From the NCBI GenBank assembly GCA_047602425.1, contig JASGHG010000001.1, forward strand, positions 768,001 to 832,000: a stretch of 64,000 nucleotides of DNA, read 5' to 3'. Shown here piece by piece: positions 1 to 64,000 of this stretch. How positions within the stretch are numbered: the stretch's first letter is position 1; the number at the start of each line of letters is the position of its first letter. The notes under the pieces were generated by a model. That model did not search any database. It worked only from the letters and a program-made list of their open reading frames with translations, and had not been told where the DNA came from. The DNA comes from Nibricoccus sp. Its GTDB lineage: Bacteria > Verrucomicrobiota > Verrucomicrobiia > Opitutales > Opitutaceae. A program made the translations under genes and the position numbers.

Positions 1-1342
1 CCACGACCGAAGGCAGTGCGTTGTGGAAAAGTTTTTCGTAATCGGCCATCGCTTCCGCCGATGCCTTGAGTTCCTCGGCGTTGCAGCCGAACACTTCGTT
101 ATTACCACACCAAAGAGTCAGGCACGCCCGATGCCGCAAGCGGCGGATCTGGCACTCCGCCTCGGCGCGCACGCTTTCGACAAAGGTCGCATCCGCCGGA
201 TATCGCGTGCAGGCGAACATGAAGTCCTGCCACACGAGCAATCCCAGTTCGTCGCAGATATCATAAAAATCTTCGCTCTCGTAAATGCCGCCGCCCCACA
301 CACGCACCATGTTCATGTGCGCCTTTGCCGCGCTCGTCAGGTCGCGTTCGTAGTCGGCGCGTTTCAAACCCGCGACAAAGCAATGCGCCGGAATCCAATT
401 CGCGCCTTTGGCAAAAATTGGTCTCCCATTCACCACAAATTGGAAGGACTCGCCCCATTGATCGGCATGCCGATCCAATTGAACCGTCCTAAGACCGATG
501 CGGCGCGACCAATGCCCGATCACCGCACCATCCTGCCGCGCAACCTCGACTTCCAGTCGGTAAAGCGGCTGACGCCCCTGGCCGTTTGGCCACCACAACT
601 GAGGATATTCGACCAGGATCTTCTCCCCCTGCCCTTCCGCGACCCTGACCGAACCAAGGGACAACCGCCAGCGACAAAGCGCCGCGGCCTCCGGCCGTTC
701 GAGTTCGGGCTTGAGCGACAGCTCCACGCTTCCGTCAATGCGGTGGTCCTGCGAAATGCACAGTCCTTGCAAACGATTCCCGGTCCACGCCTCCAGGCGA
801 ATGTCGCGCCAGATGCCGGCGGTGACAAACCGAGGACCCCAATCCCAGCCGAACTGGCATTGTTGCTTGCGAATCACCGTACAGCGGCCCACAGGATCAT
901 TGAACTCACGGGGTTTGTGGTTTGGCCGTTGGTTGCGGATGTATTTCATCGCACTGCCAAAGCGAATGACGAGTTCGTTGGCGCCTCGCCGGAGCAGGGG
1001 CTTTACCTCCCATCGATGGGCGATGAACATGTTTTCCGTGCGCGCAACTTCTTGGCCGTTCAGGATCACCGTTGCGACCGTGTCGAGCCCGTCAGCCACA
1101 AGTTCAATGTTTCCTTCGGAGCGAAAATCGGCCGGCAGATTGAAACTCGCGCGGTACTCCCAGTCGCGCTCCTCAATCCATTGCAACGTGTTTTCGTTGT
1201 CGGCCCAGAATGGATCAGGGATCAGGCCCTGATCCTTCAGATCGCTGTGTACGCAGCCCGGAACCATGGCGGGGCGCCAGGGCGTGCGCTTGGTCGCGTC
1301 GCGAAATTGCCAACCTGCCGTAGTGAGCGAATATTGGCGCAT
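1..1342 (-). CDS. GH2 beta-mannosidase, N-terminal part (continues beyond left edge; absent from ORF track)
   Basis: Manual minus-strand translation from ATG at 1342: MRQYSLTTAGWQFRD...AMVPGCVHSDL...IPDPFWADNE...WIEERDWEYR, then KGANWIP, NMVRVWGGGIYE and LVWQDFMFAC, all typical GH2 mannosidase motifs. Confidence 0.93.
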   Translation of the reverse strand, partial: MRQYSLTTAGWQFRDATKRTPWRPAMVPGCVHSDLKDQGLIPDPFWADNENTLQWIEERDWEYRASFNLPADFRSEGNIELVADGLDTVATVILNGQEVARTENMFIAHRWEVKPLLRRGANELVIRFGSAMKYIRNQRPNHKPREFNDPVGRCTVIRKQQCQFGWDWGPRFVTAGIWRDIRLEAWTGNRLQGLCISQDHRIDGSVELSLKPELERPEAAALCRWRLSLGSVRVAEGQGEKILVEYPQLWWPNGQGRQPLYRLEVEVARQDGAVIGHWSRRIGLRTVQLDRHADQWGESFQFVVNGRPIFAKGANWIPAHCFVAGLKRADYERDLTSAAKAHMNMVRVWGGGIYESEDFYDICDELGLLVWQDFMFACTRYPADATFVESVRAEAECQIRRLRHRACLTLWCGNNEVFGCNAEELKASAEAMADYEKLFHNALPSVV

Positions 1343-1371
1343 AACGGCGGCGGAGAAGAAATGAAGGCCGC

Positions 1372-2358
1372 TTATTTCAGCGGATTTTCCTTCACGAACT
1401 TGACCACTTCCTCGGCGTTGCAGAAACACAGCGCCGAGACCGTGTCGGCGGCGCCGTAGTAGATCGCAATCCGGCCCGTTGCACTGTCGCAGAGACAGCC
1501 CACCGGGAAACAGACGCCAGGGACAAAACCAGAGAGCTCGTACGGAGCTTCGGGACAGAGCAACGCTTCCTTGCAGCGGGCGATGACTTTCCAAGGTTGT
1601 TCCAGATCGAGCAGCACCGCGCTCATCGAATAGACGAACCCGTTGCACGTGCCCGTGACAGCATGATAGAAAAGCAACCAACCTTCATTCGTTTCGATGG
1701 GCGAAGGACCGGCGCCAATCTTCGTGCCTTGGAACCATGGCCAGCCGCGGCCCATGATGTGGCGGTGTTTGCCCCAATACACCATATCGGGACTTTCGCT
1801 CACAAAGATATCGCCGAATGGCGTGTGGCCCGTATCGCTCGGCCGGCTGAGCATGAGAAATTTGCCGTTGATCTTGCGCGGGAAAAGCACGCCGTTGCGA
1901 TTGTATGGCAGGAACGCGTTTTCAATCTGCTCGAAGTTCACGAAGTCCGTCGTGCGAGCAATGCCGATGGTCGGGCCGTGATAGCCGTTGCACCAAGTGA
2001 TGTAATGCACGCCGTCGACCAAGGTCACGCGCGGGTCGTAGGCATATTCGTGGCGACGCACTTCCGGGTCGTCACATTTGAAATCGATCGGCTTCGGCTC
2101 AAACATCCACTTGATTCCATCGGCGCTGCGTCCCACATGCAGATGGGGTACGCGGTCCATGCCCTCGGTGCGAAAAACGCCAATGAATCCGCCCTGCCAG
2201 GGCACGACCGCGCTGTTGTAGATGCCCGTAACGCGCGGCAGCGGCCGGCGACCGATGACTGGATTCGCATCGTAACGCCAGACGATGTCCGGGTTGCCAG
2301 CGGGTTTTGGCTGCCAGGGAATGTTCGGTAACGCGGGACCGGTGATCTTAAGATTCAT
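1372..2358 (-). CDS. GH130 phosphorylase, beta-1,4-mannooligosaccharide phosphorylase type
   Basis: Motifs YNSAVV, YAYDPRV, PYNRNGVLFPRKING, KIGAG, IYYGAADT; mannan cluster context. Confidence 0.92.
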   Translation of the reverse strand: MNLKITGPALPNIPWQPKPAGNPDIVWRYDANPVIGRRPLPRVTGIYNSAVVPWQGGFIGVFRTEGMDRVPHLHVGRSADGIKWMFEPKPIDFKCDDPEVRRHEYAYDPRVTLVDGVHYITWCNGYHGPTIGIARTTDFVNFEQIENAFLPYNRNGVLFPRKINGKFLMLSRPSDTGHTPFGDIFVSESPDMVYWGKHRHIMGRGWPWFQGTKIGAGPSPIETNEGWLLFYHAVTGTCNGFVYSMSAVLLDLEQPWKVIARCKEALLCPEAPYELSGFVPGVCFPVGCLCDSATGRIAIYYGAADTVSALCFCNAEEVVKFVKENPLK

Positions 2359-2563
2359 GTTTTCGTTGAGATTAGGTAAATTCGAGCCGGGTTTTTCGAC
2401 GCGGCAATCGCTTCAACCGCGAGAAGCTCGGCGGCAAAATGGATGCTGGGGCGGGGTCAAAAGCCATGTCAGATTATTCGTTTCGCCCTTCCATGAACAT
2501 GAGAGATCTTCCGTGTGAATTGAGACTAGTTGCCGCCTGTTCCCCGAGGAGGACGGATTGTTT

Positions 2564-3793
2564 TCAGGTTCGCAGAAGCTTATTTGCGCGGATTAGAGCA
2601 AGCCTTTGATCGACGCAGGCGCGGGTGTGCCCGCCGTCCTCCGGAGTGTTCAGGCACCAGTCGACCAGCTTCGCCACCGAGCTTCGAGCAACGTAACAGC
2701 GGGTGTCCGAACCGCCATAATACATCAGCACGGTGTCGTCAGGCTGTCGCACCCAACCATTGGTGAATGTGACATTGGAAACATCGCCCAACCGCTCCGT
2801 GAACCTTGGCGCGATCAAGTGCCCGCCCGGACGTGCGATAACCTCCGACGGATCCTCAAGCGAGGTCATGAACATGTAGATGGTGTAACGCAGTCCCGCC
2901 GCACAGCCACGCACGCCATGCGCAAGATGCAACCAGCCCTGCGGAGTCTTGAGCGGCGCGGGGCCCTGCCCGTTCTTTACCTCCTTGATCGTGTGGTACG
3001 CGCGGGCATCGATGATCGTTTCCGGTCCAGTGACGCCCGTGGCGATGTCGTCGCAAAGCGTCCAGCCAATGCCGCCGCCCGAGCCTACGTCGATAAAGCC
3101 GTCCATCGGCCGCGTGTAGAAGGCATATTTGCCATCGACGAATTCCTCATGGAGCACGACATTCCGCTGCTGGCTGGCCGGTGTCTTCAGGTTCGGCAAG
3201 CGCTCCCATTTCCTGAAATCCTTCGTGCGCACCATGCCCGCCTGCGCCACCGCGGACGACAGATCGCCCGGAGCAGCCTTGGGATCCTTCGACTCGGCGC
3301 AAAACACGCCATAGATCCAGCCGTCTTCGTGAAACGTCACACGCATGTCGTAGAGATTCGTTTCGCCAGGAATCGCCGGAATGTCGCAGGGTTCCTCCCA
3401 AAAACGGAAGTTATCGACGCCATTCGCGCTTTCGGCGATCGCAAAGAAACTTTTCCGATCCGCGCCTTCGACACGCACCACGAGGTGCGCTTTCCCCTTC
3501 CAGAAAAATGCCCCGGGATTGTAGGCGCCGCCCACACCGAGCCGCTCCATGAAAAAGGGATTCGTTTCCGGATTGAAATCGTAGCGCCATTCGAGCGGCA
3601 CGTGATGCGCCGTGACCACCGGGTATTTAAAACGTTCGAACACGCCGTTCTCCCAATCGGGTTCAACCGGGTTTTTGCGTTTGAGAAATTTCTCATGGGC
3701 TGCGCGCACCGCTTTCACACGAGCGTCAAACAAATGGTTCGGCTTCGCTTTCGTCGTGCTTTTCTTTGGAAGGGAGTTCGCTCTCTTTTTCAT
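2564..3793 (-). CDS. mgp: GH130 4-O-beta-D-mannosyl-D-glucose phosphorylase
   Basis: Motifs WRYDFNPETNPFFMERLG, RVEGADRKSFFAIAES, QQRNVVLH, YHTIKEVKNGQGP, HGVRGCAAGLRY, GDVSNV; adjacent to cellobiose 2-epimerase. Confidence 0.93.
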   Translation of the reverse strand: MKKRANSLPKKSTTKAKPNHLFDARVKAVRAAHEKFLKRKNPVEPDWENGVFERFKYPVVTAHHVPLEWRYDFNPETNPFFMERLGVGGAYNPGAFFWKGKAHLVVRVEGADRKSFFAIAESANGVDNFRFWEEPCDIPAIPGETNLYDMRVTFHEDGWIYGVFCAESKDPKAAPGDLSSAVAQAGMVRTKDFRKWERLPNLKTPASQQRNVVLHEEFVDGKYAFYTRPMDGFIDVGSGGGIGWTLCDDIATGVTGPETIIDARAYHTIKEVKNGQGPAPLKTPQGWLHLAHGVRGCAAGLRYTIYMFMTSLEDPSEVIARPGGHLIAPRFTERLGDVSNVTFTNGWVRQPDDTVLMYYGGSDTRCYVARSSVAKLVDWCLNTPEDGGHTRACVDQRLALIRANKLLRT

Positions 3794-3813
3794 AAATCAA
3801 AAATTTTCCTGCC

Positions 3814-5022
3814 TCAGGCGATCAATGCACGCAACCGGCGGCTCGCTTCCAAGCATGCGCGACCATTGTGATATGGGCATTTCCAGAAGCTGACCTTCAG
3901 GTGCTTGTCCAGTACCAGCCCTTCGCGATTCACGCCGCGAAACCATTCGCCGTTCTTCCGGTCGACCAAATGCGTCTCGATAAAATCCCAGCACCGCAAC
4001 GCCGCACGGAGGTATCGCTCGTCGCCAGAAATCGAATACACCGCAAGAAAACCGACCACTGCCTCGGCTTGCGGCCACCATTCTTTTTCAAAATCGATCA
4101 CGCCCGAGGGATTGCCCGCATTGAAAAGCGCGCCGTCCTCGTCCACGCCTTCGGCGAGTGTCGCTTCCGCGATTTTTATCGCCAGGGATTTCAGCCGTTC
4201 AATCCGCTGCCGCTCTCCCAACAACTCCGCTGCTTCCATGAGCAGCCACGCCGCCTCGATGTCGTGACCGTAAGAAACTACGTCCGATTGCGAAACCCAG
4301 TCCTTGGAGAAAAATAATTTCAGGTGCCCGGTTGCAGGTTCGAGTATCCGGTCAAGCATGACGTCCACGAGCGCCGCCTGGGATTGTTTCACCGCGTCAT
4401 CCGGCCATACCCTGAGCAGATTGGTGTAGGCTTCCATCACGTGGAGGTGCGTGTTTTGCGACTTCGGCACGTTCATGTCGGCCTCGCCCAAACGCATATC
4501 CGCAATAGTCCCCCACTCGCGTGAAAATGCTTCCAAATAACCTCCGTGTTCGGCGTCACGGGCGTGTTGTTCGAGCAATTTGAATAACGTAATCGCACGC
4601 TCCAACGGCTCGCGGAGTCCGGTCGCGCGATGGTATTCCGTCAGCGCATAAATCGCGAAGGCCTGCCCGTAAACCTGCTTGCGCGGATTCCGTGGCGTTC
4701 CCTCCGCGGTGATGGACCAGAAAAAGCCGCCGTGCTCATGATCCCAAAAATTCTTGATCAAATCGTCGTGGGCCAACCGGGCCATTTCGAGGAACGAGGG
4801 CTCGCGCAGGTGCAAATACGCCGCTGAGTACGTCCAAAGAATCCGCGAACTCAGCAACGCGCCGCGATCGGCCGTACGATCCACTACCAAGTCGTTGGTG
4901 AGCGAGCCATGAATCGTGCCGGAAGTTCGATTAACCGTGTATTTGATCCAAAATGGCAGGATATTTCCCGCCAGTTCCGCGTCGATGCGGTCGGCGTAGT
5001 TTTTGATTTGGCTTTCGTCCAT
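3814..5022 (-). CDS. Cellobiose/mannobiose 2-epimerase (AGE family)
   Basis: NILPFW, RILWTYS, KQVYGQAFAIY, KSQNTHLHVMEAY, SYGHDIEAAWL, WWPQAE, WKCPYHNGR. Confidence 0.95.
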   Translation of the reverse strand: MDESQIKNYADRIDAELAGNILPFWIKYTVNRTSGTIHGSLTNDLVVDRTADRGALLSSRILWTYSAAYLHLREPSFLEMARLAHDDLIKNFWDHEHGGFFWSITAEGTPRNPRKQVYGQAFAIYALTEYHRATGLREPLERAITLFKLLEQHARDAEHGGYLEAFSREWGTIADMRLGEADMNVPKSQNTHLHVMEAYTNLLRVWPDDAVKQSQAALVDVMLDRILEPATGHLKLFFSKDWVSQSDVVSYGHDIEAAWLLMEAAELLGERQRIERLKSLAIKIAEATLAEGVDEDGALFNAGNPSGVIDFEKEWWPQAEAVVGFLAVYSISGDERYLRAALRCWDFIETHLVDRKNGEWFRGVNREGLVLDKHLKVSFWKCPYHNGRACLEASRRLRALIA

Positions 5023-5047
5023 GCGGATTATTTTTGGCGAATTGGAC

Positions 5048-7435
5048 TTAACCGAGAATGGCGACCACGTTGGAATTGTCCTTTAACTTATCCGCAGGGA
5101 CAACGCATCCCGCCACAGGCTCGCCGTCGACCGTCAAAGATTTTACTCCGCGACAGACATGGGCCGGATTCCTGACCTCGATCGTGAGATTTTTCCCACG
5201 AAAATTCCGGCGCATCGTGAAGCCCGGCCACTTCTTTGGAATGCAGGGATCGATGCGCAAGCCGTCGATTTCCGGCCGCACGCCGAGCAACCAATGCGTG
5301 GCACTGTAATATGCCCACGAGGCCGTGCCACTCAGCCATGGAACGCGCGAGACGCCTTCGTTGCGGTTGAATTTCGAATACGTCGTCTGGCAATGCACGT
5401 AAGGTTCGATTTCGCGCAGTTCGGCGCGGTCGTTGTACGCCGCCGGCATAAAGGAGCGGTAATATTCGTAGGCGAGATCGCCGTCGCCTTGCATGCACTC
5501 CGCCATGACGCCCCAGCTTTGGGTATGCGAAAAAATGCCGGCGTTTTCCTTGATGCCGGAGTTGAACAATGTGGCTCGCATGACATCGCGGTCGGCTTTG
5601 ATAAATGGCGGCGCGCACAACATCACACCGTAAGGCGTAGCCAGCCGCTCCTTCATCGTGCGCAGGGCGATTTTCGCCTGCTCGGACGTCGCGGCGCCGC
5701 TCATGACCGCCCACACTTGAGTGTTCATGTAGACCTGGCCTTCGGGAAAATTCTTGGTGCCGAAAACAAATCCGTCCTGGCCGATCGCCCAGATGAACCA
5801 TTCGCCATCCCAGCAGACCTTCTGGATTTTTTCATCGAGTTTCGCCAGTTCGGCGCGGGCCCATTTTGCCTCTTCTTTTTGGTTCAGGCGATCCGCAATG
5901 CCGGCATATACGTCGAGTCCCAACCTGACTTGAAACGCCACGAACACGCTTTCGCCGCGGTAGCCGAGGCGGATGCAATCGTTCCAGTCCGCGGAAAGAC
6001 CGCAGGGCAGGCCGTTGCGGCCTGTGCGCTCCAAATTGAATTCCAACGCGCGTCGCAAATGTTTGAATACAGTCGCCTCGCCCCGGTCGGCGTAGGGCAG
6101 CACCTTGTTGTAGAAATCGACGTCACCCGTTTCCGCCACGTACGCCGGAACCGCATTAAAGAACCAAAGGCAGTCGTCGCTGCGATATTCCTCGTCGGGC
6201 GGCGGCGGCTCTTTGCCCGGCTGATGCGAGAACGGTTTAATCACCGGGATCGCGCCGCCATTTGCCAACTGGCCGGTCAGCATCAGTTCGAGACGAGGTT
6301 TCACGCCTTCGCGCAGCAGCGGAATGGCGCCCAGCATATCCTGCACGGTATCGCGGAAGCCAAGACCGTCGCGTTCGCCATTGTAGATCAACGACGCCGA
6401 GCGCGACCACGCAAAGGTGATGAGCGCGTTGTAGGCGTTCCACACGTTGATCATGTGATCCAGCTCCTTGTCGGGTGTATCGATCTGGAGCGATTGAAGC
6501 GGCTTGTGCCAGAGTGCTTTCAATTTCTGGAACTCAGCCTCGCACCGTTTCGGATCTCCAAATTCCGCCGTGGTTTTCCGACCGTGGGTGTCGACGGTCC
6601 CAATACCAAGCATCACGATCAACTCGCGCGTCTCGCCCGGCGCTAGCGTAACGTCAGCCTGTAAAGTGCCGCAGGTGTTGTCGCCTTCGGCCAGGAAGTT
6701 GGAGCATTTACCCTTCGCCACAGCCACCGGCGCGGCATAGCCACCGTAAGTTCCCAAGAAACGCTCGCGCACGGTCTCGACTCCAACCAATGGCGCACCC
6801 CCAAGGGACATCCAGACACGCGCGCAGCCCGTCAGGTCCTTGCCATCGAAATCATAGTGTGGATTGCAGCTGATGCCCAGGATGCCGTCTTCAAGTGAAG
6901 CGCGTGTGATGAATTGCGAGTACTGCAGGTTGATCAAATCCTGGAAAGTGCTCCAAAGGTTCGCGAATTCGCAGTAGGTAAAAATCGAGAGCTTGCGCGA
7001 ACGGCCCGTATTATTCGTGACCTTTAGTCTCCAGTATTCGAACGTCTGCCCGACCGGTACAAAATAGGTGCTTTCGGTTTCGATCCCCTCGTACGCCGAG
7101 GTGATAATCGAATAAGCCGTGCCGTGCCGGCAGGTACTCTTGTACTTGTCGAGTGGTTTTCCAACCGGTTGCCAGGAGGAACTCCAGAAATCGCCGCTGT
7201 CGTTGTCCCGCAGGTAAAAATACCGTCCTGGCTGGTCCAGCGGGATGCTGTTGAAACGCATCCGCAGGAAGCGTCCCGTGGCTCCGCTCTTGTAGAACGA
7301 GTACCCGCCTGCATTGTTCGTGATGATCGCGCCATACTCGGTCGAGCCGAGGTAGTTGCTCCACGGACGCGGTGTGTCCGGGCGCGTGATGACGTATTCG
7401 CGGGCTTGGTCGTCGAAAAATCCGTAGTTTGCCAT
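5048..7435 (-). CDS. GH94 glycoside phosphorylase (cellobiose/chitobiose phosphorylase family)
   Basis: YGFFDD..REYVITRP.TP.PW.NYLG, GFRDTVQD, catalytic DWNDC, KENAGIFSH, WLSGTASW; 795 aa. Confidence 0.92.
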   Translation of the reverse strand: MANYGFFDDQAREYVITRPDTPRPWSNYLGSTEYGAIITNNAGGYSFYKSGATGRFLRMRFNSIPLDQPGRYFYLRDNDSGDFWSSSWQPVGKPLDKYKSTCRHGTAYSIITSAYEGIETESTYFVPVGQTFEYWRLKVTNNTGRSRKLSIFTYCEFANLWSTFQDLINLQYSQFITRASLEDGILGISCNPHYDFDGKDLTGCARVWMSLGGAPLVGVETVRERFLGTYGGYAAPVAVAKGKCSNFLAEGDNTCGTLQADVTLAPGETRELIVMLGIGTVDTHGRKTTAEFGDPKRCEAEFQKLKALWHKPLQSLQIDTPDKELDHMINVWNAYNALITFAWSRSASLIYNGERDGLGFRDTVQDMLGAIPLLREGVKPRLELMLTGQLANGGAIPVIKPFSHQPGKEPPPPDEEYRSDDCLWFFNAVPAYVAETGDVDFYNKVLPYADRGEATVFKHLRRALEFNLERTGRNGLPCGLSADWNDCIRLGYRGESVFVAFQVRLGLDVYAGIADRLNQKEEAKWARAELAKLDEKIQKVCWDGEWFIWAIGQDGFVFGTKNFPEGQVYMNTQVWAVMSGAATSEQAKIALRTMKERLATPYGVMLCAPPFIKADRDVMRATLFNSGIKENAGIFSHTQSWGVMAECMQGDGDLAYEYYRSFMPAAYNDRAELREIEPYVHCQTTYSKFNRNEGVSRVPWLSGTASWAYYSATHWLLGVRPEIDGLRIDPCIPKKWPGFTMRRNFRGKNLTIEVRNPAHVCRGVKSLTVDGEPVAGCVVPADKLKDNSNVVAILG

Positions 7436-7473
7436 GTGTAAATCCTGCTGGAGGGAAATGCGTGCTGAAAAGG

Positions 7474-8832
7474 TTACTTAAGGCCGAGCTTCTTCACGAC
7501 CCAGGCGTTGATCGCCTCCCACTGTTCGGGCGTATAACTATGCGCCAGTTCCAAAGTCAGGCCCAGTTCCTTCGGCGCCGTGATGACATTGTAAGCCGCG
7601 TAAATCGAAGTCGGCGGACAAACATCGTCGTTGTAGCCCCACGTGTAATAGCCGGACACTTTGAGCCGGCGCGCGAAGTTCACTGTGTCATAATAAGTGG
7701 TTGTAGCGATTTTGGCCGGCGTCGCATGAAACGAGGGCGCACCCGAATTTGCATCGGGTTGGAAAGGACGCGGCCAGCCGCCCGCCCGGCCATTGAGATC
7801 GCCTGTAACGTCGCAAAATGCCGGGTGCGTCGCGCACAAGCCGGTGACGCGCGGATCCAGCGCCGCCGTTACAATTGTAAGCTGTCCGCCCTGGCTTGCG
7901 CCCATCACGAGCAAGTTTTTGCCGTCCCAATTTTCGCGGCTGGTGAGAAAATCGTTTGCGCGGATGCAACTCAGATAAACGCGCCGGTAGTAGAACGTAT
8001 CTTTGTTGTCCAAATTGAAGAGCCAATAGTAACAAAGCGGACCGGCGAAGAGTGCGTCGTAAACTTCCTGCGCCATATTGACCGGCACGCCGTGAATCCC
8101 GATCTCCAGCGTGATCACTCCACGCGCCGCCAACCCTTTGTCCCCGGCGTAGGGCCGGATGCCGGCTCCCGGGACTTTCAAAACCGCCGGATAACGACCT
8201 GGCACCTTGGGTTCGCACAAAATGCCATAAATACGACTTGGTACCGTCGTCCAGTTCGGCCCAACCGTGCGAAAATTCACGTGGTAGACGTTGACGGTGT
8301 CCGTGCAAGCATCGGGCAAAAGCGTGAGCCGCGGTTCGATTGGCAACTTCGACAATTCATCCTTGCCCGCCTGCCAGAATGCATCGAAATCCGCCGGCTC
8401 GGTTTGCGTCGGCGCGATTTTCTCCGGCGAAAATGCCGCCGTCGCCACGCCCTTCGTTGTGCGCCCAGCCACTTCGGTCGTCACCGTGCACCGCAGAAAA
8501 CCCGGTTGCTTCAACGTACCGCCCTCGATGACGAGCCCATCCAGTGGAACTTGCGCGGTCTTCTTCTCGGTCGGCATCATTTCCTGTCCGACCGTGTATT
8601 GAATGGTCGCATTTTCCAGCGGCTCGTTGTCCGCCGTAACCGTTACTTTGAAACGGGCCACCTCACCCAGTTTATAGGTCCAATCACGACGATCAGGCGC
8701 GACGCGCACCTGCACCGCGGCGACACGCGCGTTGGCACCCGGCGGCACCGGCGTGATCGGTTCAGCTGACGTCCCGGGCAGAGCGGTGCAGACAAGCGCG
8801 GCGAGGCAAAGGAAGATTCTGGGGTATGACAT
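7474..8832 (-). CDS. Exported acetylxylan/acetylmannan esterase (CE7-like alpha/beta hydrolase)
   Basis: N-terminal signal peptide; EPADFDAFW, nucleophile elbow GASQGG, DDVCPP, C-terminal His (LAHSY). Confidence 0.85.
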   Translation of the reverse strand: MSYPRIFLCLAALVCTALPGTSAEPITPVPPGANARVAAVQVRVAPDRRDWTYKLGEVARFKVTVTADNEPLENATIQYTVGQEMMPTEKKTAQVPLDGLVIEGGTLKQPGFLRCTVTTEVAGRTTKGVATAAFSPEKIAPTQTEPADFDAFWQAGKDELSKLPIEPRLTLLPDACTDTVNVYHVNFRTVGPNWTTVPSRIYGILCEPKVPGRYPAVLKVPGAGIRPYAGDKGLAARGVITLEIGIHGVPVNMAQEVYDALFAGPLCYYWLFNLDNKDTFYYRRVYLSCIRANDFLTSRENWDGKNLLVMGASQGGQLTIVTAALDPRVTGLCATHPAFCDVTGDLNGRAGGWPRPFQPDANSGAPSFHATPAKIATTTYYDTVNFARRLKVSGYYTWGYNDDVCPPTSIYAAYNVITAPKELGLTLELAHSYTPEQWEAINAWVVKKLGLK

Positions 8833-9230
8833 GGCGAAAGAGCTACAGGCTTTGCCATCGCACGAGATCCTAGCAAACCGGAAAAACTTAACTCATTCGC
8901 CTCCATCCTAATCCACTCAAAGTATCCAATATTCACATACTTCTATTTTATAGTTACTTATGAATGTTCACCCAGTTTTAAAAATGCCGCGTTACCGCAA
9001 AGGATCATAAAAGCACAACGCTGGATCTTCGGCTGCCGCCAAATGCATCCTCCGCGTTCAAACTCCCAAAAAAGGACCGGGCCGGGCCATTTCCCGCCGG
9101 CGGATCCAATTCGTGTCCTGTGTAGATGCACGCAATCGCCGAAGTAGCGCAGGCATACTCCGGGCCCATTTTGCGAACGCCCGCATGCAACGGCCAATTG
9201 TACGTCCGAACAGTCGGTTCCCGTGTGGAC

Positions 9231-9276
9231 AAAAAATGTCCGCTCTTGGCGGCACATCACAACCGCCAAGAGCGGA
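9231..9276 (-). terminator. Rho-independent terminator downstream of the DUF892 gene
   Basis: Perfect 14-bp stem TCCGCTCTTGGCGG (9239-9252) / CCGCCAAGAGCGGA (9263-9276); A-run 9231-9236 gives a U-tract on the minus strand. Confidence 0.75.
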
Positions 9277-9361
9277 GTCTTCCGGGTGGCCCCATGGCAT
9301 CACCCTCATCGACGTATCACCGCAGAACCTGGAAACCAGGCTTCTGCGTAATTCCATGCGT

Positions 9362-9880
9362 TTAATCGACGTCCTCTTTCTCCGGCACCATCATGTTGGC
9401 GTCTTCGTTCACCGAATCGGAGAGGTCGGTGAGGATTTTGTCGGTTTGTTTCTCTTCGTCCAAAGTGGCCTGCAAGAGTTCAACGACTTCGCTCTCCCCG
9501 ACCACTTCCGCAAAATTGCGGGCCGTGCCATAGGCGGCCATTTCGTAGTGTTCGACCCGTTGCGCCGCGCCGATGAGACAGGCGTCGCGAATGGAATCGG
9601 GACCTTCGAGATCAATGGCCTCCTCGCCTTCCGCCACGAGGCCATCCATCGCTTTGCAGGTTTTGCCACGGGCAGGCACGCCGAGTTTTTCAAATACTTC
9701 CTCCAAACGGGCGACGTGATTTTTTGTCTCTTCCAAATGGGTTGTGAATCCTTGCTTCAGGTCTTCGTTGGTGGCGGCGCGGGCCATTTTCGGCAGGGCC
9801 TTGAGTAATTGTTTTTCCGCATCATAGAGATCTTTGACTTCATCTATGAGCAGTTCCCTGAGTGAGTTGATCGTCGACAT
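9362..9880 (-). CDS. Ferritin-like stress protein, DUF892 / YciE-YciF family
   Basis: KDLYDAEKQLLKALPKMA, HLEETKNHVARLE, CKAMDGLVAEG, AAQRVEHYEMAAYGT, TLDEEKQTD. Confidence 0.95.
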   Translation of the reverse strand: MSTINSLRELLIDEVKDLYDAEKQLLKALPKMARAATNEDLKQGFTTHLEETKNHVARLEEVFEKLGVPARGKTCKAMDGLVAEGEEAIDLEGPDSIRDACLIGAAQRVEHYEMAAYGTARNFAEVVGESEVVELLQATLDEEKQTDKILTDLSDSVNEDANMMVPEKEDVD

Positions 9881-10321
9881 AATAATTTCGGGTTAATGGT
9901 TTCTTAAAAAAGCACCGGTGATCGGCACGTCGCGCTACTATAGATCCATCGCCTGTCACCCTTAAATCCGGGGAAATCCCCGACGGTCGTACCGAAATTA
10001 TCGTACGCCCCTTCGTCCTTTGCCCCATAACGAGATAACTGCTGAAAACGCCTTTTGCGATACGCGTCGCGAAAAGCCCACTTGCCCGCATCCGCGCATT
10101 GCATTCTGCCTTTTCAATTGAGCGCCCACTTCAAAGTAGGTCGCCCAAGTGCTTGTCCTCCATGCACCGCCGTCAGCGTGGCATGCAGCGCGCGTAGCGG
10201 AAAAGCCTTCCGCCTCCGCCACTTCTTTTTCCCCATATCTTCGTTTTCTCAGCGGGAAATTGTCGATGCGATGTAGTTTCGGCGTTTTCCAGCGAAACAA
10301 AAAAACTTAAAGTTCACTGTC

Positions 10322-11639
10322 ATGCCCGACCTCGGCTCCAAAGTCGCCGCACCCCCGAAGCCGCGGTCAAACTATCCCAAAAAAGAGCGGAGTATTCTAA
10401 AACTCCTCGGGCCGGGACTCGTCACCGGCGCGGCCAGCGACGACCCAAGCAGAATCGCTACATGCTCTCAAGCGGGCGCCCAATTTGGATACACCACGCT
10501 CTGGACGATGCTGCTGTCCTACCCGCTGATGAGCGCAGTGCAAATGATCAGTGCGCAAATCGGCCGCGTCACCGGGCATGGGATTGCCGGCAACATGCGG
10601 CAGATTTGCCCGCCGTGGTTTTGCGCCGCCATGGTCGGGGCGGTGATTTTGGTCAATATCGTCAATATCGCGGCCAATGTTTCCGCGATGGGCGCGAGCC
10701 GTCGCCCTCGTCGCGGGCGGTCCAGCGCCTCTCTATGGCATCGCGCTATCAGTCGGCTCGCTCCTTCTTCAAGTCTGTATGCCGTATAGTCGTTATGTAA
10801 AGGTGCTGAAATGGCTGTGCCTGGTGCTGTTCAGTTACGTCGCGACTGCTTTTATTATAAAGATTCCTTGGCGGACAGCTTTGATATATACGTTCATCCC
10901 GCATTGGGAACTCACGCCGGAATTCCTCACCGTGATCGCCGCCATCTTTGGAACCACCATTAGTCCGTATCTATTTTTTTGGCAGGCTTCCCAGGAGGTT
11001 GAGGAGGTGCGAATCAATCGGGACGTCAAACCGCTGACCAAGGACCCGTCGCATGCTTCCGTTCACTTTGGCAGGATCGAAATGGATACCCGCGTCGGCA
11101 TGGCGATCTCCAATCTTGTGGCCTACTTCATCATCCTCACCGCGGCCGCCACGCTCCATGCCACAAATACGGGCGAACTGAAATCCGCGGCGGACGCGGC
11201 CCAGGCGCTCAAGCCCGTCGCGGGGACATTCGCCTTCGTTCTCTTTTCGCTGGGCATCGTGGGCACGGGCTTCCTGGCTTTGCCGGTGCTGGCCGGTTCG
11301 GCGGCGTATGGCTTGGCGGAGTCGCTCGGTTGGAGAAACAGCCTAGAAGTAAAACCCGTTCGGGCCAAACGATTCTATTTCGCACTCACCGCGGTCATGC
11401 TTGTCGGAACCGCGCTGGTTTTCGTCCCCATCGATCCGATCAAGGCGCTTGTCTGGGCCGCCGTCCTGAACGGGTTGATCGCGCCTCCCTTGATGGCCAC
11501 GATGATGATGATTGCTGCAAATCGTTCGCTGATGAAATCCTTTGTGCTGCCACCGCGACTAAAGGCCGTGGGCTGGATCGCAACCGCGACCATGACAGCC
11601 GTCGCCGCCCTCATTGTTGGCGGGTGGTTTTCGCGTTGA
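10322..11639 (+). pseudogene. NRAMP/MntH-like divalent metal transporter, frameshifted near 10697
   Basis: ORF 10322.. has GPGLVTGAASDDPS..SQAGAQFG and IGRVTGHG; ORF ..11639 has GTTISPYLFFWQ. Removing one base in ATG GGC GCG A GCC GTC joins them into about 438 aa. Confidence 0.8.
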
Positions 11640-11710
11640 GGCAATGTATGCGCGCTCCTTGCGATGTGAATTTTTCCGGCTATAAGCTTATGCGGCGCCC
11701 GCCGCCTTCG

Positions 11711-12079
11711 ATGAAAATCTTAATCGTAGATGACCGCCCCAATCTCGCGCGCGTTACCATTTTCGCGCTGCGCGGACTTGGTTGCGAAGCCCTCTGGGCG
11801 CGCTCCGTGGCGGAAGCCGAGTCGTGCCTAGAAAATTCCGACATGGACGCCGTTTTTCTCGATGTGAATCTGGATCAGGAAAATGGCTTCGATTACCTGT
11901 CACGACTGGTTGTTCAGCGCCCGCAACTTCCTGTGATCATGTTTTCGGCCCAATCCAGGGACGAGATCCTCGAAGAATCGAATCAACGCGGCGCCTTTGG
12001 CTGCATCACAAAACCGTTCGGACTCGAGGAACTTCGCGCGATGATAAACCGGTTGCAGTTGCATGCCTCTTCACGGTGA
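11711..12079 (+). CDS. Single-domain response regulator (receiver)
   Basis: MKILIVDD...FLDVNL...FSA...ITKPF; start moved from 11330 to ATG at 11711. Confidence 0.9.
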   Translation: MKILIVDDRPNLARVTIFALRGLGCEALWARSVAEAESCLENSDMDAVFLDVNLDQENGFDYLSRLVVQRPQLPVIMFSAQSRDEILEESNQRGAFGCITKPFGLEELRAMINRLQLHASSR

Positions 12080-12090
12080 GAGTTCGTTGA

Positions 12091-13098
12091 ATGACACATA
12101 AAATTCGCGCAATTCTCGTCGGACCGCTGCCTGTCGACAATGCGGTTGTGAAGCACGCCTTGGAAACAGCTTTCGGCGAAATACAGGTGACCTCCGCCCA
12201 GTCGTATTCCAACACAGAACCGGCGGAGGTGGTCGTAGCGGCCTTTCCGGCCGCAAACACAATCGACAAGACCCTCGCCGACATGAACCATCATATACCG
12301 GGAGCTTTTCTGATTGGGCTTGGCGCGGGCGTTCTTGAAAACGGCGAAGCGATTGATGAAAGCGAATGGACGGCGACCAATCTCTCCCGCGCGTTTCGCG
12401 CCGCACGACAAATGCATGAGCTTCGCACCGAGAATCGCCGACTGAAGGGCGATTTACTCACGACTGCCCGCCGCCTGAGCCACGATCTGCGGTCACCGTT
12501 AGGCTGCATTCACACCAATGGCGACATGATCAAAGAACTCGGTTCGGCGGCCCTCGACGACGCTACGCTGCGCGAGTCCGCGGGGTTGATCCTTGATTCC
12601 GCAAAAGAAGCCACGGCGCTCATCAACCGCGTTTCCTTGGTCCTGCGAGCTTCAACGGAAACTCCAAAGTTGGAACCCGTCGACAGCGGAGCGACGCTGA
12701 AAGAAGCCCTCGCATCCCTGAAGGCGACAACCCCGGCCCTCTCCCTTCCAAAAACGTGGCCGCGCGTCCTGGCCGTGCCGCCGTGGCTGATTGCCATTTG
12801 GACCAATCTCCTCGACAACGCCGTCCGTCACGGCGGCCCGGAGGTTAAAATCGATGTTAGTTGGCGGGAAATTTCCGCCATTGTTCATTTTTCCGTCACC
12901 GATAATGGGCCCGGTGTGCCGAACCAACAAGTCCCTGCACTTTTCAGGCCGTTTGAACGGTTGCATGCCAGCCAAAGTGGCGGTCTTGGCCTGTCGATTG
13001 TGCATCGTTTTGTCACGAGGATGGGCGGGACTTGTGCCTACGTACAGCCGCCTGAAGGCGGCGCGTGCTTCACCTTCAGCCTTTCGAGCGCCGCATGA
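12091..13098 (+). CDS. Cytoplasmic sensor histidine kinase with degenerate receiver-like N-terminus
   Basis: H-box SHDLRSPL, N-box NLLDNAVRH, G1 DNGPGV, F LFRPF, G2 GGLGLSI; no TM helix evident. Confidence 0.9.
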   Translation: MTHKIRAILVGPLPVDNAVVKHALETAFGEIQVTSAQSYSNTEPAEVVVAAFPAANTIDKTLADMNHHIPGAFLIGLGAGVLENGEAIDESEWTATNLSRAFRAARQMHELRTENRRLKGDLLTTARRLSHDLRSPLGCIHTNGDMIKELGSAALDDATLRESAGLILDSAKEATALINRVSLVLRASTETPKLEPVDSGATLKEALASLKATTPALSLPKTWPRVLAVPPWLIAIWTNLLDNAVRHGGPEVKIDVSWREISAIVHFSVTDNGPGVPNQQVPALFRPFERLHASQSGGLGLSIVHRFVTRMGGTCAYVQPPEGGACFTFSLSSAA

Positions 13099-13104
13099 GT
13101 GGAC

Positions 13105-13614
13105 TTATTTTCGTCGAATCACACTCACCTGTCCGTTCCGTTCGAAACGGGCCTCCTCGATCCCAGCCACGTCGGCAGTGTTTCCGTTCAAGCGTAGATT
13201 TTCATCCAGGTCTTCCGCGCTGATTTTGTTCTTCTCCAAAACCCGGTGGTCCAACTGCCCGTTTTTAACGACGATCTCCGGCACGCCCTTCAGCCAGAGT
13301 GAAACCACATGATATCGGCAAGCCAGCGTGCTGACAACCCGGTGAAGAACGACGAGGAGAAACGACACACCCAGCGTGGGAAGAAATGCAGCCTGGCCGT
13401 TGATACCGCGGCTCAATACCGAGCCCAAGACGACGCCCAAAAGAACGTCGAACCCGGCGTTTCTTCCCAGAAATCTTCGATCGGCGAAGCGCACCAGAAA
13501 CACGCCGAAAATAAAAACCGCTACTCCACGCGAACCCATTTGTAACAAGGTGAGATCCTGCGGCGGCGTATTCAGCCCGAAAAGTTGATAAAAAAACATA
13601 ACCGGTAAGTTCAT
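13105..13614 (-). CDS. DUF421 / YetF-like membrane protein
   Basis: Three hydrophobic segments; FDVLLGVVLGSVLSR, KGVPEIVVKNGQ, ARFERNGQVSVI. Confidence 0.85.
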   Translation of the reverse strand: MNLPVMFFYQLFGLNTPPQDLTLLQMGSRGVAVFIFGVFLVRFADRRFLGRNAGFDVLLGVVLGSVLSRGINGQAAFLPTLGVSFLLVVLHRVVSTLACRYHVVSLWLKGVPEIVVKNGQLDHRVLEKNKISAEDLDENLRLNGNTADVAGIEEARFERNGQVSVIRRK

Positions 13615-13689
13615 AGACTACGACAGACGCATCGATGGCGGAAACGTTCCGGTCCCACGCCGTGCGGATGGCCTATTAAATATACAATC

Positions 13690-14157
13690 ATGCATCCACA
13701 CCGAGCTCTTATCATTGTCGACGTCCAAAAAGCATTCGCTCCACCGCCGCAATACGTGGAGAAATTAAGGCGCTATTCCCGGCGTTTCCCTTGCCGAATT
13801 TTCACGCGCTTCATCAATCCAAAGGGCTCTCTTTTTCGGACGGTTCTCAAACAAAAATCCTGCCTGCCGGGTTCCGAGGATACCCGCCTGCTGATCGAGC
13901 CGCTTCCGGACGACATCGTCATCGAAAAGAATGGCTATGGGTTGAAACCCGCCGACATCGCTGCAATTCGCTCGCGGAAAATCACCAAGGTTACGGTATG
14001 CGGGCTCGATACGGATGCCTGCGTCCTCGGTGTGATGTTTTCGCTGTTCGATGCTGGCATCGAATGCCATTTGAAAGAAGCCATGTGCTGGAGCTCCACC
14101 GGTCTTCACAAACCCGCCCTGCAAATCGCCCGCGCGCAGTTTCCGGAAACCCGTTAA
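13690..14157 (+). CDS. Isochorismatase-family cysteine hydrolase
   Basis: ALIIVDVQKAF, IEKNGYG, VCGLDTDACV. Confidence 0.85.
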   Translation: MHPHRALIIVDVQKAFAPPPQYVEKLRRYSRRFPCRIFTRFINPKGSLFRTVLKQKSCLPGSEDTRLLIEPLPDDIVIEKNGYGLKPADIAAIRSRKITKVTVCGLDTDACVLGVMFSLFDAGIECHLKEAMCWSSTGLHKPALQIARAQFPETR

Positions 14158-14260
14158 AATGGAAACACGGGAAAAGCACGGACGCACGCAGCGGGTATGC
14201 CTCCGATGGATCAGCTTCGCGCCTTCGGATATCCTATAGGAGCCCAGAATAGGGCGCACT

Positions 14261-14722
14261 ATGAAAAATATAAAACGCCCCACTTCCCTCTTTATAATCT
14301 CCCTGCTCCTGTCCGCGGCGTGCCCCTCTTGGGCAATCGTCGAAGAGCCGACTCCCGGCGCCGGGACGGCAACCACACCGACACCCGAAACGGCCACCGC
14401 ACAGTGGGATGAAATCAAAACTTCAACCTTCGACCAGAGGGAAAAATATTTCGCGGGCTTGAAAAAGCTTTCGGCCATTGTCGATGCGCAAGTCGACGAT
14501 CTACAAGCCAAACGCCGCATGCTGGCCAACCGGAGCGAAACCGTCGACTGGGATTTGGCGATCAAGGAATTTCTCACCACGCGCGATTACTTCAAATCGT
14601 TGTCGCGCGATGCGACAAAGGCGACGGTGAACGATTGGGATCAAACGAAGGAAAAAGTCACCCAGGCGTGGACCCAAGCCCAGAGCGCTTATGACAAGGC
14701 GCGGTTAAGTACGCCCAAATGA
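14261..14722 (+). CDS. Exported helical hypothetical protein
   Basis: Signal peptide ending in A-x-A-like site, Pro/Thr linker, amphipathic helices with periodic Trp (QWDE, DWDL, DWDQ, AWTQ). Confidence 0.7.
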   Translation: MKNIKRPTSLFIISLLLSAACPSWAIVEEPTPGAGTATTPTPETATAQWDEIKTSTFDQREKYFAGLKKLSAIVDAQVDDLQAKRRMLANRSETVDWDLAIKEFLTTRDYFKSLSRDATKATVNDWDQTKEKVTQAWTQAQSAYDKARLSTPK

Positions 14723-14781
14723 CGGTCCGTTGGTAGTCGAAAATATGCGCGTATTGGATGCGCATTCTCGATCGCGCGGGC

Positions 14782-14951
14782 TAGAGCATTTTTAAAAATG
14801 TCATAGCCGGACAACTCCGGCTGTAGGGGCGCAGTCTTGCTGTGCCCGGTTTGGCTCCGCCTCAGAAAGGATGCAGCTAGACTGCGCCCCTACGAAGACA
14901 GCTCGGTTTGTAACACCGATTTACGGCTACAGTTTTATTGTGTGTGCTCTA
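14782..14951. repeat. About 170-bp REP/MITE-like palindromic element between convergent genes
   Basis: Terminal TAGAGCA (14782-14788) / TGCTCTA (14945-14951); internal GTAG-type inverted repeat GTAGGGGCGCAGTCTTGCTG (14823-14842) / CAGCTAGACTGCGCCCCTAC (14874-14893), 19/20 match. Confidence 0.7.
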
Positions 14952-15017
14952 ACGGCTGGCGATTAATATTGAGCAGTCTTCGGAACTGCTCTTCACCGCC
15001 AAAACTTTTCCGCCTTA

Positions 15018-15746
15018 TTAATCTTCGATGGCGTTTTCCAAACGCGCCCAACGGATGGCGTGGCGCAACAAACCTGCGCCGTTTTTGAGGTTCAATTTGA
15101 TTTTCAGATGCTCGCGGTAGGAATCGATGGTCTTCGGACTGAGTTTCAGTCGGCGTGCGATTTCCTTCGTCGTAAAGCCGTTTCCGATCAGCTGAAAGAC
15201 CTCGATCTCGCGGTCGCTCAAAGTATCGAGCGGAAAATCGGCTTCTTCTTTTTTCCCCTGGCTGAGCAAACTGGCGAGCAGGTTCTTCTGCATCAGTTCG
15301 CTCAAATAAATACCACCTCCGAGGATCGTCCGAATGGCGGGAAGAATGTGTTCGGTCGCTTCCTTTTTCATTAAATACCCGCGGGCGCCGGCACGCAACG
15401 CCCTCTCCGCGTACACACGCTCGTCGTGCATCGACATCGCCAGGATGTTCAACGTCGGCATCAGCGCCAGGACGTTTTTGATGAGCTCAATGCCATTGCT
15501 CGTCTTGAGGGAGATATCCGTGACGAGGACCGAGGGACGTGCATTGGGAATGGAACTGAGCGCGGTCGGTGCATCGTCCGCCTCGCCGCACACGGTGAGA
15601 TCCGGCTCGCGATTGATGATCGCACTCAAACCGGCCCGGGTGATGGGATGATCCTCCACGATGAACACGCGATGTGTCTTGGTTTCTGTTTCGGCAGTAT
15701 TTTCCGGCGTGGCCACGTCGCCAATATTTTGTGTTTTTGTGCTCAT
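15018..15746 (-). CDS. NarL/LuxR-family DNA-binding response regulator
   Basis: VFIVEDHP..VTDISL..SMH..GYLMK receiver; LSDREIEVFQLIGNG..KEIA..LSPKTIDSYR HTH; start set at ATG 15746. Confidence 0.93.
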   Translation of the reverse strand: MSTKTQNIGDVATPENTAETETKTHRVFIVEDHPITRAGLSAIINREPDLTVCGEADDAPTALSSIPNARPSVLVTDISLKTSNGIELIKNVLALMPTLNILAMSMHDERVYAERALRAGARGYLMKKEATEHILPAIRTILGGGIYLSELMQKNLLASLLSQGKKEEADFPLDTLSDREIEVFQLIGNGFTTKEIARRLKLSPKTIDSYREHLKIKLNLKNGAGLLRHAIRWARLENAIED

Positions 15747-15772
15747 GTTTCGTAAGATGTCAGGGGAAAGCC

Positions 15773-16597
15773 TCAGGCTTTCGCGCTTATATGTTCTGTT
15801 TGAGACGAGAGGTAGCTGATAAGTTTTTGCGGTGTCATCGACTGTCGCGCTTCTTCCTCCTCGACGGATTCCCCTTCGCGCGCGACGACCGGTAGTATCA
15901 GTGTGAGGGTGCATCGGGCGCCCGCCTTGCCCTCATCGCTTCTGATGTCCAGTTGTCCTCCCAACAATCGAGCTAGCTTTGCGGCTGTATAAAGCGTCGT
16001 GCCTTTGCTCGGTGGAGAATGTTTCGCTGGAAAATGACTGAGCGCCTTTTGAATTGCTTCGCCGCCGATTCCATCTCCCGCATCGCTCACGGAAATCTCT
16101 ACATTGTTTCCACGGCGCACACATGAAACCCCGACGGTGGCGCCGCGCGGACTTCGCGCAATGGCGTTTCCAACCATGCTGCCCGCGACTTGTTTCAACC
16201 GGCGCGGGTCCGCCAACACGATCCCCACCTCTGGGTCTAGATCTCCGTGCAACTTCAGCGCCATATCGTCCGCCAATTGTTTGAAGTTTTCGATGACGCC
16301 CGACAGCACCTCCGCAAAGTCCACTCGTTCCGGTTTCAAGACCACGCGGCCCGTGGCAATGCGCGAGGTGTCGACGATATCCTCAATGATCGCAAGTTGC
16401 TCCTCCACGCATTCGCGAATCGCCTGCAAACCATCTCTCAGTTCCTGCGGCGGCACTTCGTCCTGCTCCGACAGAACCTTCGTCCAGAGAAGGATCGCCG
16501 ACAGCGGTGTCCCGAGGTCGTGGGAAATGCTGGTCAGGAGTCCGTGGGTGATGTCAGCCACCTCACTGGCGGCTGGCGGATTTACCGTTGGGTTCAT
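15773..16597 (-). CDS. Sensor-less histidine kinase-like protein (HisKA plus degenerate HATPase)
   Basis: SHDLGTPLSAI, DPRRLKQV..MVGNA, VSDAGDGI; G2 box replaced by SKGTTL; start set at ATG 16597. Confidence 0.8.
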   Translation of the reverse strand: MNPTVNPPAASEVADITHGLLTSISHDLGTPLSAILLWTKVLSEQDEVPPQELRDGLQAIRECVEEQLAIIEDIVDTSRIATGRVVLKPERVDFAEVLSGVIENFKQLADDMALKLHGDLDPEVGIVLADPRRLKQVAGSMVGNAIARSPRGATVGVSCVRRGNNVEISVSDAGDGIGGEAIQKALSHFPAKHSPPSKGTTLYTAAKLARLLGGQLDIRSDEGKAGARCTLTLILPVVAREGESVEEEEARQSMTPQKLISYLSSQTEHISAKA

Positions 16598-16880
16598 GAT
16601 GGTTATCGTGTTTTCCTGCCAAACGCAGGCTGAGCAGCGGTTTGATGATCTTGAAAATTGACGAACCAAGCGCCATGCTTCTCGCCAGTTGGCCGATCCG
16701 GCCGGGGAAATATTGCGTGACGGACAATGCCCGGCCGATCGCGCGGGCGGACAGTCCCGCGATAAGCGGCTCCGGTTCGGGAGGAGGTTGCAGCACAAGC
16801 TTCAGATAAAGCCGGTCCAACTCGCAGATGAGCGCGAGCTGATGGATGCGTTCTTCAGCATTGACCTTAGGCGTCGCCAT
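16563..16880 (-). CDS. Hypothetical protein, YqjK-like position
   Basis: RIHQLALICELDRL; follows ElaB- and YqjE-like genes as in yqjDEK. Confidence 0.55.
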   Translation of the reverse strand: MATPKVNAEERIHQLALICELDRLYLKLVLQPPPEPEPLIAGLSARAIGRALSVTQYFPGRIGQLARSMALGSSIFKIIKPLLSLRLAGKHDNHHEPNGKSASRQ

Positions 16881-17307
16881 TTCCGTTGGGGGTTTGTTTT
16901 GGCTGGGGGGTCAGCAGGTTTTGCAGGCAATCGCTGTCGCTGCGAAGTTGCCTGCGAGTTTCCAAAAAAGGCCGCCAGGCGCGAATGCGGTACGCCGCGA
17001 GCCAGATCATCGAACCACCGACTAAAAGATAACCCAAGGCCACCAATCCAAGGATCAGCGTGCGCTCCGGCATGTCCCAGACCATGGCCGCGATCATAAA
17101 GGTGGCGGCAAAACCACCCAGCAGGAACAACGCCGCCGCGACGAGCGCCGCCACCACGGTGAGAAGCGCATGGTGGGAAAGTTGCGAAAGTTCAAGCGCC
17201 ACAAGTTCGCCCCTGTGAACAGCCCCCCCGAGGAATACTTTCAGGGCGGGCACAATCTGGCCAAGTCCTATGTTCGGCAGGGGCGAAGTTGTGGTCGCGT
17301 TGTCCAT
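16867..17307 (-). CDS. YqjE-like (phage holin family) membrane protein
   Basis: RGELVALEL, two TM helices, PFLETRRQLRSD. Confidence 0.8.
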   Translation of the reverse strand: MDNATTTSPLPNIGLGQIVPALKVFLGGAVHRGELVALELSQLSHHALLTVVAALVAAALFLLGGFAATFMIAAMVWDMPERTLILGLVALGYLLVGGSMIWLAAYRIRAWRPFLETRRQLRSDSDCLQNLLTPQPKQTPNGNGDA

Positions 17308-17337
17308 TTGGAACGGGCGTTTAGCGCAAGCGTATGT

Positions 17338-17664
17338 TTAGTTTCGCGAGCAGCTGCGTGCGATAAAATAGCCAACGAGCAGGCCCGTGGCCGTCGCAAT
17401 GCCGATCGAGGCGTAAGGATTCGCTCGCACGAGCTCGTCGGCTTTCGCCGCCTGCCTGCGCGCCATCTCCGCCGCCTGACTCAGCGTATGCTTGCTTTCC
17501 TCGTATGCACTGCGCAGGCGATCGCGCAGGCCCCTCACCTCCTCACCTGCCTCGGCGCCAACGTTTGCCAGCGCCTTTTCCGCCTCGCGGATCAAAGCCT
17601 TGAGTTCATCCACCGTGTGACCGGCGTGTTCGTTCATTGTAGTGTCAGCCATAAGTCCTTTCAT
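17338..17664 (-). CDS. ElaB/YqjD (DUF883) tail-anchored membrane protein
   Basis: ELKALIREAEKAL...ADELVRANPYASIGIA..GLLVG C-terminal anchor. Confidence 0.9.
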   Translation of the reverse strand: MKGLMADTTMNEHAGHTVDELKALIREAEKALANVGAEAGEEVRGLRDRLRSAYEESKHTLSQAAEMARRQAAKADELVRANPYASIGIATATGLLVGYFIARSCSRN

Positions 17665-17681
17665 ATTTTTTAGTTTTATAT

Positions 17682-17885
17682 TTACGGCGAACGCCTCGAA
17701 AAAAGCACGAGGCCGCCCACCAAGATTCCTGCAATGCCGCCAATGATAAGCCCGAGGCTTTTGTCGGTCGGTGTCCCGCTCACGGCTTTCGTCACCGAGG
17801 AGGACAGTGAGTTGGCGGAGTTCAATCCGTAAACCAACAGTATTGCTCCGACGACCAATATAACAATTGCGATCATTTTATACAT
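17682..17885 (-). CDS. DUF3185-family small membrane protein
   Basis: MYKMIAIVILVVGAILLVYG..SLSSSVTKAVSGTPTDKS..LIIGG; start at 17885. Confidence 0.8.
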   Translation of the reverse strand: MYKMIAIVILVVGAILLVYGLNSANSLSSSVTKAVSGTPTDKSLGLIIGGIAGILVGGLVLFSRRSP

Positions 17886-17905
17886 ATTCACTCCGATTTT
17901 GGATT

Positions 17906-18055
17906 TTATCCCAACGGTTTCCGCCCGCTGAACAACCTGACCAACACCACCACAAAAGCAACCAGCAGCAAAAGGTGAATGTATCCACCCAATGTATACG
18001 AAGACACCAAGCCTAGCAGCCAAAGAACGATCAAGATGACAGCGATTGCTTCCAT
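17906..18055 (-). CDS. lmo0937-family small membrane protein
   Basis: MEAIAVILIVLWLLGLVSSYTLGGYIHLLLLVAFVVVLVRLFSGRK. Confidence 0.88.
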   Translation of the reverse strand: MEAIAVILIVLWLLGLVSSYTLGGYIHLLLLVAFVVVLVRLFSGRKPLG

Positions 18056-18082
18056 GATGAGGGGCGTTGCGCATTCTGCTTT

Positions 18083-18099
18083 CGCAACAATGGTGCCAA
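18083..18099 (-). promoter_or_regulatory. Sigma54 (-24/-12) promoter for the leftward operon starting at 18055
   Basis: Minus strand TTGGCACCATTGTTGCG: GG-N10-GC, close to consensus TGGCACG-N4-TTGC. Confidence 0.8.
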
Positions 18100-18174
18100 A
18101 TATCACGCCAATGCGTTTCTTGTTTATTTTTAATGCCTTACAAACAATCCACTATTCGACGCATGCTTGAAAGG

Positions 18175-18218
18175 CTGCATTTTGCCCGCAGGGCGCCCCT
18201 CGGGTTCGCAATTTGCCA
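18175..18218. promoter_or_regulatory. Candidate enhancer (UAS) pair for a sigma54 activator
   Basis: Cores GCATTTTGC (18177-18185) and GCAATTTGC (18208-18216), 31 bp apart, 80 bp from the promoter GG. Confidence 0.6.
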
Positions 18219-18422
18219 TGTCTGGATGAGGAAAATCTCCGGTGCTCCACCGAGAAACCGTCCCGCTGTACGGGGAGAAAGGGACGTGATACCGAGTGCA
18301 AACGCTCACGCTGTCGGTTGCCCTCCCGTTTTTGGTGGGACCGCCTCAAAAAATTTGACGAACTACTAAACGTACCCAACTCAGCACCGCCGGCACAAGC
18401 AGACCGCTCGGCCTTCAAATGT

Positions 18423-19448
18423 TCATGGACTGCTTTGCGTGGGAAATTCGAGATAGAGCTCCTGCCGCTCGTCGGTGAGTTTGCTCCCGGTTCGTCCACC
18501 TTGAGCCACGACAAGCGCCTTGCAGATCGCCAGTCCAAGATCGGCGCCGGCGGGTCCTTTCCTGAGGCCGAAAGTTTCAGCCGCCCGGCTTTTCCGGTCT
18601 AAGGAGCCTTCGGTGCGCGCCGGACAGCTCACTCCGATTCGCAGCCAATTTTCGCCGACCGAGAGTGAAACAGAAATATTTTCCCCGCGTTGGCTAAGGA
18701 GCGCCGTATTCTTCAATAATTCCGCGAGCGCCCGTTCGACTTTACCAACGTCTATATACAAGCGAGGAAGTTCTTCCGTCGGAGCATGAATAACGACCTG
18801 CTGCGCGTTGCGATCAAACAACGGCCGGGTTTCCGCCAAGGGATTGGCCAACAGCATCGACGGCTCGACCAGCGTGCGCGTCAGAGCTTCCTGCCCGCTC
18901 TCGATCAGGAAGATCTCATTAATTTGCTGCACGAGTCGGAGCATATTCTCGCAGTCGTCGCGGCTGGCCTCGATCAATTCACGCTGTTCCGGCGCGAGCG
19001 CGCCCAGTTTTTCCTCCAACAAGAGGTGAAGCGCCATGCGAATGCTCGTGATCGGAGTTTTCACTTCATGACCCAGCAAGGCAAACGCCCGCGTCGTGGA
19101 GCGGCTCGCCTCCCACAAACCCGATACTTCCGAGAACAAAATCGTCCAGCCCTCGCCAGACTCTGAAAATTGTGGAAGAAAAAAACGGGCGTCGGGTTCG
19201 CGGCCCATCTGAACCACAAATTCCCGATCACTAGACCAAGCAGTGCGCCGGCCGGCTTTCAGTGCGTCCAGCTGTTCCAGGATCACTTCATTCGCCGTGC
19301 GTTCGCCAAAATCCCCGTGAGCGATTGCCTCCGCGGCCGCATTCGAAACCAAAACCACACGATCAGCACTAATGATAAAACACGGCGCCGGAAAATCCGC
19401 CAACAAGACTGTTCCTCCGCCCGCCTCGTTGACGCCGGCTTTGCTCAT
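18423..19448 (-). CDS. KinB-like cytoplasmic histidine kinase, ATP-binding domain degenerate
   Basis: PAS-like start; GHEVKTPITSIRMALHLLLE; ELLKN; DLGLAICK; no DxGxG; overlaps the activator stop codon. Confidence 0.8.
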   Translation of the reverse strand: MSKAGVNEAGGGTVLLADFPAPCFIISADRVVLVSNAAAEAIAHGDFGERTANEVILEQLDALKAGRRTAWSSDREFVVQMGREPDARFFLPQFSESGEGWTILFSEVSGLWEASRSTTRAFALLGHEVKTPITSIRMALHLLLEEKLGALAPEQRELIEASRDDCENMLRLVQQINEIFLIESGQEALTRTLVEPSMLLANPLAETRPLFDRNAQQVVIHAPTEELPRLYIDVGKVERALAELLKNTALLSQRGENISVSLSVGENWLRIGVSCPARTEGSLDRKSRAAETFGLRKGPAGADLGLAICKALVVAQGGRTGSKLTDERQELYLEFPTQSSP

Positions 19449-20815
19449 GTCGCGGCCACCTCAACAGCCGCATTTGCCGCCGCCGCCCAGCGCTTTCGTT
19501 TTCGATAAAGCGTCGCAACGTCCTTGCCAAGAATCGCAGCAGCCTCCTCAAGTTTGACGGTGCGCGCAATCACCCGGCGAACGTGTTCCTGCTCGATGGC
19601 CTCGAGCGAGACCAGCGCGCCGAGTTCAACGACGCCTGACTGCGTCGAGGCAGAAAGCTCCACCGGCAAATCGCCCAGCTCCACACGGTCGCCGTGCGAT
19701 AGAATTACCGCGCGCTCGATGGCGTTTCTGAGTTCACGGAGATTTCCCGGCCAAGTGTGCGCTTTTATTGCCGCCCATGCTTCCGGGCTAAATTCTTTAA
19801 CCGCACGGCCAGCGTCGTCGGCGAAAAACCGCAGGAAGCTCAATGCCATTTTGGTAAGATCCATCGGACGCTCGCGCAGCGGTGGAACCGTCACCGATAT
19901 AACATTGAGTCTATAATATAAATCTTCGCGGAAGGCTCCCATTTTCACCGCAGCCCCTAGATCGCGATTTGTCGCGGCGATCACGCGCACGTCCGCCACG
20001 CGCGATTTGGTGTCGCCCACTCGTTCGTACGTTCGCTCTTGTAGCAGGCGCAGAAGCTTGGGTTGGAGTTCGGGCGGAAGTTCTCCGATTTCGTCGAGAA
20101 AAAGCGTGCCGCCCCGAGCCGCTTCCACTTTTCCCCACTTGTCCTTTACCGCACCGGTGAACGCACCCTGCACATGGCCGAACAATTCGCTTTCCAAGAG
20201 CTCCCGGGAAAGACTCGGGCAACTCACGGTCACGAAAGGACCATCCGCCACGGCACTGCGTTCGTGCACATGTCTCGCCAAAAGACTTTTGCCGGTGCCG
20301 TTTTCTCCCAGCACCAAAATGGTGGCGCGCGTGTTAGCTGCACGTTCCAACACCTCCACAACATTTTTCATCTTGCTGTCGACAGGCGAAAAATCCGGCG
20401 GCGGAGCGGTGCGCGTGACTTGCTCGGCCAAGCCCTCCGCTTTTTGACGAAGCCGCTGGGTGCGTTCCACGCGCTCAAGCACCGTTCGCAGCTGTTCAGG
20501 GGTGAAAGGTTTTTCCAAATAGTCCGTCGCGCCCCGGCGGATTGCTTCAACCGCGGTATGAATACTCGCATGCGCCGTGCTAATGATAATGGCAATTCCC
20601 GGGGCAATTTTTTGCAAACGCGCAATATAATCCAAGCCGTCTGCCTCGCCTTCCAAATGAAGATCGAGCACCACCAGGTCGTAGCGATCCTCTTGTAATT
20701 TCAATACAGCCACCCTGCCACTGTCAGCCATGCCCGCTTCGTGCCCTTCGGCGCGAACCGCATGAGACAATGCTATACGAATCGGTTTTTGGTCGTCGAC
20801 GATGAGAATACGCAT
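19445..20815 (-). CDS. Sigma54-dependent response regulator (NtrC/AlgB-like: REC, AAA+, Fis HTH)
   Basis: MRILIVDD, Walker A GENGTGKS, ESELFGHVQGAFTGA, Walker B LFLDEIG, FREDLYYRLNV, WPGNLREL, EAAAILG..ATLYRKRK. Confidence 0.95.
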   Translation of the reverse strand: MRILIVDDQKPIRIALSHAVRAEGHEAGMADSGRVAVLKLQEDRYDLVVLDLHLEGEADGLDYIARLQKIAPGIAIIISTAHASIHTAVEAIRRGATDYLEKPFTPEQLRTVLERVERTQRLRQKAEGLAEQVTRTAPPPDFSPVDSKMKNVVEVLERAANTRATILVLGENGTGKSLLARHVHERSAVADGPFVTVSCPSLSRELLESELFGHVQGAFTGAVKDKWGKVEAARGGTLFLDEIGELPPELQPKLLRLLQERTYERVGDTKSRVADVRVIAATNRDLGAAVKMGAFREDLYYRLNVISVTVPPLRERPMDLTKMALSFLRFFADDAGRAVKEFSPEAWAAIKAHTWPGNLRELRNAIERAVILSHGDRVELGDLPVELSASTQSGVVELGALVSLEAIEQEHVRRVIARTVKLEEAAAILGKDVATLYRKRKRWAAAANAAVEVAAT

Positions 20816-21147
20816 GCTGTGTGGAGTCCGGTCTGATCGACAGTGTTGTAGTGCCATTAATGATACATGATGCGGCGTCCGCCCGGAAACCGATGATAAA
20901 AACTGAGAACGTTTGCCGCAAAAGTCAAAAGAACGGTCCACAATTACGAACCAATCCCGCGAGTTTTTTTCCATCCCTTTGGTTTCGTATTTGCGATTGC
21001 CGTCGCTGGAATATTTTTCGCGCCGCGCAAAATTAACCGCGATCCGATTGATATTGTTCACGCTTTTTCGTGGCTCGAAATCGTGTGAATTCTGGCGCGA
21101 CGTCCCCGTCATAAAAATGACTTCTGCCTCCTCGACTTCGGAGTCGC

Positions 21148-21191
21148 TGGCAATTTGCCAAATCGAGTGAAACAAGCGCTGCAATTCGCCC
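21148..21191. promoter_or_regulatory. Candidate enhancer (UAS) pair for a sigma54 activator
   Basis: Palindrome TGGCAA-T-TTGCCA (21148-21160) and GCAATTCGC (21181-21189), cores 31 bp apart, 81 bp from the promoter GG. Confidence 0.6.
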
Positions 21192-21267
21192 GGTCAAAGC
21201 CCCCGGAAGTTCTCCTAGCCGTCTTTTAACCGTTTATGGCAAAGAGCGTTACATCTCCAACCTTGGG

Positions 21268-21284
21268 TTGGCATGCGACTGGCG
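21268..21284 (+). promoter_or_regulatory. Sigma54 (-24/-12) promoter for the rightward operon starting at 21332
   Basis: TTGGCATGCGACTGGCG: GG-N10-GC; -12 box has TGGC instead of TTGC. Confidence 0.62.
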
Positions 21285-21331
21285 TAGATCGAAAGCGAAC
21301 CCGACTCACGTTGCGAAATTTACCGACCATC

Positions 21332-22009
21332 ATGACTCGTTCTGCCCGATTCAAATCCGCGATCCACGCCTTTACCTGGTTCGTCTTCGCTCTGCTGCTC
21401 GTCGTCGACACGGCTCCCGTCCTTGCGGCCGGAGACGCCGCTGTTTCCGAACAGGATGCCGCGAAGGTTTTGCTGCAAGATTTGGACTATCAGCTCGCCC
21501 GTTTGGAAAAACTGCAGGAGAGCCTCCAAACCAAAGACGAGCGGGCGATTGCCGAAACGCGGTTGGCTGCATTCAGGGAGCGACGCATCGACCTCCGTAA
21601 AAAGTTCAATCAAGCCGGATATGAAGTGCTCAAAGCCGACGTGGCGGTGGAGCAGGCGCGCTTGTCCGCAGATATTGCCAGAGCCACGACGAGCGAGGGA
21701 ACCAGTGACGCTGTTCCACAAAAAGTCGATTTGGTACTGCCGGGAAAAATCGAAAACGTCCGCGCGGCATCGGGCGAAAAAATCAATGCACCTCAGATTC
21801 CCGCCCTGCTCGCTTCGCTCGAAACCGAAATCATCGAGCTGGAAAAAAGAGTGAATCAGATGCCCATCAGCACCGAGCGCGATGCAACAAAACGACGCGT
21901 ACAAATGCTGCGCGACCGCAGCGTGGATCTAACGACGGCCTTTGACAAAAGGCGCTATGACCTTCTCCGGGCCGACGTGAAATCCGAATGGGATACTGTC
22001 ACGCGGTGA
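21332..22009 (+). CDS. Exported hypothetical protein with a duplicated helical domain
   Basis: Signal peptide (..APVLAAG); two similar segments, ER..AETRL..FRERRIDLRKKF..YEVLKADV and ER.ATKRRV.MLRDRSVDLTTAF..YDLLRADV. Confidence 0.7.
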   Translation: MTRSARFKSAIHAFTWFVFALLLVVDTAPVLAAGDAAVSEQDAAKVLLQDLDYQLARLEKLQESLQTKDERAIAETRLAAFRERRIDLRKKFNQAGYEVLKADVAVEQARLSADIARATTSEGTSDAVPQKVDLVLPGKIENVRAASGEKINAPQIPALLASLETEIIELEKRVNQMPISTERDATKRRVQMLRDRSVDLTTAFDKRRYDLLRADVKSEWDTVTR

Positions 22010-22129
22010 CGTTCACGAACCACTCCTTGTAACCATACCGACTTACTCGACCCACGGCATTTTTTCCAACACCGCCATTCTCCCACCATTCGGCGAGCCG
22101 AGCCCCCAACCCTCCCAAAAAACATACTC

Positions 22130-22789
22130 ATGCAAGTCCTCAAAACTTCCAGCGCCGCCCCCGCCGCACACTGGGATCGCACGGCCACCCCCGCCGCCAC
22201 AAATCACAATCTGTGCGATTTCTTCATCCAGGAACTCGCCGGCACGTTCGCCAGCGCCGATGCAATTCTCGCTTCAGCTGAAGCCCTCGAAAATTGGATC
22301 CCCGCCTACCATGCCGCACTTCGAGGCACACTCGGAGAAGTGGCCAAAACCGCGCGCCACTGCCGACGCGAACTGTGCAACACCCTCGATCACCATCGTA
22401 TTCACATCTTCGCTACACCGAGCCCGGCCATCGTCGCGCTCTTGGAAACCATGGAGCCGGGACGCCGCGAAAATCTCTTCGAGCCCTGGGGCGTTTTCGG
22501 CACGCGTATGATCTCAATTTTCAGAAAGGCGGCGATGCAGATGGAACTTCAGGCATCCGACCTTTCCGAGTACGCCTACTTGCTTGGTTTGGACGCCCTG
22601 TGGGAGCCACTCCGGGAACGCGCCAACGAATGGTCGGCGTGCGCGGCACTTTTGCATTCCAAAAAGACCAGCTTCTGCGCGGAGGCTTACATGGGAGGAG
22701 CCGGCAAAGCCCTTCAAAAACCTGTTTCGAAACACAACCATAACCCACAACTAAAATCACCATGTTACGCTGGATTATCATATTCCTAG
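22130..22789 (+). CDS. Divergent ferritin-like (DUF892-related) protein
   Basis: [17 protein letters not shown].. parallels the DUF892 N-terminus; four-helix pattern ..SEYAYLLG; metal ligands poorly conserved. Confidence 0.5.
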
Positions 22790-22929
22790 TCGTCGCCTTG
22801 ATCGCAGGATTGCTCGGGTTCACCGGCATTGCCGGAACCGCCGCATCCATTGCTCAGATACTCTTCTATATCTTCCTGGTCCTTCTGGTTGTCTCCCTTT
22901 TGGCCGGCGTGATCCGGGGAGGCTGGTGA
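22762..22929 (+). CDS. DUF1328 / YtjA-family small membrane protein (55 aa, not in ORF track)
   Basis: [55 protein letters not shown]. Confidence 0.92.
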
Positions 22930-22970
22930 CCGGCCGGCCATAGCTCTGAACACAAAACCAACCAACGTTT

Positions 22971-24122
22971 ATGTCCAACTACCCTAAACTCATTTCTTTC
23001 GCGCTGACGACGTTCGCCATCGCGCTTTCCGCGCAAGCCGACTCGAAAAAGACCAAGCCCGAGACTGTCGATGAGGTTTCCGCCCAGAAGATGGGCATGG
23101 CCCACAAGAGTGGGGACATCATTGGCCTCAACGTTGATAACAACAATGGCGAGACGCTCGGCCGCGCCATGGATCTGGCCATTGATCTTACCCGCGGTAC
23201 GGTGGTTAGCGTCATTGTCGGCACTGGTGGGCTCCTGAGCAATTCGGATTACATCGCGATTCCGCCCAACCAGGTCGGCCTTGGAGCAAGCCACAAGGCT
23301 CTCATCGTGAATTCCACGCGGGAAAAACTGAAAAGCGCGCCAACCTTCAACGCCGATCAATGGCGTGAGTTCTATTCGACAAACCGTTGGACTGAGTCCG
23401 CCAAATTCTTCGACAGCCCGGATCGATTGGCGTCCGAACCCGCCAACATCCAGCGCGCGACAAAAGTCGTCGGGATGACCGTGAAGAATAAGCAGGACGA
23501 AAAAGTCGGATCGGTGGAGAACCTCATGGTCGATTTGAACAATAAAAAGATCATAGCCGTGATCGTTTCATCGGGAGGATTTTTGGGAATTGGCGACACA
23601 TTGAGCGCTGTTCCTCCCCGACTCTTTACCTGGGATGCTGAGAATAATGCGCTTCAGCTCGATACGACGAAAGAGGCGCTGCAGCAGGCCCCACATTTCA
23701 AGCAAGGCGAGTGGCCGGATTTTTCCCAAGCCGCCTATGTCGATGGCGTATACCGCGCCTACAATCTCGATGTGAACTCCGAATATAACGAAAAAAACGC
23801 AGACGCGAATAACACCGCCCGCAACACCACTCGTGATCGCGAGAGCCAAAGCATCACGCCTTTGGATCAGGGTAACAATCCCAGCGATCTTCACATCACT
23901 CAACAGATCCGCAAAGCGATCGTGGAAAACAAATCGCTCTCGCTCACGGCGCAGAACGTAAAGGTGATCACCGTCGACGGCCAGGTCACACTTCGCGGTC
24001 CGGTTCGCACCGCTGAAGAAAAACGCATCATCGGCGACATCGCCTCACGCACGGTTCCTCAAGGCAAAGTCGAAAACCAATTGGAGGTCACCCAAGCCGC
24101 CTCGTCTCTGACAGAAATGTAA
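22971..24122 (+). CDS. Exported protein with two PRC-barrel domains and a C-terminal BON domain
   Basis: Signal peptide; GDIIGLNVDNNNGETLG..DLAID and TKVVGMTVKNKQDEKVG..GGFLGIG; DQGNNPSDLHITQQIRKAI..NVKVITVDGQVTLRGPV. Confidence 0.88.
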   Translation: MSNYPKLISFALTTFAIALSAQADSKKTKPETVDEVSAQKMGMAHKSGDIIGLNVDNNNGETLGRAMDLAIDLTRGTVVSVIVGTGGLLSNSDYIAIPPNQVGLGASHKALIVNSTREKLKSAPTFNADQWREFYSTNRWTESAKFFDSPDRLASEPANIQRATKVVGMTVKNKQDEKVGSVENLMVDLNNKKIIAVIVSSGGFLGIGDTLSAVPPRLFTWDAENNALQLDTTKEALQQAPHFKQGEWPDFSQAAYVDGVYRAYNLDVNSEYNEKNADANNTARNTTRDRESQSITPLDQGNNPSDLHITQQIRKAIVENKSLSLTAQNVKVITVDGQVTLRGPVRTAEEKRIIGDIASRTVPQGKVENQLEVTQAASSLTEM

Positions 24123-24148
24123 ACCAAAACCATTAAAAAGATATAGTC

Positions 24149-24721
24149 ATGTCTAAAAAATCTGTATTCTGCATTGCGAACTCCTACGTCCAGGCCGAGC
24201 GCATCATCGACCGGCTCAAGGCGGAGAATTTCCTTCACGACGACATTTCGGTTCTATTTCCCGACAAGGAAAGCACCCGCGATTTCGCGCACACTAAAAA
24301 TACCAAGGCGCCGGAGGGAATCACCGCGGGCGCGACGACCGGCGGCGTGATCGGCGGCGCGCTCGGCTGGATTGCCGGCATCGGCGCCCTCGCCATTCCG
24401 GGCGTCGGTCCGTTTATTGCAGCCGGACCGGTTATGGCCGCGCTCAGTGGCGTGGCGGCCGGAGCGACCGTTGGCGGCATCGCGGGCGGGTTGATCGGCC
24501 TCGGCATTCCCGAGATCGAGGCAAAGCGGTACGATGGAAAAATCCGCAAAGGAAACATCCTGATCTCCGTGCACGCCGAAGATTCGAAGTCGCTCACGCG
24601 CGCAAAGGACATCTTCAGCGAACTCGGCGGCGAGGACATTTGCAGCACCAGCGAGGCCGGTGCGCCACGGCAGGACAAAGCTTCGAATCGCACCACCGTC
24701 TCCGGTCCCTCGCCGTTTTAA
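24149..24721 (+). CDS. General stress membrane protein with glycine zipper
   Basis: DISVLFPD, GGVIGGALGWIAGIGALAIPGVGPFIAAGP, GIPEIEAKRY. Confidence 0.82.
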   Translation: MSKKSVFCIANSYVQAERIIDRLKAENFLHDDISVLFPDKESTRDFAHTKNTKAPEGITAGATTGGVIGGALGWIAGIGALAIPGVGPFIAAGPVMAALSGVAAGATVGGIAGGLIGLGIPEIEAKRYDGKIRKGNILISVHAEDSKSLTRAKDIFSELGGEDICSTSEAGAPRQDKASNRTTVSGPSPF

Positions 24722-24877
24722 TCGTCCTTTCCTTTAAGTCCGTCACCCGTCGGCCAACGCTCAAACATATCGGGCATCTCCTCGGTAAAGGGATGTAGAG
24801 CGTGTCCGACGGGTGCCGGCCCGGAAGGGTCATGATATATACACTTTAAATGACTAATTATATAATTGTTACGCTAA

Positions 24878-25495
24878 GTGATTCCGCCGGGGACCGGGCT
24901 CATGGCTGACGTATCCGCACAAGCAAACCTCAATACCCCCAACCAGCACGTCGACTCGCCCGTTGCGCCCACGTGGGATGAAGCGTTTTTGAGAGTGGAA
25001 AGCTATCTGAGGGCGTACGGTCTCGAAAGCCGGATGCGTCTCAATCAAATTACTTCAGAAATCATCCAGACCGCCCAATCGATTTGGCATCATGAAAATG
25101 GTTCGTCACCGGTCCTTCTTTCAATGCAGGTGACGAGGGAAAAAATTGACGGTTGGCTGACCAAGATTGACCTGCCCCCGGAATTCACGAGCGAACGTAC
25201 CACCGCCGAAGCGCGAATCGCCCTGATCCTCGCCGATCTTCCCGGGCGCTGGTCGGACCACTTTCTCAATTCGGGAGCGCTGCCCGCACCGTTCATGAAT
25301 TCCATTGGAACGACGCGAGTCCTGCCAACTCCCGAAATGTGCGTAAGCAGCATGCCGCCCGCGCCTCTGAATCTCGGCACAGAGGGAACGGAGACTACCT
25401 TCGCGCTTCCTTCCATGAGCGGATTTCCCCACGCAGCATTAACCTGGATAACCATACTGAGTTTTTTCTGCACAGTCTGGGCGGCCAGCCACTAA
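24878..25495 (+). CDS. Hypothetical protein coupled to opgH (possible detached OpgH N-terminal region)
   Basis: WDEAFLRVESYLRA; PTPEMCVSSMPPAP; C-terminal TM; 1 nt before the opgH ATG. Start may be 24902. Confidence 0.7.
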   Translation: MIPPGTGLMADVSAQANLNTPNQHVDSPVAPTWDEAFLRVESYLRAYGLESRMRLNQITSEIIQTAQSIWHHENGSSPVLLSMQVTREKIDGWLTKIDLPPEFTSERTTAEARIALILADLPGRWSDHFLNSGALPAPFMNSIGTTRVLPTPEMCVSSMPPAPLNLGTEGTETTFALPSMSGFPHAALTWITILSFFCTVWAASH

Positions 25496-25496
25496 C

Positions 25497-27662
25497 ATGA
25501 CTGGCCTGCACGACCTCACGTTGCTACCCCGAGTCCAGGTCTCGCGCCGTCGGCACGGCGTGATCACCATTTTGCTCCTTCTCACGTGTCCGGCGGTGAT
25601 GACGATGGCCGATCTCCATTGGCGGACCGGTTACGATGGATGGAAAATTTTTCACCTCGTGCTGTTCGCCCTCCTTTTTCCCTTGGTGGCATTGGGCGCA
25701 ACGCAAGCGATCATGGGCTTCGCGATCAGACGCAAGGGCGGCGATCCATTTCAAATCGGTAATTCGATTCCGGCCGAAGGCGGTGAATTGCTCACCGCTC
25801 CGACTGCAATCGTTATGCCCATCTGCAATGAAGAGGTGGGCCGCGTCATCGATGGGCTGCGCGTCATTTACGAATCGCTGGAGAAAAGCGGCCAGATTGA
25901 ACATTATCATTTTTTCCTGCTGAGCGATTCCAGCAACACGAACCGTTGGATTGAAGAAGAGGCCGCCTGGCTTGCGTTGATCAGGAAACTCGACGCCCAT
26001 GGACGGATCTTCTACCGGAAACGCCGCCTCGGCATTAACAAAAAGGCCGGAAACCTCGCGGACTTTTGCCGGAAATGGGGGAAGCTTTACCGATACATGG
26101 TGGTTTTAGATGCGGACAGCATCATGACGTCGACCGCGATCACCCGCCTGGTGGACCTGATGGAACGCAATCGCCGCGTGGGAATCATCCAGGGCATGCC
26201 GCTGCTGGTGAATGGCGAAAGCGTGCTGGCCCGCCTTCAACAATTCGCCAGCCGGCTCTATGCTCCCGTCGGCGCGGCCGGCCTCAATTTCTGGTGCTTG
26301 AGCGAAGCCAATTATTGGGGACACAACGCCATTATCCGGCTCGCGCCTTTCATTCGTCATTGTTCCCTGCCCTCTTTGCCGGGCGATGGACCGTTCGGCG
26401 GAAGAATTCTCAGTCATGACTACGTCGAGGCCGCGCTCATGCGGCGCGCAGGCTGGCAGGTATGGCTGGCGCCCGACATCGACGGCAACTATGAGGAGTG
26501 TCCGCCTTCGATCATCGATCTGGCCCAGCGAGATCGGCGTTGGCTTCAGGGTAATCTGCAACACGCGCGGCTGATCTTCGCCAAAGGATTTCACATCGTA
26601 AATCGGATCCATTTTATACTCGGAATACTCTCCTACCTTGCGTCGCCCTTGTGGCTCGCGTTGGTCATCGCGTCGACGGTCATTGCCGCGAATATTGCCT
26701 CCAACGGTCTTGCGCTGCGCCCCGTGGCGAGTTTCGCCCAATATCTTCACTGGAGTTATACTCAGCAGGCGGTTTGGCTCTTTATATATACCATGGGGCT
26801 TCTATTTTTGCCGAAATTTCTTGCGCTATGGGATCTTCGAAAACGCGTTTCCGAGATTGAAGGTTTTGGCGGATGGGGCGCCGTACTCAAAAGCGTGGTT
26901 TTGGAAACCCTCGTATTCACCCTGCTCGCGCCTGTGCTCATGCTTTTCCACACGTGGTTCATTTTCAATACCCTGAGCGGTCAAAAGGTTTCCTGGGGCG
27001 CGCAGCGCAGAGGCGGCGACTCGGCTTGGGCCGAGTCTTGGGCGGCCCATGGACTACAAACCTTTCTGGGGCTGGCCGCGGCCTTCGTGGTTATACAAAT
27101 CAATCTGACGCTGGCCGCCTGGATGGCACCGATGTTGCTCGGTCTTATATTCTCAATACCGCTCTCATATATTACAGGCTCGGTGCGTCTAGGAAAAATG
27201 CTCAGACAATATGGCTATTTTCAAACCACCGAAGAAACACAACCGCTGCCGGAAATATCCCAACTGGCGAGCATGCGGGCTTCGCGGGACAATGGAACTC
27301 CGCCGGCAGGAATCTTGCAGCCACACTACGGATTGCTTCAAGCCGTGCTCGACCCCTACGTCAACGCCGCGCACGTGTCACTCCTCCGCTCAAAGGATGA
27401 TCCGCCCGCGAAATCCCGCGAACGGTTTCAATTTTTGCGAGCGCTCTTGATCGATGAGGGCCCCCAAGCGCTGACTCATCACGAGCGATTATCCCTGCTG
27501 CTCGATGCGGAATCGATGCATACGCTGCACCACGAAATATGGTCGCTGCCGTCCTCGCAGCTTGCGGATTGGTGGAAACTGGCCCTTCAGCACTATGCCT
27601 ACGTAGCTCCGCCGCCGGTGACACCTTTTACCGCCGCTGCCGAACCAAGCCCAACAGGTTAA
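25497..27662 (+). CDS. mdoH: Osmoregulated periplasmic glucan glucosyltransferase OpgH/MdoH (GT2)
   Basis: MPICNE, LSDS, KAGNLADFC, VLDADSIM, NYWGHNAIIR, ILSHDYVEAALMRRAGW, RDRRWLQGNLQH. Confidence 0.95.
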   Translation: MTGLHDLTLLPRVQVSRRRHGVITILLLLTCPAVMTMADLHWRTGYDGWKIFHLVLFALLFPLVALGATQAIMGFAIRRKGGDPFQIGNSIPAEGGELLTAPTAIVMPICNEEVGRVIDGLRVIYESLEKSGQIEHYHFFLLSDSSNTNRWIEEEAAWLALIRKLDAHGRIFYRKRRLGINKKAGNLADFCRKWGKLYRYMVVLDADSIMTSTAITRLVDLMERNRRVGIIQGMPLLVNGESVLARLQQFASRLYAPVGAAGLNFWCLSEANYWGHNAIIRLAPFIRHCSLPSLPGDGPFGGRILSHDYVEAALMRRAGWQVWLAPDIDGNYEECPPSIIDLAQRDRRWLQGNLQHARLIFAKGFHIVNRIHFILGILSYLASPLWLALVIASTVIAANIASNGLALRPVASFAQYLHWSYTQQAVWLFIYTMGLLFLPKFLALWDLRKRVSEIEGFGGWGAVLKSVVLETLVFTLLAPVLMLFHTWFIFNTLSGQKVSWGAQRRGGDSAWAESWAAHGLQTFLGLAAAFVVIQINLTLAAWMAPMLLGLIFSIPLSYITGSVRLGKMLRQYGYFQTTEETQPLPEISQLASMRASRDNGTPPAGILQPHYGLLQAVLDPYVNAAHVSLLRSKDDPPAKSRERFQFLRALLIDEGPQALTHHERLSLLLDAESMHTLHHEIWSLPSSQLADWWKLALQHYAYVAPPPVTPFTAAAEPSPTG

Positions 27663-29455
27663 GTTTCGCTGCGTTCCTCCGCCGGGCCCACGGTCTTGGG
27701 ATTGAGATTGTGCGCAGTGTTGATCAATCCCACGTGGGAAAAGGCCTGCGGCACATTCCCGAGTTGCCGTTTGGCGACCGGATCGTACTCCTCCGCCAGC
27801 AAGCCAACGTCATTACAAAGGCGGACGAGCCGTTCGAAAAGCGCCGAGGCGTCAGCGGACCGACCCATCAGATAGAAACAATCCGCCAGCCAGAAGGAGC
27901 ATGGCAGAAACGCGCCTTCACCGGGAGGCAGGCCGTCGACATCGCCCGACTCGGCGGTGCGATAACGCAGGACAAAGCCGCCCGACATTAATTCCTTCTC
28001 AATCAATTCCACGGTCGACACCATGCGCGGATCCCGCGCCGGGAGAAAACCTACCAGCGGCATCATCAGCACGCTCGCGTCGAGTTCGGCGGAGCCGTAA
28101 AACTGCGTGAATGCGCCTCTGGCTGTATTGAAACCCTGGTTACAGATTTCGTCGTGCATTTCCGCGCGCACCGATTTCCATCGCTCCACATCGCCCGAAA
28201 GTCCAAATTGCTCGACTGCCTTCACCGCGCGATCCAGCGCGACCCAGGCCATGACTTTCGAGTGGGTAAAGTGGCGGCGAGGTCCGCGAATTTCCCAGAT
28301 GCCTTCGTCGGGCTTTCGCCAATGCTCGATGACGAACTCGATCAAATGCTTTTGCAGATGCCACGAGATGTCATCTGTTTTCATCCCCGCAACGCGCGCT
28401 GCATGCATGGAGTCGATCACTTCGCCATAAACATCAAGCTGGAACTGCGAGGACGCGGCATTCCCGATTCTCACGGGTCGTGAATTTTCATAACCTTTCA
28501 AATGATCCAACTGAAACTCGGGCAGCGTCCTTTCCCCCGCCAGACCGTACATGATCTGCAATTTCGCCGGGTCGCCCGCCACCGCGCGCAGCAGCCACTC
28601 GCTCCAAGCGCGCGCCTCGTCGGTATACCCCGCTGACATGAATGCGTACAACGTGAAGGTCGAATCCCGCAGCCAGCAAAAACGATAATCCCAGTTGCGC
28701 ACTCCCCCGATAAACTCCGGGAGCGACGTGGTCGCCGCGGCCACGATTCCGCCGGTTGGCGCGTACGTGAGCGCCTTCAAGGTCAACAGCGATCGCATCA
28801 CCGCCGGACGCCAGCGGCCTCGGTAGGTGCAGCGTAACGCCCAGCTTTCCCAAGCGTTTCGCGTCCGTTCAAACGCGCGCCCCACGTCGATGAGCGCGAC
28901 TGGCGCTTCGTGGGAGGGATACCAGGTCAGGGCGAAGGCTTTTTTCTGGCCTTCGGCGATCGTGAAACGCGCAACGCTCGAAAGATCCTCGCCGTGAACA
29001 GGAACGTTGGAGCGAAGCGTCAATCCGTTCGGACCGGCAACCGCCAGCAGACTGCTTTCATCGAGATGCCGAACCCATGGAACTGTCTGGCCGTAGTCGA
29101 ATCGCACCGTCATTCGCATCTCCATCGGCACCACGCCTTTTATGCCTTCAACAATGCGCACGACTTCCCGATAGGGGCCTTCGATGGACATGAAATCCAC
29201 AATTTTCATCACGCCGCCTTCCGTGGTGAACTCCGTTTCCAAGATGAGCGTGTTCCCGAGATACGCGCGTTTCGTCTGCACAACGGGCACCGCCGGTGCG
29301 ATCCGCCAGAAGCCATTGCTCTCGTCGCCAAGCAAAGAGGCGAAACAGGCCTCTGAACCAAATCGAGGCGCGCAAAACCAGTCGATGGAACCGTTCAGGC
29401 CGACCAGGCATACCGTGTGCATGTCGCCGATCAAGGCGTAGTCTTCGATTTTCAT
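27659..29455 (-). CDS. GH15 glycoside hydrolase (trehalase/glucoamylase-like)
   Basis: IEDYALIGD, AAATTSLPE..GGVRNWDYRFCWLRD, QLDVYGE, PDEGIWE, GLLAEE, PQAFSH. Confidence 0.93.
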   Translation of the reverse strand: MKIEDYALIGDMHTVCLVGLNGSIDWFCAPRFGSEACFASLLGDESNGFWRIAPAVPVVQTKRAYLGNTLILETEFTTEGGVMKIVDFMSIEGPYREVVRIVEGIKGVVPMEMRMTVRFDYGQTVPWVRHLDESSLLAVAGPNGLTLRSNVPVHGEDLSSVARFTIAEGQKKAFALTWYPSHEAPVALIDVGRAFERTRNAWESWALRCTYRGRWRPAVMRSLLTLKALTYAPTGGIVAAATTSLPEFIGGVRNWDYRFCWLRDSTFTLYAFMSAGYTDEARAWSEWLLRAVAGDPAKLQIMYGLAGERTLPEFQLDHLKGYENSRPVRIGNAASSQFQLDVYGEVIDSMHAARVAGMKTDDISWHLQKHLIEFVIEHWRKPDEGIWEIRGPRRHFTHSKVMAWVALDRAVKAVEQFGLSGDVERWKSVRAEMHDEICNQGFNTARGAFTQFYGSAELDASVLMMPLVGFLPARDPRMVSTVELIEKELMSGGFVLRYRTAESGDVDGLPPGEGAFLPCSFWLADCFYLMGRSADASALFERLVRLCNDVGLLAEEYDPVAKRQLGNVPQAFSHVGLINTAHNLNPKTVGPAEERSET

Positions 29456-29457
29456 GG

Positions 29458-32268
29458 TTATTCCTTTTTATTGGTTCCTTCCAGGACGGCGAACGGCAAC
29501 TCCGCGCAAAGCGATCGCAGGTTCAATGGTTCGGCAGAAGGGAAAGTCCGGTCCGCAAAAATATCCCGCCATTGGCCGATGCCGTTCTGCGGAGGAAGCC
29601 GGGTGTCGTCCCAAATGAGCCCCAACGGTGGCGCGCCTATTTTCGCCGTGAGTCGCGGCACCACGACCAGCACGGCGGCGTCCTTCAAATTTCGCCGGAA
29701 AGCGATCACGTGGTCCTTATGAAGCCCCTCGGCCTCGAGCGGCTGGTAGTCGCCAGTGGCAAACAGCTCCGGCCTGCGTTGCCGCAGTTTTAGGAGCAGC
29801 TGCATGGTGCGCATTTTGACGCGGCCATCCCTCCAGTTTTCCACCAGGGAGACGAGGGGCATGTCGGTCACTTGTTCGAGCAGGCGCTGACGCAGCGCGA
29901 AATTTACTTCCCGGCGGTTGTCCGGATCGACCAGGCTAAAATCCCAAATTTCATTTCCCTGATAAAAATCGGGCACGCCCGGCACGGTGCACTTAAGCAC
30001 CAATTGTGTCAGCGAATTCACCATGCCCAGGCGGGCGATGCGCGCCGCCGCCGGCAAAAATGAAGTATAAAATTCCGGCGAGGCTGCGGGAGAACTCACG
30101 GCATCGCAGTATTTCTCGCAGGCCGCAAAGTAAGCTTCGTTGGCTTGCAGAATTGAGGTGTGGGATTTGGCCTCGCTGACCGCTTTCCGAAAATGCTCGC
30201 GAAGGCGTTGCTGGAGTGCCGGGCCCACTTCGTTTTCGTCGAGAGGCCAGACTCCCAGCAAAATTTGAAAAAACCGGTAGCGATCCTGCGCATCGGGCGC
30301 CGCTTCTCCGTCAAGCTGCGTGATATGCTGCTTCGTCAAAGCGTCCCATTCCACGACCCAGCCCGCCCATTCCTCGACCAATTCGGACAATCCATAAAGG
30401 CGGGCGCGCACGTCTTCGCTCAACTTTGTATCATGCGTCGAGGTCGTAAGCATGGAGTATGGGAAATTTGCAAGCCGCTGTTGATTGGCTCGGTGAAAGC
30501 CTTCGATGGTGCCTTTGCGAAGGCCGGGATTTCCCCCAACTTCGTTTAGCGCTATCAGCCGGTTGTAGTTATAAAAGGCCGTATCCTCGACCGCCTTCGC
30601 CATGACCGCGCCGGTGTATTGCTGGAAGGTGAGCACCCAGCTCAAAAGCGCGTCGCGGAAATCCTCGTCGGCATTGGCCGGGGGATAAACACCGACCAAA
30701 AGATCGCGGACAAATTCGAAAGGCTGGGGATCCGCTCTCGGGCTTCGCGCCAGGGACTTCGCGCACATTTCCTCCAGCACCGCGCAATCCGCGGCGGATG
30801 CCGTTTGTTGTCTCCTTCGGTAGGTTCGATAAACAGAAAGGTTCGCCATGAATTCCTCGACCACGCTCGTGATCTCCTGGCGCGTAAGGTCCTTCCAATA
30901 TCGATCCCCGGAGAGGATTTCCACCAGTTCCGAGCCGAGATTGCTGACTGCGTTGAGGAAGAGTTCCGAAATAATGAGCTTCTTCTTCCTATACACTATT
31001 TCCTCGAAGGTTTTTTTGTCCCCGGTGAACCGTTGGTAGATATCGTCAAGTTTGGCCTCGGTGTCCGGGTTGACCAGGACTTGGGCGAGTTGGGCGATAA
31101 ATTCGTAGCCGGTCGTGCCATGGGTCATCCAGCGGTCCGGCAGGGTTTCGTTTTGCGCCAGGATTTTTTCCACGACCACATAGAGCGGACGGGAGGCGTC
31201 CGGGCGGTCGAACGTTTGGAGCCGCTGCAAATAGTCTTCCGGCTGCCGCAAACCGTCGATGTGATCGATGCGCAAGCCCGCGACTTTTCCCTCCCGGACC
31301 AGCCGCGCAAGGAGGCCGTGGCATTCGCGAAAAACGTCATTCCGCTCCATGCGCAGGCCCACGAGGGTGTCGATCGCGAAAAAGCGGCGGTAATTGATTT
31401 CGTGCGCCCCGGTCTTCCATCGCGCCAGGCGATAATGCTGTTTCTCCAGCAGAGCGTGCAACTCGTCGTAGCTGGCGGGATCGCCTGGTTTTCCATTGAT
31501 CGTCTCCAACCGTTCGTCGAGTTTTCTCTTTATATCCGGATGAGCGGCGATGACTTCAACCAGCTCCTTTTTCAAACGCTCCACCGCCTCCGAACGTTGC
31601 GTGGTTACTTCCACCGGAGGTGCGTCGTCGAGCCTCGGAAGGTCGGCAAGCTCCATCAAGATCGCATGAATCTCCGCCGCACCGGGTTGCTCCGGCGGCA
31701 CAAGGGAATCCAGAATCCCCGAGTACGAACCTGGTCTTATCGGCAACGCCACTTCGCCATAACGGAGCGTGAAGCCATTGTCGTACACCAGCGCGATCTT
31801 GCCGCGTTCCAGCACCTTTCCGTAATGGTCTTCCAGCAGCGGAACCAGCACGCGCGGCCGCCCGTGACTTGTCCCGGAGTTCCAGCGAATGTCAAAAAAG
31901 CGCGCATAAGGCGACATCCGACCGTTTTCGAGGACATCGAACCACCACTTGTTCAGCACGCCGGCGATTCCCATGTGGTTCGGCACGAAATCGAGGATGA
32001 TCTCGCACCCCGCCGTTTTCAACTTCTTGACGAGTATATCGAACCCATCACCACCTCCAATATCCGGATTTATATTGAGATAATCCGTGACGTCATAGCC
32101 GTGCGTACTGCCAGGAGTCGCGGTGAAAACCGGAGACAAATAAAGATCCGATATTCCCAGTTCCGTGAAGTATGGAACCAGTGCGCCCAGGTCGTTGAAC
32201 GTGAAACGTCCGTTGAGTTGCACGCGGTAGGTGCATTTGGGAACGTGACTGGTTTCCAAGCGTGGCAT
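29458..32268 (-). CDS. treY: Malto-oligosyltrehalose synthase (GH13)
   Basis: TYRVQL, GSTHGYDV, DFVPNHM, INYRRFF, GLRIDHIDGL, VEKIL, MAKAVEDTAFY, TSTHDTKLSEDVRAR, SLVDPDNRR. Confidence 0.96.
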   Translation of the reverse strand: MPRLETSHVPKCTYRVQLNGRFTFNDLGALVPYFTELGISDLYLSPVFTATPGSTHGYDVTDYLNINPDIGGGDGFDILVKKLKTAGCEIILDFVPNHMGIAGVLNKWWFDVLENGRMSPYARFFDIRWNSGTSHGRPRVLVPLLEDHYGKVLERGKIALVYDNGFTLRYGEVALPIRPGSYSGILDSLVPPEQPGAAEIHAILMELADLPRLDDAPPVEVTTQRSEAVERLKKELVEVIAAHPDIKRKLDERLETINGKPGDPASYDELHALLEKQHYRLARWKTGAHEINYRRFFAIDTLVGLRMERNDVFRECHGLLARLVREGKVAGLRIDHIDGLRQPEDYLQRLQTFDRPDASRPLYVVVEKILAQNETLPDRWMTHGTTGYEFIAQLAQVLVNPDTEAKLDDIYQRFTGDKKTFEEIVYRKKKLIISELFLNAVSNLGSELVEILSGDRYWKDLTRQEITSVVEEFMANLSVYRTYRRRQQTASAADCAVLEEMCAKSLARSPRADPQPFEFVRDLLVGVYPPANADEDFRDALLSWVLTFQQYTGAVMAKAVEDTAFYNYNRLIALNEVGGNPGLRKGTIEGFHRANQQRLANFPYSMLTTSTHDTKLSEDVRARLYGLSELVEEWAGWVVEWDALTKQHITQLDGEAAPDAQDRYRFFQILLGVWPLDENEVGPALQQRLREHFRKAVSEAKSHTSILQANEAYFAACEKYCDAVSSPAASPEFYTSFLPAAARIARLGMVNSLTQLVLKCTVPGVPDFYQGNEIWDFSLVDPDNRREVNFALRQRLLEQVTDMPLVSLVENWRDGRVKMRTMQLLLKLRQRRPELFATGDYQPLEAEGLHKDHVIAFRRNLKDAAVLVVVPRLTAKIGAPPLGLIWDDTRLPPQNGIGQWRDIFADRTFPSAEPLNLRSLCAELPFAVLEGTNKKE

Positions 32269-32289
32269 GGTTAAAATTCCGCCGCTGAC

Positions 32290-34434
32290 TCATGAAGCTT
32301 GTTTCCTCGCGAGCAGGGCAAAAGATCGGCCGGTCATGCGCAGCATCTTCGTACCGCCCCAGCGCTTGCGCCCCCCCGTGTCGAAAACGAGGTTCCAGCG
32401 GCCTAACAGGTGTTGTTTGGGAAGGTAAAATTCCACCTCTTCGTGATGCGCGTTGAGCAGAATAAGGAAGTCATCGTCCTTAACCGGACAGCCCGCGTCG
32501 TCGCGGATCTCCGCGGCAAATCCCGGCAGCAACATGCCCAGCGTTCTCATCCACCCGCCGTTCTGCCAGTCCTCCTCTTTCATTTCCTCGCCATCCGCGC
32601 GATACCATTGCACGTGACTATTGGCGATCAGGAGTCCGGCATCCTTCTCGCGAAAACTGCGACGCCGAAAATTCGGATGCTCGGACCGCAGCGCGCTCAC
32701 GCGACAAGCAAAATCGAAAAAAGTCCGCGCCCGCTCGTCCCATTCCCAGTTCATCCAGGACAGTTCGTTGTCCTGGCAATAGGAGTTGTTGTTGCCTTTC
32801 TGTGTGCGTCCGTATTCGTCGCCGCCACAGATCATCGGGATGCCCTGGGAAAGCAGGAGCGAGGACCACAAATTTCGTTTTTGTCTTTCCCTCAATTCAA
32901 TGATTCCGGCGTCGTCGGTTTCGCCTTCGTGGCCGCAATTCCATGAATTGTTATCGTCGGTCCCGTCCCGATTTTCGTCGAGATTGGCTTCGTTGTGTTT
33001 CTGGTCGTAACTCACGAGGTCGTGCAATGTGAAGCCGTCATGCGCGGTAATAAAGTTGATGCTCGCCGATGGCAGCCGTCCGCTCGGTTCGTAGAGGTCG
33101 GAGCTGCCGCCGAGCCGCGTGGCGATTTCCGAGTGCATGCCCATGTCGCCCTTCCAAAAGCGGCGCACGGTGTCGCGGTACTTTCCGTTCCACTCCGCCC
33201 AGCCCACGGGAAAATTTCCAACTTGATAGCCGCCTTCGCCGAGGTCCCATGGTTCGGCGATCAGTTTCACCGTGGCGAGCGTGGGATCCTGATACAGGGT
33301 GTCGAAGAAAGCGCCGAGCTTGTTGACGTCCTTCAATTCGCGCGCCAAAGCGGCCGCCAGATCGAAACGAAAACCGTCCACATGCATATGGGTCACCCAG
33401 TAGCGAAGACTGTCCATTAGCATCCGCAGCGAATGGGGGCTCGTCATATTCAACGTATTCCCGCAACCCGTGTAATCCATATAGTAGCGGGGATCCTCGG
33501 GCACCGTGCGATAGTAATCGAGATTGTCGATACCGCGAAAAGACAATGTCGGCCCCGCGTGGTTTCCCTCTGCGGTATGGTTATAAACGACATCGAGGAT
33601 CACTTCGAAGCCGGCATTGTGAAATCGCTTAACCATTTCCTTGAACTCACGCACAACACCGGCGGGATCCTTTTGTGCGGCGTAACAAGGTTCCGGCGAA
33701 AAAAATCCAAGCGTGTTATAGCCCCAGTAGTTTCTCAGCCCTTTCTCCACCAGGTGCCGGTCTTGGACAAAATAGTGGACGGGCATCAGCTCCACGGTCG
33801 TCACGTTGAGCTTCCGCAGGTGCTCTAATATCGGATCCGAAGCCATCGCGGCGTAGGTGCCCCGCAATGCTTCCGGAATCGCGGGGTGGCGCACCGTCAT
33901 GCCTTTGACATGCGCCTCGTAAATGACGGTGTTGTGCCAGGCGATTGCGGGGCGTTGTTCGTCGCTCCAATCGAAGCTTTCGTCAATCACCACGCCCAGC
34001 GGGGCGAACGGCGCGCTGTCGCGATCGTCGAAGGAAAGATCGCCGTCGCCGTGTCCGATTTTGTATCCAAAAAGTTCATCGCTCCAACGAAGTTCGCGGC
34101 CGATCGCCTTGGCATATGGATCGAGCAACAGCTTGTTGTGATTAAAACGGAGACCGTCTTTCGGCGAATAGGGTCCATAGACGCGGTAACCGTACAATTG
34201 CCCAGGTCCAAGACCCGGCAGATAGATATGCCAGACGCCATTGGTTCGCTCGCGAAGCCGGATGCGGCGGGACTCCCGGATCTGCTCCCGGGAATCGAAC
34301 AAGCAAAGTTCGACGGCGTCCGACGAAGCGGAATACAGGGCGAAATTCACACCTTCGCCATCCCAGACCGCTCCTTGCGGGAAAGGTTTTCCCGGACGTT
34401 CTGTGGCGCTATGCGGATGCTGTCGTTTTTCCAT
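32290..34434 (-). CDS. glgX: Glycogen debranching enzyme GlgX/TreX (GH13 isoamylase)
   Basis: NYWGYNT, DVVYNHTAEG, DGFRFDLA, KLIAEPWD, NFITAHDGFTL, GNNNSYCQDN; start probably ATG 34434 (alternative 34533). Confidence 0.95.
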   Translation of the reverse strand: MEKRQHPHSATERPGKPFPQGAVWDGEGVNFALYSASSDAVELCLFDSREQIRESRRIRLRERTNGVWHIYLPGLGPGQLYGYRVYGPYSPKDGLRFNHNKLLLDPYAKAIGRELRWSDELFGYKIGHGDGDLSFDDRDSAPFAPLGVVIDESFDWSDEQRPAIAWHNTVIYEAHVKGMTVRHPAIPEALRGTYAAMASDPILEHLRKLNVTTVELMPVHYFVQDRHLVEKGLRNYWGYNTLGFFSPEPCYAAQKDPAGVVREFKEMVKRFHNAGFEVILDVVYNHTAEGNHAGPTLSFRGIDNLDYYRTVPEDPRYYMDYTGCGNTLNMTSPHSLRMLMDSLRYWVTHMHVDGFRFDLAAALARELKDVNKLGAFFDTLYQDPTLATVKLIAEPWDLGEGGYQVGNFPVGWAEWNGKYRDTVRRFWKGDMGMHSEIATRLGGSSDLYEPSGRLPSASINFITAHDGFTLHDLVSYDQKHNEANLDENRDGTDDNNSWNCGHEGETDDAGIIELRERQKRNLWSSLLLSQGIPMICGGDEYGRTQKGNNNSYCQDNELSWMNWEWDERARTFFDFACRVSALRSEHPNFRRRSFREKDAGLLIANSHVQWYRADGEEMKEEDWQNGGWMRTLGMLLPGFAAEIRDDAGCPVKDDDFLILLNAHHEEVEFYLPKQHLLGRWNLVFDTGGRKRWGGTKMLRMTGRSFALLARKQAS

Positions 34435-34770
34435 GGGCTTTCCCTTCGTAATTTCCGGGACGCCCTGTTTCACCGCATGAAATGGATTGCGAGGCGAAGC
34501 CAGCTGCGGAGCTAGTGTTTTGGATGTATTCAAATGTTTTCAAAATAAAAATGTGAGGGGCGGATTGAATGAACAATCGCGCCCGATTTTCACACACCAA
34601 GATCGAGGAAGTGGCGGAACAGTCCGCAGAAGAATATAAAATATATCTATATAAGCTTGCGAAAACACTGGCTGTTCGCGCTGCGGGGCTCGCTCTCAAA
34701 CGGCGCGAGCTCCGACGCGGACGAAAAACAGTGCTGGACAAGCGTCTCCTGCCTTCCCGCCAAAAATTGG

Positions 34771-35100
34771 TCAGGACTTGACGGTGATATTGTTGATCAC
34801 CTTCTGCACACCGGCCACGCCCTTTGCGACAACCTCCGCCTGCTTCTTTTGCTCCTTGGTGTCTACGAAGCCGCTGAGCGAAACCGTACCTTTGAAGGTC
34901 TCGACTTTCACGTCGATGGCGCTGACCGTGCTATCGTTGGCGAGAGCGCCTTTTACTTTCGCGGTGGTCGCTGCGTCATCCACATACTCGCCGGTGCTTT
35001 CGCGAGTGGAGGTTCCCGCGCAGCCGCCGTACTGAAACGCCGCGAAAAATGCGGCGACGATGATAATCCAGAGAGATGAACGATTATATTTTGTGGTCAT
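34771..35100 (-). CDS. BON-domain (OsmY-like) lipoprotein
   Basis: Signal with YGGC lipobox; STGEYVDDAATTAKVK..VETFKGTVSLSGFV..GVQKVINNI. Confidence 0.9.
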   Translation of the reverse strand: MTTKYNRSSLWIIIVAAFFAAFQYGGCAGTSTRESTGEYVDDAATTAKVKGALANDSTVSAIDVKVETFKGTVSLSGFVDTKEQKKQAEVVAKGVAGVQKVINNITVKS

Positions 35101-35650
35101 AGTATTTATATTACGCCAAAAATATAGCCCTTCCCTCGCCCGTCCCCAATCGAGACCGCTTAGGTAAAATTTCCCGGGGAACCTCCCCCGGGGCCACCGG
35201 AAATTTCCCTATGCTCAATTGCATCGGACTGACCGCGTTTGTCTTGTCGAAGGCTCATGCGGGCCGCTTGCAATTATGCAAACTATGATCTCCTTACGCA
35301 GTTCACTCACAGCGAATTGAGCAGGCGCTGCGCCCACCACTCTTGGCAGGGATTTCCGCGCGCCCCCGCCCCTATTCGGACCATGCCTATTTACGAAATC
35401 AGCCCGCTTCGCGCTTTTTATTTCACCCTCCCTCTGATCATTCTAAGGAGGGCGTTCCACGCCCTTCTTGAAGGGCCTCTGGGTTTGCAGGTCGGAGCGA
35501 CGAGGAGGAGAAATGGGGCTGCAGCGCTGGGGTTGCAAAGCACACCAAGCATATCAGCGGTGGACAAAAACCTAGTCGGAAAGCCGTTCTGAAAAGCCCC
35601 GGGCTTTATGCTAATAATGACTGGAATGCTTTGAATAATGATTTAGTAAT

Positions 35651-36316
35651 ATGGTGTATAGAGTGACAATATATAGAATTGTGGCCCAACTTAGCTGGGT
35701 CCGCAGAATCATAGTCGGTTTATTCGTCGTGATTATTTGGGATATATCAAATTCCAATGCTTATGCTGCATATCCCTCGGAATATGAATTGAAGGCGATT
35801 TTTGTCCTCAACTTCGCTCGGTTCAATACCTGGCCTCAAAGCGTCCTCCCCTCCGATAATACTCCGCTAATCGTCGGCGTGCTCGGTGCCGATCCCTTCG
35901 GCGACGCGCTGACTTCCGCCTTCCAAGGTGAACAAGTGGCGGGTCACACGTTGGAAATTCGCCACTTCACGCGGCGCGACAATTATAAAAATTGTCATTT
36001 GTTGTTCATCTCCCGTTCGGAGGCTGCGCACTTGTCGCAGATTTTTTCCGCGTTGAGCGGAAGCCATGTGCTCACCGTGAGCGACATTGATCAATTCGTC
36101 TATAAGGACGGCATGATCGGCATGTTGATGGAACAGAATCGCGTCAAAGTTGAGGTTAACTATGAACAAACCCGCCGCGAGGGACTTGAGCTCAGCGCAA
36201 AACTGCTGAAAGTATCATTCGTCTTGCGCAAGGGGCTGCATTCCATGATTTCGACATTCACTCAGGCTTTTTGGCGCGGTGAACGGCTTCCCACCGTTGC
36301 ATGCACGATCAAATAG
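35651..36316 (+). CDS. yfiR: YfiR-family (DUF4154) periplasmic protein
   Basis: EYELKAIFVLNFARFNTWP, GVLGADPFG, CHLLFIS, VLTVSD, GMIG, LELSAKLLK. Confidence 0.88.
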   Translation: MVYRVTIYRIVAQLSWVRRIIVGLFVVIIWDISNSNAYAAYPSEYELKAIFVLNFARFNTWPQSVLPSDNTPLIVGVLGADPFGDALTSAFQGEQVAGHTLEIRHFTRRDNYKNCHLLFISRSEAAHLSQIFSALSGSHVLTVSDIDQFVYKDGMIGMLMEQNRVKVEVNYEQTRREGLELSAKLLKVSFVLRKGLHSMISTFTQAFWRGERLPTVACTIK

Positions 36317-36341
36317 AATTTCCGCCGTTTCATTCGCTCCC

Positions 36342-39300
36342 ATGCCGACCACCTGGCTCCGCAATCTACCTGTCCAGAAAAAGCTGGGCTTTGCCATGCT
36401 CGTCACGAGCTTGGTGGCGCTTCTGGTGGCATGCGCCGTGTTTGTCGGGCTGGAACACGTCGATTACAAAAGAAATCTGACGGAGACGGTAAACACGTTG
36501 GGGCGCATCACCGCCGAAAATTGCACCGCGGCCCTCGCCTTTTCCGACCAACGCACGGCGGAGCAGACTTTGGAAACGCTCCTGGCCGAGCCACAAATCG
36601 TCGGCGCCATCCTGTACGACACCAATGGCAACGTGTTTGCTCGCTTCTCGCCTAAACCAGATCAACTGCTACAAAAAGTTTCCAACGCGGCAGGGGTGCG
36701 TGTTGAAGATGGCTACGTGATTGGTGTGCAGCCGGTGATGGAGGGCTCGCGCCTGCTGGGGACGCTTTATTTGCAGGCGAGCATGGATACGTTGTACCAG
36801 CGCTTCCGCCGTTCGGCCATGATCGCCGCCGGGATCCTTACGCTATCGATCGCCCTGGCCTGGCAAATCGCGTCGATTCTCCGTTTAACGCTCGCACAAC
36901 CGATTCTCGAACTCGTGCAAACGGCCGATGCCGTTTCTGTCTATCAGGACTTCGGCCGGAGAGCCCGCCAGTTTGGCAATGACGAACTGGGCCGGCTCAC
37001 TGTCGCGTTTAACGCCATGCTCGAACGCACGCAAAACGCCGTCCGGGCCTTGCGCGAAAGCGAATGGACTCACCGCGAACTGGTGCGCGCGCTTCCGATC
37101 GCCGCCTACATGTGCGATGTCCGGGGGAAAATAACGCTCTACAATGACGCGGCCCTCAACCTTTGGGGGCGCGCCCCCGAAGTCGGCATCGAATCCATCG
37201 ACCAGGTCATGAAGATATCGAGAGTCGACGGCTCACCGTTGCCGAACAAGGCAACTACCGTTGCCGATCCAGCTCACCCCGGCAACCTGCCCGAGGGCGA
37301 GGAGATTTTGATTGAACGTCCCGATGGCACACGGCGCAGTGTCATGCCATATCCCCGCGTGATGCGGAATACCAATGGCCAAGTCGTAGGCCACGTGACC
37401 ATGCTGCTCGACATCACCGACCAGAAAAAAGCCGATGCGGATGCGCGGCGACTGGCCGCCATCGTCGCATCGTCCGACGATGCCATCATCGGAAAAGACC
37501 TTAACGGAATCATCACGTCCTGGAACCACGGTGCGCAGGTCCTCTTCGGTTACACCGCCGAAGAAATGGTGGGCCAGTCGATCATGACCTTGATTCCCCA
37601 AGGCAAAGAGCCGGAAGAGCAAAACATCCTCGGACGGCTCAAACACAACGAGTTTACAAAATACGAAGAAACCGTGCGCCGGCGAAAAGACGGTTCCCTG
37701 ATCCACGTGTCGATCACTGTCTCGCCCGTACACGATCGCCAGGGACGCATCGTCGGCGGCTCAAAAATCGCTCACGACATCACGGCAAGAAAACACGCGG
37801 AACGTCAGGCCAATTTCGTCTACGAACTCAGCCATCGCCTCAGCACAGTCACCGATCCCGATGAAACGATTCGGGTCATTTCGCGCGAAGTCGGCCTGCA
37901 CATGGGAGTCGATCGCTGTTTCTTTTGCCTGCTCGACCCGACCGGGACACAAAGCGTGGTCAAAGAGGATTGGGCGCGGGAGGGGTTTCGCTCCATCACG
38001 GGAATCCATCGCTCCGTCGACTTCGGCACACCCGAACTTTGGCGCCAGCTCTCCACCGGACCTCACGCGGTCAACGACACGGCCGAAAACCCGATTATCC
38101 TTAACCACGGGCCAGGTTACGGAGCGCTCAAAATTGCGTCGCATCTCAGCGTGCCTTTTATCCGCAACGATAAATGGATCGCCACGCTGGCGGTCGCTTG
38201 CGGCAAGCCTCGGATATGGAAACGGGAGGAAACTGAGTTTTTGGAAAACGTCCTCGCCCGCGTCTGGCCCATGGTCGAACGCGCCATCAGCCAGCGCGAG
38301 TTGCAGGAAAGCGAGCGCCGCCAACGCGAGCTCATGCAGGCCCTGCCCGTGCCCTGCTACACCATGGACCGCCAGGGAAGACTCTCGTTCTTCAACGATG
38401 CCGCGGAACAACTTTGGGAAAAGAAGCCGTCTTTGGGCGATAGCGATTGGTTTACCTTGCTGTCTTCCCACGAAACCCCGCTTTCCTTCGAAGATTCTCC
38501 CGCGGGGATTGCTATGATAGAAAGACACCCGGTTCGCGGCGTGGAGGGCGTCGTGCTTCGGCCGGACGGATCGAAACGTTGGGTGATCCTGCATTCGGAC
38601 CCGATTTTTGAACAGCCGGGCGAATGCTCGGGCGTGGTCAACGTCGTCCTGGATGTCACGGCGGAACGCACAGCTCAGCTCAAGGTTAGAAAGACCGCCG
38701 AGCATTTGAGCCTCGCGATCGCGTCGGCCAAGTTGGGCGATTGGAGCTGGGACCCGGTTTCGGATCGTTTGACGCTTTCCAAGCGCACCGCGGAAATTTT
38801 CGGCGTGCCCCACGCCACCGACCTCAAGCGCGCTCAGATGAAGCACTTGATTCACAAAGATGACCAGCCACGTTCGGAAGCGGCGATGGCGCGAGCGCTG
38901 AAAAATCACAGCGACTACGACATCGAATACCGGATCACGTGGTCCGACGATACGGTCCATTGGGTCGCAGCGAAAGGCCGTCCGATTTTTGGAAAAGATG
39001 GCGAAGTGCAGGCCATGGTCGGCGTCGTTCAGGATATCACCGAACGAAAGGAACAGGCCCAAAAATTGAGCGATCTTGCGAATGAAATCGAGGAGCAGGC
39101 ACGTCTGTTCGATGCCATTCTTTCGAATCTCACGGATCACGCCTATGCGTTCGGCCCCGATGGACGCTACATTTTCGCCAACCGGCCGTTGCTCGAAGCC
39201 CTTCACAGCCGGATGGAAGAGGTGGTCGGCAAAAATGCGCTGGAACTCGGCTTCCCCGTCGAACTAGCCCAACAGATACAAAACCAAATCCGAACGGTCA

Positions 39301-40703
39301 TAGAAAAAAGACAAGCCGTCCGAGGGGAAACGGTCATCACCGCGGCCAACGGCAAGGTTGACGACTATGAGTATATCTACAATCCGGTCCTCTCCGACGA
39401 TGGCGAAGTCACCGCCGTAGTCGGCTCCTCCCGATTGATCACCGGACGCAAACAGGCGGAGAACGAACTCAAGCGCGCCCGCGACGAGGCATTGGCGGCG
39501 TCCCGCGCGAAGGACGATTTTCTCGCGGCGCTCTCGCACGAACTGAGAACGCCGCTCAATCCCGTTCTCTTGCTGGCCAGCGACGCGGCAACGAATCCCG
39601 AAATCCCCGCCGCCGTGCGCAGGGACTTCGAATTCATTCGCAAAAATGTCGATCTCGAAGCCCGACTGATCGACGATCTCTTGGACATCACCCGCATCAC
39701 GCGCGGCAAGCTGCCGATCGACCAACGCAATTGCAGACTTCACGGCATCCTGAAGGATGCGTTGGCCAACGTTCAGGCCGACATGCGCGAAAAAAAGATC
39801 GAGCTCCGGGCGGATTTCAAAGCGTCTAAATCCACCGTCTGGGGAGACGCCGTCCGCCTCCAGCAAATCTTTTGGAACATCCTCAAGAACGCCGTCAAAT
39901 TTACGCCTCCGGAGGGCACCATCTTGTTAACCACCGAAAATGTGGATTCGAAGGTCGTCGTCACCATCACGGACACGGGAATCGGAATGACACCCGATGA
40001 GATCGCGAGGATCTTCAGAGCCTTCTCGCAAGGTGAACACGCTGCACCCGGCACAGGCAGCCACCGCTTCGGCGGGCTCGGTTTGGGTCTCGCGATTTCG
40101 AAAATGCTCGCCGAATTGCACCACGGGAAAATCGAAGCTTACAGCGAAGGGCGCGGCACCGGCTCCCGTTTCGTTGTCGAGCTTCCCCTTCATGAAATCG
40201 CCGGCGATGAGCAGCACTCGCCTACTCTGTCACGTCGTGTGCAAACGATCTCGCCGTTTCCCGGCGCGGCCGAAGCCCGCAAGACCGCTTGCGCAGGCCG
40301 GAAAATTCTTCTCGTGGAGGACCACGCCCCAACCAGGCAAACCCTGCAACATCTTTTGAAAAGCCGCCATTTTGAAGTGGTGGCTGCGAAGACTGCCGGC
40401 GAAGGACTGAAATTCGCGCGGGAATCCGAGTTCAGCCTGATTATCTCGGACGTCGGCCTGCCGGATAAGTCCGGCTTTGAATTGATGAAGGAAATCCAAA
40501 GCTTCAAGCCGGCTTTGCCTGGCATCGCCCTGAGCGGCTACGGCATGGAAGACGATCTCGCGCGCTCGCAGGAGGCGGGATTTTCCGTGCACCTGGTAAA
40601 ACCGATTGCCATCGGCATATTGGAGGAGGCGATCAACAACCTTTTGCCACCGACACCGCCGGCTCTTTCGCTCAATGAGCGCGGCGGCAGCCAGCCCGGC
40701 TAA
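36342..40703 (+). CDS. Hybrid sensor kinase: CHASE8-like periplasmic domain, HAMP, five PAS, GAF, HisKA, HATPase, REC
   Basis: TAALAFSD, NDELGRLTVAFNAML, SSDDAIIGKD, SHELRTPL, NILKNAVKFT, DTGIGM, GGLGLGLAI, ILLVEDH..SDVGLPD..HLVKP. Confidence 0.93.
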   Translation: MPTTWLRNLPVQKKLGFAMLVTSLVALLVACAVFVGLEHVDYKRNLTETVNTLGRITAENCTAALAFSDQRTAEQTLETLLAEPQIVGAILYDTNGNVFARFSPKPDQLLQKVSNAAGVRVEDGYVIGVQPVMEGSRLLGTLYLQASMDTLYQRFRRSAMIAAGILTLSIALAWQIASILRLTLAQPILELVQTADAVSVYQDFGRRARQFGNDELGRLTVAFNAMLERTQNAVRALRESEWTHRELVRALPIAAYMCDVRGKITLYNDAALNLWGRAPEVGIESIDQVMKISRVDGSPLPNKATTVADPAHPGNLPEGEEILIERPDGTRRSVMPYPRVMRNTNGQVVGHVTMLLDITDQKKADADARRLAAIVASSDDAIIGKDLNGIITSWNHGAQVLFGYTAEEMVGQSIMTLIPQGKEPEEQNILGRLKHNEFTKYEETVRRRKDGSLIHVSITVSPVHDRQGRIVGGSKIAHDITARKHAERQANFVYELSHRLSTVTDPDETIRVISREVGLHMGVDRCFFCLLDPTGTQSVVKEDWAREGFRSITGIHRSVDFGTPELWRQLSTGPHAVNDTAENPIILNHGPGYGALKIASHLSVPFIRNDKWIATLAVACGKPRIWKREETEFLENVLARVWPMVERAISQRELQESERRQRELMQALPVPCYTMDRQGRLSFFNDAAEQLWEKKPSLGDSDWFTLLSSHETPLSFEDSPAGIAMIERHPVRGVEGVVLRPDGSKRWVILHSDPIFEQPGECSGVVNVVLDVTAERTAQLKVRKTAEHLSLAIASAKLGDWSWDPVSDRLTLSKRTAEIFGVPHATDLKRAQMKHLIHKDDQPRSEAAMARALKNHSDYDIEYRITWSDDTVHWVAAKGRPIFGKDGEVQAMVGVVQDITERKEQAQKLSDLANEIEEQARLFDAILSNLTDHAYAFGPDGRYIFANRPLLEALHSRMEEVVGKNALELGFPVELAQQIQNQIRTVIEKRQAVRGETVITAANGKVDDYEYIYNPVLSDDGEVTAVVGSSRLITGRKQAENELKRARDEALAASRAKDDFLAALSHELRTPLNPVLLLASDAATNPEIPAAVRRDFEFIRKNVDLEARLIDDLLDITRITRGKLPIDQRNCRLHGILKDALANVQADMREKKIELRADFKASKSTVWGDAVRLQQIFWNILKNAVKFTPPEGTILLTTENVDSKVVVTITDTGIGMTPDEIARIFRAFSQGEHAAPGTGSHRFGGLGLGLAISKMLAELHHGKIEAYSEGRGTGSRFVVELPLHEIAGDEQHSPTLSRRVQTISPFPGAAEARKTACAGRKILLVEDHAPTRQTLQHLLKSRHFEVVAAKTAGEGLKFARESEFSLIISDVGLPDKSGFELMKEIQSFKPALPGIALSGYGMEDDLARSQEAGFSVHLVKPIAIGILEEAINNLLPPTPPALSLNERGGSQPG

Positions 40704-41221
40704 TTTGCACCGAGGCGGGCAACCTCCACGTTGATTTTCGAGGCAAGGGCCGTCAGAGAACGATCCATCCTGAATTTGTCCATCAAGGTCTGTTGGAGCA
40801 GTTCCGCGATTTCCTCGTTGCCGAGCAGTTCCGCGAAGGTGCGCAACGTGCCGTAGCCGGCGATCCCGTAGTGTTCCATTTTTTGCGCGCCGCCAATCAG
40901 CGCGGCATCGCGAATCGCCGCCAGTGCGTTCTCCTGCATTCGGACGAGTTCGCTGGAGACCAGCCCTTCCATCCCCTGGCTTTTTCGACCCGATGAAGGT
41001 GCGTCAAGCAGGATGAAAGCATGTTCCAGCCTGGCGAGATGGATTTTAGTCCTTTCCGTATGTTCTTGGAAGGTCAGGCGCAGGTTTTCGTTCTGCGCAG
41101 CCTCGGCCATTTTCGGCAAAATGTCGACGAGCTGCCGTTCCGCATCGTAGAGATCGCTGAGTTCGTCAATCAGCAGCTCACGCAGCGTCAGAACCTTGTT
41201 GAAATCCGGTGTTTGATCCAT
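40700..41221 (-). CDS. Ferritin-like DUF892 / YciF-family protein (second copy)
   Basis: LRELLIDELSDLYDAERQL..LPKMA, AQKMEHYGIAGYGT; clear paralog of 9362-9880. Confidence 0.9.
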   Translation of the reverse strand: MDQTPDFNKVLTLRELLIDELSDLYDAERQLVDILPKMAEAAQNENLRLTFQEHTERTKIHLARLEHAFILLDAPSSGRKSQGMEGLVSSELVRMQENALAAIRDAALIGGAQKMEHYGIAGYGTLRTFAELLGNEEIAELLQQTLMDKFRMDRSLTALASKINVEVARLGAN

Positions 41222-41236
41222 GGCGGCGGAGTGCGG

Positions 41237-41806
41237 TCAAGAAGCCAGTTTCTGTCGGGTGTGGATTCCCTCCGCAAATTCCTCGACCATCTTTGCGTTG
41301 AATTCGGGTAAATCGTCCGGCGTTCGCGAGGTCACCAATCCATGGTCGTTGACCACCGCTTGATCCAGCCACTCCGCGCCCGCATTGATCAAATCCGTTT
41401 TGATCGCGCGCGTGGAGGTCAGGACCCGTCCCCTCACGACATCGGCCTCGATCAACAGCTGGGGGCCATGGCAAATCGCCGCGACCGGTTTTCCCGCGTC
41501 GAAAAACGCCCGGACAAATTCCGGCGCGGCCGGGATGGTGCGCAAGGTGTCGGGGTTGATCACGCCGCCCGGCAAAAGCAAGGCGTCGTAATTATCCGGG
41601 TTTGCCTCATTCAAAGGTGTATCGACCTTGTACATCTGCCCGTAGTTTTTGTGATGCCAGGATTTCACCGTCTCATGATTAGGCGACACGACTGCGACGG
41701 TGGCGCCTGCCTCGACCAGGGCGCTGTAGGGCTGTTCCAATTCGGACTGTTCGAAGCCGTCCGCGATCAGGACCGCAACGGATTTTCCCTCTAGACGTGT
41801 GTTCAT
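41237..41806 (-). CDS. PfpI/YhbO-family (DJ-1) protease/glyoxalase
   Basis: VAVLIADGFEQSE, LLLPGGVINPD, AAICHGP, LVTSRTPDDL; start ATG 41806. Confidence 0.93.
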   Translation of the reverse strand: MNTRLEGKSVAVLIADGFEQSELEQPYSALVEAGATVAVVSPNHETVKSWHHKNYGQMYKVDTPLNEANPDNYDALLLPGGVINPDTLRTIPAAPEFVRAFFDAGKPVAAICHGPQLLIEADVVRGRVLTSTRAIKTDLINAGAEWLDQAVVNDHGLVTSRTPDDLPEFNAKMVEEFAEGIHTRQKLAS

Positions 41807-41834
41807 GATTTTCTCCTTGTTGATGGTGATAGCA

Positions 41835-42176
41835 TCAAGCGGCCCGACCATAACGGCGTTCCCGAGTCCGCGCGGCCTTCTTGGCTCCCGCCGAACGGCT
41901 CGCCGAAACTTTTTTCCTTCCGCTGCCAATCGCGGAATCGCTGGCCGCTTTCTTTTTGATTCCCGGCTTTGATCGCGAGGGCGCTCCCAGTTTCACGCCG
42001 GCACGGCGGGCTTCGGATAAACCGACTGCGATGGCTTGCTTTCGCGAGCGGACGTTGCCGCTCCCCTTTTTCATCTTGTGCATTTCCTCACGGATGAACT
42101 CTCCAGCCTGCGTCGTGGGCTTTTTCCCCTGTCGTGCGGCCTTCCTGGCTTTATTTTTGGTGGTTTCTGTTGGCAT
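41835..42176 (-). CDS. Small, highly basic putative DNA-binding protein (DUF6496-like)
   Basis: TQAGEFIREEM, SRKQAIAVGLSEARRAG, Lys/Arg/Ala-rich tail; start ATG 42176. Confidence 0.75.
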   Translation of the reverse strand: MPTETTKNKARKAARQGKKPTTQAGEFIREEMHKMKKGSGNVRSRKQAIAVGLSEARRAGVKLGAPSRSKPGIKKKAASDSAIGSGRKKVSASRSAGAKKAARTRERRYGRAA

Positions 42177-42243
42177 TGCCCAACATAGCCCCGGCCGGCA
42201 AGTTGCTCCATCCGGAAAACACCGGGTGCCCGGACCCAACGAA

Positions 42244-42930
42244 TTACGCCCCAGCGGCCGCTTTTTTCCCATGCCATGGCTTGCCGGCGGCTTCGTCCGA
42301 TACAAATTGGTCAAGCGCCTGGCGGCCCGGATGCTTTTGTGTGTTATCCTTGGTTCGTCCCACCGCGAGCAATGCAATGACCTCGACGTCGGCGGGCAGC
42401 GAAAAGGCCTCCTTAACTTTTTGCGGATCGAAGCCCTCCATCGGCGCGGTGTCCCAACCGAGGTCCTCGAACGCGAGCATCAAATAGGTGAAGGCGATCA
42501 TCACGTGGCGGTTCAACCAGACCGCCATGTTCATTTTGTGGACAAAATCCGAGGCGCTCTTGGCCAGACGTTCGGCTGCCGAACCATCCATGCCCAACCG
42601 CCGCGCTTTTTCCTGCTGAATCCTAACCAGCGGTTCCTCCCAGCCTTCCTTCAGCCCATAGGCCACAATAACCAGCGGCGCCTCGGTGATCTTTTCCTGG
42701 TCGTAGGCTGCCTTCCTCAGCGCCACCCGGTTTGCCTCATTCCTCAAGGTTAGGAAACGCCATGGCTGCGTATTGAAACCCGAGGGTGCCTCGGCAGCGG
42801 TCAGGAAGGCCTGGGTGATATCGGCCTCGGGAACTTCGTCCGGCAAAAAGTGTGCCGTAGCCCGGCGTTGTCGAACTAGCTCGGCAAAGGACGACGAGCC
42901 AGAAGGTGGCGATGGTGTTTTTGTGTTCAT
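42244..42930 (-). CDS. Nitroreductase-family protein
   Basis: RQRRAT..F, APSGFNTQPWRF, DTAPMEGFD; start ATG 42930. Confidence 0.92.
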   Translation of the reverse strand: MNTKTPSPPSGSSSFAELVRQRRATAHFLPDEVPEADITQAFLTAAEAPSGFNTQPWRFLTLRNEANRVALRKAAYDQEKITEAPLVIVAYGLKEGWEEPLVRIQQEKARRLGMDGSAAERLAKSASDFVHKMNMAVWLNRHVMIAFTYLMLAFEDLGWDTAPMEGFDPQKVKEAFSLPADVEVIALLAVGRTKDNTQKHPGRQALDQFVSDEAAGKPWHGKKAAAGA

Positions 42931-43137
42931 TCGATTCCGATCATACGCGAACACGGCGAGCGGGTTATCGAGGGATCTGCGGCTCGCATCAGGGGGATTT
43001 TCCCCTGAGAAAAAAACGAAGTGTTTTCCATTCCGATCCTCCCACCCGTTTTTCGGAGCCTTTGGTTTTCCCCGCCAATTGATAAAGGCAACCCGATACC
43101 GGAAGGTGCGTGGCTGCAAAACAACACAATTACGACA

Positions 43138-43707
43138 ATGCGTATACAGGGAATATTCGCCGCGTTCTTTCTCGCCTGCCCCGTGTTGGCGATTGCCCAA
43201 AATAGCGGCGGCTTTGATTTTAATCGTGGCGTCCCAAGCACCGGATATTATGGGCCGCACGGTGGGGAATCGGACTTCATGGTGGGTGCCAGCGGAACAG
43301 CGAACAGGCGCATGGACGACACCCTCGCCGGTTTGAATTTCTCGCTCGGCCATTATTTCACAAATATGCAGGCGCTGGTTCTCCGACAAACGGTCAACTA
43401 CAGCCACCCTGCCGGGGGCGACCGCGCGTGGAGCGGCTCCAGTCGGCTCGCGTTCGATCAATACCTTTCCCCGCACAGTCGCTGGCGTCCTTTTATCGGA
43501 GTCAATTTTGGCGGAGTTTATGGCGATGACGTGACGGAAACCTGGGCCGCCGGACTCGAAGCAGGCATGAAATTTTATGTCCGTCCACGGGTCTTTATCG
43601 AAGTGATGGCGGAGTACGCGTGGTATTTCCGGCATTCGAACAACATCGACGATCGTTTTGATACCGGCCACTGGAACTGGTCGCTAGGTACAGGTTTCAC
43701 ATTTTAA
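43138..43707 (+). CDS. Small outer-membrane beta-barrel protein
   Basis: Signal peptide, alternating beta strands (RPFIGVNFGG, GLEAGMKFYV), C-terminal Phe (GTGFTF). Confidence 0.8.
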   Translation: MRIQGIFAAFFLACPVLAIAQNSGGFDFNRGVPSTGYYGPHGGESDFMVGASGTANRRMDDTLAGLNFSLGHYFTNMQALVLRQTVNYSHPAGGDRAWSGSSRLAFDQYLSPHSRWRPFIGVNFGGVYGDDVTETWAAGLEAGMKFYVRPRVFIEVMAEYAWYFRHSNNIDDRFDTGHWNWSLGTGFTF

Positions 43708-43762
43708 GCAGTTAATCCGAAGGAGAATCACCCTTCGCCCATTCCTCCATTCATTCTTCGCC

Positions 43763-45649
43763 ATGACATCTTTTTCCGCTCCCACCACCGCACGCTTGGA
43801 AGCGCTCGCCTTGCGGGTGCGCCATCTTTGCGTGAAGATGACAAGTCTCGCACAGTCGGGGCACCTCACGTCCTCGTTGTCGGCGACCGATTTGATGGTC
43901 GGACTCATGTTTGGCGGTACGTTCCGGTTCAATACGCTTTGCCCCGATCACCCCAACAACGACCGGCTGCTCTTTTCCAAGGGCCATGCTTCGCCGCTCT
44001 TCTACGCGCTCTGGACCGTGGCTGGAACCGTTGAAGAAAGCGAACTCGACAGCTACCGGCGCCTCGGCAGCAAGCTCGAGGGGCATCCCACGCCTCACTT
44101 TCCTTATGCCGATGCCGCAACCGGTTCCTTGGGGCAAGGTCTCGGAATCGGTTTGGGCATGGCTCTGAACGCACAAAGGCTGGACCGCCTGAATTTCAAA
44201 ACCTACGTGCTGCTCGGAGACAGTGAAATGGCCGAGGGCTCGCAATGGGAAGCCATCCAACTCGCCGCCTTTTACAAGGTTTCGAATCTCGTCGGAATCA
44301 TCGATGTCAATCGATTGGGACAAAGCCGCGAGACCATGGTCGGCGCCAACCTCGATGCCTACGTCCAACGTGTGAGAGCGTTCGGCTGGAAGGCCATTCC
44401 CATCGATGGCCACAATTACGATCAAATTCTTAAGGCCTACCGAGAAGCTGCTGCGGAAACGGAACGTCCCTCGATGATCATCGCCGCGACGATCAAGGGA
44501 AAAGGCATTTCATTTTTGGAGGACAAAGATGGCTGGCACGGGAAAGCGTTGAAAAAGGAAGAACAGGCAAAAGCGGAGCAGGAACTCAGTCTGGCCGATC
44601 CTAGCGCGTCCGGCGAGATCGCGATGCCGGACGCCAACACGCCAAACGTGATCGAATCCGGAGAAACGGAGTCCCCGCACTATCGCTTGGGCGAGAAGAT
44701 CGCCACCCGTGTCGCCTACGGAAATGCGTTGAACCGCCTCGCGGATAAATTTCCGCAACTGGTGGCCCTCGACGGCGAAGTCAGCAACTCGACCATGTCG
44801 GACCTTTTTGCGAAAAAACACCCGGAGCGGTATTTCGAAATGTTTATCGCCGAGCAAAACATGGTCGAGGTCGCGCTGGGTATTTCCCTCTACGGAAAGG
44901 TTCCGTTCGTGTCGACCTTCGCCGCGTTCTTTTCCCGGGCGTTCGACCAGATACGCATGAGCCAATATTCCCGGGCAAACATCAAGTTCGTCGGTTCGCA
45001 CGCGGGAGTTTCCATTGGTGAGGACGGCCCTTCCCAAATGGGCCTTGAAGATATTGCCATGTTTCGGTCGGTGCTGAATTCCGTCGTGCTGCATCCGTGC
45101 GATGCCGTTTCCACGGATCGGCTGGTTGAGTCCGCCGCAACGACTGATGGGATCGTTTACCTCCGCACGCTTCGGCAGGGCACACCCGTGATCTACGAGA
45201 ACGCGGAAGACTTCCCCATTGGCTCAAGCAAGGTGCTCCGGCACAGTCCCCACGATCACGTCACGCTCGTGGCGGCCGGCGCGACCGTTCATGAGGCGCT
45301 GGCGGCGTACGAGCTGCTCCTGAGCGACGGAGTTTATGTCCGCGTGATCGATGCCTACAGTATAAAACCAATCGACACCGCCACGCTTCGGCAGGCGGCC
45401 ACTCACACCGGCATCATCGTTACCGTCGAGGATCATTTTCCCGCCGGCGGCCTGGCCGATGCCGTGCAATCCGCCCTCGCGTCGGATCCGGTGCCAGTTA
45501 TTTCCCTGGCGGTGCGAACGATCCCCGGAAGCGCGACGCCCGAGGAACAGCGGGAGGCCGCGGGTATTTCCACAAACCACATTGTCAAAACCGTCAGGGA
45601 TCTGCTCGCCGTGCGGGAATCGCAATCGCTGGCATCAGGCCACCGCTGA
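43763..45649 (+). CDS. tkt: Transketolase (628 aa)
   Basis: SGHLTSS, FSKGHA, EGHPTP, TGSLGQGL, GDSEMAEG ThDP motif, IAEQNM, GEDGPSQM. Confidence 0.95.
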   Translation: MTSFSAPTTARLEALALRVRHLCVKMTSLAQSGHLTSSLSATDLMVGLMFGGTFRFNTLCPDHPNNDRLLFSKGHASPLFYALWTVAGTVEESELDSYRRLGSKLEGHPTPHFPYADAATGSLGQGLGIGLGMALNAQRLDRLNFKTYVLLGDSEMAEGSQWEAIQLAAFYKVSNLVGIIDVNRLGQSRETMVGANLDAYVQRVRAFGWKAIPIDGHNYDQILKAYREAAAETERPSMIIAATIKGKGISFLEDKDGWHGKALKKEEQAKAEQELSLADPSASGEIAMPDANTPNVIESGETESPHYRLGEKIATRVAYGNALNRLADKFPQLVALDGEVSNSTMSDLFAKKHPERYFEMFIAEQNMVEVALGISLYGKVPFVSTFAAFFSRAFDQIRMSQYSRANIKFVGSHAGVSIGEDGPSQMGLEDIAMFRSVLNSVVLHPCDAVSTDRLVESAATTDGIVYLRTLRQGTPVIYENAEDFPIGSSKVLRHSPHDHVTLVAAGATVHEALAAYELLLSDGVYVRVIDAYSIKPIDTATLRQAATHTGIIVTVEDHFPAGGLADAVQSALASDPVPVISLAVRTIPGSATPEEQREAAGISTNHIVKTVRDLLAVRESQSLASGHR

Positions 45650-45655
45650 AATACC

Positions 45656-46879
45656 ATGAATCGCATTCGACAACTCACGACCCTCGGCCAATCGGTTTGG
45701 CTAGATTTCACGCAACGCAGCTTCGTCGCCTCCGGAGAACTCAGAAGACTGATCGAACAGTGCGGTGTTTCCGGCGTTACCTCGAATCCGGCGATTTTCG
45801 ACCAGGCAATCACCGAAACCTCCGATTACACCCAAGCGATCGAACAGGCGGCGCGCAGAGGTTATCTTTCACGCGACACGTACGAGCAAATCATCGTGCA
45901 GGACATCAAGGCGGTCGCGGACGAACTCCTCGGAGTCTTCGGGCACAAAAATCGTCACGATGGTTTCGTCAGCCTCGAGGTGGCGCCACATTTTGCGCGG
46001 GACACGAACAAGACCATGGTCCAAGCCCACGATTTCTGGCATCGCGTCGGCCGGCCCAACCTGATGATCAAGGTTCCAGGAACAATGGAAGGGCTGGCGT
46101 CCATCCGGCAACTTATCGCCGATGGCATAAACGTGAACATCACCCTGCTGTTTGGCCTCAAACGATACGCAGCCGTCGCGGAGGCTTACATGTCCGGTCT
46201 GGAGGATCGGTTGGCGCGCAACCAACCCATCGAACACATTTTTTCCGTCGCGAGTTTCTTTATCAGCCGCATCGACCTCCACGTCGACCCTTTGCTGACC
46301 GAACCAGCGCTTCAAGCCAGGCATCCCGCCAACATCCTCGCTCTCAAAGGACAGGCCGGCATAGCCTATGCAAGGAAAGCGTTCGAACAATACACGCGCT
46401 TGTTCCAATCCGAACGTTTCAAACGCCTTCGAGCCCAGGGAGCGAAACCGCAACATCTGCTTTGGGCGAGTACGGGAACGAAAAATCCCAACGAACGCGA
46501 TGTGCGCTACGTGGAAGCCTTGGTTGGACCGGAAACCATAACCACTCTATCCCGCCCAACGCTGGAGGCGTTCATCCATCACGGCGAGGCTTCGGTTCAA
46601 CTTCCCGGCAACTTGGGCGAAGCGGATGCAGTCGTGAGATGCTTGGGCGACGTTGGCATCGACCTGGAAGCCGTCGCCGCCCAGCTCGAAGAGGAGGGCA
46701 TTCAGAAATTCACCCGTTCCTTCGATCATTTGATGTCGGAATTGGAGCGCAAACTCGCGGCCGCACGCAAAAGCATCGGAAAATCCCCCCAACCGAACCC
46801 TTCGCCAGCGACCACCAGCCAGGCTCTTTCAAGCCCTGCCGGCGAGGCCAACATGCGCATCGACAATCCACATCCATGA
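45656..46879 (+). CDS. tal: Transaldolase
   Basis: GQSVWLD, GVTSNPAIF, VSLEV, NLMIKVP (Schiff-base Lys), NVNITLLF, SVASFFISRID, LWASTGTK. Confidence 0.95.
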   Translation: MNRIRQLTTLGQSVWLDFTQRSFVASGELRRLIEQCGVSGVTSNPAIFDQAITETSDYTQAIEQAARRGYLSRDTYEQIIVQDIKAVADELLGVFGHKNRHDGFVSLEVAPHFARDTNKTMVQAHDFWHRVGRPNLMIKVPGTMEGLASIRQLIADGINVNITLLFGLKRYAAVAEAYMSGLEDRLARNQPIEHIFSVASFFISRIDLHVDPLLTEPALQARHPANILALKGQAGIAYARKAFEQYTRLFQSERFKRLRAQGAKPQHLLWASTGTKNPNERDVRYVEALVGPETITTLSRPTLEAFIHHGEASVQLPGNLGEADAVVRCLGDVGIDLEAVAAQLEEEGIQKFTRSFDHLMSELERKLAAARKSIGKSPQPNPSPATTSQALSSPAGEANMRIDNPHP

Positions 46880-47970
46880 TCTTCTCCCCCTTCGAAAATG
46901 AAAGCGATGGCGCCGGTTCTGGAGCCCCGGAACGAAATGCCGCCGTAGCCTGCGGCATTCGATTGATACTGTTCACGATCGCAGTCGTCCTGCTCGGCCT
47001 GGTGCTCTGGCGCCTAAGGGACATCGCCCTTCTTTGTTTTGGCGCCCTGATCGGCGCGCTCATTCTGCGGAGTCTCGCCGCGCCCTTGATTCATCGTTTG
47101 GGCCTCTCCGACGCCGCTTCGGTCGCTCTAACGATCTTTGTCGTCCTTGCGGTGTCCGGGGGCTTCATTTTGTTTTTCGGAAATCAAACCGCAGCGGAGT
47201 TCGGGGAATTCCAGCGCCTGATTCCAGCTTCTTTCGATCGGCTTAATAATGCCATCAACGGAAGCAGCATAGGACGGGGGTTGATCGACCTTATCAAACA
47301 TACCGCGGCCGACACGAAGACACTGACCGGCATGGGGACCGTGGCGGGCGGCCTGGTGGAAGTCGTCACCGAAGTTTCGCTCGTCGTTTTTCTCAGTATC
47401 TATTTCGCGTTCTCCCCCAATATTTATATTAACGGCTTTATGCGGCTCGTGCCTAAACGCCACAAACCGCGCGTTTCCGAGGCCTTGGACGGTGCCACGA
47501 CCGATCTCAAGAAGTGGCTTCTCGCCCAGCTTTATGCGATGGTCATCATTGGATTACTTGTAGGCATTAGTTGTGCCATCCTGAAAATTCCGCTGTCCTT
47601 GTTGCTCGGTGTATTCGCCGGCCTCCTGGAATTCATTCCGGTCGTCGGACCGGTGTTGTTCGTAGTGCCCGCGGTGTTGATCGCTTTTACCCAAGGCCCC
47701 GCAACGGTCGTCAAAGTACTGATCGTCTACTTCGCGATGCAACAGCTCGAAAGCAATGTGATCACGCCCCTGCTTCAGCAAAAGGCGGTGAAGTTACCGC
47801 CCGCGGTAACGCTCCTCGCTATTGTCGCCGGCGGACTACTCCTGGGGCCAAGAGGCGTGATCTTTGGCCTGCCTCTCACCGTTGTTTTGATTTCCTTGGG
47901 CAAACGACTCACAGATAGTTCGGCCGGCAGTGAAACCGTGGCGGATTTCCGGACGCTCAAACAATTTTGA
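46876..47970 (+). CDS. AI-2E family transporter
   Basis: Multi-TM; AGLLEFIPVVGP, QQLESNVITP; real start ATG 46876 overlaps the tal stop (ATGA). Confidence 0.9.
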   Translation: MIFSPFENESDGAGSGAPERNAAVACGIRLILFTIAVVLLGLVLWRLRDIALLCFGALIGALILRSLAAPLIHRLGLSDAASVALTIFVVLAVSGGFILFFGNQTAAEFGEFQRLIPASFDRLNNAINGSSIGRGLIDLIKHTAADTKTLTGMGTVAGGLVEVVTEVSLVVFLSIYFAFSPNIYINGFMRLVPKRHKPRVSEALDGATTDLKKWLLAQLYAMVIIGLLVGISCAILKIPLSLLLGVFAGLLEFIPVVGPVLFVVPAVLIAFTQGPATVVKVLIVYFAMQQLESNVITPLLQQKAVKLPPAVTLLAIVAGGLLLGPRGVIFGLPLTVVLISLGKRLTDSSAGSETVADFRTLKQF

Positions 47971-47973
47971 AAT

Positions 47974-48015
47974 AAAAAAACCGGGGAAACGGTCCATGAT
48001 ATCCGTTTCCCCGGT
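47974..48015 (-). terminator. Rho-independent terminator between convergent AI-2E and CsbD genes
   Basis: 13-bp stem ACCGGGGAAACGG (47980-47992) / CCGTTTCCCCGGT (48003-48015); A-run gives a U-tract on the minus strand. Confidence 0.75.
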
Positions 48016-48045
48016 CATTAACGGCGGGTCGACCCGGCGGCACCG

Positions 48046-48243
48046 TCAAGTGCAGCCGCATTCCCGCTCGATAAAACGTTGAATTCGTTCCCGCGATTCG
48101 CCGGTTTTCTTTTGGATTCTGCCAACGAGTTCGTCCTCGGCTCCATCCGTGTAAACGAGATCGTCATCGGTTAATTGGGAATACTTCATTTTCAATTTAT
48201 CCTGAACGCTGTCCCAGTTTCCTTTCAATGTGGTCGTATTCAT
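48046..48243 (-). CDS. csbD: CsbD/YjbJ-family general stress protein
   Basis: LKGNW...KLKMKYSQLTDDDL...DELVGRIQKKTG. Confidence 0.9.
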   Translation of the reverse strand: MNTTTLKGNWDSVQDKLKMKYSQLTDDDLVYTDGAEDELVGRIQKKTGESRERIQRFIERECGCT

Positions 48244-48411
48244 ATAATTTAATCCGGGGTTTTATTGTCTGCGGACTTTGGAGAATCCGCGTGGATATTA
48301 CATGAATATAATAAATACTATCTCGCGCTTTTGGGATAGGGTCGCAGACGCTTGTGCCTCTCCGCTAATATCCGCATCGTGCCGTCGGCTGGAATCGCAT
48401 TTCCGAGTGGC

Positions 48412-48855
48412 TCATTTGACGCCGGCCTGCGTCGCCGCGGAAAGAACTTGAACCTCCTTCAACAACTGGCTGAACGCGAACGGTTTTTCCAAGGCGAAGC
48501 CGGGCTTCAGCAAATCGTCGAGATCTGGTTCGTTCCACGGAAGGCATCCCGAAATCAGAATCGCGGGCAGAGGAGAATTTTCCTGGCGCAGGCGCCGCAG
48601 CAATTCGACTCCGCGGAGCCGCGGCATGTCCTCGTCCGTGATTAGCAGATCGACTGTTTTTTCGCAAAGGATCGCGTAGGCCGCTTCGCCATCCTCGGCC
48701 GTCGATACCGAATATCCTTCACGTTGGAAAAGCTCCGCGATCGCTTCACGTATCCACCGGTCATCGTCGGCGATAAGAATGTGCAGGCCACCCCCGCTTC
48801 CCTCGATGGGTGTTTCGGCGCGGTCGTTTGGTACTTTCGATATGATCGTTTGCAT
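48412..48855 (-). CDS. Single-domain response regulator (receiver)
   Basis: ILIADDD, LLITDEDMP, ISG, LEKPF. Confidence 0.88.
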   Translation of the reverse strand: MQTIISKVPNDRAETPIEGSGGGLHILIADDDRWIREAIAELFQREGYSVSTAEDGEAAYAILCEKTVDLLITDEDMPRLRGVELLRRLRQENSPLPAILISGCLPWNEPDLDDLLKPGFALEKPFAFSQLLKEVQVLSAATQAGVK

Positions 48856-48906
48856 AATGGTTTGTATTGATGACTTGGCGGGCCGGCTGGGTTAGCGGTC
48901 TTGCTT

Positions 48907-49122
48907 TTAGGTGGCTTCTTGAATTTCAAATCCCACTTTGATGGTCACCTGCCAGTGATGGATCCTCCCGTTGTCGATATTGCCACGGGTTTCCAGGATT
49001 TGAAACCAACGCAGATTCTTAATGGTCGCTTTGGCGCGTTCGATGGCGTTCACGGCTGCCTCGTCGGAGCCGTTTTCCGAAGTGCCGGTGATTTCAACGA
49101 GTTTATAGATCGGATTTTTCAC
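48907..49122 (-). CDS. Dodecin (flavin-binding)
   Basis: YKLVEITGTS..NAIERA..TIKNLRWFQILETRG..WQVTIKVGF; GTG start. Confidence 0.92.
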   Translation of the reverse strand: MKNPIYKLVEITGTSENGSDEAAVNAIERAKATIKNLRWFQILETRGNIDNGRIHHWQVTIKVGFEIQEAT

Positions 49123-49221
49123 GGTTTTAAATGGTTGTTGTTTCGACCGGCCTCATGATCGCCGGGCTTTCCGCTCGGGGTCTGGACGCACGCGAGGTGC
49201 GTCCAGAACTCTCGATGGTTT

Positions 49222-49779
49222 TTATTTTTTTGCAGAAACCGCTTCTTCGACCGATTTCGCCACGGTCAGGTGTTCTTGCAGCGTGGGCAGCGTCTTCGCG
49301 GCTAATGCGCGCAGGTCAGCGTCGTCGCTCTTTTCCGACGCCTTTTGGAATTCCTCCACGTCTTTTTTGTGATCTTTCAACATCTGCTTCATGTACGCCT
49401 TGTCGAAGTCGGCGCCTTTCTCATCCTGAAGTTTATCGGTCATCTTTCCGCTTTTTTTCGCCATCGCATTGGGAGGCGTGGCGCCCTTTTGGCTCAGCAG
49501 CTGCGTCAGTTCCTGATTCGCTTTCTGGTGATCGGTCACCATGCGTTGGCCGAATTCGCGGACGGCTTGGTCGGTGGCTTTTTGTTGGGCAAGCTGGCCG
49601 AGGGTTACCTCCATCGTGCCGCCTTCCAAGGCTTCACAGGCGAATTTATAATCGTGCGAAGAAAGCTGGCCCCGGTTTTCCGATTCGTTGGCCGACAATG
49701 TGGCTGCTGAGAAGACCAGCGCCGCGCAGGCAGCAAGCAGTTGAAACGAGTTGGCTGTTTTCATTTGAGGATTTTTCAT
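49222..49779 (-). CDS. DUF4142 exported ferritin-like protein
   Basis: Signal peptide; EVTLGQLA, VREFGQRMVTDH, FDKAYM..MLKDH, TLPTLQEHL. Confidence 0.9.
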   Translation of the reverse strand: MKNPQMKTANSFQLLAACAALVFSAATLSANESENRGQLSSHDYKFACEALEGGTMEVTLGQLAQQKATDQAVREFGQRMVTDHQKANQELTQLLSQKGATPPNAMAKKSGKMTDKLQDEKGADFDKAYMKQMLKDHKKDVEEFQKASEKSDDADLRALAAKTLPTLQEHLTVAKSVEEAVSAKK

Positions 49780-50007
49780 AGCGTTTGTTTTGTTGCAGGT
49801 GCGGAGCACCCTTCTTCAGTTGAGATTTGATGCGGGCCGCCTTTTGGCGCGCATCACGCCTGCTACGGTAGCGGATCGAAATGCCTGCCGCTATGGGATA
49901 AAACCCGACGTACCGTCTCCGGTGAACAGCCTCTCTTTTTTGGCAACAATCAGCGGCGCGGAACCGCCTTGCGAATCCCCGCACTATCCGGACGGCTTCG
50001 CTGCGCA

Positions 50008-50955
50008 ATGTCCTCGAATTTGAAATATTGGATGAGCGTTTTTGTCACCGCCGTGAAGGCGTGGTTTGCCGACAACTCCTTCAAGCATTCGGCGGCGGTG
50101 AGCTACTACACGTTATTTTCGATGGCACCGATCACGATCATAGCGTTGGCCATCGCGGGATTTTTTTTCGGCGAAGAAGCGGCCCGCGGGCAGCTTTCAC
50201 ATCAGCTGACCCAGTTGATTGGACGGCAGGGCGCTGAGGCTCTGCAAGGCGTCGTGGCGCAAAGCGAACCGCAGACCACGGGCTGGGCGTCGACTGCCGT
50301 CGGCGTGGGATTGCTTCTTCTCGGCGCCACTTCGGTCATGGCGCAACTGCAGGAGTCGGTCAATGAGCTCTGGCGTGTGGTTAGTCGTCCGGAACGAAAC
50401 GTCATCTGGAGTGTGATCAGCAAGCGCATGGTTTCCTTTGCGATGGTCGTCTCCGTGGGCCTGCTGCTGATCGTTTCGCTGGTTCTCTCGACGACGATCA
50501 CGACGGTCGTCCGATACTTTGGCACAAACTGGTCGCCATATATTCTGCGCATCGCCGATCTCGCCAGCGGCTTTGTCATTAACACCCTCTTGTTTGCGAT
50601 GGTGTTCAAGGTTCTTCCCGATGTCCGCCTCAATTGGAAGGATGTTTGGCGCGGAGCCATGGTTACGGCACTGCTTTTCGAAATCGGCCGGTTCCTCATC
50701 GCGTTCTACCTCGGGCATGCGACCTTTGCTTCAACCTTCGCCGCGGCCGGTTCCCTCGTCGCATTGTTGGTGTGGGTCTACTATTCTTCCGCGATTTTAT
50801 TTTTTGGCGTCGAGTTTGTCCGGGCCGATGTCGCCGCGCGCGGTCGTCACGTTCCGCCTTCCGACAGCGCCGTGTACGTCCGCCAGGAGCTGGTCCGCGA
50901 TCCTCTCGGCACCACACCAATGTCTAGGGAAAACGGACTACGAAAGCTCCGCTGA
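50008..50955 (+). CDS. YihY / virulence factor BrkB-family membrane protein
   Basis: SAAVSYYTLFSMAP, FKVLPD, AGSLVALLVWVYYSSAILFFGVEF. Confidence 0.92.
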   Translation: MSSNLKYWMSVFVTAVKAWFADNSFKHSAAVSYYTLFSMAPITIIALAIAGFFFGEEAARGQLSHQLTQLIGRQGAEALQGVVAQSEPQTTGWASTAVGVGLLLLGATSVMAQLQESVNELWRVVSRPERNVIWSVISKRMVSFAMVVSVGLLLIVSLVLSTTITTVVRYFGTNWSPYILRIADLASGFVINTLLFAMVFKVLPDVRLNWKDVWRGAMVTALLFEIGRFLIAFYLGHATFASTFAAAGSLVALLVWVYYSSAILFFGVEFVRADVAARGRHVPPSDSAVYVRQELVRDPLGTTPMSRENGLRKLR

Positions 50956-51000
50956 ATTTCCCGATACCGCCGAGTCGTTACCATTGTTAAATTCACGTCC

Positions 51001-51477
51001 ATGAAACCACAAATCAAACTATCGACCGTCGCATTCCGGTCTTCCGCCGCTTTGGCGCTTGTGTCTTTTGCGTTCTTCACCGGCTGCGCGACCGAGCCGG
51101 AATCTCACGTGGTCTCAGCTCCACCTCCGCCCCCACCCACCACAACGACCACAACCACCGCGCCTGTTGCGGTGACTGTGCCTAACCAAACGCAACAAAC
51201 CACGGTCACGCGCACGACCTCCGTCACCGGCGCGGGAAATCCTGCCGTCGTGTCCGTCGTCACGGAGGCGCCTCCGCCGGTTCAACAGGAAACGGTCCAG
51301 GTACGGCCTTCCTCGAATCATGTTTGGATTCCCGGACATTGGTCGTGGCGTCTGAATCGCTATGAATGGATTCCCGGGCAGTGGGAAATCCCGCCCAGTG
51401 GCAGCTCGGCCTGGGTTCCTCCGCACTATGAGCGGGAAGGGAACGTCTACAAATTCTACGAAGGTTACTGGGAGTAG
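51001..51477 (+). CDS. Lipoprotein with WxxGxW (YXWGXW) repeats
   Basis: FTGC lipobox, Pro/Thr tract, VWIPGHWSW, EWIPGQW, AWVPPHY, FYEGYW. Confidence 0.85.
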   Translation: MKPQIKLSTVAFRSSAALALVSFAFFTGCATEPESHVVSAPPPPPPTTTTTTTAPVAVTVPNQTQQTTVTRTTSVTGAGNPAVVSVVTEAPPPVQQETVQVRPSSNHVWIPGHWSWRLNRYEWIPGQWEIPPSGSSAWVPPHYEREGNVYKFYEGYWE

Positions 51478-51497
51478 CCGTCATTTTGCCTGGCACG

Positions 51498-51530
51498 AGC
51501 CGGCCCGCCCATCGCGGGCCGGCTTCATTA
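51498..51530 (+). terminator. GC-rich hairpin between the lipoprotein gene and treZ
   Basis: 11-bp stem AGCCGGCCCGC (51498-51508) / GCGGGCCGGCT (51514-51524); weak U-tail. Confidence 0.5.
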
Positions 51531-51545
51531 TCATCTCGTTTTATT

Positions 51546-53432
51546 ATGCCCATTAAACGCGTCCTACCCATTGGCGCGGAATTGCAGACGGGGGGCGGCG
51601 TTCACTTTCGCATCTGGGCTCCAAATTCGAAGAGAGCGCATGCCGAACGCCATGCAGGTTCCGATTCGGCTCCAACCGCGGCGACGCCGCTCACCGCGGA
51701 AGGAAATGGATATTTTTCCGGGCTGGCGGCCGATTTTAAACCGGGCGATCTCTATAAGTTCCGCCTCGATGGTGGTTCGTTTCCCGATCCCGCTTCACGC
51801 TTTCAACCTTTCGGTCCGCATGGTCCCTCGCAGGTGATCGATCCCGGTGCGTTCCGCTGGACTGATCAGCAATGGCGCGGTCTGCCACGTGGCGCCTTGG
51901 TGATGTATGAATTGCATCTCGGCACGTTCACCACGGAAGGAAGCTGGAGCGCAGCGGAACAACAATTACCCGAACTAAAAAGAATCGGCATAACCGCGGT
52001 GGAGATCATGCCCATTGCCGATTTTCCGGGAGATTTTGGCTGGGGTTACGATGGCGTGAATCTGTTCGCACCCTGCCGGCTCTATGGAAAGCCTGACGAT
52101 GTACGCCAGTTCGTGAACCGGGCGCACGAACTGGGCCTGATGGTCTTTCTCGACGTCGTCTACAACCACTTGGGACCGGACGGCAACTACCTCGGACAGT
52201 TCTCCAAATTCTACGTTCATGCGTCGAAGAAGTCGGAATGGGGAGACACTTTGAATTTCGATGGCGAAGAATCGGCCCCCGTGCGCGAATTTTTTCTGAG
52301 CAACGTCCGGTATTGGATCGAGGAATTCCACTTTGATGGACTGCGGCTCGACGCCGTTCAAGCGATTCACGATAGCTCCGCCACGCATATTCTCGCGGAC
52401 ATTTCTCGCACGGCCGCCGAGGCCGGACAAGGGCGCTCCATCATCGTTGTCGCTGAAAACGCCAATCAGGAGGCACACCTGGTGCGCTCGTATGAGCGAA
52501 ACGGATACGGCCTCCACGCCGTTTGGAACGACGATTTTCACCACAGCGCCATGGTGGCGGCGACAGCGCACGCTGACGCCTACTACTCTGACTTCAAAGG
52601 CTCCGCCCAGGAACTTGTCTCGGTTCTGAAGTATGGTTATTTATACCAAGGCCAAGGATCACGGTGGCTGAAGAATCCGCTGGGAACTCCGGCCTTCGAT
52701 CTCAAGCCCCGGAATTTCGTCAACTACCTCCAAAACCACGACCAGGTGGCGAATTCGTTGCGAGGCGCCCGCCTGCACCAGCTCACGTCGCCGGGGAAGG
52801 CCCGCGTTTTCACCGCGCTCCTCCTCTTGGGACCGGCGATCCCGCTGCTTTTTCAAGGCCAGGAGTTCTCCGCCTCCTCGCCTTTCGTTTACTTCGCTCA
52901 CCATACGAAAGAGCTAAACGTCCTAATCCGCGAGGGGCGCACGAAATTCATCCACCAATTCCGCGCGATTGCCGCGCAGCCTCACCCGGACTTCCCTGCC
53001 GATCCGTCCTCCGCCGAAACCTTCAAAAGCTGCAAACTGGATTTTAGCGAACGTCAGCGGAACAAAGCCGCTTACCAGCTGCACGAGGATCTGCTGCGTA
53101 TCCGGCGCGACGATAAAACCATCGCCCAACCGGAGCGAGTGGATGGCGCGCTTCTTGACCACGACGCATTTCTCCTGCGGTTCTTTTCGTCAAATGGCGA
53201 GGACAGGCTCCTACTCGTGAACCTCGGTTGCGATCTGATCCTCGGCACGGTTGCCGAACCCCTGCTCGCCCCGCTTGCCGGTTGTAGTTGGAAAGCGCTT
53301 TGGTCGAGTGAAGCTATTGAATATGGCGGGGGCGGCACTGCTCCGCTCGAAACCTCAACTGGCTGCAGTATACCCGGCCATGCGGCCGTCTTGCTTGGGC
53401 CTGAAACGAAATGCCGCTCACCCCAGAGTTGA
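51546..53432 (+). CDS. treZ: Malto-oligosyltrehalose trehalohydrolase (GH13)
   Basis: FRIWAP, PDPASRFQP.GPHGPS, YELHLGTFT, WGYDGV, DVVYNHLGPDGNY, DGLRLDA, LQNHDQVAN. Confidence 0.95.
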   Translation: MPIKRVLPIGAELQTGGGVHFRIWAPNSKRAHAERHAGSDSAPTAATPLTAEGNGYFSGLAADFKPGDLYKFRLDGGSFPDPASRFQPFGPHGPSQVIDPGAFRWTDQQWRGLPRGALVMYELHLGTFTTEGSWSAAEQQLPELKRIGITAVEIMPIADFPGDFGWGYDGVNLFAPCRLYGKPDDVRQFVNRAHELGLMVFLDVVYNHLGPDGNYLGQFSKFYVHASKKSEWGDTLNFDGEESAPVREFFLSNVRYWIEEFHFDGLRLDAVQAIHDSSATHILADISRTAAEAGQGRSIIVVAENANQEAHLVRSYERNGYGLHAVWNDDFHHSAMVAATAHADAYYSDFKGSAQELVSVLKYGYLYQGQGSRWLKNPLGTPAFDLKPRNFVNYLQNHDQVANSLRGARLHQLTSPGKARVFTALLLLGPAIPLLFQGQEFSASSPFVYFAHHTKELNVLIREGRTKFIHQFRAIAAQPHPDFPADPSSAETFKSCKLDFSERQRNKAAYQLHEDLLRIRRDDKTIAQPERVDGALLDHDAFLLRFFSSNGEDRLLLVNLGCDLILGTVAEPLLAPLAGCSWKALWSSEAIEYGGGGTAPLETSTGCSIPGHAAVLLGPETKCRSPQS

Positions 53433-55474
53433 ATTTATCGAGGAAAATCGATTTCTCCTCGATCGCGCCGGATCGGCTGCAACCTTTGCTCAACAGCCAA
53501 TGGCTGGTGACTAATGGTTTGGGCGGTTATGCTTCAGGCACCATCGCCGGCACCGTGACGTGGCGTTACCATGGGATCCTGATCGCGGCCCTCCCCGCTC
53601 CCTTGGGGCGTACTTTGATGCTCAATCATTTGGTCGAGCATCTCCGGCTTCCCGATCGTACCCTGATTCAATTCGGCGGTGCCGAACCCTCCGCACCGAA
53701 CGATACATCAGGTCCAAACTTTGTCGCCGAATTCCGCCTGGAAAATCAAATTCCGATCTGGCGCTACGATATCAACGGCATCTCGCTCGAAAAACGGCTC
53801 GTGATGCCTTACCTGCAAAACACCGTTCACCTGACTTACACGCTCCTGTCGGAAATTGAGGGATGCTCGTTGGAGTTGCGCCCGGCCCTGCACTTCCGGT
53901 CGCTCGAGGCAGCGGTCAACATGCCCTATGAGAATCAATACGAGGTTCGTCTTTCTGACCGAAATTTCGAAATAGAATCCCACCGCGGACATCCGCCGCT
54001 CCGTTTGTCCATTGACTCACCGGATGCCGTTTTCGTGTACAATGGAGGAACGCTCCGCACCCTCTTCTACGAATTGGAGGCGGAACGCGGGTATGATTCG
54101 AGAGGAACCTTGTGGTCACCCGGGCATTTTTCGATACCACTATCGCGCCAAAGGCCGACCACCCTCATCGCCTCGGCGGAAACGTGGAGAACCATCAACG
54201 CCCTTGATGCCTCCACGGCATATGCCATCGAAATGGAGCGGCGAAAACGGCTGCTCCGCATCGCCGATCCACGGGCGCAAAAGGGCGCCGCCGCCGAACT
54301 CGTTCTCGCCGCCGACCAGTTCATCATCTCGCCCGTCGGTCGCATCAGCGATGCCGCGCGAGCCAAGGCCGCTGGCGACGAATTGCGGAGTGTGATTGCC
54401 GGTTATCATTGGTTTACCGACTGGGGCCGAGATACGATGATCAGCCTCGAGGGCCTCACATTGACCACGGGCCGCCACCAGGAAGCCGAATGGATTCTCA
54501 AAACTTTTGCTCAATACGTATCCGATGGCCTGATACCCAATATGTTTCCCGAGGGGAAAAATGTGGGTGTGTATCACACCGCCGATGCCACCCTCTGGTT
54601 TTTCCACGCCATCGACCGTTATTTGCAGGTCACGGACGATCGCGAAATTCTCAAAACGCTTCTGCCGGTTTTGGAAGACATCGTCGCTCATCACCTGCGC
54701 GGCACGCGTTTTGGCATCGGCGTCGACAGCAAAGACGGCCTGCTGGATCAGGGCGCTCCTGGTTTTCAACTCACCTGGATGGACGCAAAAGTCGGCGACT
54801 GGGTCGTAACGCCCCGGCGGGGCAAGGCCGTGGAAATCAATGCGCTTTGGTACAATGCGCTGCGGCTCCTGGAAAACTGGCTGACGGCGGACGGCAAACA
54901 AGACAAGGCGCGTGCGCTTGCCGAACACTCACAGCAAACTAAAACCTCCTTCAATGCCCGTTTCTGGAATGAATCCCTGAATTGCTTGTACGACGTGGTG
55001 GACGGCGAACAAGGCGACGATCCGACTCTGCGACCGAACCAGTTGATAGCTTTTTCGCTTCCCCATCCCGTCCTGGAGGAACGCTATTGGGAACCCGTCC
55101 TGCGCACGGTGGAGAAAGAGCTGCTGACACCGGTTGGCCTTCGCACGCTCAACCGGGGCGACAAGGATTTTAAGGCGAAATATTTTGGCGACATTCGTGC
55201 GCGGGACGCAGCGTACCATCAGGGCACGGTCTGGGCGTGGTTGATCGGTCCTTTTATCAACGCCTGGCTCAAGGTTCGTCCGGACGATTATGCCGGTGCC
55301 CGCAAACGCCTGGAAGGTTTCGCTCCTCAGCTCAGCGCCGGTTGCATCGGATCCATCGCCGAGATTTTTGACGGCGAAGCTCCGTTTAAAGAACGTGGAT
55401 GCATCGCCCAGGCGTGGAGCGTCGCGGAGGTATTGAGGTGCTTTGTTCTTACCGCCACTGAACCTTCAAAATGA
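53411..55474 (+). CDS. Amylo-alpha-1,6-glucosidase (GH133, archaeal-type glycogen debranching enzyme)
   Basis: WLVTNGLGGYASGT, IAGYHWFTDWGRDTMIS, QLTWMDAK, AYHQGTVW, GCIAQAWSVAE. Confidence 0.93.
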   Translation: MPLTPELNLSRKIDFSSIAPDRLQPLLNSQWLVTNGLGGYASGTIAGTVTWRYHGILIAALPAPLGRTLMLNHLVEHLRLPDRTLIQFGGAEPSAPNDTSGPNFVAEFRLENQIPIWRYDINGISLEKRLVMPYLQNTVHLTYTLLSEIEGCSLELRPALHFRSLEAAVNMPYENQYEVRLSDRNFEIESHRGHPPLRLSIDSPDAVFVYNGGTLRTLFYELEAERGYDSRGTLWSPGHFSIPLSRQRPTTLIASAETWRTINALDASTAYAIEMERRKRLLRIADPRAQKGAAAELVLAADQFIISPVGRISDAARAKAAGDELRSVIAGYHWFTDWGRDTMISLEGLTLTTGRHQEAEWILKTFAQYVSDGLIPNMFPEGKNVGVYHTADATLWFFHAIDRYLQVTDDREILKTLLPVLEDIVAHHLRGTRFGIGVDSKDGLLDQGAPGFQLTWMDAKVGDWVVTPRRGKAVEINALWYNALRLLENWLTADGKQDKARALAEHSQQTKTSFNARFWNESLNCLYDVVDGEQGDDPTLRPNQLIAFSLPHPVLEERYWEPVLRTVEKELLTPVGLRTLNRGDKDFKAKYFGDIRARDAAYHQGTVWAWLIGPFINAWLKVRPDDYAGARKRLEGFAPQLSAGCIGSIAEIFDGEAPFKERGCIAQAWSVAEVLRCFVLTATEPSK

Positions 55475-55488
55475 TCTAGTTCGGCAGA

Positions 55489-57186
55489 CTAGCGTCGATA
55501 TCGTTTCTCACTCTTGTAATCCGAGAGAATGATGCTGATCAGGAGCCAGACAGCTCCTCCCGCGGCCGCGAGAAAGCAGAGGATCGCCAGACCGGGAAAC
55601 CCGAAAAGCGTGAAGCGCGTCGGCACTCGCATCAGAAGCGACGCACCAATAATCAGACTGGCCAGGACCAACCCCGTGGTGATGCGGTTGGCGATTTTTT
55701 GCATGCCATCCATCACCACTTTCGCGTCGGCCGATGTGACCTTAAGTTCGAGCTCCGAATTTGTAATGGTATCAATGATACGATTGAGCCGCGTGGGCAG
55801 TCCGGCGGTAAACTCTTTCACCTCCAGGAGGGAGCTGTAGATGCTTCCCTGGGTCAGTTCCTTTTTCATCCGCCTGGACAAGAGTTCGGTGCTGTTTCTC
55901 CGCACAGAACCGCTGGCATCGAATTTCGGGTCGAGGATGCGTCCAACCTCGTCGAGTTGCAGCATGGTCTTGGCCAGCAACACCAGCTCGCTAGGTACAA
56001 TGAGGCTGTTTGACTGCGCGATGCCGCTCACCTCGAGAAGCGATCGGCCGACGTTCAACTGCTCAAGTCCCCGGTCCCGTTGCGACGCGACCAACTGGGT
56101 GATCCGGTGGCGGAAGTCGGGGGCGTTGAAATCGGGCAATTTCTGACTCATCCGAATGGCAAGGTCCGCCGCCGCTTCGCCATTCCCTTCGCTGACGGCG
56201 AGCAGGATCTTCAACAGATTCTCCTGCATGGTCGGCGCCGTATGCCCAACCATTCCCAAATCGATCAGCGCGATGCGTCCGTCGTTCGTCACAAAGACGT
56301 TTCCCGGATGCGGATCGGCGTGAAACAGTCCGTCGAGCAATACTTGCTGCAAGTATGCCTTGAAGAGTTCCTCCGCCAACGCCGTTCCGTCGAGCTCCAT
56401 CAACGCAAGCGGACTGAGGCTCGTGATTTTCTGCCCTTGCACCTCCTCCATGGTCAGCACACGCCGGGTGCAAAAATCCGGTATCGGTTTGGGCACCTGG
56501 ATCAGACTGAATTCCTTTAGATTATTACCGATAGTAACTAGGTTGTGCGCTTCCCTTTCGTAATCGAGCTCCTGCCGGATCACCAAACGGAATTCCTCCA
56601 GCGTGACACGAAACCGCTTCTTTCGCCCGAGCTCCGTGTGATCGTCGATGAAGCCCGCAATCTGTTCCAAGACTTCAAAATCTTCCGCGATCTGCCGGCG
56701 AATGCCGGGGCGTTGAACCTTGACGACGACGCGCCGTCCATCTCGCAAAGCCGCGCGATGCACCTGCCCCAGCGAGGCCGCAGCCAGTGGATTCTCGTCG
56801 AAAAACGAAAAGCCCTTCGAGATGCGCACGCCCAGTTCCTCCATCACCGTTTGTTCAACGTCCTTAAAAGGAAACGGTTTTACCCTGTCTTGCAGACGCG
56901 AAAGCGCGGTCAAATATTTCTCCGGAAATAAATCGGGGCGCCCAGCCAAGACCTGCCCGAGTTTGATATAGGTCGGCCCCATTGCCTCAAGATCGTCCGC
57001 CAGATGTTCCGGAGACGGGGCGCGTGCGTCTTCCGTGCCATTTCCGCCCAAAACGCCCTCGCCTTCCTCGCGATCGCCGAATTCTTCATCCTGCGCAATC
57101 TGACGCGCCAAATCCGACCGTCCATATTTCAACAGGAGGGATACAATTTCGCGATAGCGGGAAAAGTGTGCGGTCTTGAATTTCAT
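55489..57186 (-). CDS. ABC1/AarF/UbiB-family atypical kinase
   Basis: GPTYIKLGQ, AAASLGQVH, VVKVQRP, ELDYEREA, FHADPHPGN, IDLGMVG; C-terminal TMs. Confidence 0.93.
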   Translation of the reverse strand: MKFKTAHFSRYREIVSLLLKYGRSDLARQIAQDEEFGDREEGEGVLGGNGTEDARAPSPEHLADDLEAMGPTYIKLGQVLAGRPDLFPEKYLTALSRLQDRVKPFPFKDVEQTVMEELGVRISKGFSFFDENPLAAASLGQVHRAALRDGRRVVVKVQRPGIRRQIAEDFEVLEQIAGFIDDHTELGRKKRFRVTLEEFRLVIRQELDYEREAHNLVTIGNNLKEFSLIQVPKPIPDFCTRRVLTMEEVQGQKITSLSPLALMELDGTALAEELFKAYLQQVLLDGLFHADPHPGNVFVTNDGRIALIDLGMVGHTAPTMQENLLKILLAVSEGNGEAAADLAIRMSQKLPDFNAPDFRHRITQLVASQRDRGLEQLNVGRSLLEVSGIAQSNSLIVPSELVLLAKTMLQLDEVGRILDPKFDASGSVRRNSTELLSRRMKKELTQGSIYSSLLEVKEFTAGLPTRLNRIIDTITNSELELKVTSADAKVVMDGMQKIANRITTGLVLASLIIGASLLMRVPTRFTLFGFPGLAILCFLAAAGGAVWLLISIILSDYKSEKRYRR

Positions 57187-57274
57187 ATTTGACGATTCTG
57201 GATATTATTTCGGATGCGGTCACGGAACCGCGCTCTTCAACGGCTTTCTAGCACTGCTACATCCCAATCCGCCC

Positions 57275-57595
57275 ATGTTCCAAGCAGCCAAAGACGCTAT
57301 AACCAGCAAAGCCGCCCAAAAGTGGGTGAACGATTTTATTTCGCGATACGGCGTCGTCCACGAGTTGAGAATCGATTCGAAACAGAAGACCGTTTCCTTC
57401 ACCGTGCAACTCCAGGGCGAAGTCTCTCCTGTCACAGTTTCGGTCGGAAAATATGAAGTCGAAACCGAGCAAGGGCGCTCGTATGTGCGCGCTTCGTCGT
57501 TCGATTCCAGCCGCCCGTGGTTGAGGGAGGTCCTGAACGACCATGCGTCGAATCGTCGCATCGAGTTGCCCTCGTGGGCCGCAGCCGCGCTCTGA
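57275..57595 (+). CDS. Conserved-looking hypothetical protein
   Basis: Protein-like composition (RYGVVHELRIDSKQK..LQGEVSPV..SRPWL); fits the intergenic space. Confidence 0.65.
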   Translation: MFQAAKDAITSKAAQKWVNDFISRYGVVHELRIDSKQKTVSFTVQLQGEVSPVTVSVGKYEVETEQGRSYVRASSFDSSRPWLREVLNDHASNRRIELPSWAAAAL

Positions 57596-57612
57596 CGCCG
57601 GATGCAAGCCGG

Positions 57613-57768
57613 TTAAATCCTCGTTCGCCCTCCGCCGGCCAAATAGGCGATCAGGACAATCAGAAGGATCAGGCCAATCGTGCTGCCACCGATCACGGGG
57701 CCGCCGAAGTAGAAACCGCCGCCGCCAAATAACAGCAGCAGAATGATGACAAGGAGGAGTGAGTTCAT
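57613..57768 (-). CDS. DUF3309-like small membrane protein (51 aa, not in ORF track)
   Basis: MNSLLLVIILLLLFGGGGFYFGGPVIGGSTIGLILLIVLIAYLAGGGRTRI. Confidence 0.85.
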   Translation of the reverse strand: MNSLLLVIILLLLFGGGGFYFGGPVIGGSTIGLILLIVLIAYLAGGGRTRI

Positions 57769-58054
57769 GCTCAGAATCCTACCTTTTCGAGCGAAACTTC
57801 ACCATGGGGCAATCTCCGGGGCACGCGATAGGCAGTTGTCGGTGAGTTCTAGTTGGCGCCGCATTTTTGCCGGTCGGTAGAAATGACGGTGGCTTTTCGG
57901 GAGCGCCGCCCCATGGAAGAAATTATCGGAAGCGGCTAACATAGCCGGACTTCGGTCCTTGCGTGAACAGCGCAAGGTCGGTCCTAAACCATTTATCAGT
58001 CCCAACAATTGGAACTCACAATCTCTCAATCCCTCCAAGCACCCCTCCTGTCCC

Positions 58055-59218
58055 ATGAGCATAGCTACCACTTCACATTTCAAAAAACGCCCTGCGAAGA
58101 AAACTGCGGCCAAAGGAGATAACCGAACCATCCGTTACGCGGTTGTCGGACTTGGCCATATCAGTCAGGCTGCTGTGCTGCCTGCGTTCGCCCATACGAA
58201 AAACTCCGAACTCACGGCGCTCGTTTCCGGGGATGGGACAAAGTTGAAAGCCCTGAAAAAGAAATACGGGGTCGAAAAGGTTTACAGCTACGAGGAGTAC
58301 AGCCAATGCCTGGCCGATCCCGAGATCGATGCCGTTTACATTGCATTGCCCAACGATCTTCACTGCGAGTATGCGTTGCGGGCCGCGGCGGCGGGAAAGC
58401 ATATTCTCTGCGAAAAACCGCTCGCGGACACCGCGCGCGACGCGGAATTGATGACCTCCGTGGCAAAACACCACGGCGTGCTTCTGATGACTGCTTACCG
58501 GTTGCATTTTGAACCGGGAACTTTGGCTTCATTGGAATTGGTTCGTTCCGGAAAAATCGGGGAGGTCCGTTATTTTAACTCCTCCTTTAGTTATCAACTC
58601 ACCGACAACGAAAACATCCGTCTCGACTCCGCGCGCGCAGGCGGTCCTCTGCTCGATATCGGAATCTATTGTATCAACGCCTGCCGGATGTTGTTCGGCG
58701 ACGAACCGACGGAGGTTTCCGCATTTTTTTCGCGCGATCAGGATCCACGCTTTCGCGAGGTGGAAAAATCCGCCGCGGTGATTTTGCGTTTCCCGCGCGG
58801 CAAGCTCGGCGCCTTCACCATCAGCTTCGACGCCGCATCGATGTCCCGGGCCGAAGTCGTGGGTTCAAAGGGCAGCCTCGTCCTCGAGCCAGCTTACGAA
58901 TACGAGGAAGGGCTGAAACAAGTCGTAACGATCGACGAAAAACCAGAGACCAAAAAGTTTCCGAAAACCGATCAGTTCGCTGCCGAAATCGAGGTTTTCT
59001 CCAATTGCATCGTCAATGGCCGCGAACCCGAACCATCAGGTGAAGAAGGAATCGCCGATTTGCGCGTGATCGATGCGATCTTCGAATCCGCCGCCACCGG
59101 GCGCGCCGTGAGCCTGCCGTCTTTTAAACGACGCCGTCACGCCGATTCAAACCGGGCCTTGCGAAAACCGCCCACCACAACACCGCGAATCGTCAAGGCC
59201 ACGGCTCCTCACAACTGA
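58055..59218 (+). CDS. Gfo/Idh/MocA oxidoreductase (glucose-fructose oxidoreductase-like)
   Basis: YAVVGLG, DAVYIALPN..H, GKHILCEKP, AYRLHFEP, GGPLLDIGIYC. Confidence 0.9.
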   Translation: MSIATTSHFKKRPAKKTAAKGDNRTIRYAVVGLGHISQAAVLPAFAHTKNSELTALVSGDGTKLKALKKKYGVEKVYSYEEYSQCLADPEIDAVYIALPNDLHCEYALRAAAAGKHILCEKPLADTARDAELMTSVAKHHGVLLMTAYRLHFEPGTLASLELVRSGKIGEVRYFNSSFSYQLTDNENIRLDSARAGGPLLDIGIYCINACRMLFGDEPTEVSAFFSRDQDPRFREVEKSAAVILRFPRGKLGAFTISFDAASMSRAEVVGSKGSLVLEPAYEYEEGLKQVVTIDEKPETKKFPKTDQFAAEIEVFSNCIVNGREPEPSGEEGIADLRVIDAIFESAATGRAVSLPSFKRRRHADSNRALRKPPTTTPRIVKATAPHN

Positions 59219-59240
59219 GATCCCTCCCACTCCATAAAAA

Positions 59241-60740
59241 ATGAAATCTTACTGGCATCAGGCGGAAAAAAATCGCCGTTATCCGAAACTGGATCGCGAT
59301 CTCAAGGTCGATGTCGCCATTATTGGCGGGGGAATCACAGGTATAACCGCCGCCTATCTCCTAAAGCAACGGGGGCTCAGCGTTGCGGTCATCGAACGCG
59401 AATATATTGGCGGAGGGATGACAGGCCAAACCACCGCCCATCTCACCTGCGAGATCGATCAACGTCTTCACGAGCTTGAAAAAAGTTTTGGTCCTTCCAC
59501 GGCGCGCGACGTCTGGTACGCCGGCGCGGCTGCGATTCATCAAATTTCGGAGCTGGTCCGCACCCTCGGCATCGATTGCAATTTCCAATGGGTGCCAGGG
59601 ATTTACTACGCGGCCAGCACCGACGATTATGGGCTTGTCGAAAAGGAAGCCCAGACCGCACGCGCCCTGCATATAGCGAGTGAGCTACGCTCGCACGTGC
59701 CTTTTTTTAATGCGCCCGGCGTTATTTTTCCTAACCAGGCGAAATTTCATCCCTTGCATTATCTCGCGGGAATCCTGCGCCACTTGGAAACGAGCGGCTG
59801 CGAAATATTCGAACAAACAGGCGTGACTGAAATCGAAGACGACCCGCTCGTGCTTACCACTCCCCACGGCAAAATCACCTGCGGTCATGTCGTCATCGCC
59901 ACGCACTACCCTCTTTCTGGAACTGCCGGGGCATTGCGCACGGTTCTGTTCCAGACCAAGCTCGCGCCTTACAGCACGTATGTCATCGGCGGCGAGGTGC
60001 CGAAAGGAACGATTCCCGACGCCCTTTTCTGGGACACGCACGACCCCTATCACTATTTGCGAATCGAAAGTGGCGACGACACCGACTATGCGATCTTTGG
60101 CGGCGGCGACCACAAAACCGGCCAGATGCACGACCCAGCGACCATTTACCAAAAACTCAAGGAACGTCTCTGGAAATTCGCCCCCGCCGCGTTTGTCGAT
60201 AATGAATGGAGTGGGCAGGTGATCGAAACGACGGACGGCTTGCCCTACATCGGTTATATCTCCGGCCGGCAATTCATCTCCACCGGTTACTCCGGCAATG
60301 GAATGACCTTCGGGACGCTCGGCGCCATGATGGCGACCGACGCGATCATGGGAAAGGAAAACCATTGGAGTAAATTATTCTCGCCCGATCGCGTCAGGAT
60401 TCGAGGCAGTGCCGGGACATACATCGACGAAAACAAGGACTATCCCATTAATTTGCTTTGCGGGTGGTTGAAATCCACGGACAACCGAAAACCCATCGAA
60501 CTGGCGGTTGATGAAGGTTCGATTTTCAGTGTAAACGGTCAAAGAATGGCCGTGTACAAAAGCAAAGACGGGATGCTGCACTACCATTCGGCGGTCTGCA
60601 CGCATCTGGGTTGTATTGTGGCGTGGAATCCGGCGGAAAAAACCTGGGATTGCCCCTGCCACGGCTCGCGTTTTCACGCCACAGGCGAAGTCATGGCCGG
60701 TCCGGCCGAGCGACCGTTGGAAAAATTCCCTCCGCCTTGA
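59241..60740 (+). CDS. FAD-dependent oxidoreductase with C-terminal Rieske domain (YhfW-like)
   Basis: [22 protein letters not shown]; Rieske motifs CTHLGC and CPCHGSRF. Confidence 0.93.
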
Positions 60741-60746
60741 GCACGT

Positions 60747-60959
60747 TCAGGCCGGAGGCGTGCGTGACTTCGCTTCTTCGATCTCTTTCGAAGAATTCAC
60801 CACCGACTGGTCAGGGTTGGCTTCGTCCGCATAGGGCTGCGAAGGCGTTACGTGCGGACCCAGCGAGCCTCGATTGGTGCGAGTGCTCCTCGAAAAAAAG
60901 ATGGCGGCAATAACAACAAGCACAGCCGCGCCGCAGATGATTAACAAAATATAGCCCAT
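60747..60959 (-). CDS. Small single-TM hypothetical protein
   Basis: MGYILLIICGAAVLVVIAAIFF followed by a polar tail; start ATG 60959. Confidence 0.6.
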   Translation of the reverse strand: MGYILLIICGAAVLVVIAAIFFSRSTRTNRGSLGPHVTPSQPYADEANPDQSVVNSSKEIEEAKSRTPPA

Positions 60960-61199
60960 GGCCGACGGTACGCCATGGATGAAAGATGAACTATCGGCGA
61001 TTCTCCGCGGCGAATCATCATCTTTTTCGCGAACTTCATATCCACGGTGATGTGCATGGCTACACCCAACGCGGCAGTAGCGCAGCGGCACAATGAATCA
61101 GATTCGTTCTGCGAGCGTTTTCACGCGGGATTTTTTCCGGAGATAGAACCCTCACTGCCCCCCATGGAATCCGTTGCCCGCGCCGTTTAAAATATCGAT

Positions 61200-61838
61200 A
61201 TGCCCATTAACAAAGATCAGCTCACGAGCATTGCCGAACACTTCCTCCGCGTTACGCCCATGATCGTCTTGATCGTGATCGGAGCTATCCTTCTCAATAT
61301 TATTTTAGGTCGGCTGCTGGGCCTTCTTGCTCATAAAACCAGTCTCACGCCCAAGGAGATCGGCCCCGCCCGCACCCTCATCAATTGGCTCATCTATCTC
61401 GCCGCGCTTGTGTTTATATTGCAGGCGTTCGGCTTCAATATAGGCGGTCTGTGGGGCATGCTTTCAACGCTGTTCGCCATGGTGGCCATCGGCTTCGTCG
61501 CGATGTGGAGTATCTTGAGCAACAGTCTTTGCACCGTGCTCATCCTCATCTTTCGGCCGTTTTCGGTCGGAGACGAAATCGAGTTCCCTGGAGAACCGGT
61601 GAAAGGCCGGGTCGTCGATCTAAATTTTATCTACACGACAATAGAAGTGGAACCGGGCGTGGTGATCCAAATTCCCAACAACTTCTTTTTTCAAAAGAAC
61701 CTCAAACGCCGGCATAGTGCCGCTTCCATCTCACTGGCTGACCAGCTGAGGACCAAGGCGCCCCAGATGTCCCAGGCCGAGGAACAAGCGGCGCTGCGTG
61801 CGGCCATCGCTTCGCCCACCGCTCAAAACCATCCGTAA
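61200..61838 (+). CDS. Small-conductance mechanosensitive channel family (MscS, lacking C-terminal domain)
   Basis: Three TMs; ILSN..ILIFRPFSVGDEIE, GRVVDLNFIYT, IPNN. Confidence 0.88.
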   Translation: MPINKDQLTSIAEHFLRVTPMIVLIVIGAILLNIILGRLLGLLAHKTSLTPKEIGPARTLINWLIYLAALVFILQAFGFNIGGLWGMLSTLFAMVAIGFVAMWSILSNSLCTVLILIFRPFSVGDEIEFPGEPVKGRVVDLNFIYTTIEVEPGVVIQIPNNFFFQKNLKRRHSAASISLADQLRTKAPQMSQAEEQAALRAAIASPTAQNHP

Positions 61839-61889
61839 CCAACAATAAGATGCCGTGAAACCACGGCCTTGGATTTAAAGGAGTGCATC

Positions 61890-62294
61890 ATGAACAAAAA
61901 GCAACCGCCAAAAGGCAAAGTCCTTCTGCATGGCAAGGGCATAGGCGCCGTCACCAAAAGCGACATCGAGCGTCGCGCACGGGAACTTGCGGCCTTGGCC
62001 GGCCATCCCGCCCAACCGGAGTTCACCGAGAAATATCTCGCTCAAGCCAAACGTGAGTTAAGCGGCGAAAATCTGCCGCCGACCACCGATGAAGCGGACG
62101 AGATTCCGCAGGCGATCAGCCGCGACCCCTCGGAACCGGTCGCGCAATTTGGCCATCAAGTCCCGGACATGGAGGAGCCAAACGAGCAGACGACCCTGGA
62201 AAATCTCGCCGAGGAGGGCGTGGAAGAGGCTCAGCACGAGCAAATGCTCGCAGCCCGAAAACGCGCACAGCAGGAAGACAACGAGCAGACTTAA
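61890..62294 (+). CDS. Acidic hypothetical protein
   Basis: AAAGGAG RBS before the ATG; DIERRARELA..QAKREL..EGVEEAQHEQM. Confidence 0.7.
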   Translation: MNKKQPPKGKVLLHGKGIGAVTKSDIERRARELAALAGHPAQPEFTEKYLAQAKRELSGENLPPTTDEADEIPQAISRDPSEPVAQFGHQVPDMEEPNEQTTLENLAEEGVEEAQHEQMLAARKRAQQEDNEQT

Positions 62295-62338
62295 CTTCGT
62301 CACAAGTAACTCTCGCGAAAAATACCGGGATCACGAAA

Positions 62339-62370
62339 CGGGTCCGTCCCGATACGGACCCGCGGCTTTT
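62339..62370 (+). terminator. Terminator-like hairpin
   Basis: Stem CGGGTCCGT (62339-62347) / ACGGACCCG (62354-62362), followed by CGGCTTTT. Confidence 0.45.
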
Positions 62371-62387
62371 CATGCTATGTTGAAAAT

Positions 62388-62723
62388 ATGAAAAAAACTC
62401 CGACCAGAGACGCCGCATCGACCGCCCCAACTCCGGAATCCTACGCCGCTCCTTCGCAAGAGGAGATCGCTCGGCGCGCTTACGATCTGTGGCTTCAAGA
62501 CGGCTGTCCGATGGGACGCTCCGTTTACCACTGGCATGAGGCGGAGCGCCAGCTTCGGCAGTCGGAACAAAATCCCAACCTAAACAAAGGTCAGCCTTCG
62601 TCCGCCTCGACAGATGAACGTTCGATCGCCGCGCTGACCGACGATTCCTCCCCTTACAACGGGCTGGAAAAGGAAACTCCGCGGAGTGCCAAAGCGCCCC
62701 GCGATCTCGCGAAGCGAACTTGA
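62388..62723 (+). CDS. DUF2934-domain protein
   Basis: EEIARRAYDLWLQDGCPMGRSVYHWHEAERQL. Confidence 0.9.
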   Translation: MKKTPTRDAASTAPTPESYAAPSQEEIARRAYDLWLQDGCPMGRSVYHWHEAERQLRQSEQNPNLNKGQPSSASTDERSIAALTDDSSPYNGLEKETPRSAKAPRDLAKRT

Positions 62724-62759
62724 GTCGCCAAATTTATTTAACCTTCAACAACCTCCAAT

Positions 62760-63026
62760 ATGGCCGACCGCAAGCTTCCCATTCTTTATATCAAACCGGG
62801 ATGCCCTTGGTGCCGGGAAGTGGTGGAATTTCTCATGGCGCAGGGAATAGCGTACGAGGAAAAAGACGTGATCGCCGATGCTCAAGCGCGGACCGAAATG
62901 GAGCGAATTTCGAAACAAACCAAAGCCCCCACCCTGGACTGGCACGGCAAAATCCTCGCCGATTTTGGAGTCGAGGAATTGAAGGCGTTTCTTGTACAAC
63001 AAAACGTCGAGTTGGAAGACAGCTGA
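62760..63026 (+). CDS. Glutaredoxin-like protein
   Basis: LYIKPGCPWC, QTKAPTL, LADF. Confidence 0.9.
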   Translation: MADRKLPILYIKPGCPWCREVVEFLMAQGIAYEEKDVIADAQARTEMERISKQTKAPTLDWHGKILADFGVEELKAFLVQQNVELEDS

Positions 63027-63065
63027 AGCGGGAGCGGTCGGGTCACCTCCACTCGCCGCCTGCGT

Positions 63066-63416
63066 TTATCTCTGCGCGCTCCGATGGCTCTTGGTTCTCG
63101 CGCCCTGACGGCCGGTTTGGAAACGTCGCGCTTTGCCCAGCTCCAGCAGCAGCACTTCCTTTTGGCCAAAAACTTTTCCCACTTCGACACTCCAGGGTTT
63201 TAGTTTCTTGGGCTGGTTCGTACAAACCAGCAGCTGGCGCGCTTGCTCACGCCGCAGGGACGCGTTTCCGCCATCGAACCAGACGCCGCTTGCATCCAAA
63301 ATAGTGAAGCCCGACGGAAAATATTTCGCGGTGACCTTCTTTAAGAGCTTCTCGTCTTCCAGGGTGAACTTTCGCCGTTTGTTGCGCGCTCCGACGAGCA
63401 GGGAAAACGCTTTCAT
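63066..63416 (-). CDS. DUF3574-like hypothetical protein
   Basis: VTAKYFPSGFTILDASGVW..RE..F.QKEVL; start probably ATG 63416. Confidence 0.6.
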   Translation of the reverse strand: MKAFSLLVGARNKRRKFTLEDEKLLKKVTAKYFPSGFTILDASGVWFDGGNASLRREQARQLLVCTNQPKKLKPWSVEVGKVFGQKEVLLLELGKARRFQTGRQGARTKSHRSAQR

Positions 63417-63481
63417 TTCTTCGACGACAACTGGCACCCGACCGTCAGCTTTATGTTGATACAAATTTCTTCGGCAGGATC

Positions 63482-64000
63482 TTAGGCTGCCGGGTCCAAC
63501 ACTACTTTTATGCAGTTATCCCGCTTTTCGACGAACATGGGATAAGCCTCGCCTGCCTGGCTGAGCGGGACGCGGTGCGTCACAACGAAGGAGGGATCGA
63601 TTTTCTTCTCTTCGATCAAGCGTAGCAAGGGCGCCATGTATTTCTGCATGTGCGTTTGTCCCATTTTAAAGGTAAGGCCTTTGTTCATCGCCGCACCGAA
63701 AGGCACTTTGTCCAAAAGCCCGCCATAGACCCCGGGGACGGAAACATTGCCTGCTTTGCGCGTGCACCGAATGGCCTGGCGGAGCGCGTACGGGCGATCC
63801 GTTTCGAGTTTCAACGTCTGTTTAATGTCGTCGTAAGCCGATCCGTGCGCCTCCAGCCCGACAGCGTCGATGGACGCATCCGGCCCCCGGCCGCCCGTGA
63901 GCGCTTTGAGCTCCTCCATCACGTCTCCGCCGGAATCCAGCGTGTAAGCGCCGGAGGCCTCCGCCATCGCGCGGCGTTCGGGCACCGAATCAATCGCTAT
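63482..64000 (-). CDS. Zn-dependent alcohol/aldehyde dehydrogenase (YbdR-like), C-terminal part; continues beyond right edge
   Basis: [56 protein letters not shown]. Confidence 0.9.

Follow-up and report, generated by a model that had tools for sequence, protein, structure and literature searches.

The locus at 18083..21284 of the analysed DNA, which encloses genes for an AlgB-family activator and a KinB-like protein, is very likely flanked on both sides by sigma-54 promoters with paired activator sites before general-stress genes, as judged from sequence. The paired boxes likely serve as binding sites for an activator of the AlgB family, in the first place the enclosed one, and two general-stress operons would thereby be switched on. 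The layout recurs before stress-protection genes and before a second sigma gene in many relatives, and AlgB-type activators thus likely switch on a stress programme via sigma-54. The analysed DNA (hereafter the window) comprises 64,000 nucleotides of Nibricoccus sp. contig JASGHG010000001.1 (positions 768,001-832,000, forward strand), and the host genome is 5.16 Mb in size and 99.97% complete.

The two flanking elements and their genes

Both promoter motifs and all four box cores (18177, 18208, 21150 and 21181) described in the initial annotation are found in the sequence, together with the 31-bp core period on both sides and the perfect palindrome TGGCAA-T-TTGCCA at 21148-21160 (Table 1). The promoters follow GG-N10-GC in a TGGCA context and point towards the genes, the -12 element reading TTGC on the left and TGGC on the right. 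The core-to-GG distance given there as 80-81 bp is sound as geometry, but reflects inclusive counting, and the bases in between number 79 on the left and 80 on the right. Similarly, the strings TTTTAA-N4-TTA, taken as mirrored IHF sites, do occur at 18128 and 21224, but both are read on the plus strand; as mirrored sites they were rejected, the reverse-orientation signal at offset 45-48 being weak (9/97, with shuffles reaching up to 7, in a window picked post hoc). The truly mirrored string is TAA-N4-TT: on either transcribed strand it begins 43 bases ahead of the GG, the copy at 21227 mirroring the left bending site.

Table 1. Features of the locus and the genes it faces (window positions; starts predicted from sigma-54 geometry)
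Feature	Position	Strand	Remarks
Holin-X-like membrane protein	16867..17307	-	PF07332; likely same left operon
DUF883 (ElaB/YqjD-like) protein	17338..17664	-	likely same left operon
DUF3185 protein	17682..17879	-	likely same left operon
lmo0937-family/DUF5670 membrane protein	17906..18058	-	first gene under left promoter
Left predicted start	~18072	-	
Left sigma-54-type promoter	18084..18099	-	-24 GG 18097-18096, -12 GC 18085-18084
Left IHF-consensus-like putative bending site	18128..18140	-	7/9 defined bases; 43 bases before GG
Left proximal AlgB-type box	18176..18186		core 18177
Left distal AlgB-type box	18207..18217		core 18208; 31 bp from left proximal box
KinB-like protein, 341 aa	18423..19448	-	HisKA H-box kept
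AlgB-family sigma-54 activator, 456 aa	19445..20815	-	receiver Asp51, Walker A/B, GAFTGA, HTH ending TLYRKRKR
Right distal AlgB-type box	21149..21159		core 21150; within perfect 13-bp palindrome 21148-21160
Right proximal AlgB-type box	21180..21190		core 21181; 31 bp from right distal box
Right AT-rich putative bending site	21224..21239		7/9 on plus strand at 21224
Right sigma-54-type promoter	21268..21283	+	-24 GG 21270-21271, -12 GC 21282-21283
Right predicted start	~21295	+	
225-aa protein	21332..22009	+	first gene under right promoter; hydrophobic N-terminus, coiled-coil character
219-aa ORF, no family	22130..22789	+	likely same right operon
DUF1328 small membrane protein	22762..22929	+	likely same right operon
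PRC-barrel/BON protein	22971..24122	+	likely same right operon
YflT-domain general stress protein	24149..24721	+	likely same right operon

Across the family, spacers carry an IHF-like match at offset 42-45 in 16/97 cases (shuffles 1.05), and in that orientation the left site agrees with the consensus at 7/9 positions and the right site at 5/9. Position and orientation of the left site also match those of the site in Pseudomonas elements, where it lies at offset 41-42 in 64 of 68. The proposal of IHF-assisted looping is supported as regards IHF-like sites at a fixed place but not as regards the classical two-subunit protein: ihfA plus ihfB were not found, each of five genomes out of five holding one HU/IHF-family gene (PF00216), and this sole gene reaches none of the IHF or HU cut-offs, its top IHF score being 69.6 of 111 bits.

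The genes faced by the two promoters would make up a regulon of typical protective genes. The holin-X-like protein presumably resembles YqjE, and the 225-aa protein gave no family match over the cut-off. A scan of 14700-28000 for sigma-70 promoters and terminators stayed at chance level, and the operon limits are accordingly not fixed. The element is missing before most of the stress genes in the window, and yciF, pfpI, treY/glgX and a Dps/BON operon have none.

Recurrence of the composite and identity of the box

A genome-wide motif scan, as suggested in the initial annotation, ranks the two flanks first and second, their composite scores of 42.7 and 41.3 being the top two of 5 matches in the 5.16 Mb. 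Three wrong-period controls returned one match each (34.4, 30.6 and 24.8) and the reversed genome none; the scoring matrices were derived from 95 elements of other genomes, themselves gathered with a pattern designed from these same two flank sites. Enrichment in the host genome is limited to the composite and does not extend to the box pair alone, as pairs at 31 bp number 9 versus 4-25 at other periods. This lack of enrichment, together with the frequency of the 9-bp core (188 GCAATTYGC), is what would favour chance matches within intergenic DNA as the explanation of the flanks. However, the flanks hold the two best composite scores of the genome, relative G004 keeps the spacing while its spacer sequence has diverged, and the family and all-genome scans far exceed their controls, which makes chance an exceedingly improbable account.

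The geometry also withstood phylogenetic footprinting, the spacing being kept family-wide and in the three elements of the closest relative (31 bp; 80-82). The composite occurs in 94/401 family genomes (reversed-pattern control 18), and in 83/220 genomes with an AlgB relative versus 11/181 without one, where, as in all genome and locus counts given here, kin are not independent; the strict form is missing from 137 of the 220. Box-to-GG distances peak at 78-83 (71 of 106 elements) and at 89-92 (20), and none falls at 85-88. When box pairs were searched in all genomes without requiring a sigma-54 motif, the 248 sides showed 60 outward motifs at 60-69 bases and 0 inward ones; in Pseudomonadaceae-titled loci the motif followed 66-69 bases on in 63/66.

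The mirror-image architecture did not survive as a conserved design. An outward element lies downstream of kinB in 2/28 orthologous loci (22 of them with enough flank), a count by which such a design is ruled out; the downstream element faces back toward kinB in 16/28. A divergent element stands upstream of the activator in 19/28, and an element beside algB in two of the four Pseudomonas genomes with algB located. On this comparison of loci, the mirror symmetry is a matter of local gene order.

Family composites precede DUF883, DUF892, CsbD, PfpI, BON and DUF1328 genes. Among hand-picked representative target ORFs, 13/24 in the family encode DUF3185, DUF1328, DUF892, DUF883, PfpI, CsbD, DUF2383, BON, PRC, DUF2934 or DUF5670 proteins, and 4/8 in Pseudomonas encode BON or DUF2383 proteins. 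A variant element stands before a conserved ECF sigma gene in 42/401 family genomes (control 0), 38 of the 42 also holding an AlgB relative, and the ECF orthologue lies directly downstream of it in 29/30 fetched loci. In the promoter of this gene the -12 departs from the canonical form, reading AG[GT]T where TGC is expected. One 98%-complete genome with no AlgB match (G023) holds one ECF orthologue with boxes.

The box consensus across family elements is TGCA-N3-TGCA. The AlgB SELEX motif is ATCGTGCANNNTGCACGAT (PMC8041468 supplement), and AlgB at P. aeruginosa dimA binds two TGCANNNTGCA 20 bp apart, i.e. with a 31-bp period (PMC12780092 section 10); scrambling the dimA boxes abolishes AlgB binding, and dimA induction is described there as AlgB-dependent and AlgU-independent (PMC12780092). 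The binding site thought to be newly defined by the flanks thus equals the published AlgB box, so far as these two sources give it. Given the sequence match and the co-occurrence of box and AlgB relatives, an activator of the AlgB family likely binds the flank boxes.

The enclosed pair, its paralogue and the sigma factors

The enclosed activator has the hallmarks of an enhancer-binding protein (PF00158, 221 bits; GENGTGKS, LFLDE, GAFTGA), and the host genome contains rpoN (one PF04552 match). Its HTH end conforms to the D-x-[AS]-TLYRKR of AlgB proteins, and in a quick tree of 43 rows made without bootstrap it falls with a second paralogue and the Pseudomonas proteins into a single clade (27 rows, SH-aLRT 100), Pseudomonas rows being called AlgB from a KinB_sensor neighbour (2/2 tested). 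The host genome's 9 other activators in the tree all lie outside this clade. The KinB-like partner in the window has no membrane anchor, sensor or HAMP domain, so that the arrangement of a membrane-sensing KinB downstream of algB is not found here. It is truncated and deviates at 47 near-invariant columns; its ATP-binding domain is degenerate and has lost the ATP-binding Asp, and the protein is likely phosphatase-only or decaying. A split Nramp gene is found near the pair.

The second AlgB-family gene (C1:2070941-2072263) has its own element and a full-length KinB partner with a DxG box and a HAMP domain, although no KinB_sensor match. The claim that the flanks are direct targets of the enclosed activator is consequently likely but not unique, given that the paralogue has its own element and a nearly identical recognition helix (DPATLYRKRQK versus DVATLYRKRKR). 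That this distant, intact copy is the main reader of the same boxes, with the enclosed pair accessory or decaying, we consider unlikely though far from negligible. The little difference between the helices would allow it, composites occur in two genomes (G002 and G003) where just the paralogue clade was matched, and the split Nramp gene has been counted in the same direction. In addition, the HTH turn residue of the enclosed activator is Lys in place of the Ile/Val of 27/27 other orthologues, and it is on this unique Lys and the truncated KinB that the local system may be decaying, the paralogue doing the work. Yet the enclosed activator shows 7 departures from near-invariant columns, the same number as its G004 orthologue, and the strict composite is present in 21 of 27 other genomes with its clade. 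The flank boxes, moreover, are G-bordered (5/8 positions), as opposed to three distant elements without G borders. Beside activators with Val/Ile/Leu/Thr helices the borders count 27 G to 24 T, compared with 25:64 and 7:20 for the others, a bias that lends weak support to the enclosed copy as the reader.

Initiation by sigma-54 rather than by RpoS or SigB is not supported in the form that the initial annotation gave it. The host genome gave no match to SigB or NepR, which favours the claim and argues against a stress master of another kind, as does the placement of relatives' elements directly before yciF, pfpI, csbD, DUF2383 and BON genes and before the conserved ECF gene. On the other hand, many stress genes, including most of those in the window, have no element, and the genome holds 42 sigma-70 region-2 matches (4 of these 42 sigma candidates classified) and 6 SpoIIE phosphatase matches. 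One of the sigma factors, a second RpoD/RpoS-like (group-1/2) protein of 360 aa, is under the RpoS cut-offs but close to them (311.8 of 378.7 bits). An arrangement in which the AlgB/sigma-54 regulon is one branch, for envelope or desiccation protection, and the master is another sigma, e.g. the 360-aa protein or an ECF factor, is a tentative prospect that we rate clearly below even. Scanned for as a possible second tier, the ECF-type promoter GGAAC-N16/17-CGTY gave 197 matches with no excess over other spacers, its single match in the window lying before DUF421.

Far less probable is a sigma-70 role for the AlgB-bound boxes, with the -24/-12 motifs incidental or repressive. The classical AlgB target algD is read by AlgU in just this manner. 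Control of the alg cluster by AlgU is described in PMC10418997. However, the pair-only scan came upon the sigma-54 motif unasked, at a fixed distance and in one orientation, the box-promoter distances are helically phased, GAFTGA is intact, and a simple scan gave no sigma-70-like site in either flank.

Proposed mechanism and comparison with known systems

In the preferred reading, activation by the AlgB-family protein through sigma-54, some kinase would phosphorylate the receiver Asp of the activator, two dimers of which would occupy boxes three helical turns apart on the same DNA face. The single HU/IHF-family protein would bend the DNA at the AT-rich site, which lies 43 bases upstream of the GG, and so loop the dimers onto the sigma-54 holoenzyme, and the GAFTGA ATPase would then open the promoter; the KinB-like partner, with no ATP-binding Asp, would strip the phosphate. 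Further copies of the boxes in the genome would put the second AlgB paralogue's operon under the same control (feedback), along with a small gene of unknown nature and the conserved ECF sigma. Through this ECF factor the response could extend to stress genes without boxes.

A wider proposal, which we hold with slightly more doubt than conviction, is that AlgB-family activators are masters of a fourth, sigma-54-started kind of general stress response common to Verrucomicrobiota and pseudomonads, adding a route next to RpoS, SigB and EcfG. The family cascade would run from AlgB via sigma-54 to the conserved ECF factor with its deliberately weak -12, Pseudomonas following the same logic via DimA and AlgU, and the box-bend-promoter code would mark the genes, dimA included, that P. 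aeruginosa AlgB controls directly through sigma-54 and that have long been sought. Although AlgB carries a sigma-54-contact motif, a different sigma factor reads its classical target. A 2019 model draws the genes by which AlgB represses biofilm and virulence as unknown (PMC6932827, Fig 1 legend). In pseudomonads, candidate direct targets can be named from the fixed promoter code of two boxes, a bend site and a -24/-12 motif at 66-69 bases. For the present family, common in soil and freshwater but little studied, this would be a first regulatory model of stress protection. The AlgB box is already known; its pairing with sigma-54 promoters was not found in the titles and abstract starts searched, and neither was a stress regulon of Verrucomicrobiota, subscription papers being mostly outside this set.

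Standard sigma-54 enhancer promoters of the NtrC, NifA and XylR type are IHF-assisted. They share with the present elements the -24/-12 motif, the paired upstream palindromes in helical phase and the AT-rich bend site between, but drive metabolic operons, whereas here the set is a general-stress one and no two-subunit IHF was found. DUF883/ElaB, DUF892/YciF, CsbD, PfpI, BON/OsmY, DUF1328, lmo0937 and YflT proteins belong to the RpoS, SigB and PhyR-NepR-EcfG regulons; these target families are shared, and the promoter class here differs in being sigma-54 with an ATPase activator.

The BphP-AlgB-KinB system of P. aeruginosa has in common with the Nibricoccus locus the activator clade, the HTH end, an operon with a KinB-like protein and a phosphatase-type partner, and AlgB/dimA has in common the box sequence, the two boxes at 31 bp and an element beside algB itself. 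Among the 16 top PA14 rows examined, AlgB DAP-seq peaks adjoin dimA, algB and PA14_62710 (PMC8599809), light induction of PA14_62680/62690 is reported to persist without dimA, and kinB-loss phenotypes are given as RpoN-dependent (PMC12830090, citing Damron 2012). RpoN/sigma54 has 0 mentions in the main text of PMC8599809 and likewise in the main text and 4 supplements of PMC12780092, whose Supplementary Fig. 16 (dimA promoter alignment) may mark a sigma-54 site. The box-to-promoter distance is 66-69 bases in Pseudomonas elements and ~80 or 91 in those of the Nibricoccus family, whose targets, unlike those in the Pseudomonas AlgB papers, belong to the classical general-stress set and include a gene for an ECF sigma. 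Nibricoccus further differs in having two AlgB paralogues, no KinB_sensor match and no PHY domain; with no PF00360 match in its 99.97%-complete genome, the Pseudomonas bacteriophytochrome kinase is missing and light input through a phytochrome was rejected. The Rrp2-RpoN-RpoS pathway of Borrelia, as described in PMC4014564 and PMC3037356, similarly has a sigma-54 activator transcribe a second sigma factor; there it is RpoS, serving host adaptation, whereas here it would be an ECF factor with a non-canonical -12 behind AlgB boxes.

Boxes and predicted promoters flanking the activator locus

Every promoter and box string quoted in the initial annotation was found in the sequence at both flanks of the AlgB-family activator gene. 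The 31-bp box period held on both sides, whereas the 80–81 bp given from proximal core to -24 GG became 79 (left) and 80 (right) intervening bases. When the flanks were aligned on the GG, agreement was largely limited to the two boxes (distal and proximal), the -24/-12 bases and a TAA-N4-TT at -43. The genome-wide scan proposed at the outset, for which the matrices had been trained on 95 elements taken outside this genome, ranked the two flanks as the best two of five composite matches (box pair plus promoter) in the 5.16-Mb genome; wrong periods gave one match each, and the reversed genome none. As the training-set pattern was derived from these two sites, the independent tests are the other scans.

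The left promoter is followed by lmo0937/DUF5670, DUF3185, DUF883 and a holin-X-like gene, and the right promoter by a 225-aa protein that matches no family, then a 219-aa ORF, DUF1328, PRC-BON and YflT; rpoN is present as a single copy in the genome. At window 10100-10193 (plus strand), a third sigma-54-like motif (10178-10193) faces an Nramp gene and is preceded, at 70 bases, by a single good box that lacks a partner at 31–33 bp. The Nramp-like transporter (window 10322-11639) is split between two reading frames that overlap and match profile positions 1-82 and 80-355, reflecting either a frameshift or a sequencing error.

Features of the locus and composite elements elsewhere in the genome (plain positions, window; C1, contig of this genome)
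Feature	Position	Strand or orientation	Basis or context
Left sigma-54-type promoter	18084-18099	minus	sequence
Left boxes	18177 and 18208	read with minus-strand promoter	sequence
KinB-like gene	18423-19448		between the two elements
Sigma-54 activator (receiver, AAA+ with GAFTGA, HTH)	19445-20815		between the two elements
Right boxes	21150 and 21181	read with plus-strand promoter	sequence
Right sigma-54-type promoter	21268-21283	plus	sequence
Composite	C1:2072883		before paralogue operon
Composite	C1:516917 (fetched locus L263:5451-5750)	minus	before 100-aa protein of no family
Composite	C1:3318928		before 253-aa ECF sigma factor (gene region G000:C1:3317995-3318929; loci L264, L276, L401)

According to PMC12780092 (in part), AlgB of P. 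aeruginosa causes a shift of the dimA promoter, in which two TGCANNNTGCA lie 20 bp apart (a 31-bp period); scrambling both boxes abolished binding, and dimA induction required algB and not algU. The SELEX motif of AlgB is ATCGTGCANNNTGCACGAT (PMC8041468, supplement, in part). The consensus of 97 collected elements is TGCA-N3-TGCA, with the outer-left T in 59/97 and 72/97, and the boxes at both flanks are predicted AlgB sites. The boxes had initially been held to define the activator's binding site, but that site is the AlgB box of the two sources (PMC12780092, PMC8041468; both in part). In a quick 43-activator tree, both AlgB-like genes of the genome cluster with the Pseudomonas sequences that match them best (SH-aLRT 100), and nine other activators of the genome all fall outside the AlgB group. 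The KinB sensor domain occurs in the neighbours of those Pseudomonas sequences (2/2).

Conservation of the composite element

Among 401 genomes of the family, a pattern search spanning distances of 71-91 only found the composite in 94, versus 18 for the reversed control. It occurred in 83/220 genomes with an AlgB relative versus 11/181 without, the latter near the control rate; this co-occurrence scored only four candidates per genome, and kin are not independent. The box-to-GG distance of 106 elements (90 loci being pattern-search matches, hand-picked or returned by the search, the rest lying around activators) was 78-83 in 71, 89-92 in 20, 71 in four and 85-88 in none, with box periods of 31, 32 and 33 in family elements. 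The first genes behind the element, in 24 hand-picked ORFs, comprised 13 of stress-type families (DUF3185, DUF1328, DUF892, DUF883, PfpI, CsbD, DUF2383, BON, PRC, DUF2934, DUF5670), eight of no family and three others; the small gene at the head of the operon that contains the conserved algB paralogue also lies directly behind an element.

The expected phylogenetic footprint was borne out for spacing and not for the outward mirror layout, which reflects gene order: a downstream outward element was found in 2/28 enclosed-clade loci (here and in the closest relative, G004). A divergent element lies upstream of the activator within 1.2 kb in 19/28, and a downstream element points back in 16/28. 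In the closest relative (G004:C1:1937289-1942572, L031) the lmo0937-DUF883 unit and its promoter occur twice, flanking the activator in the same orientation.

When the box pair alone was scanned through all genomes (at least 122 loci), the matches listed held a sigma-54 motif facing outward at 60-69 bases on 60 of 248 sides, and inward on none. At 66-69 bases, the listed matches held the motif in 63/66 loci that were Pseudomonadaceae by record title (two overlap; looser score). Their targets include BON/OsmY-like, DUF2383, DUF3509 and DUF1652 proteins and small exported proteins with aromatic ends like DimA. The small exported proteins in these Pseudomonadaceae loci (L081-L202) end in WVF, LVF or WIF, resembling AlgW-activating tails.

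Candidate readers of the boxes, KinB-like partner and putative bending site

The enclosed activator, initially proposed as reader of the boxes, is a candidate but not a unique one, because the recognition helix of the paralogue is almost the same. The enclosed activator is largely conserved, with seven departures from near-invariant columns, the number also seen in its G004 orthologue, but no other member of the clade carries Lys at the turn of the HTH. Box borders carry G at 5/8 positions in the flank elements and at none in the distant elements of the genome; G borders are more frequent, at G:T 27:24, beside aliphatic- or Thr-helix activators versus 25:64 and 7:20, a comparison confounded by descent. 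With the same confounding, the border pattern would favour the enclosed activator.

The KinB-like partner in the window has lost membrane anchor, sensor and HAMP, and its ATP-binding domain is degenerate. It also lacks the G1-box Asp, in place of which the 25 other listed partners of the clade (L353-L377) have Asn or His-Asn; the partner of the paralogue retains DxG. An Asp-to-Asn change in this fold stops ATP binding. The partners of the enclosed clade are likely phosphatase-only, judging from these residues, which would match such a role of Pseudomonas KinB (PMC6932827, in part).

The IHF-like spacer signal recurs at offset 42-45 in 16/97 elements versus 1.05 after shuffling, and we regard this sequence signal as real; among listed matches, the 68 Pseudomonadaceae elements hold 64 IHF-consensus matches at an offset of 41-42 bases upstream of the GG. 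The initial IHF proposal stands as to a site at fixed offset, but no IHF pair was found: a single HU/IHF-family gene is present in each of five genomes, scoring under all cut-offs for IHF and HU. The gene in this genome (G000:C1:449379-449648) resembles the IHF models more than the HU ones, and its product is a candidate single-subunit IHF.

The response may, as initially proposed, be initiated by sigma-54 rather than RpoS or SigB. The genome gave no NepR match, and the 4/42 sigma candidates classified included no SigB-class match, but a 360-aa RpoD/RpoS-like sigma factor is present. The genome also has six SpoIIE domains, and no phytochrome was found in it.

Possible ECF relay, proposed mechanism and known systems

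The ECF-gene promoter has a -24 TGGCAC and a non-canonical -12 AGGT. The AG[GT]T variant is kept upstream of ECF orthologues (12/15 regions), and the corresponding pattern occurs in 42/401 genomes versus 0 for the control, 38 of the 42 having an AlgB relative. The orthologue lies directly behind it in 29/30 fetched loci, at distances of 78-82 (13) or 91-94 (17). These data suggest that AlgB and sigma-54 act through a cascade on the ECF factor, which would explain why yciF, pfpI, treY/glgX and the Dps operon were without boxes in the genome composite scan. A promoter-motif search found no promoter evidence for the ECF factor's targets.

Upstream of a paralogous ECF gene (G000:C1:3902192; L293-L300), a conserved GGAACA-N17-GTC is likely its own promoter; a single GGAAC-N16-CGTC at window 13650 (minus strand, 36 bases before a DUF421 gene) is not above chance. 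Relatives of the 100-aa protein also lie behind an element in several genomes (L072, L220, L252, L256, L257, L262). At ~1479850-1480000 of G000:C1 (L275, minus), two good boxes 24 bp apart stand ~93 bases before GG-N10-GC and precede a BON-DUF1328 pair, an off-period candidate member.

It is most likely that phosphorylated AlgB-type dimers would occupy the two boxes on a single helical face, and that DNA bending at a point 43 bases upstream of the GG would loop them to sigma-54 polymerase, with transcription of the two operons. The analysis shows the sequence, spacing, conservation and activator family; from these we infer the binding, the start sites, the signal and the stress physiology. The KinB-like partner would reset the activator, and feedback on the paralogue operon together with the ECF relay would broaden the response.

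AlgB, its box, sigma-54 enhancers and the stress genes are known parts, and their combination was not found in the literature searched. PA14_62680 and PA14_62690 presumably encode CsbD and BON proteins. Both are light-induced with and without dimA (PMC12780092, in part), AlgB DAP-seq peaks adjoin dimA, algB and PA14_62710 among 16 top PA14 rows (PMC8599809, in part), and effects of kinB loss are cited second-hand as RpoN-dependent (PMC12830090, in part). Neither RpoN nor sigma54 is mentioned in the main text and four of the supplements of PMC12780092 or in the main text of PMC8599809; the published AlgB, PA14 light and kinB data fit a sigma-54 link. In two of four Pseudomonas genomes with algB located, an element stands just upstream of algB and points away from it, like the right-hand element here.
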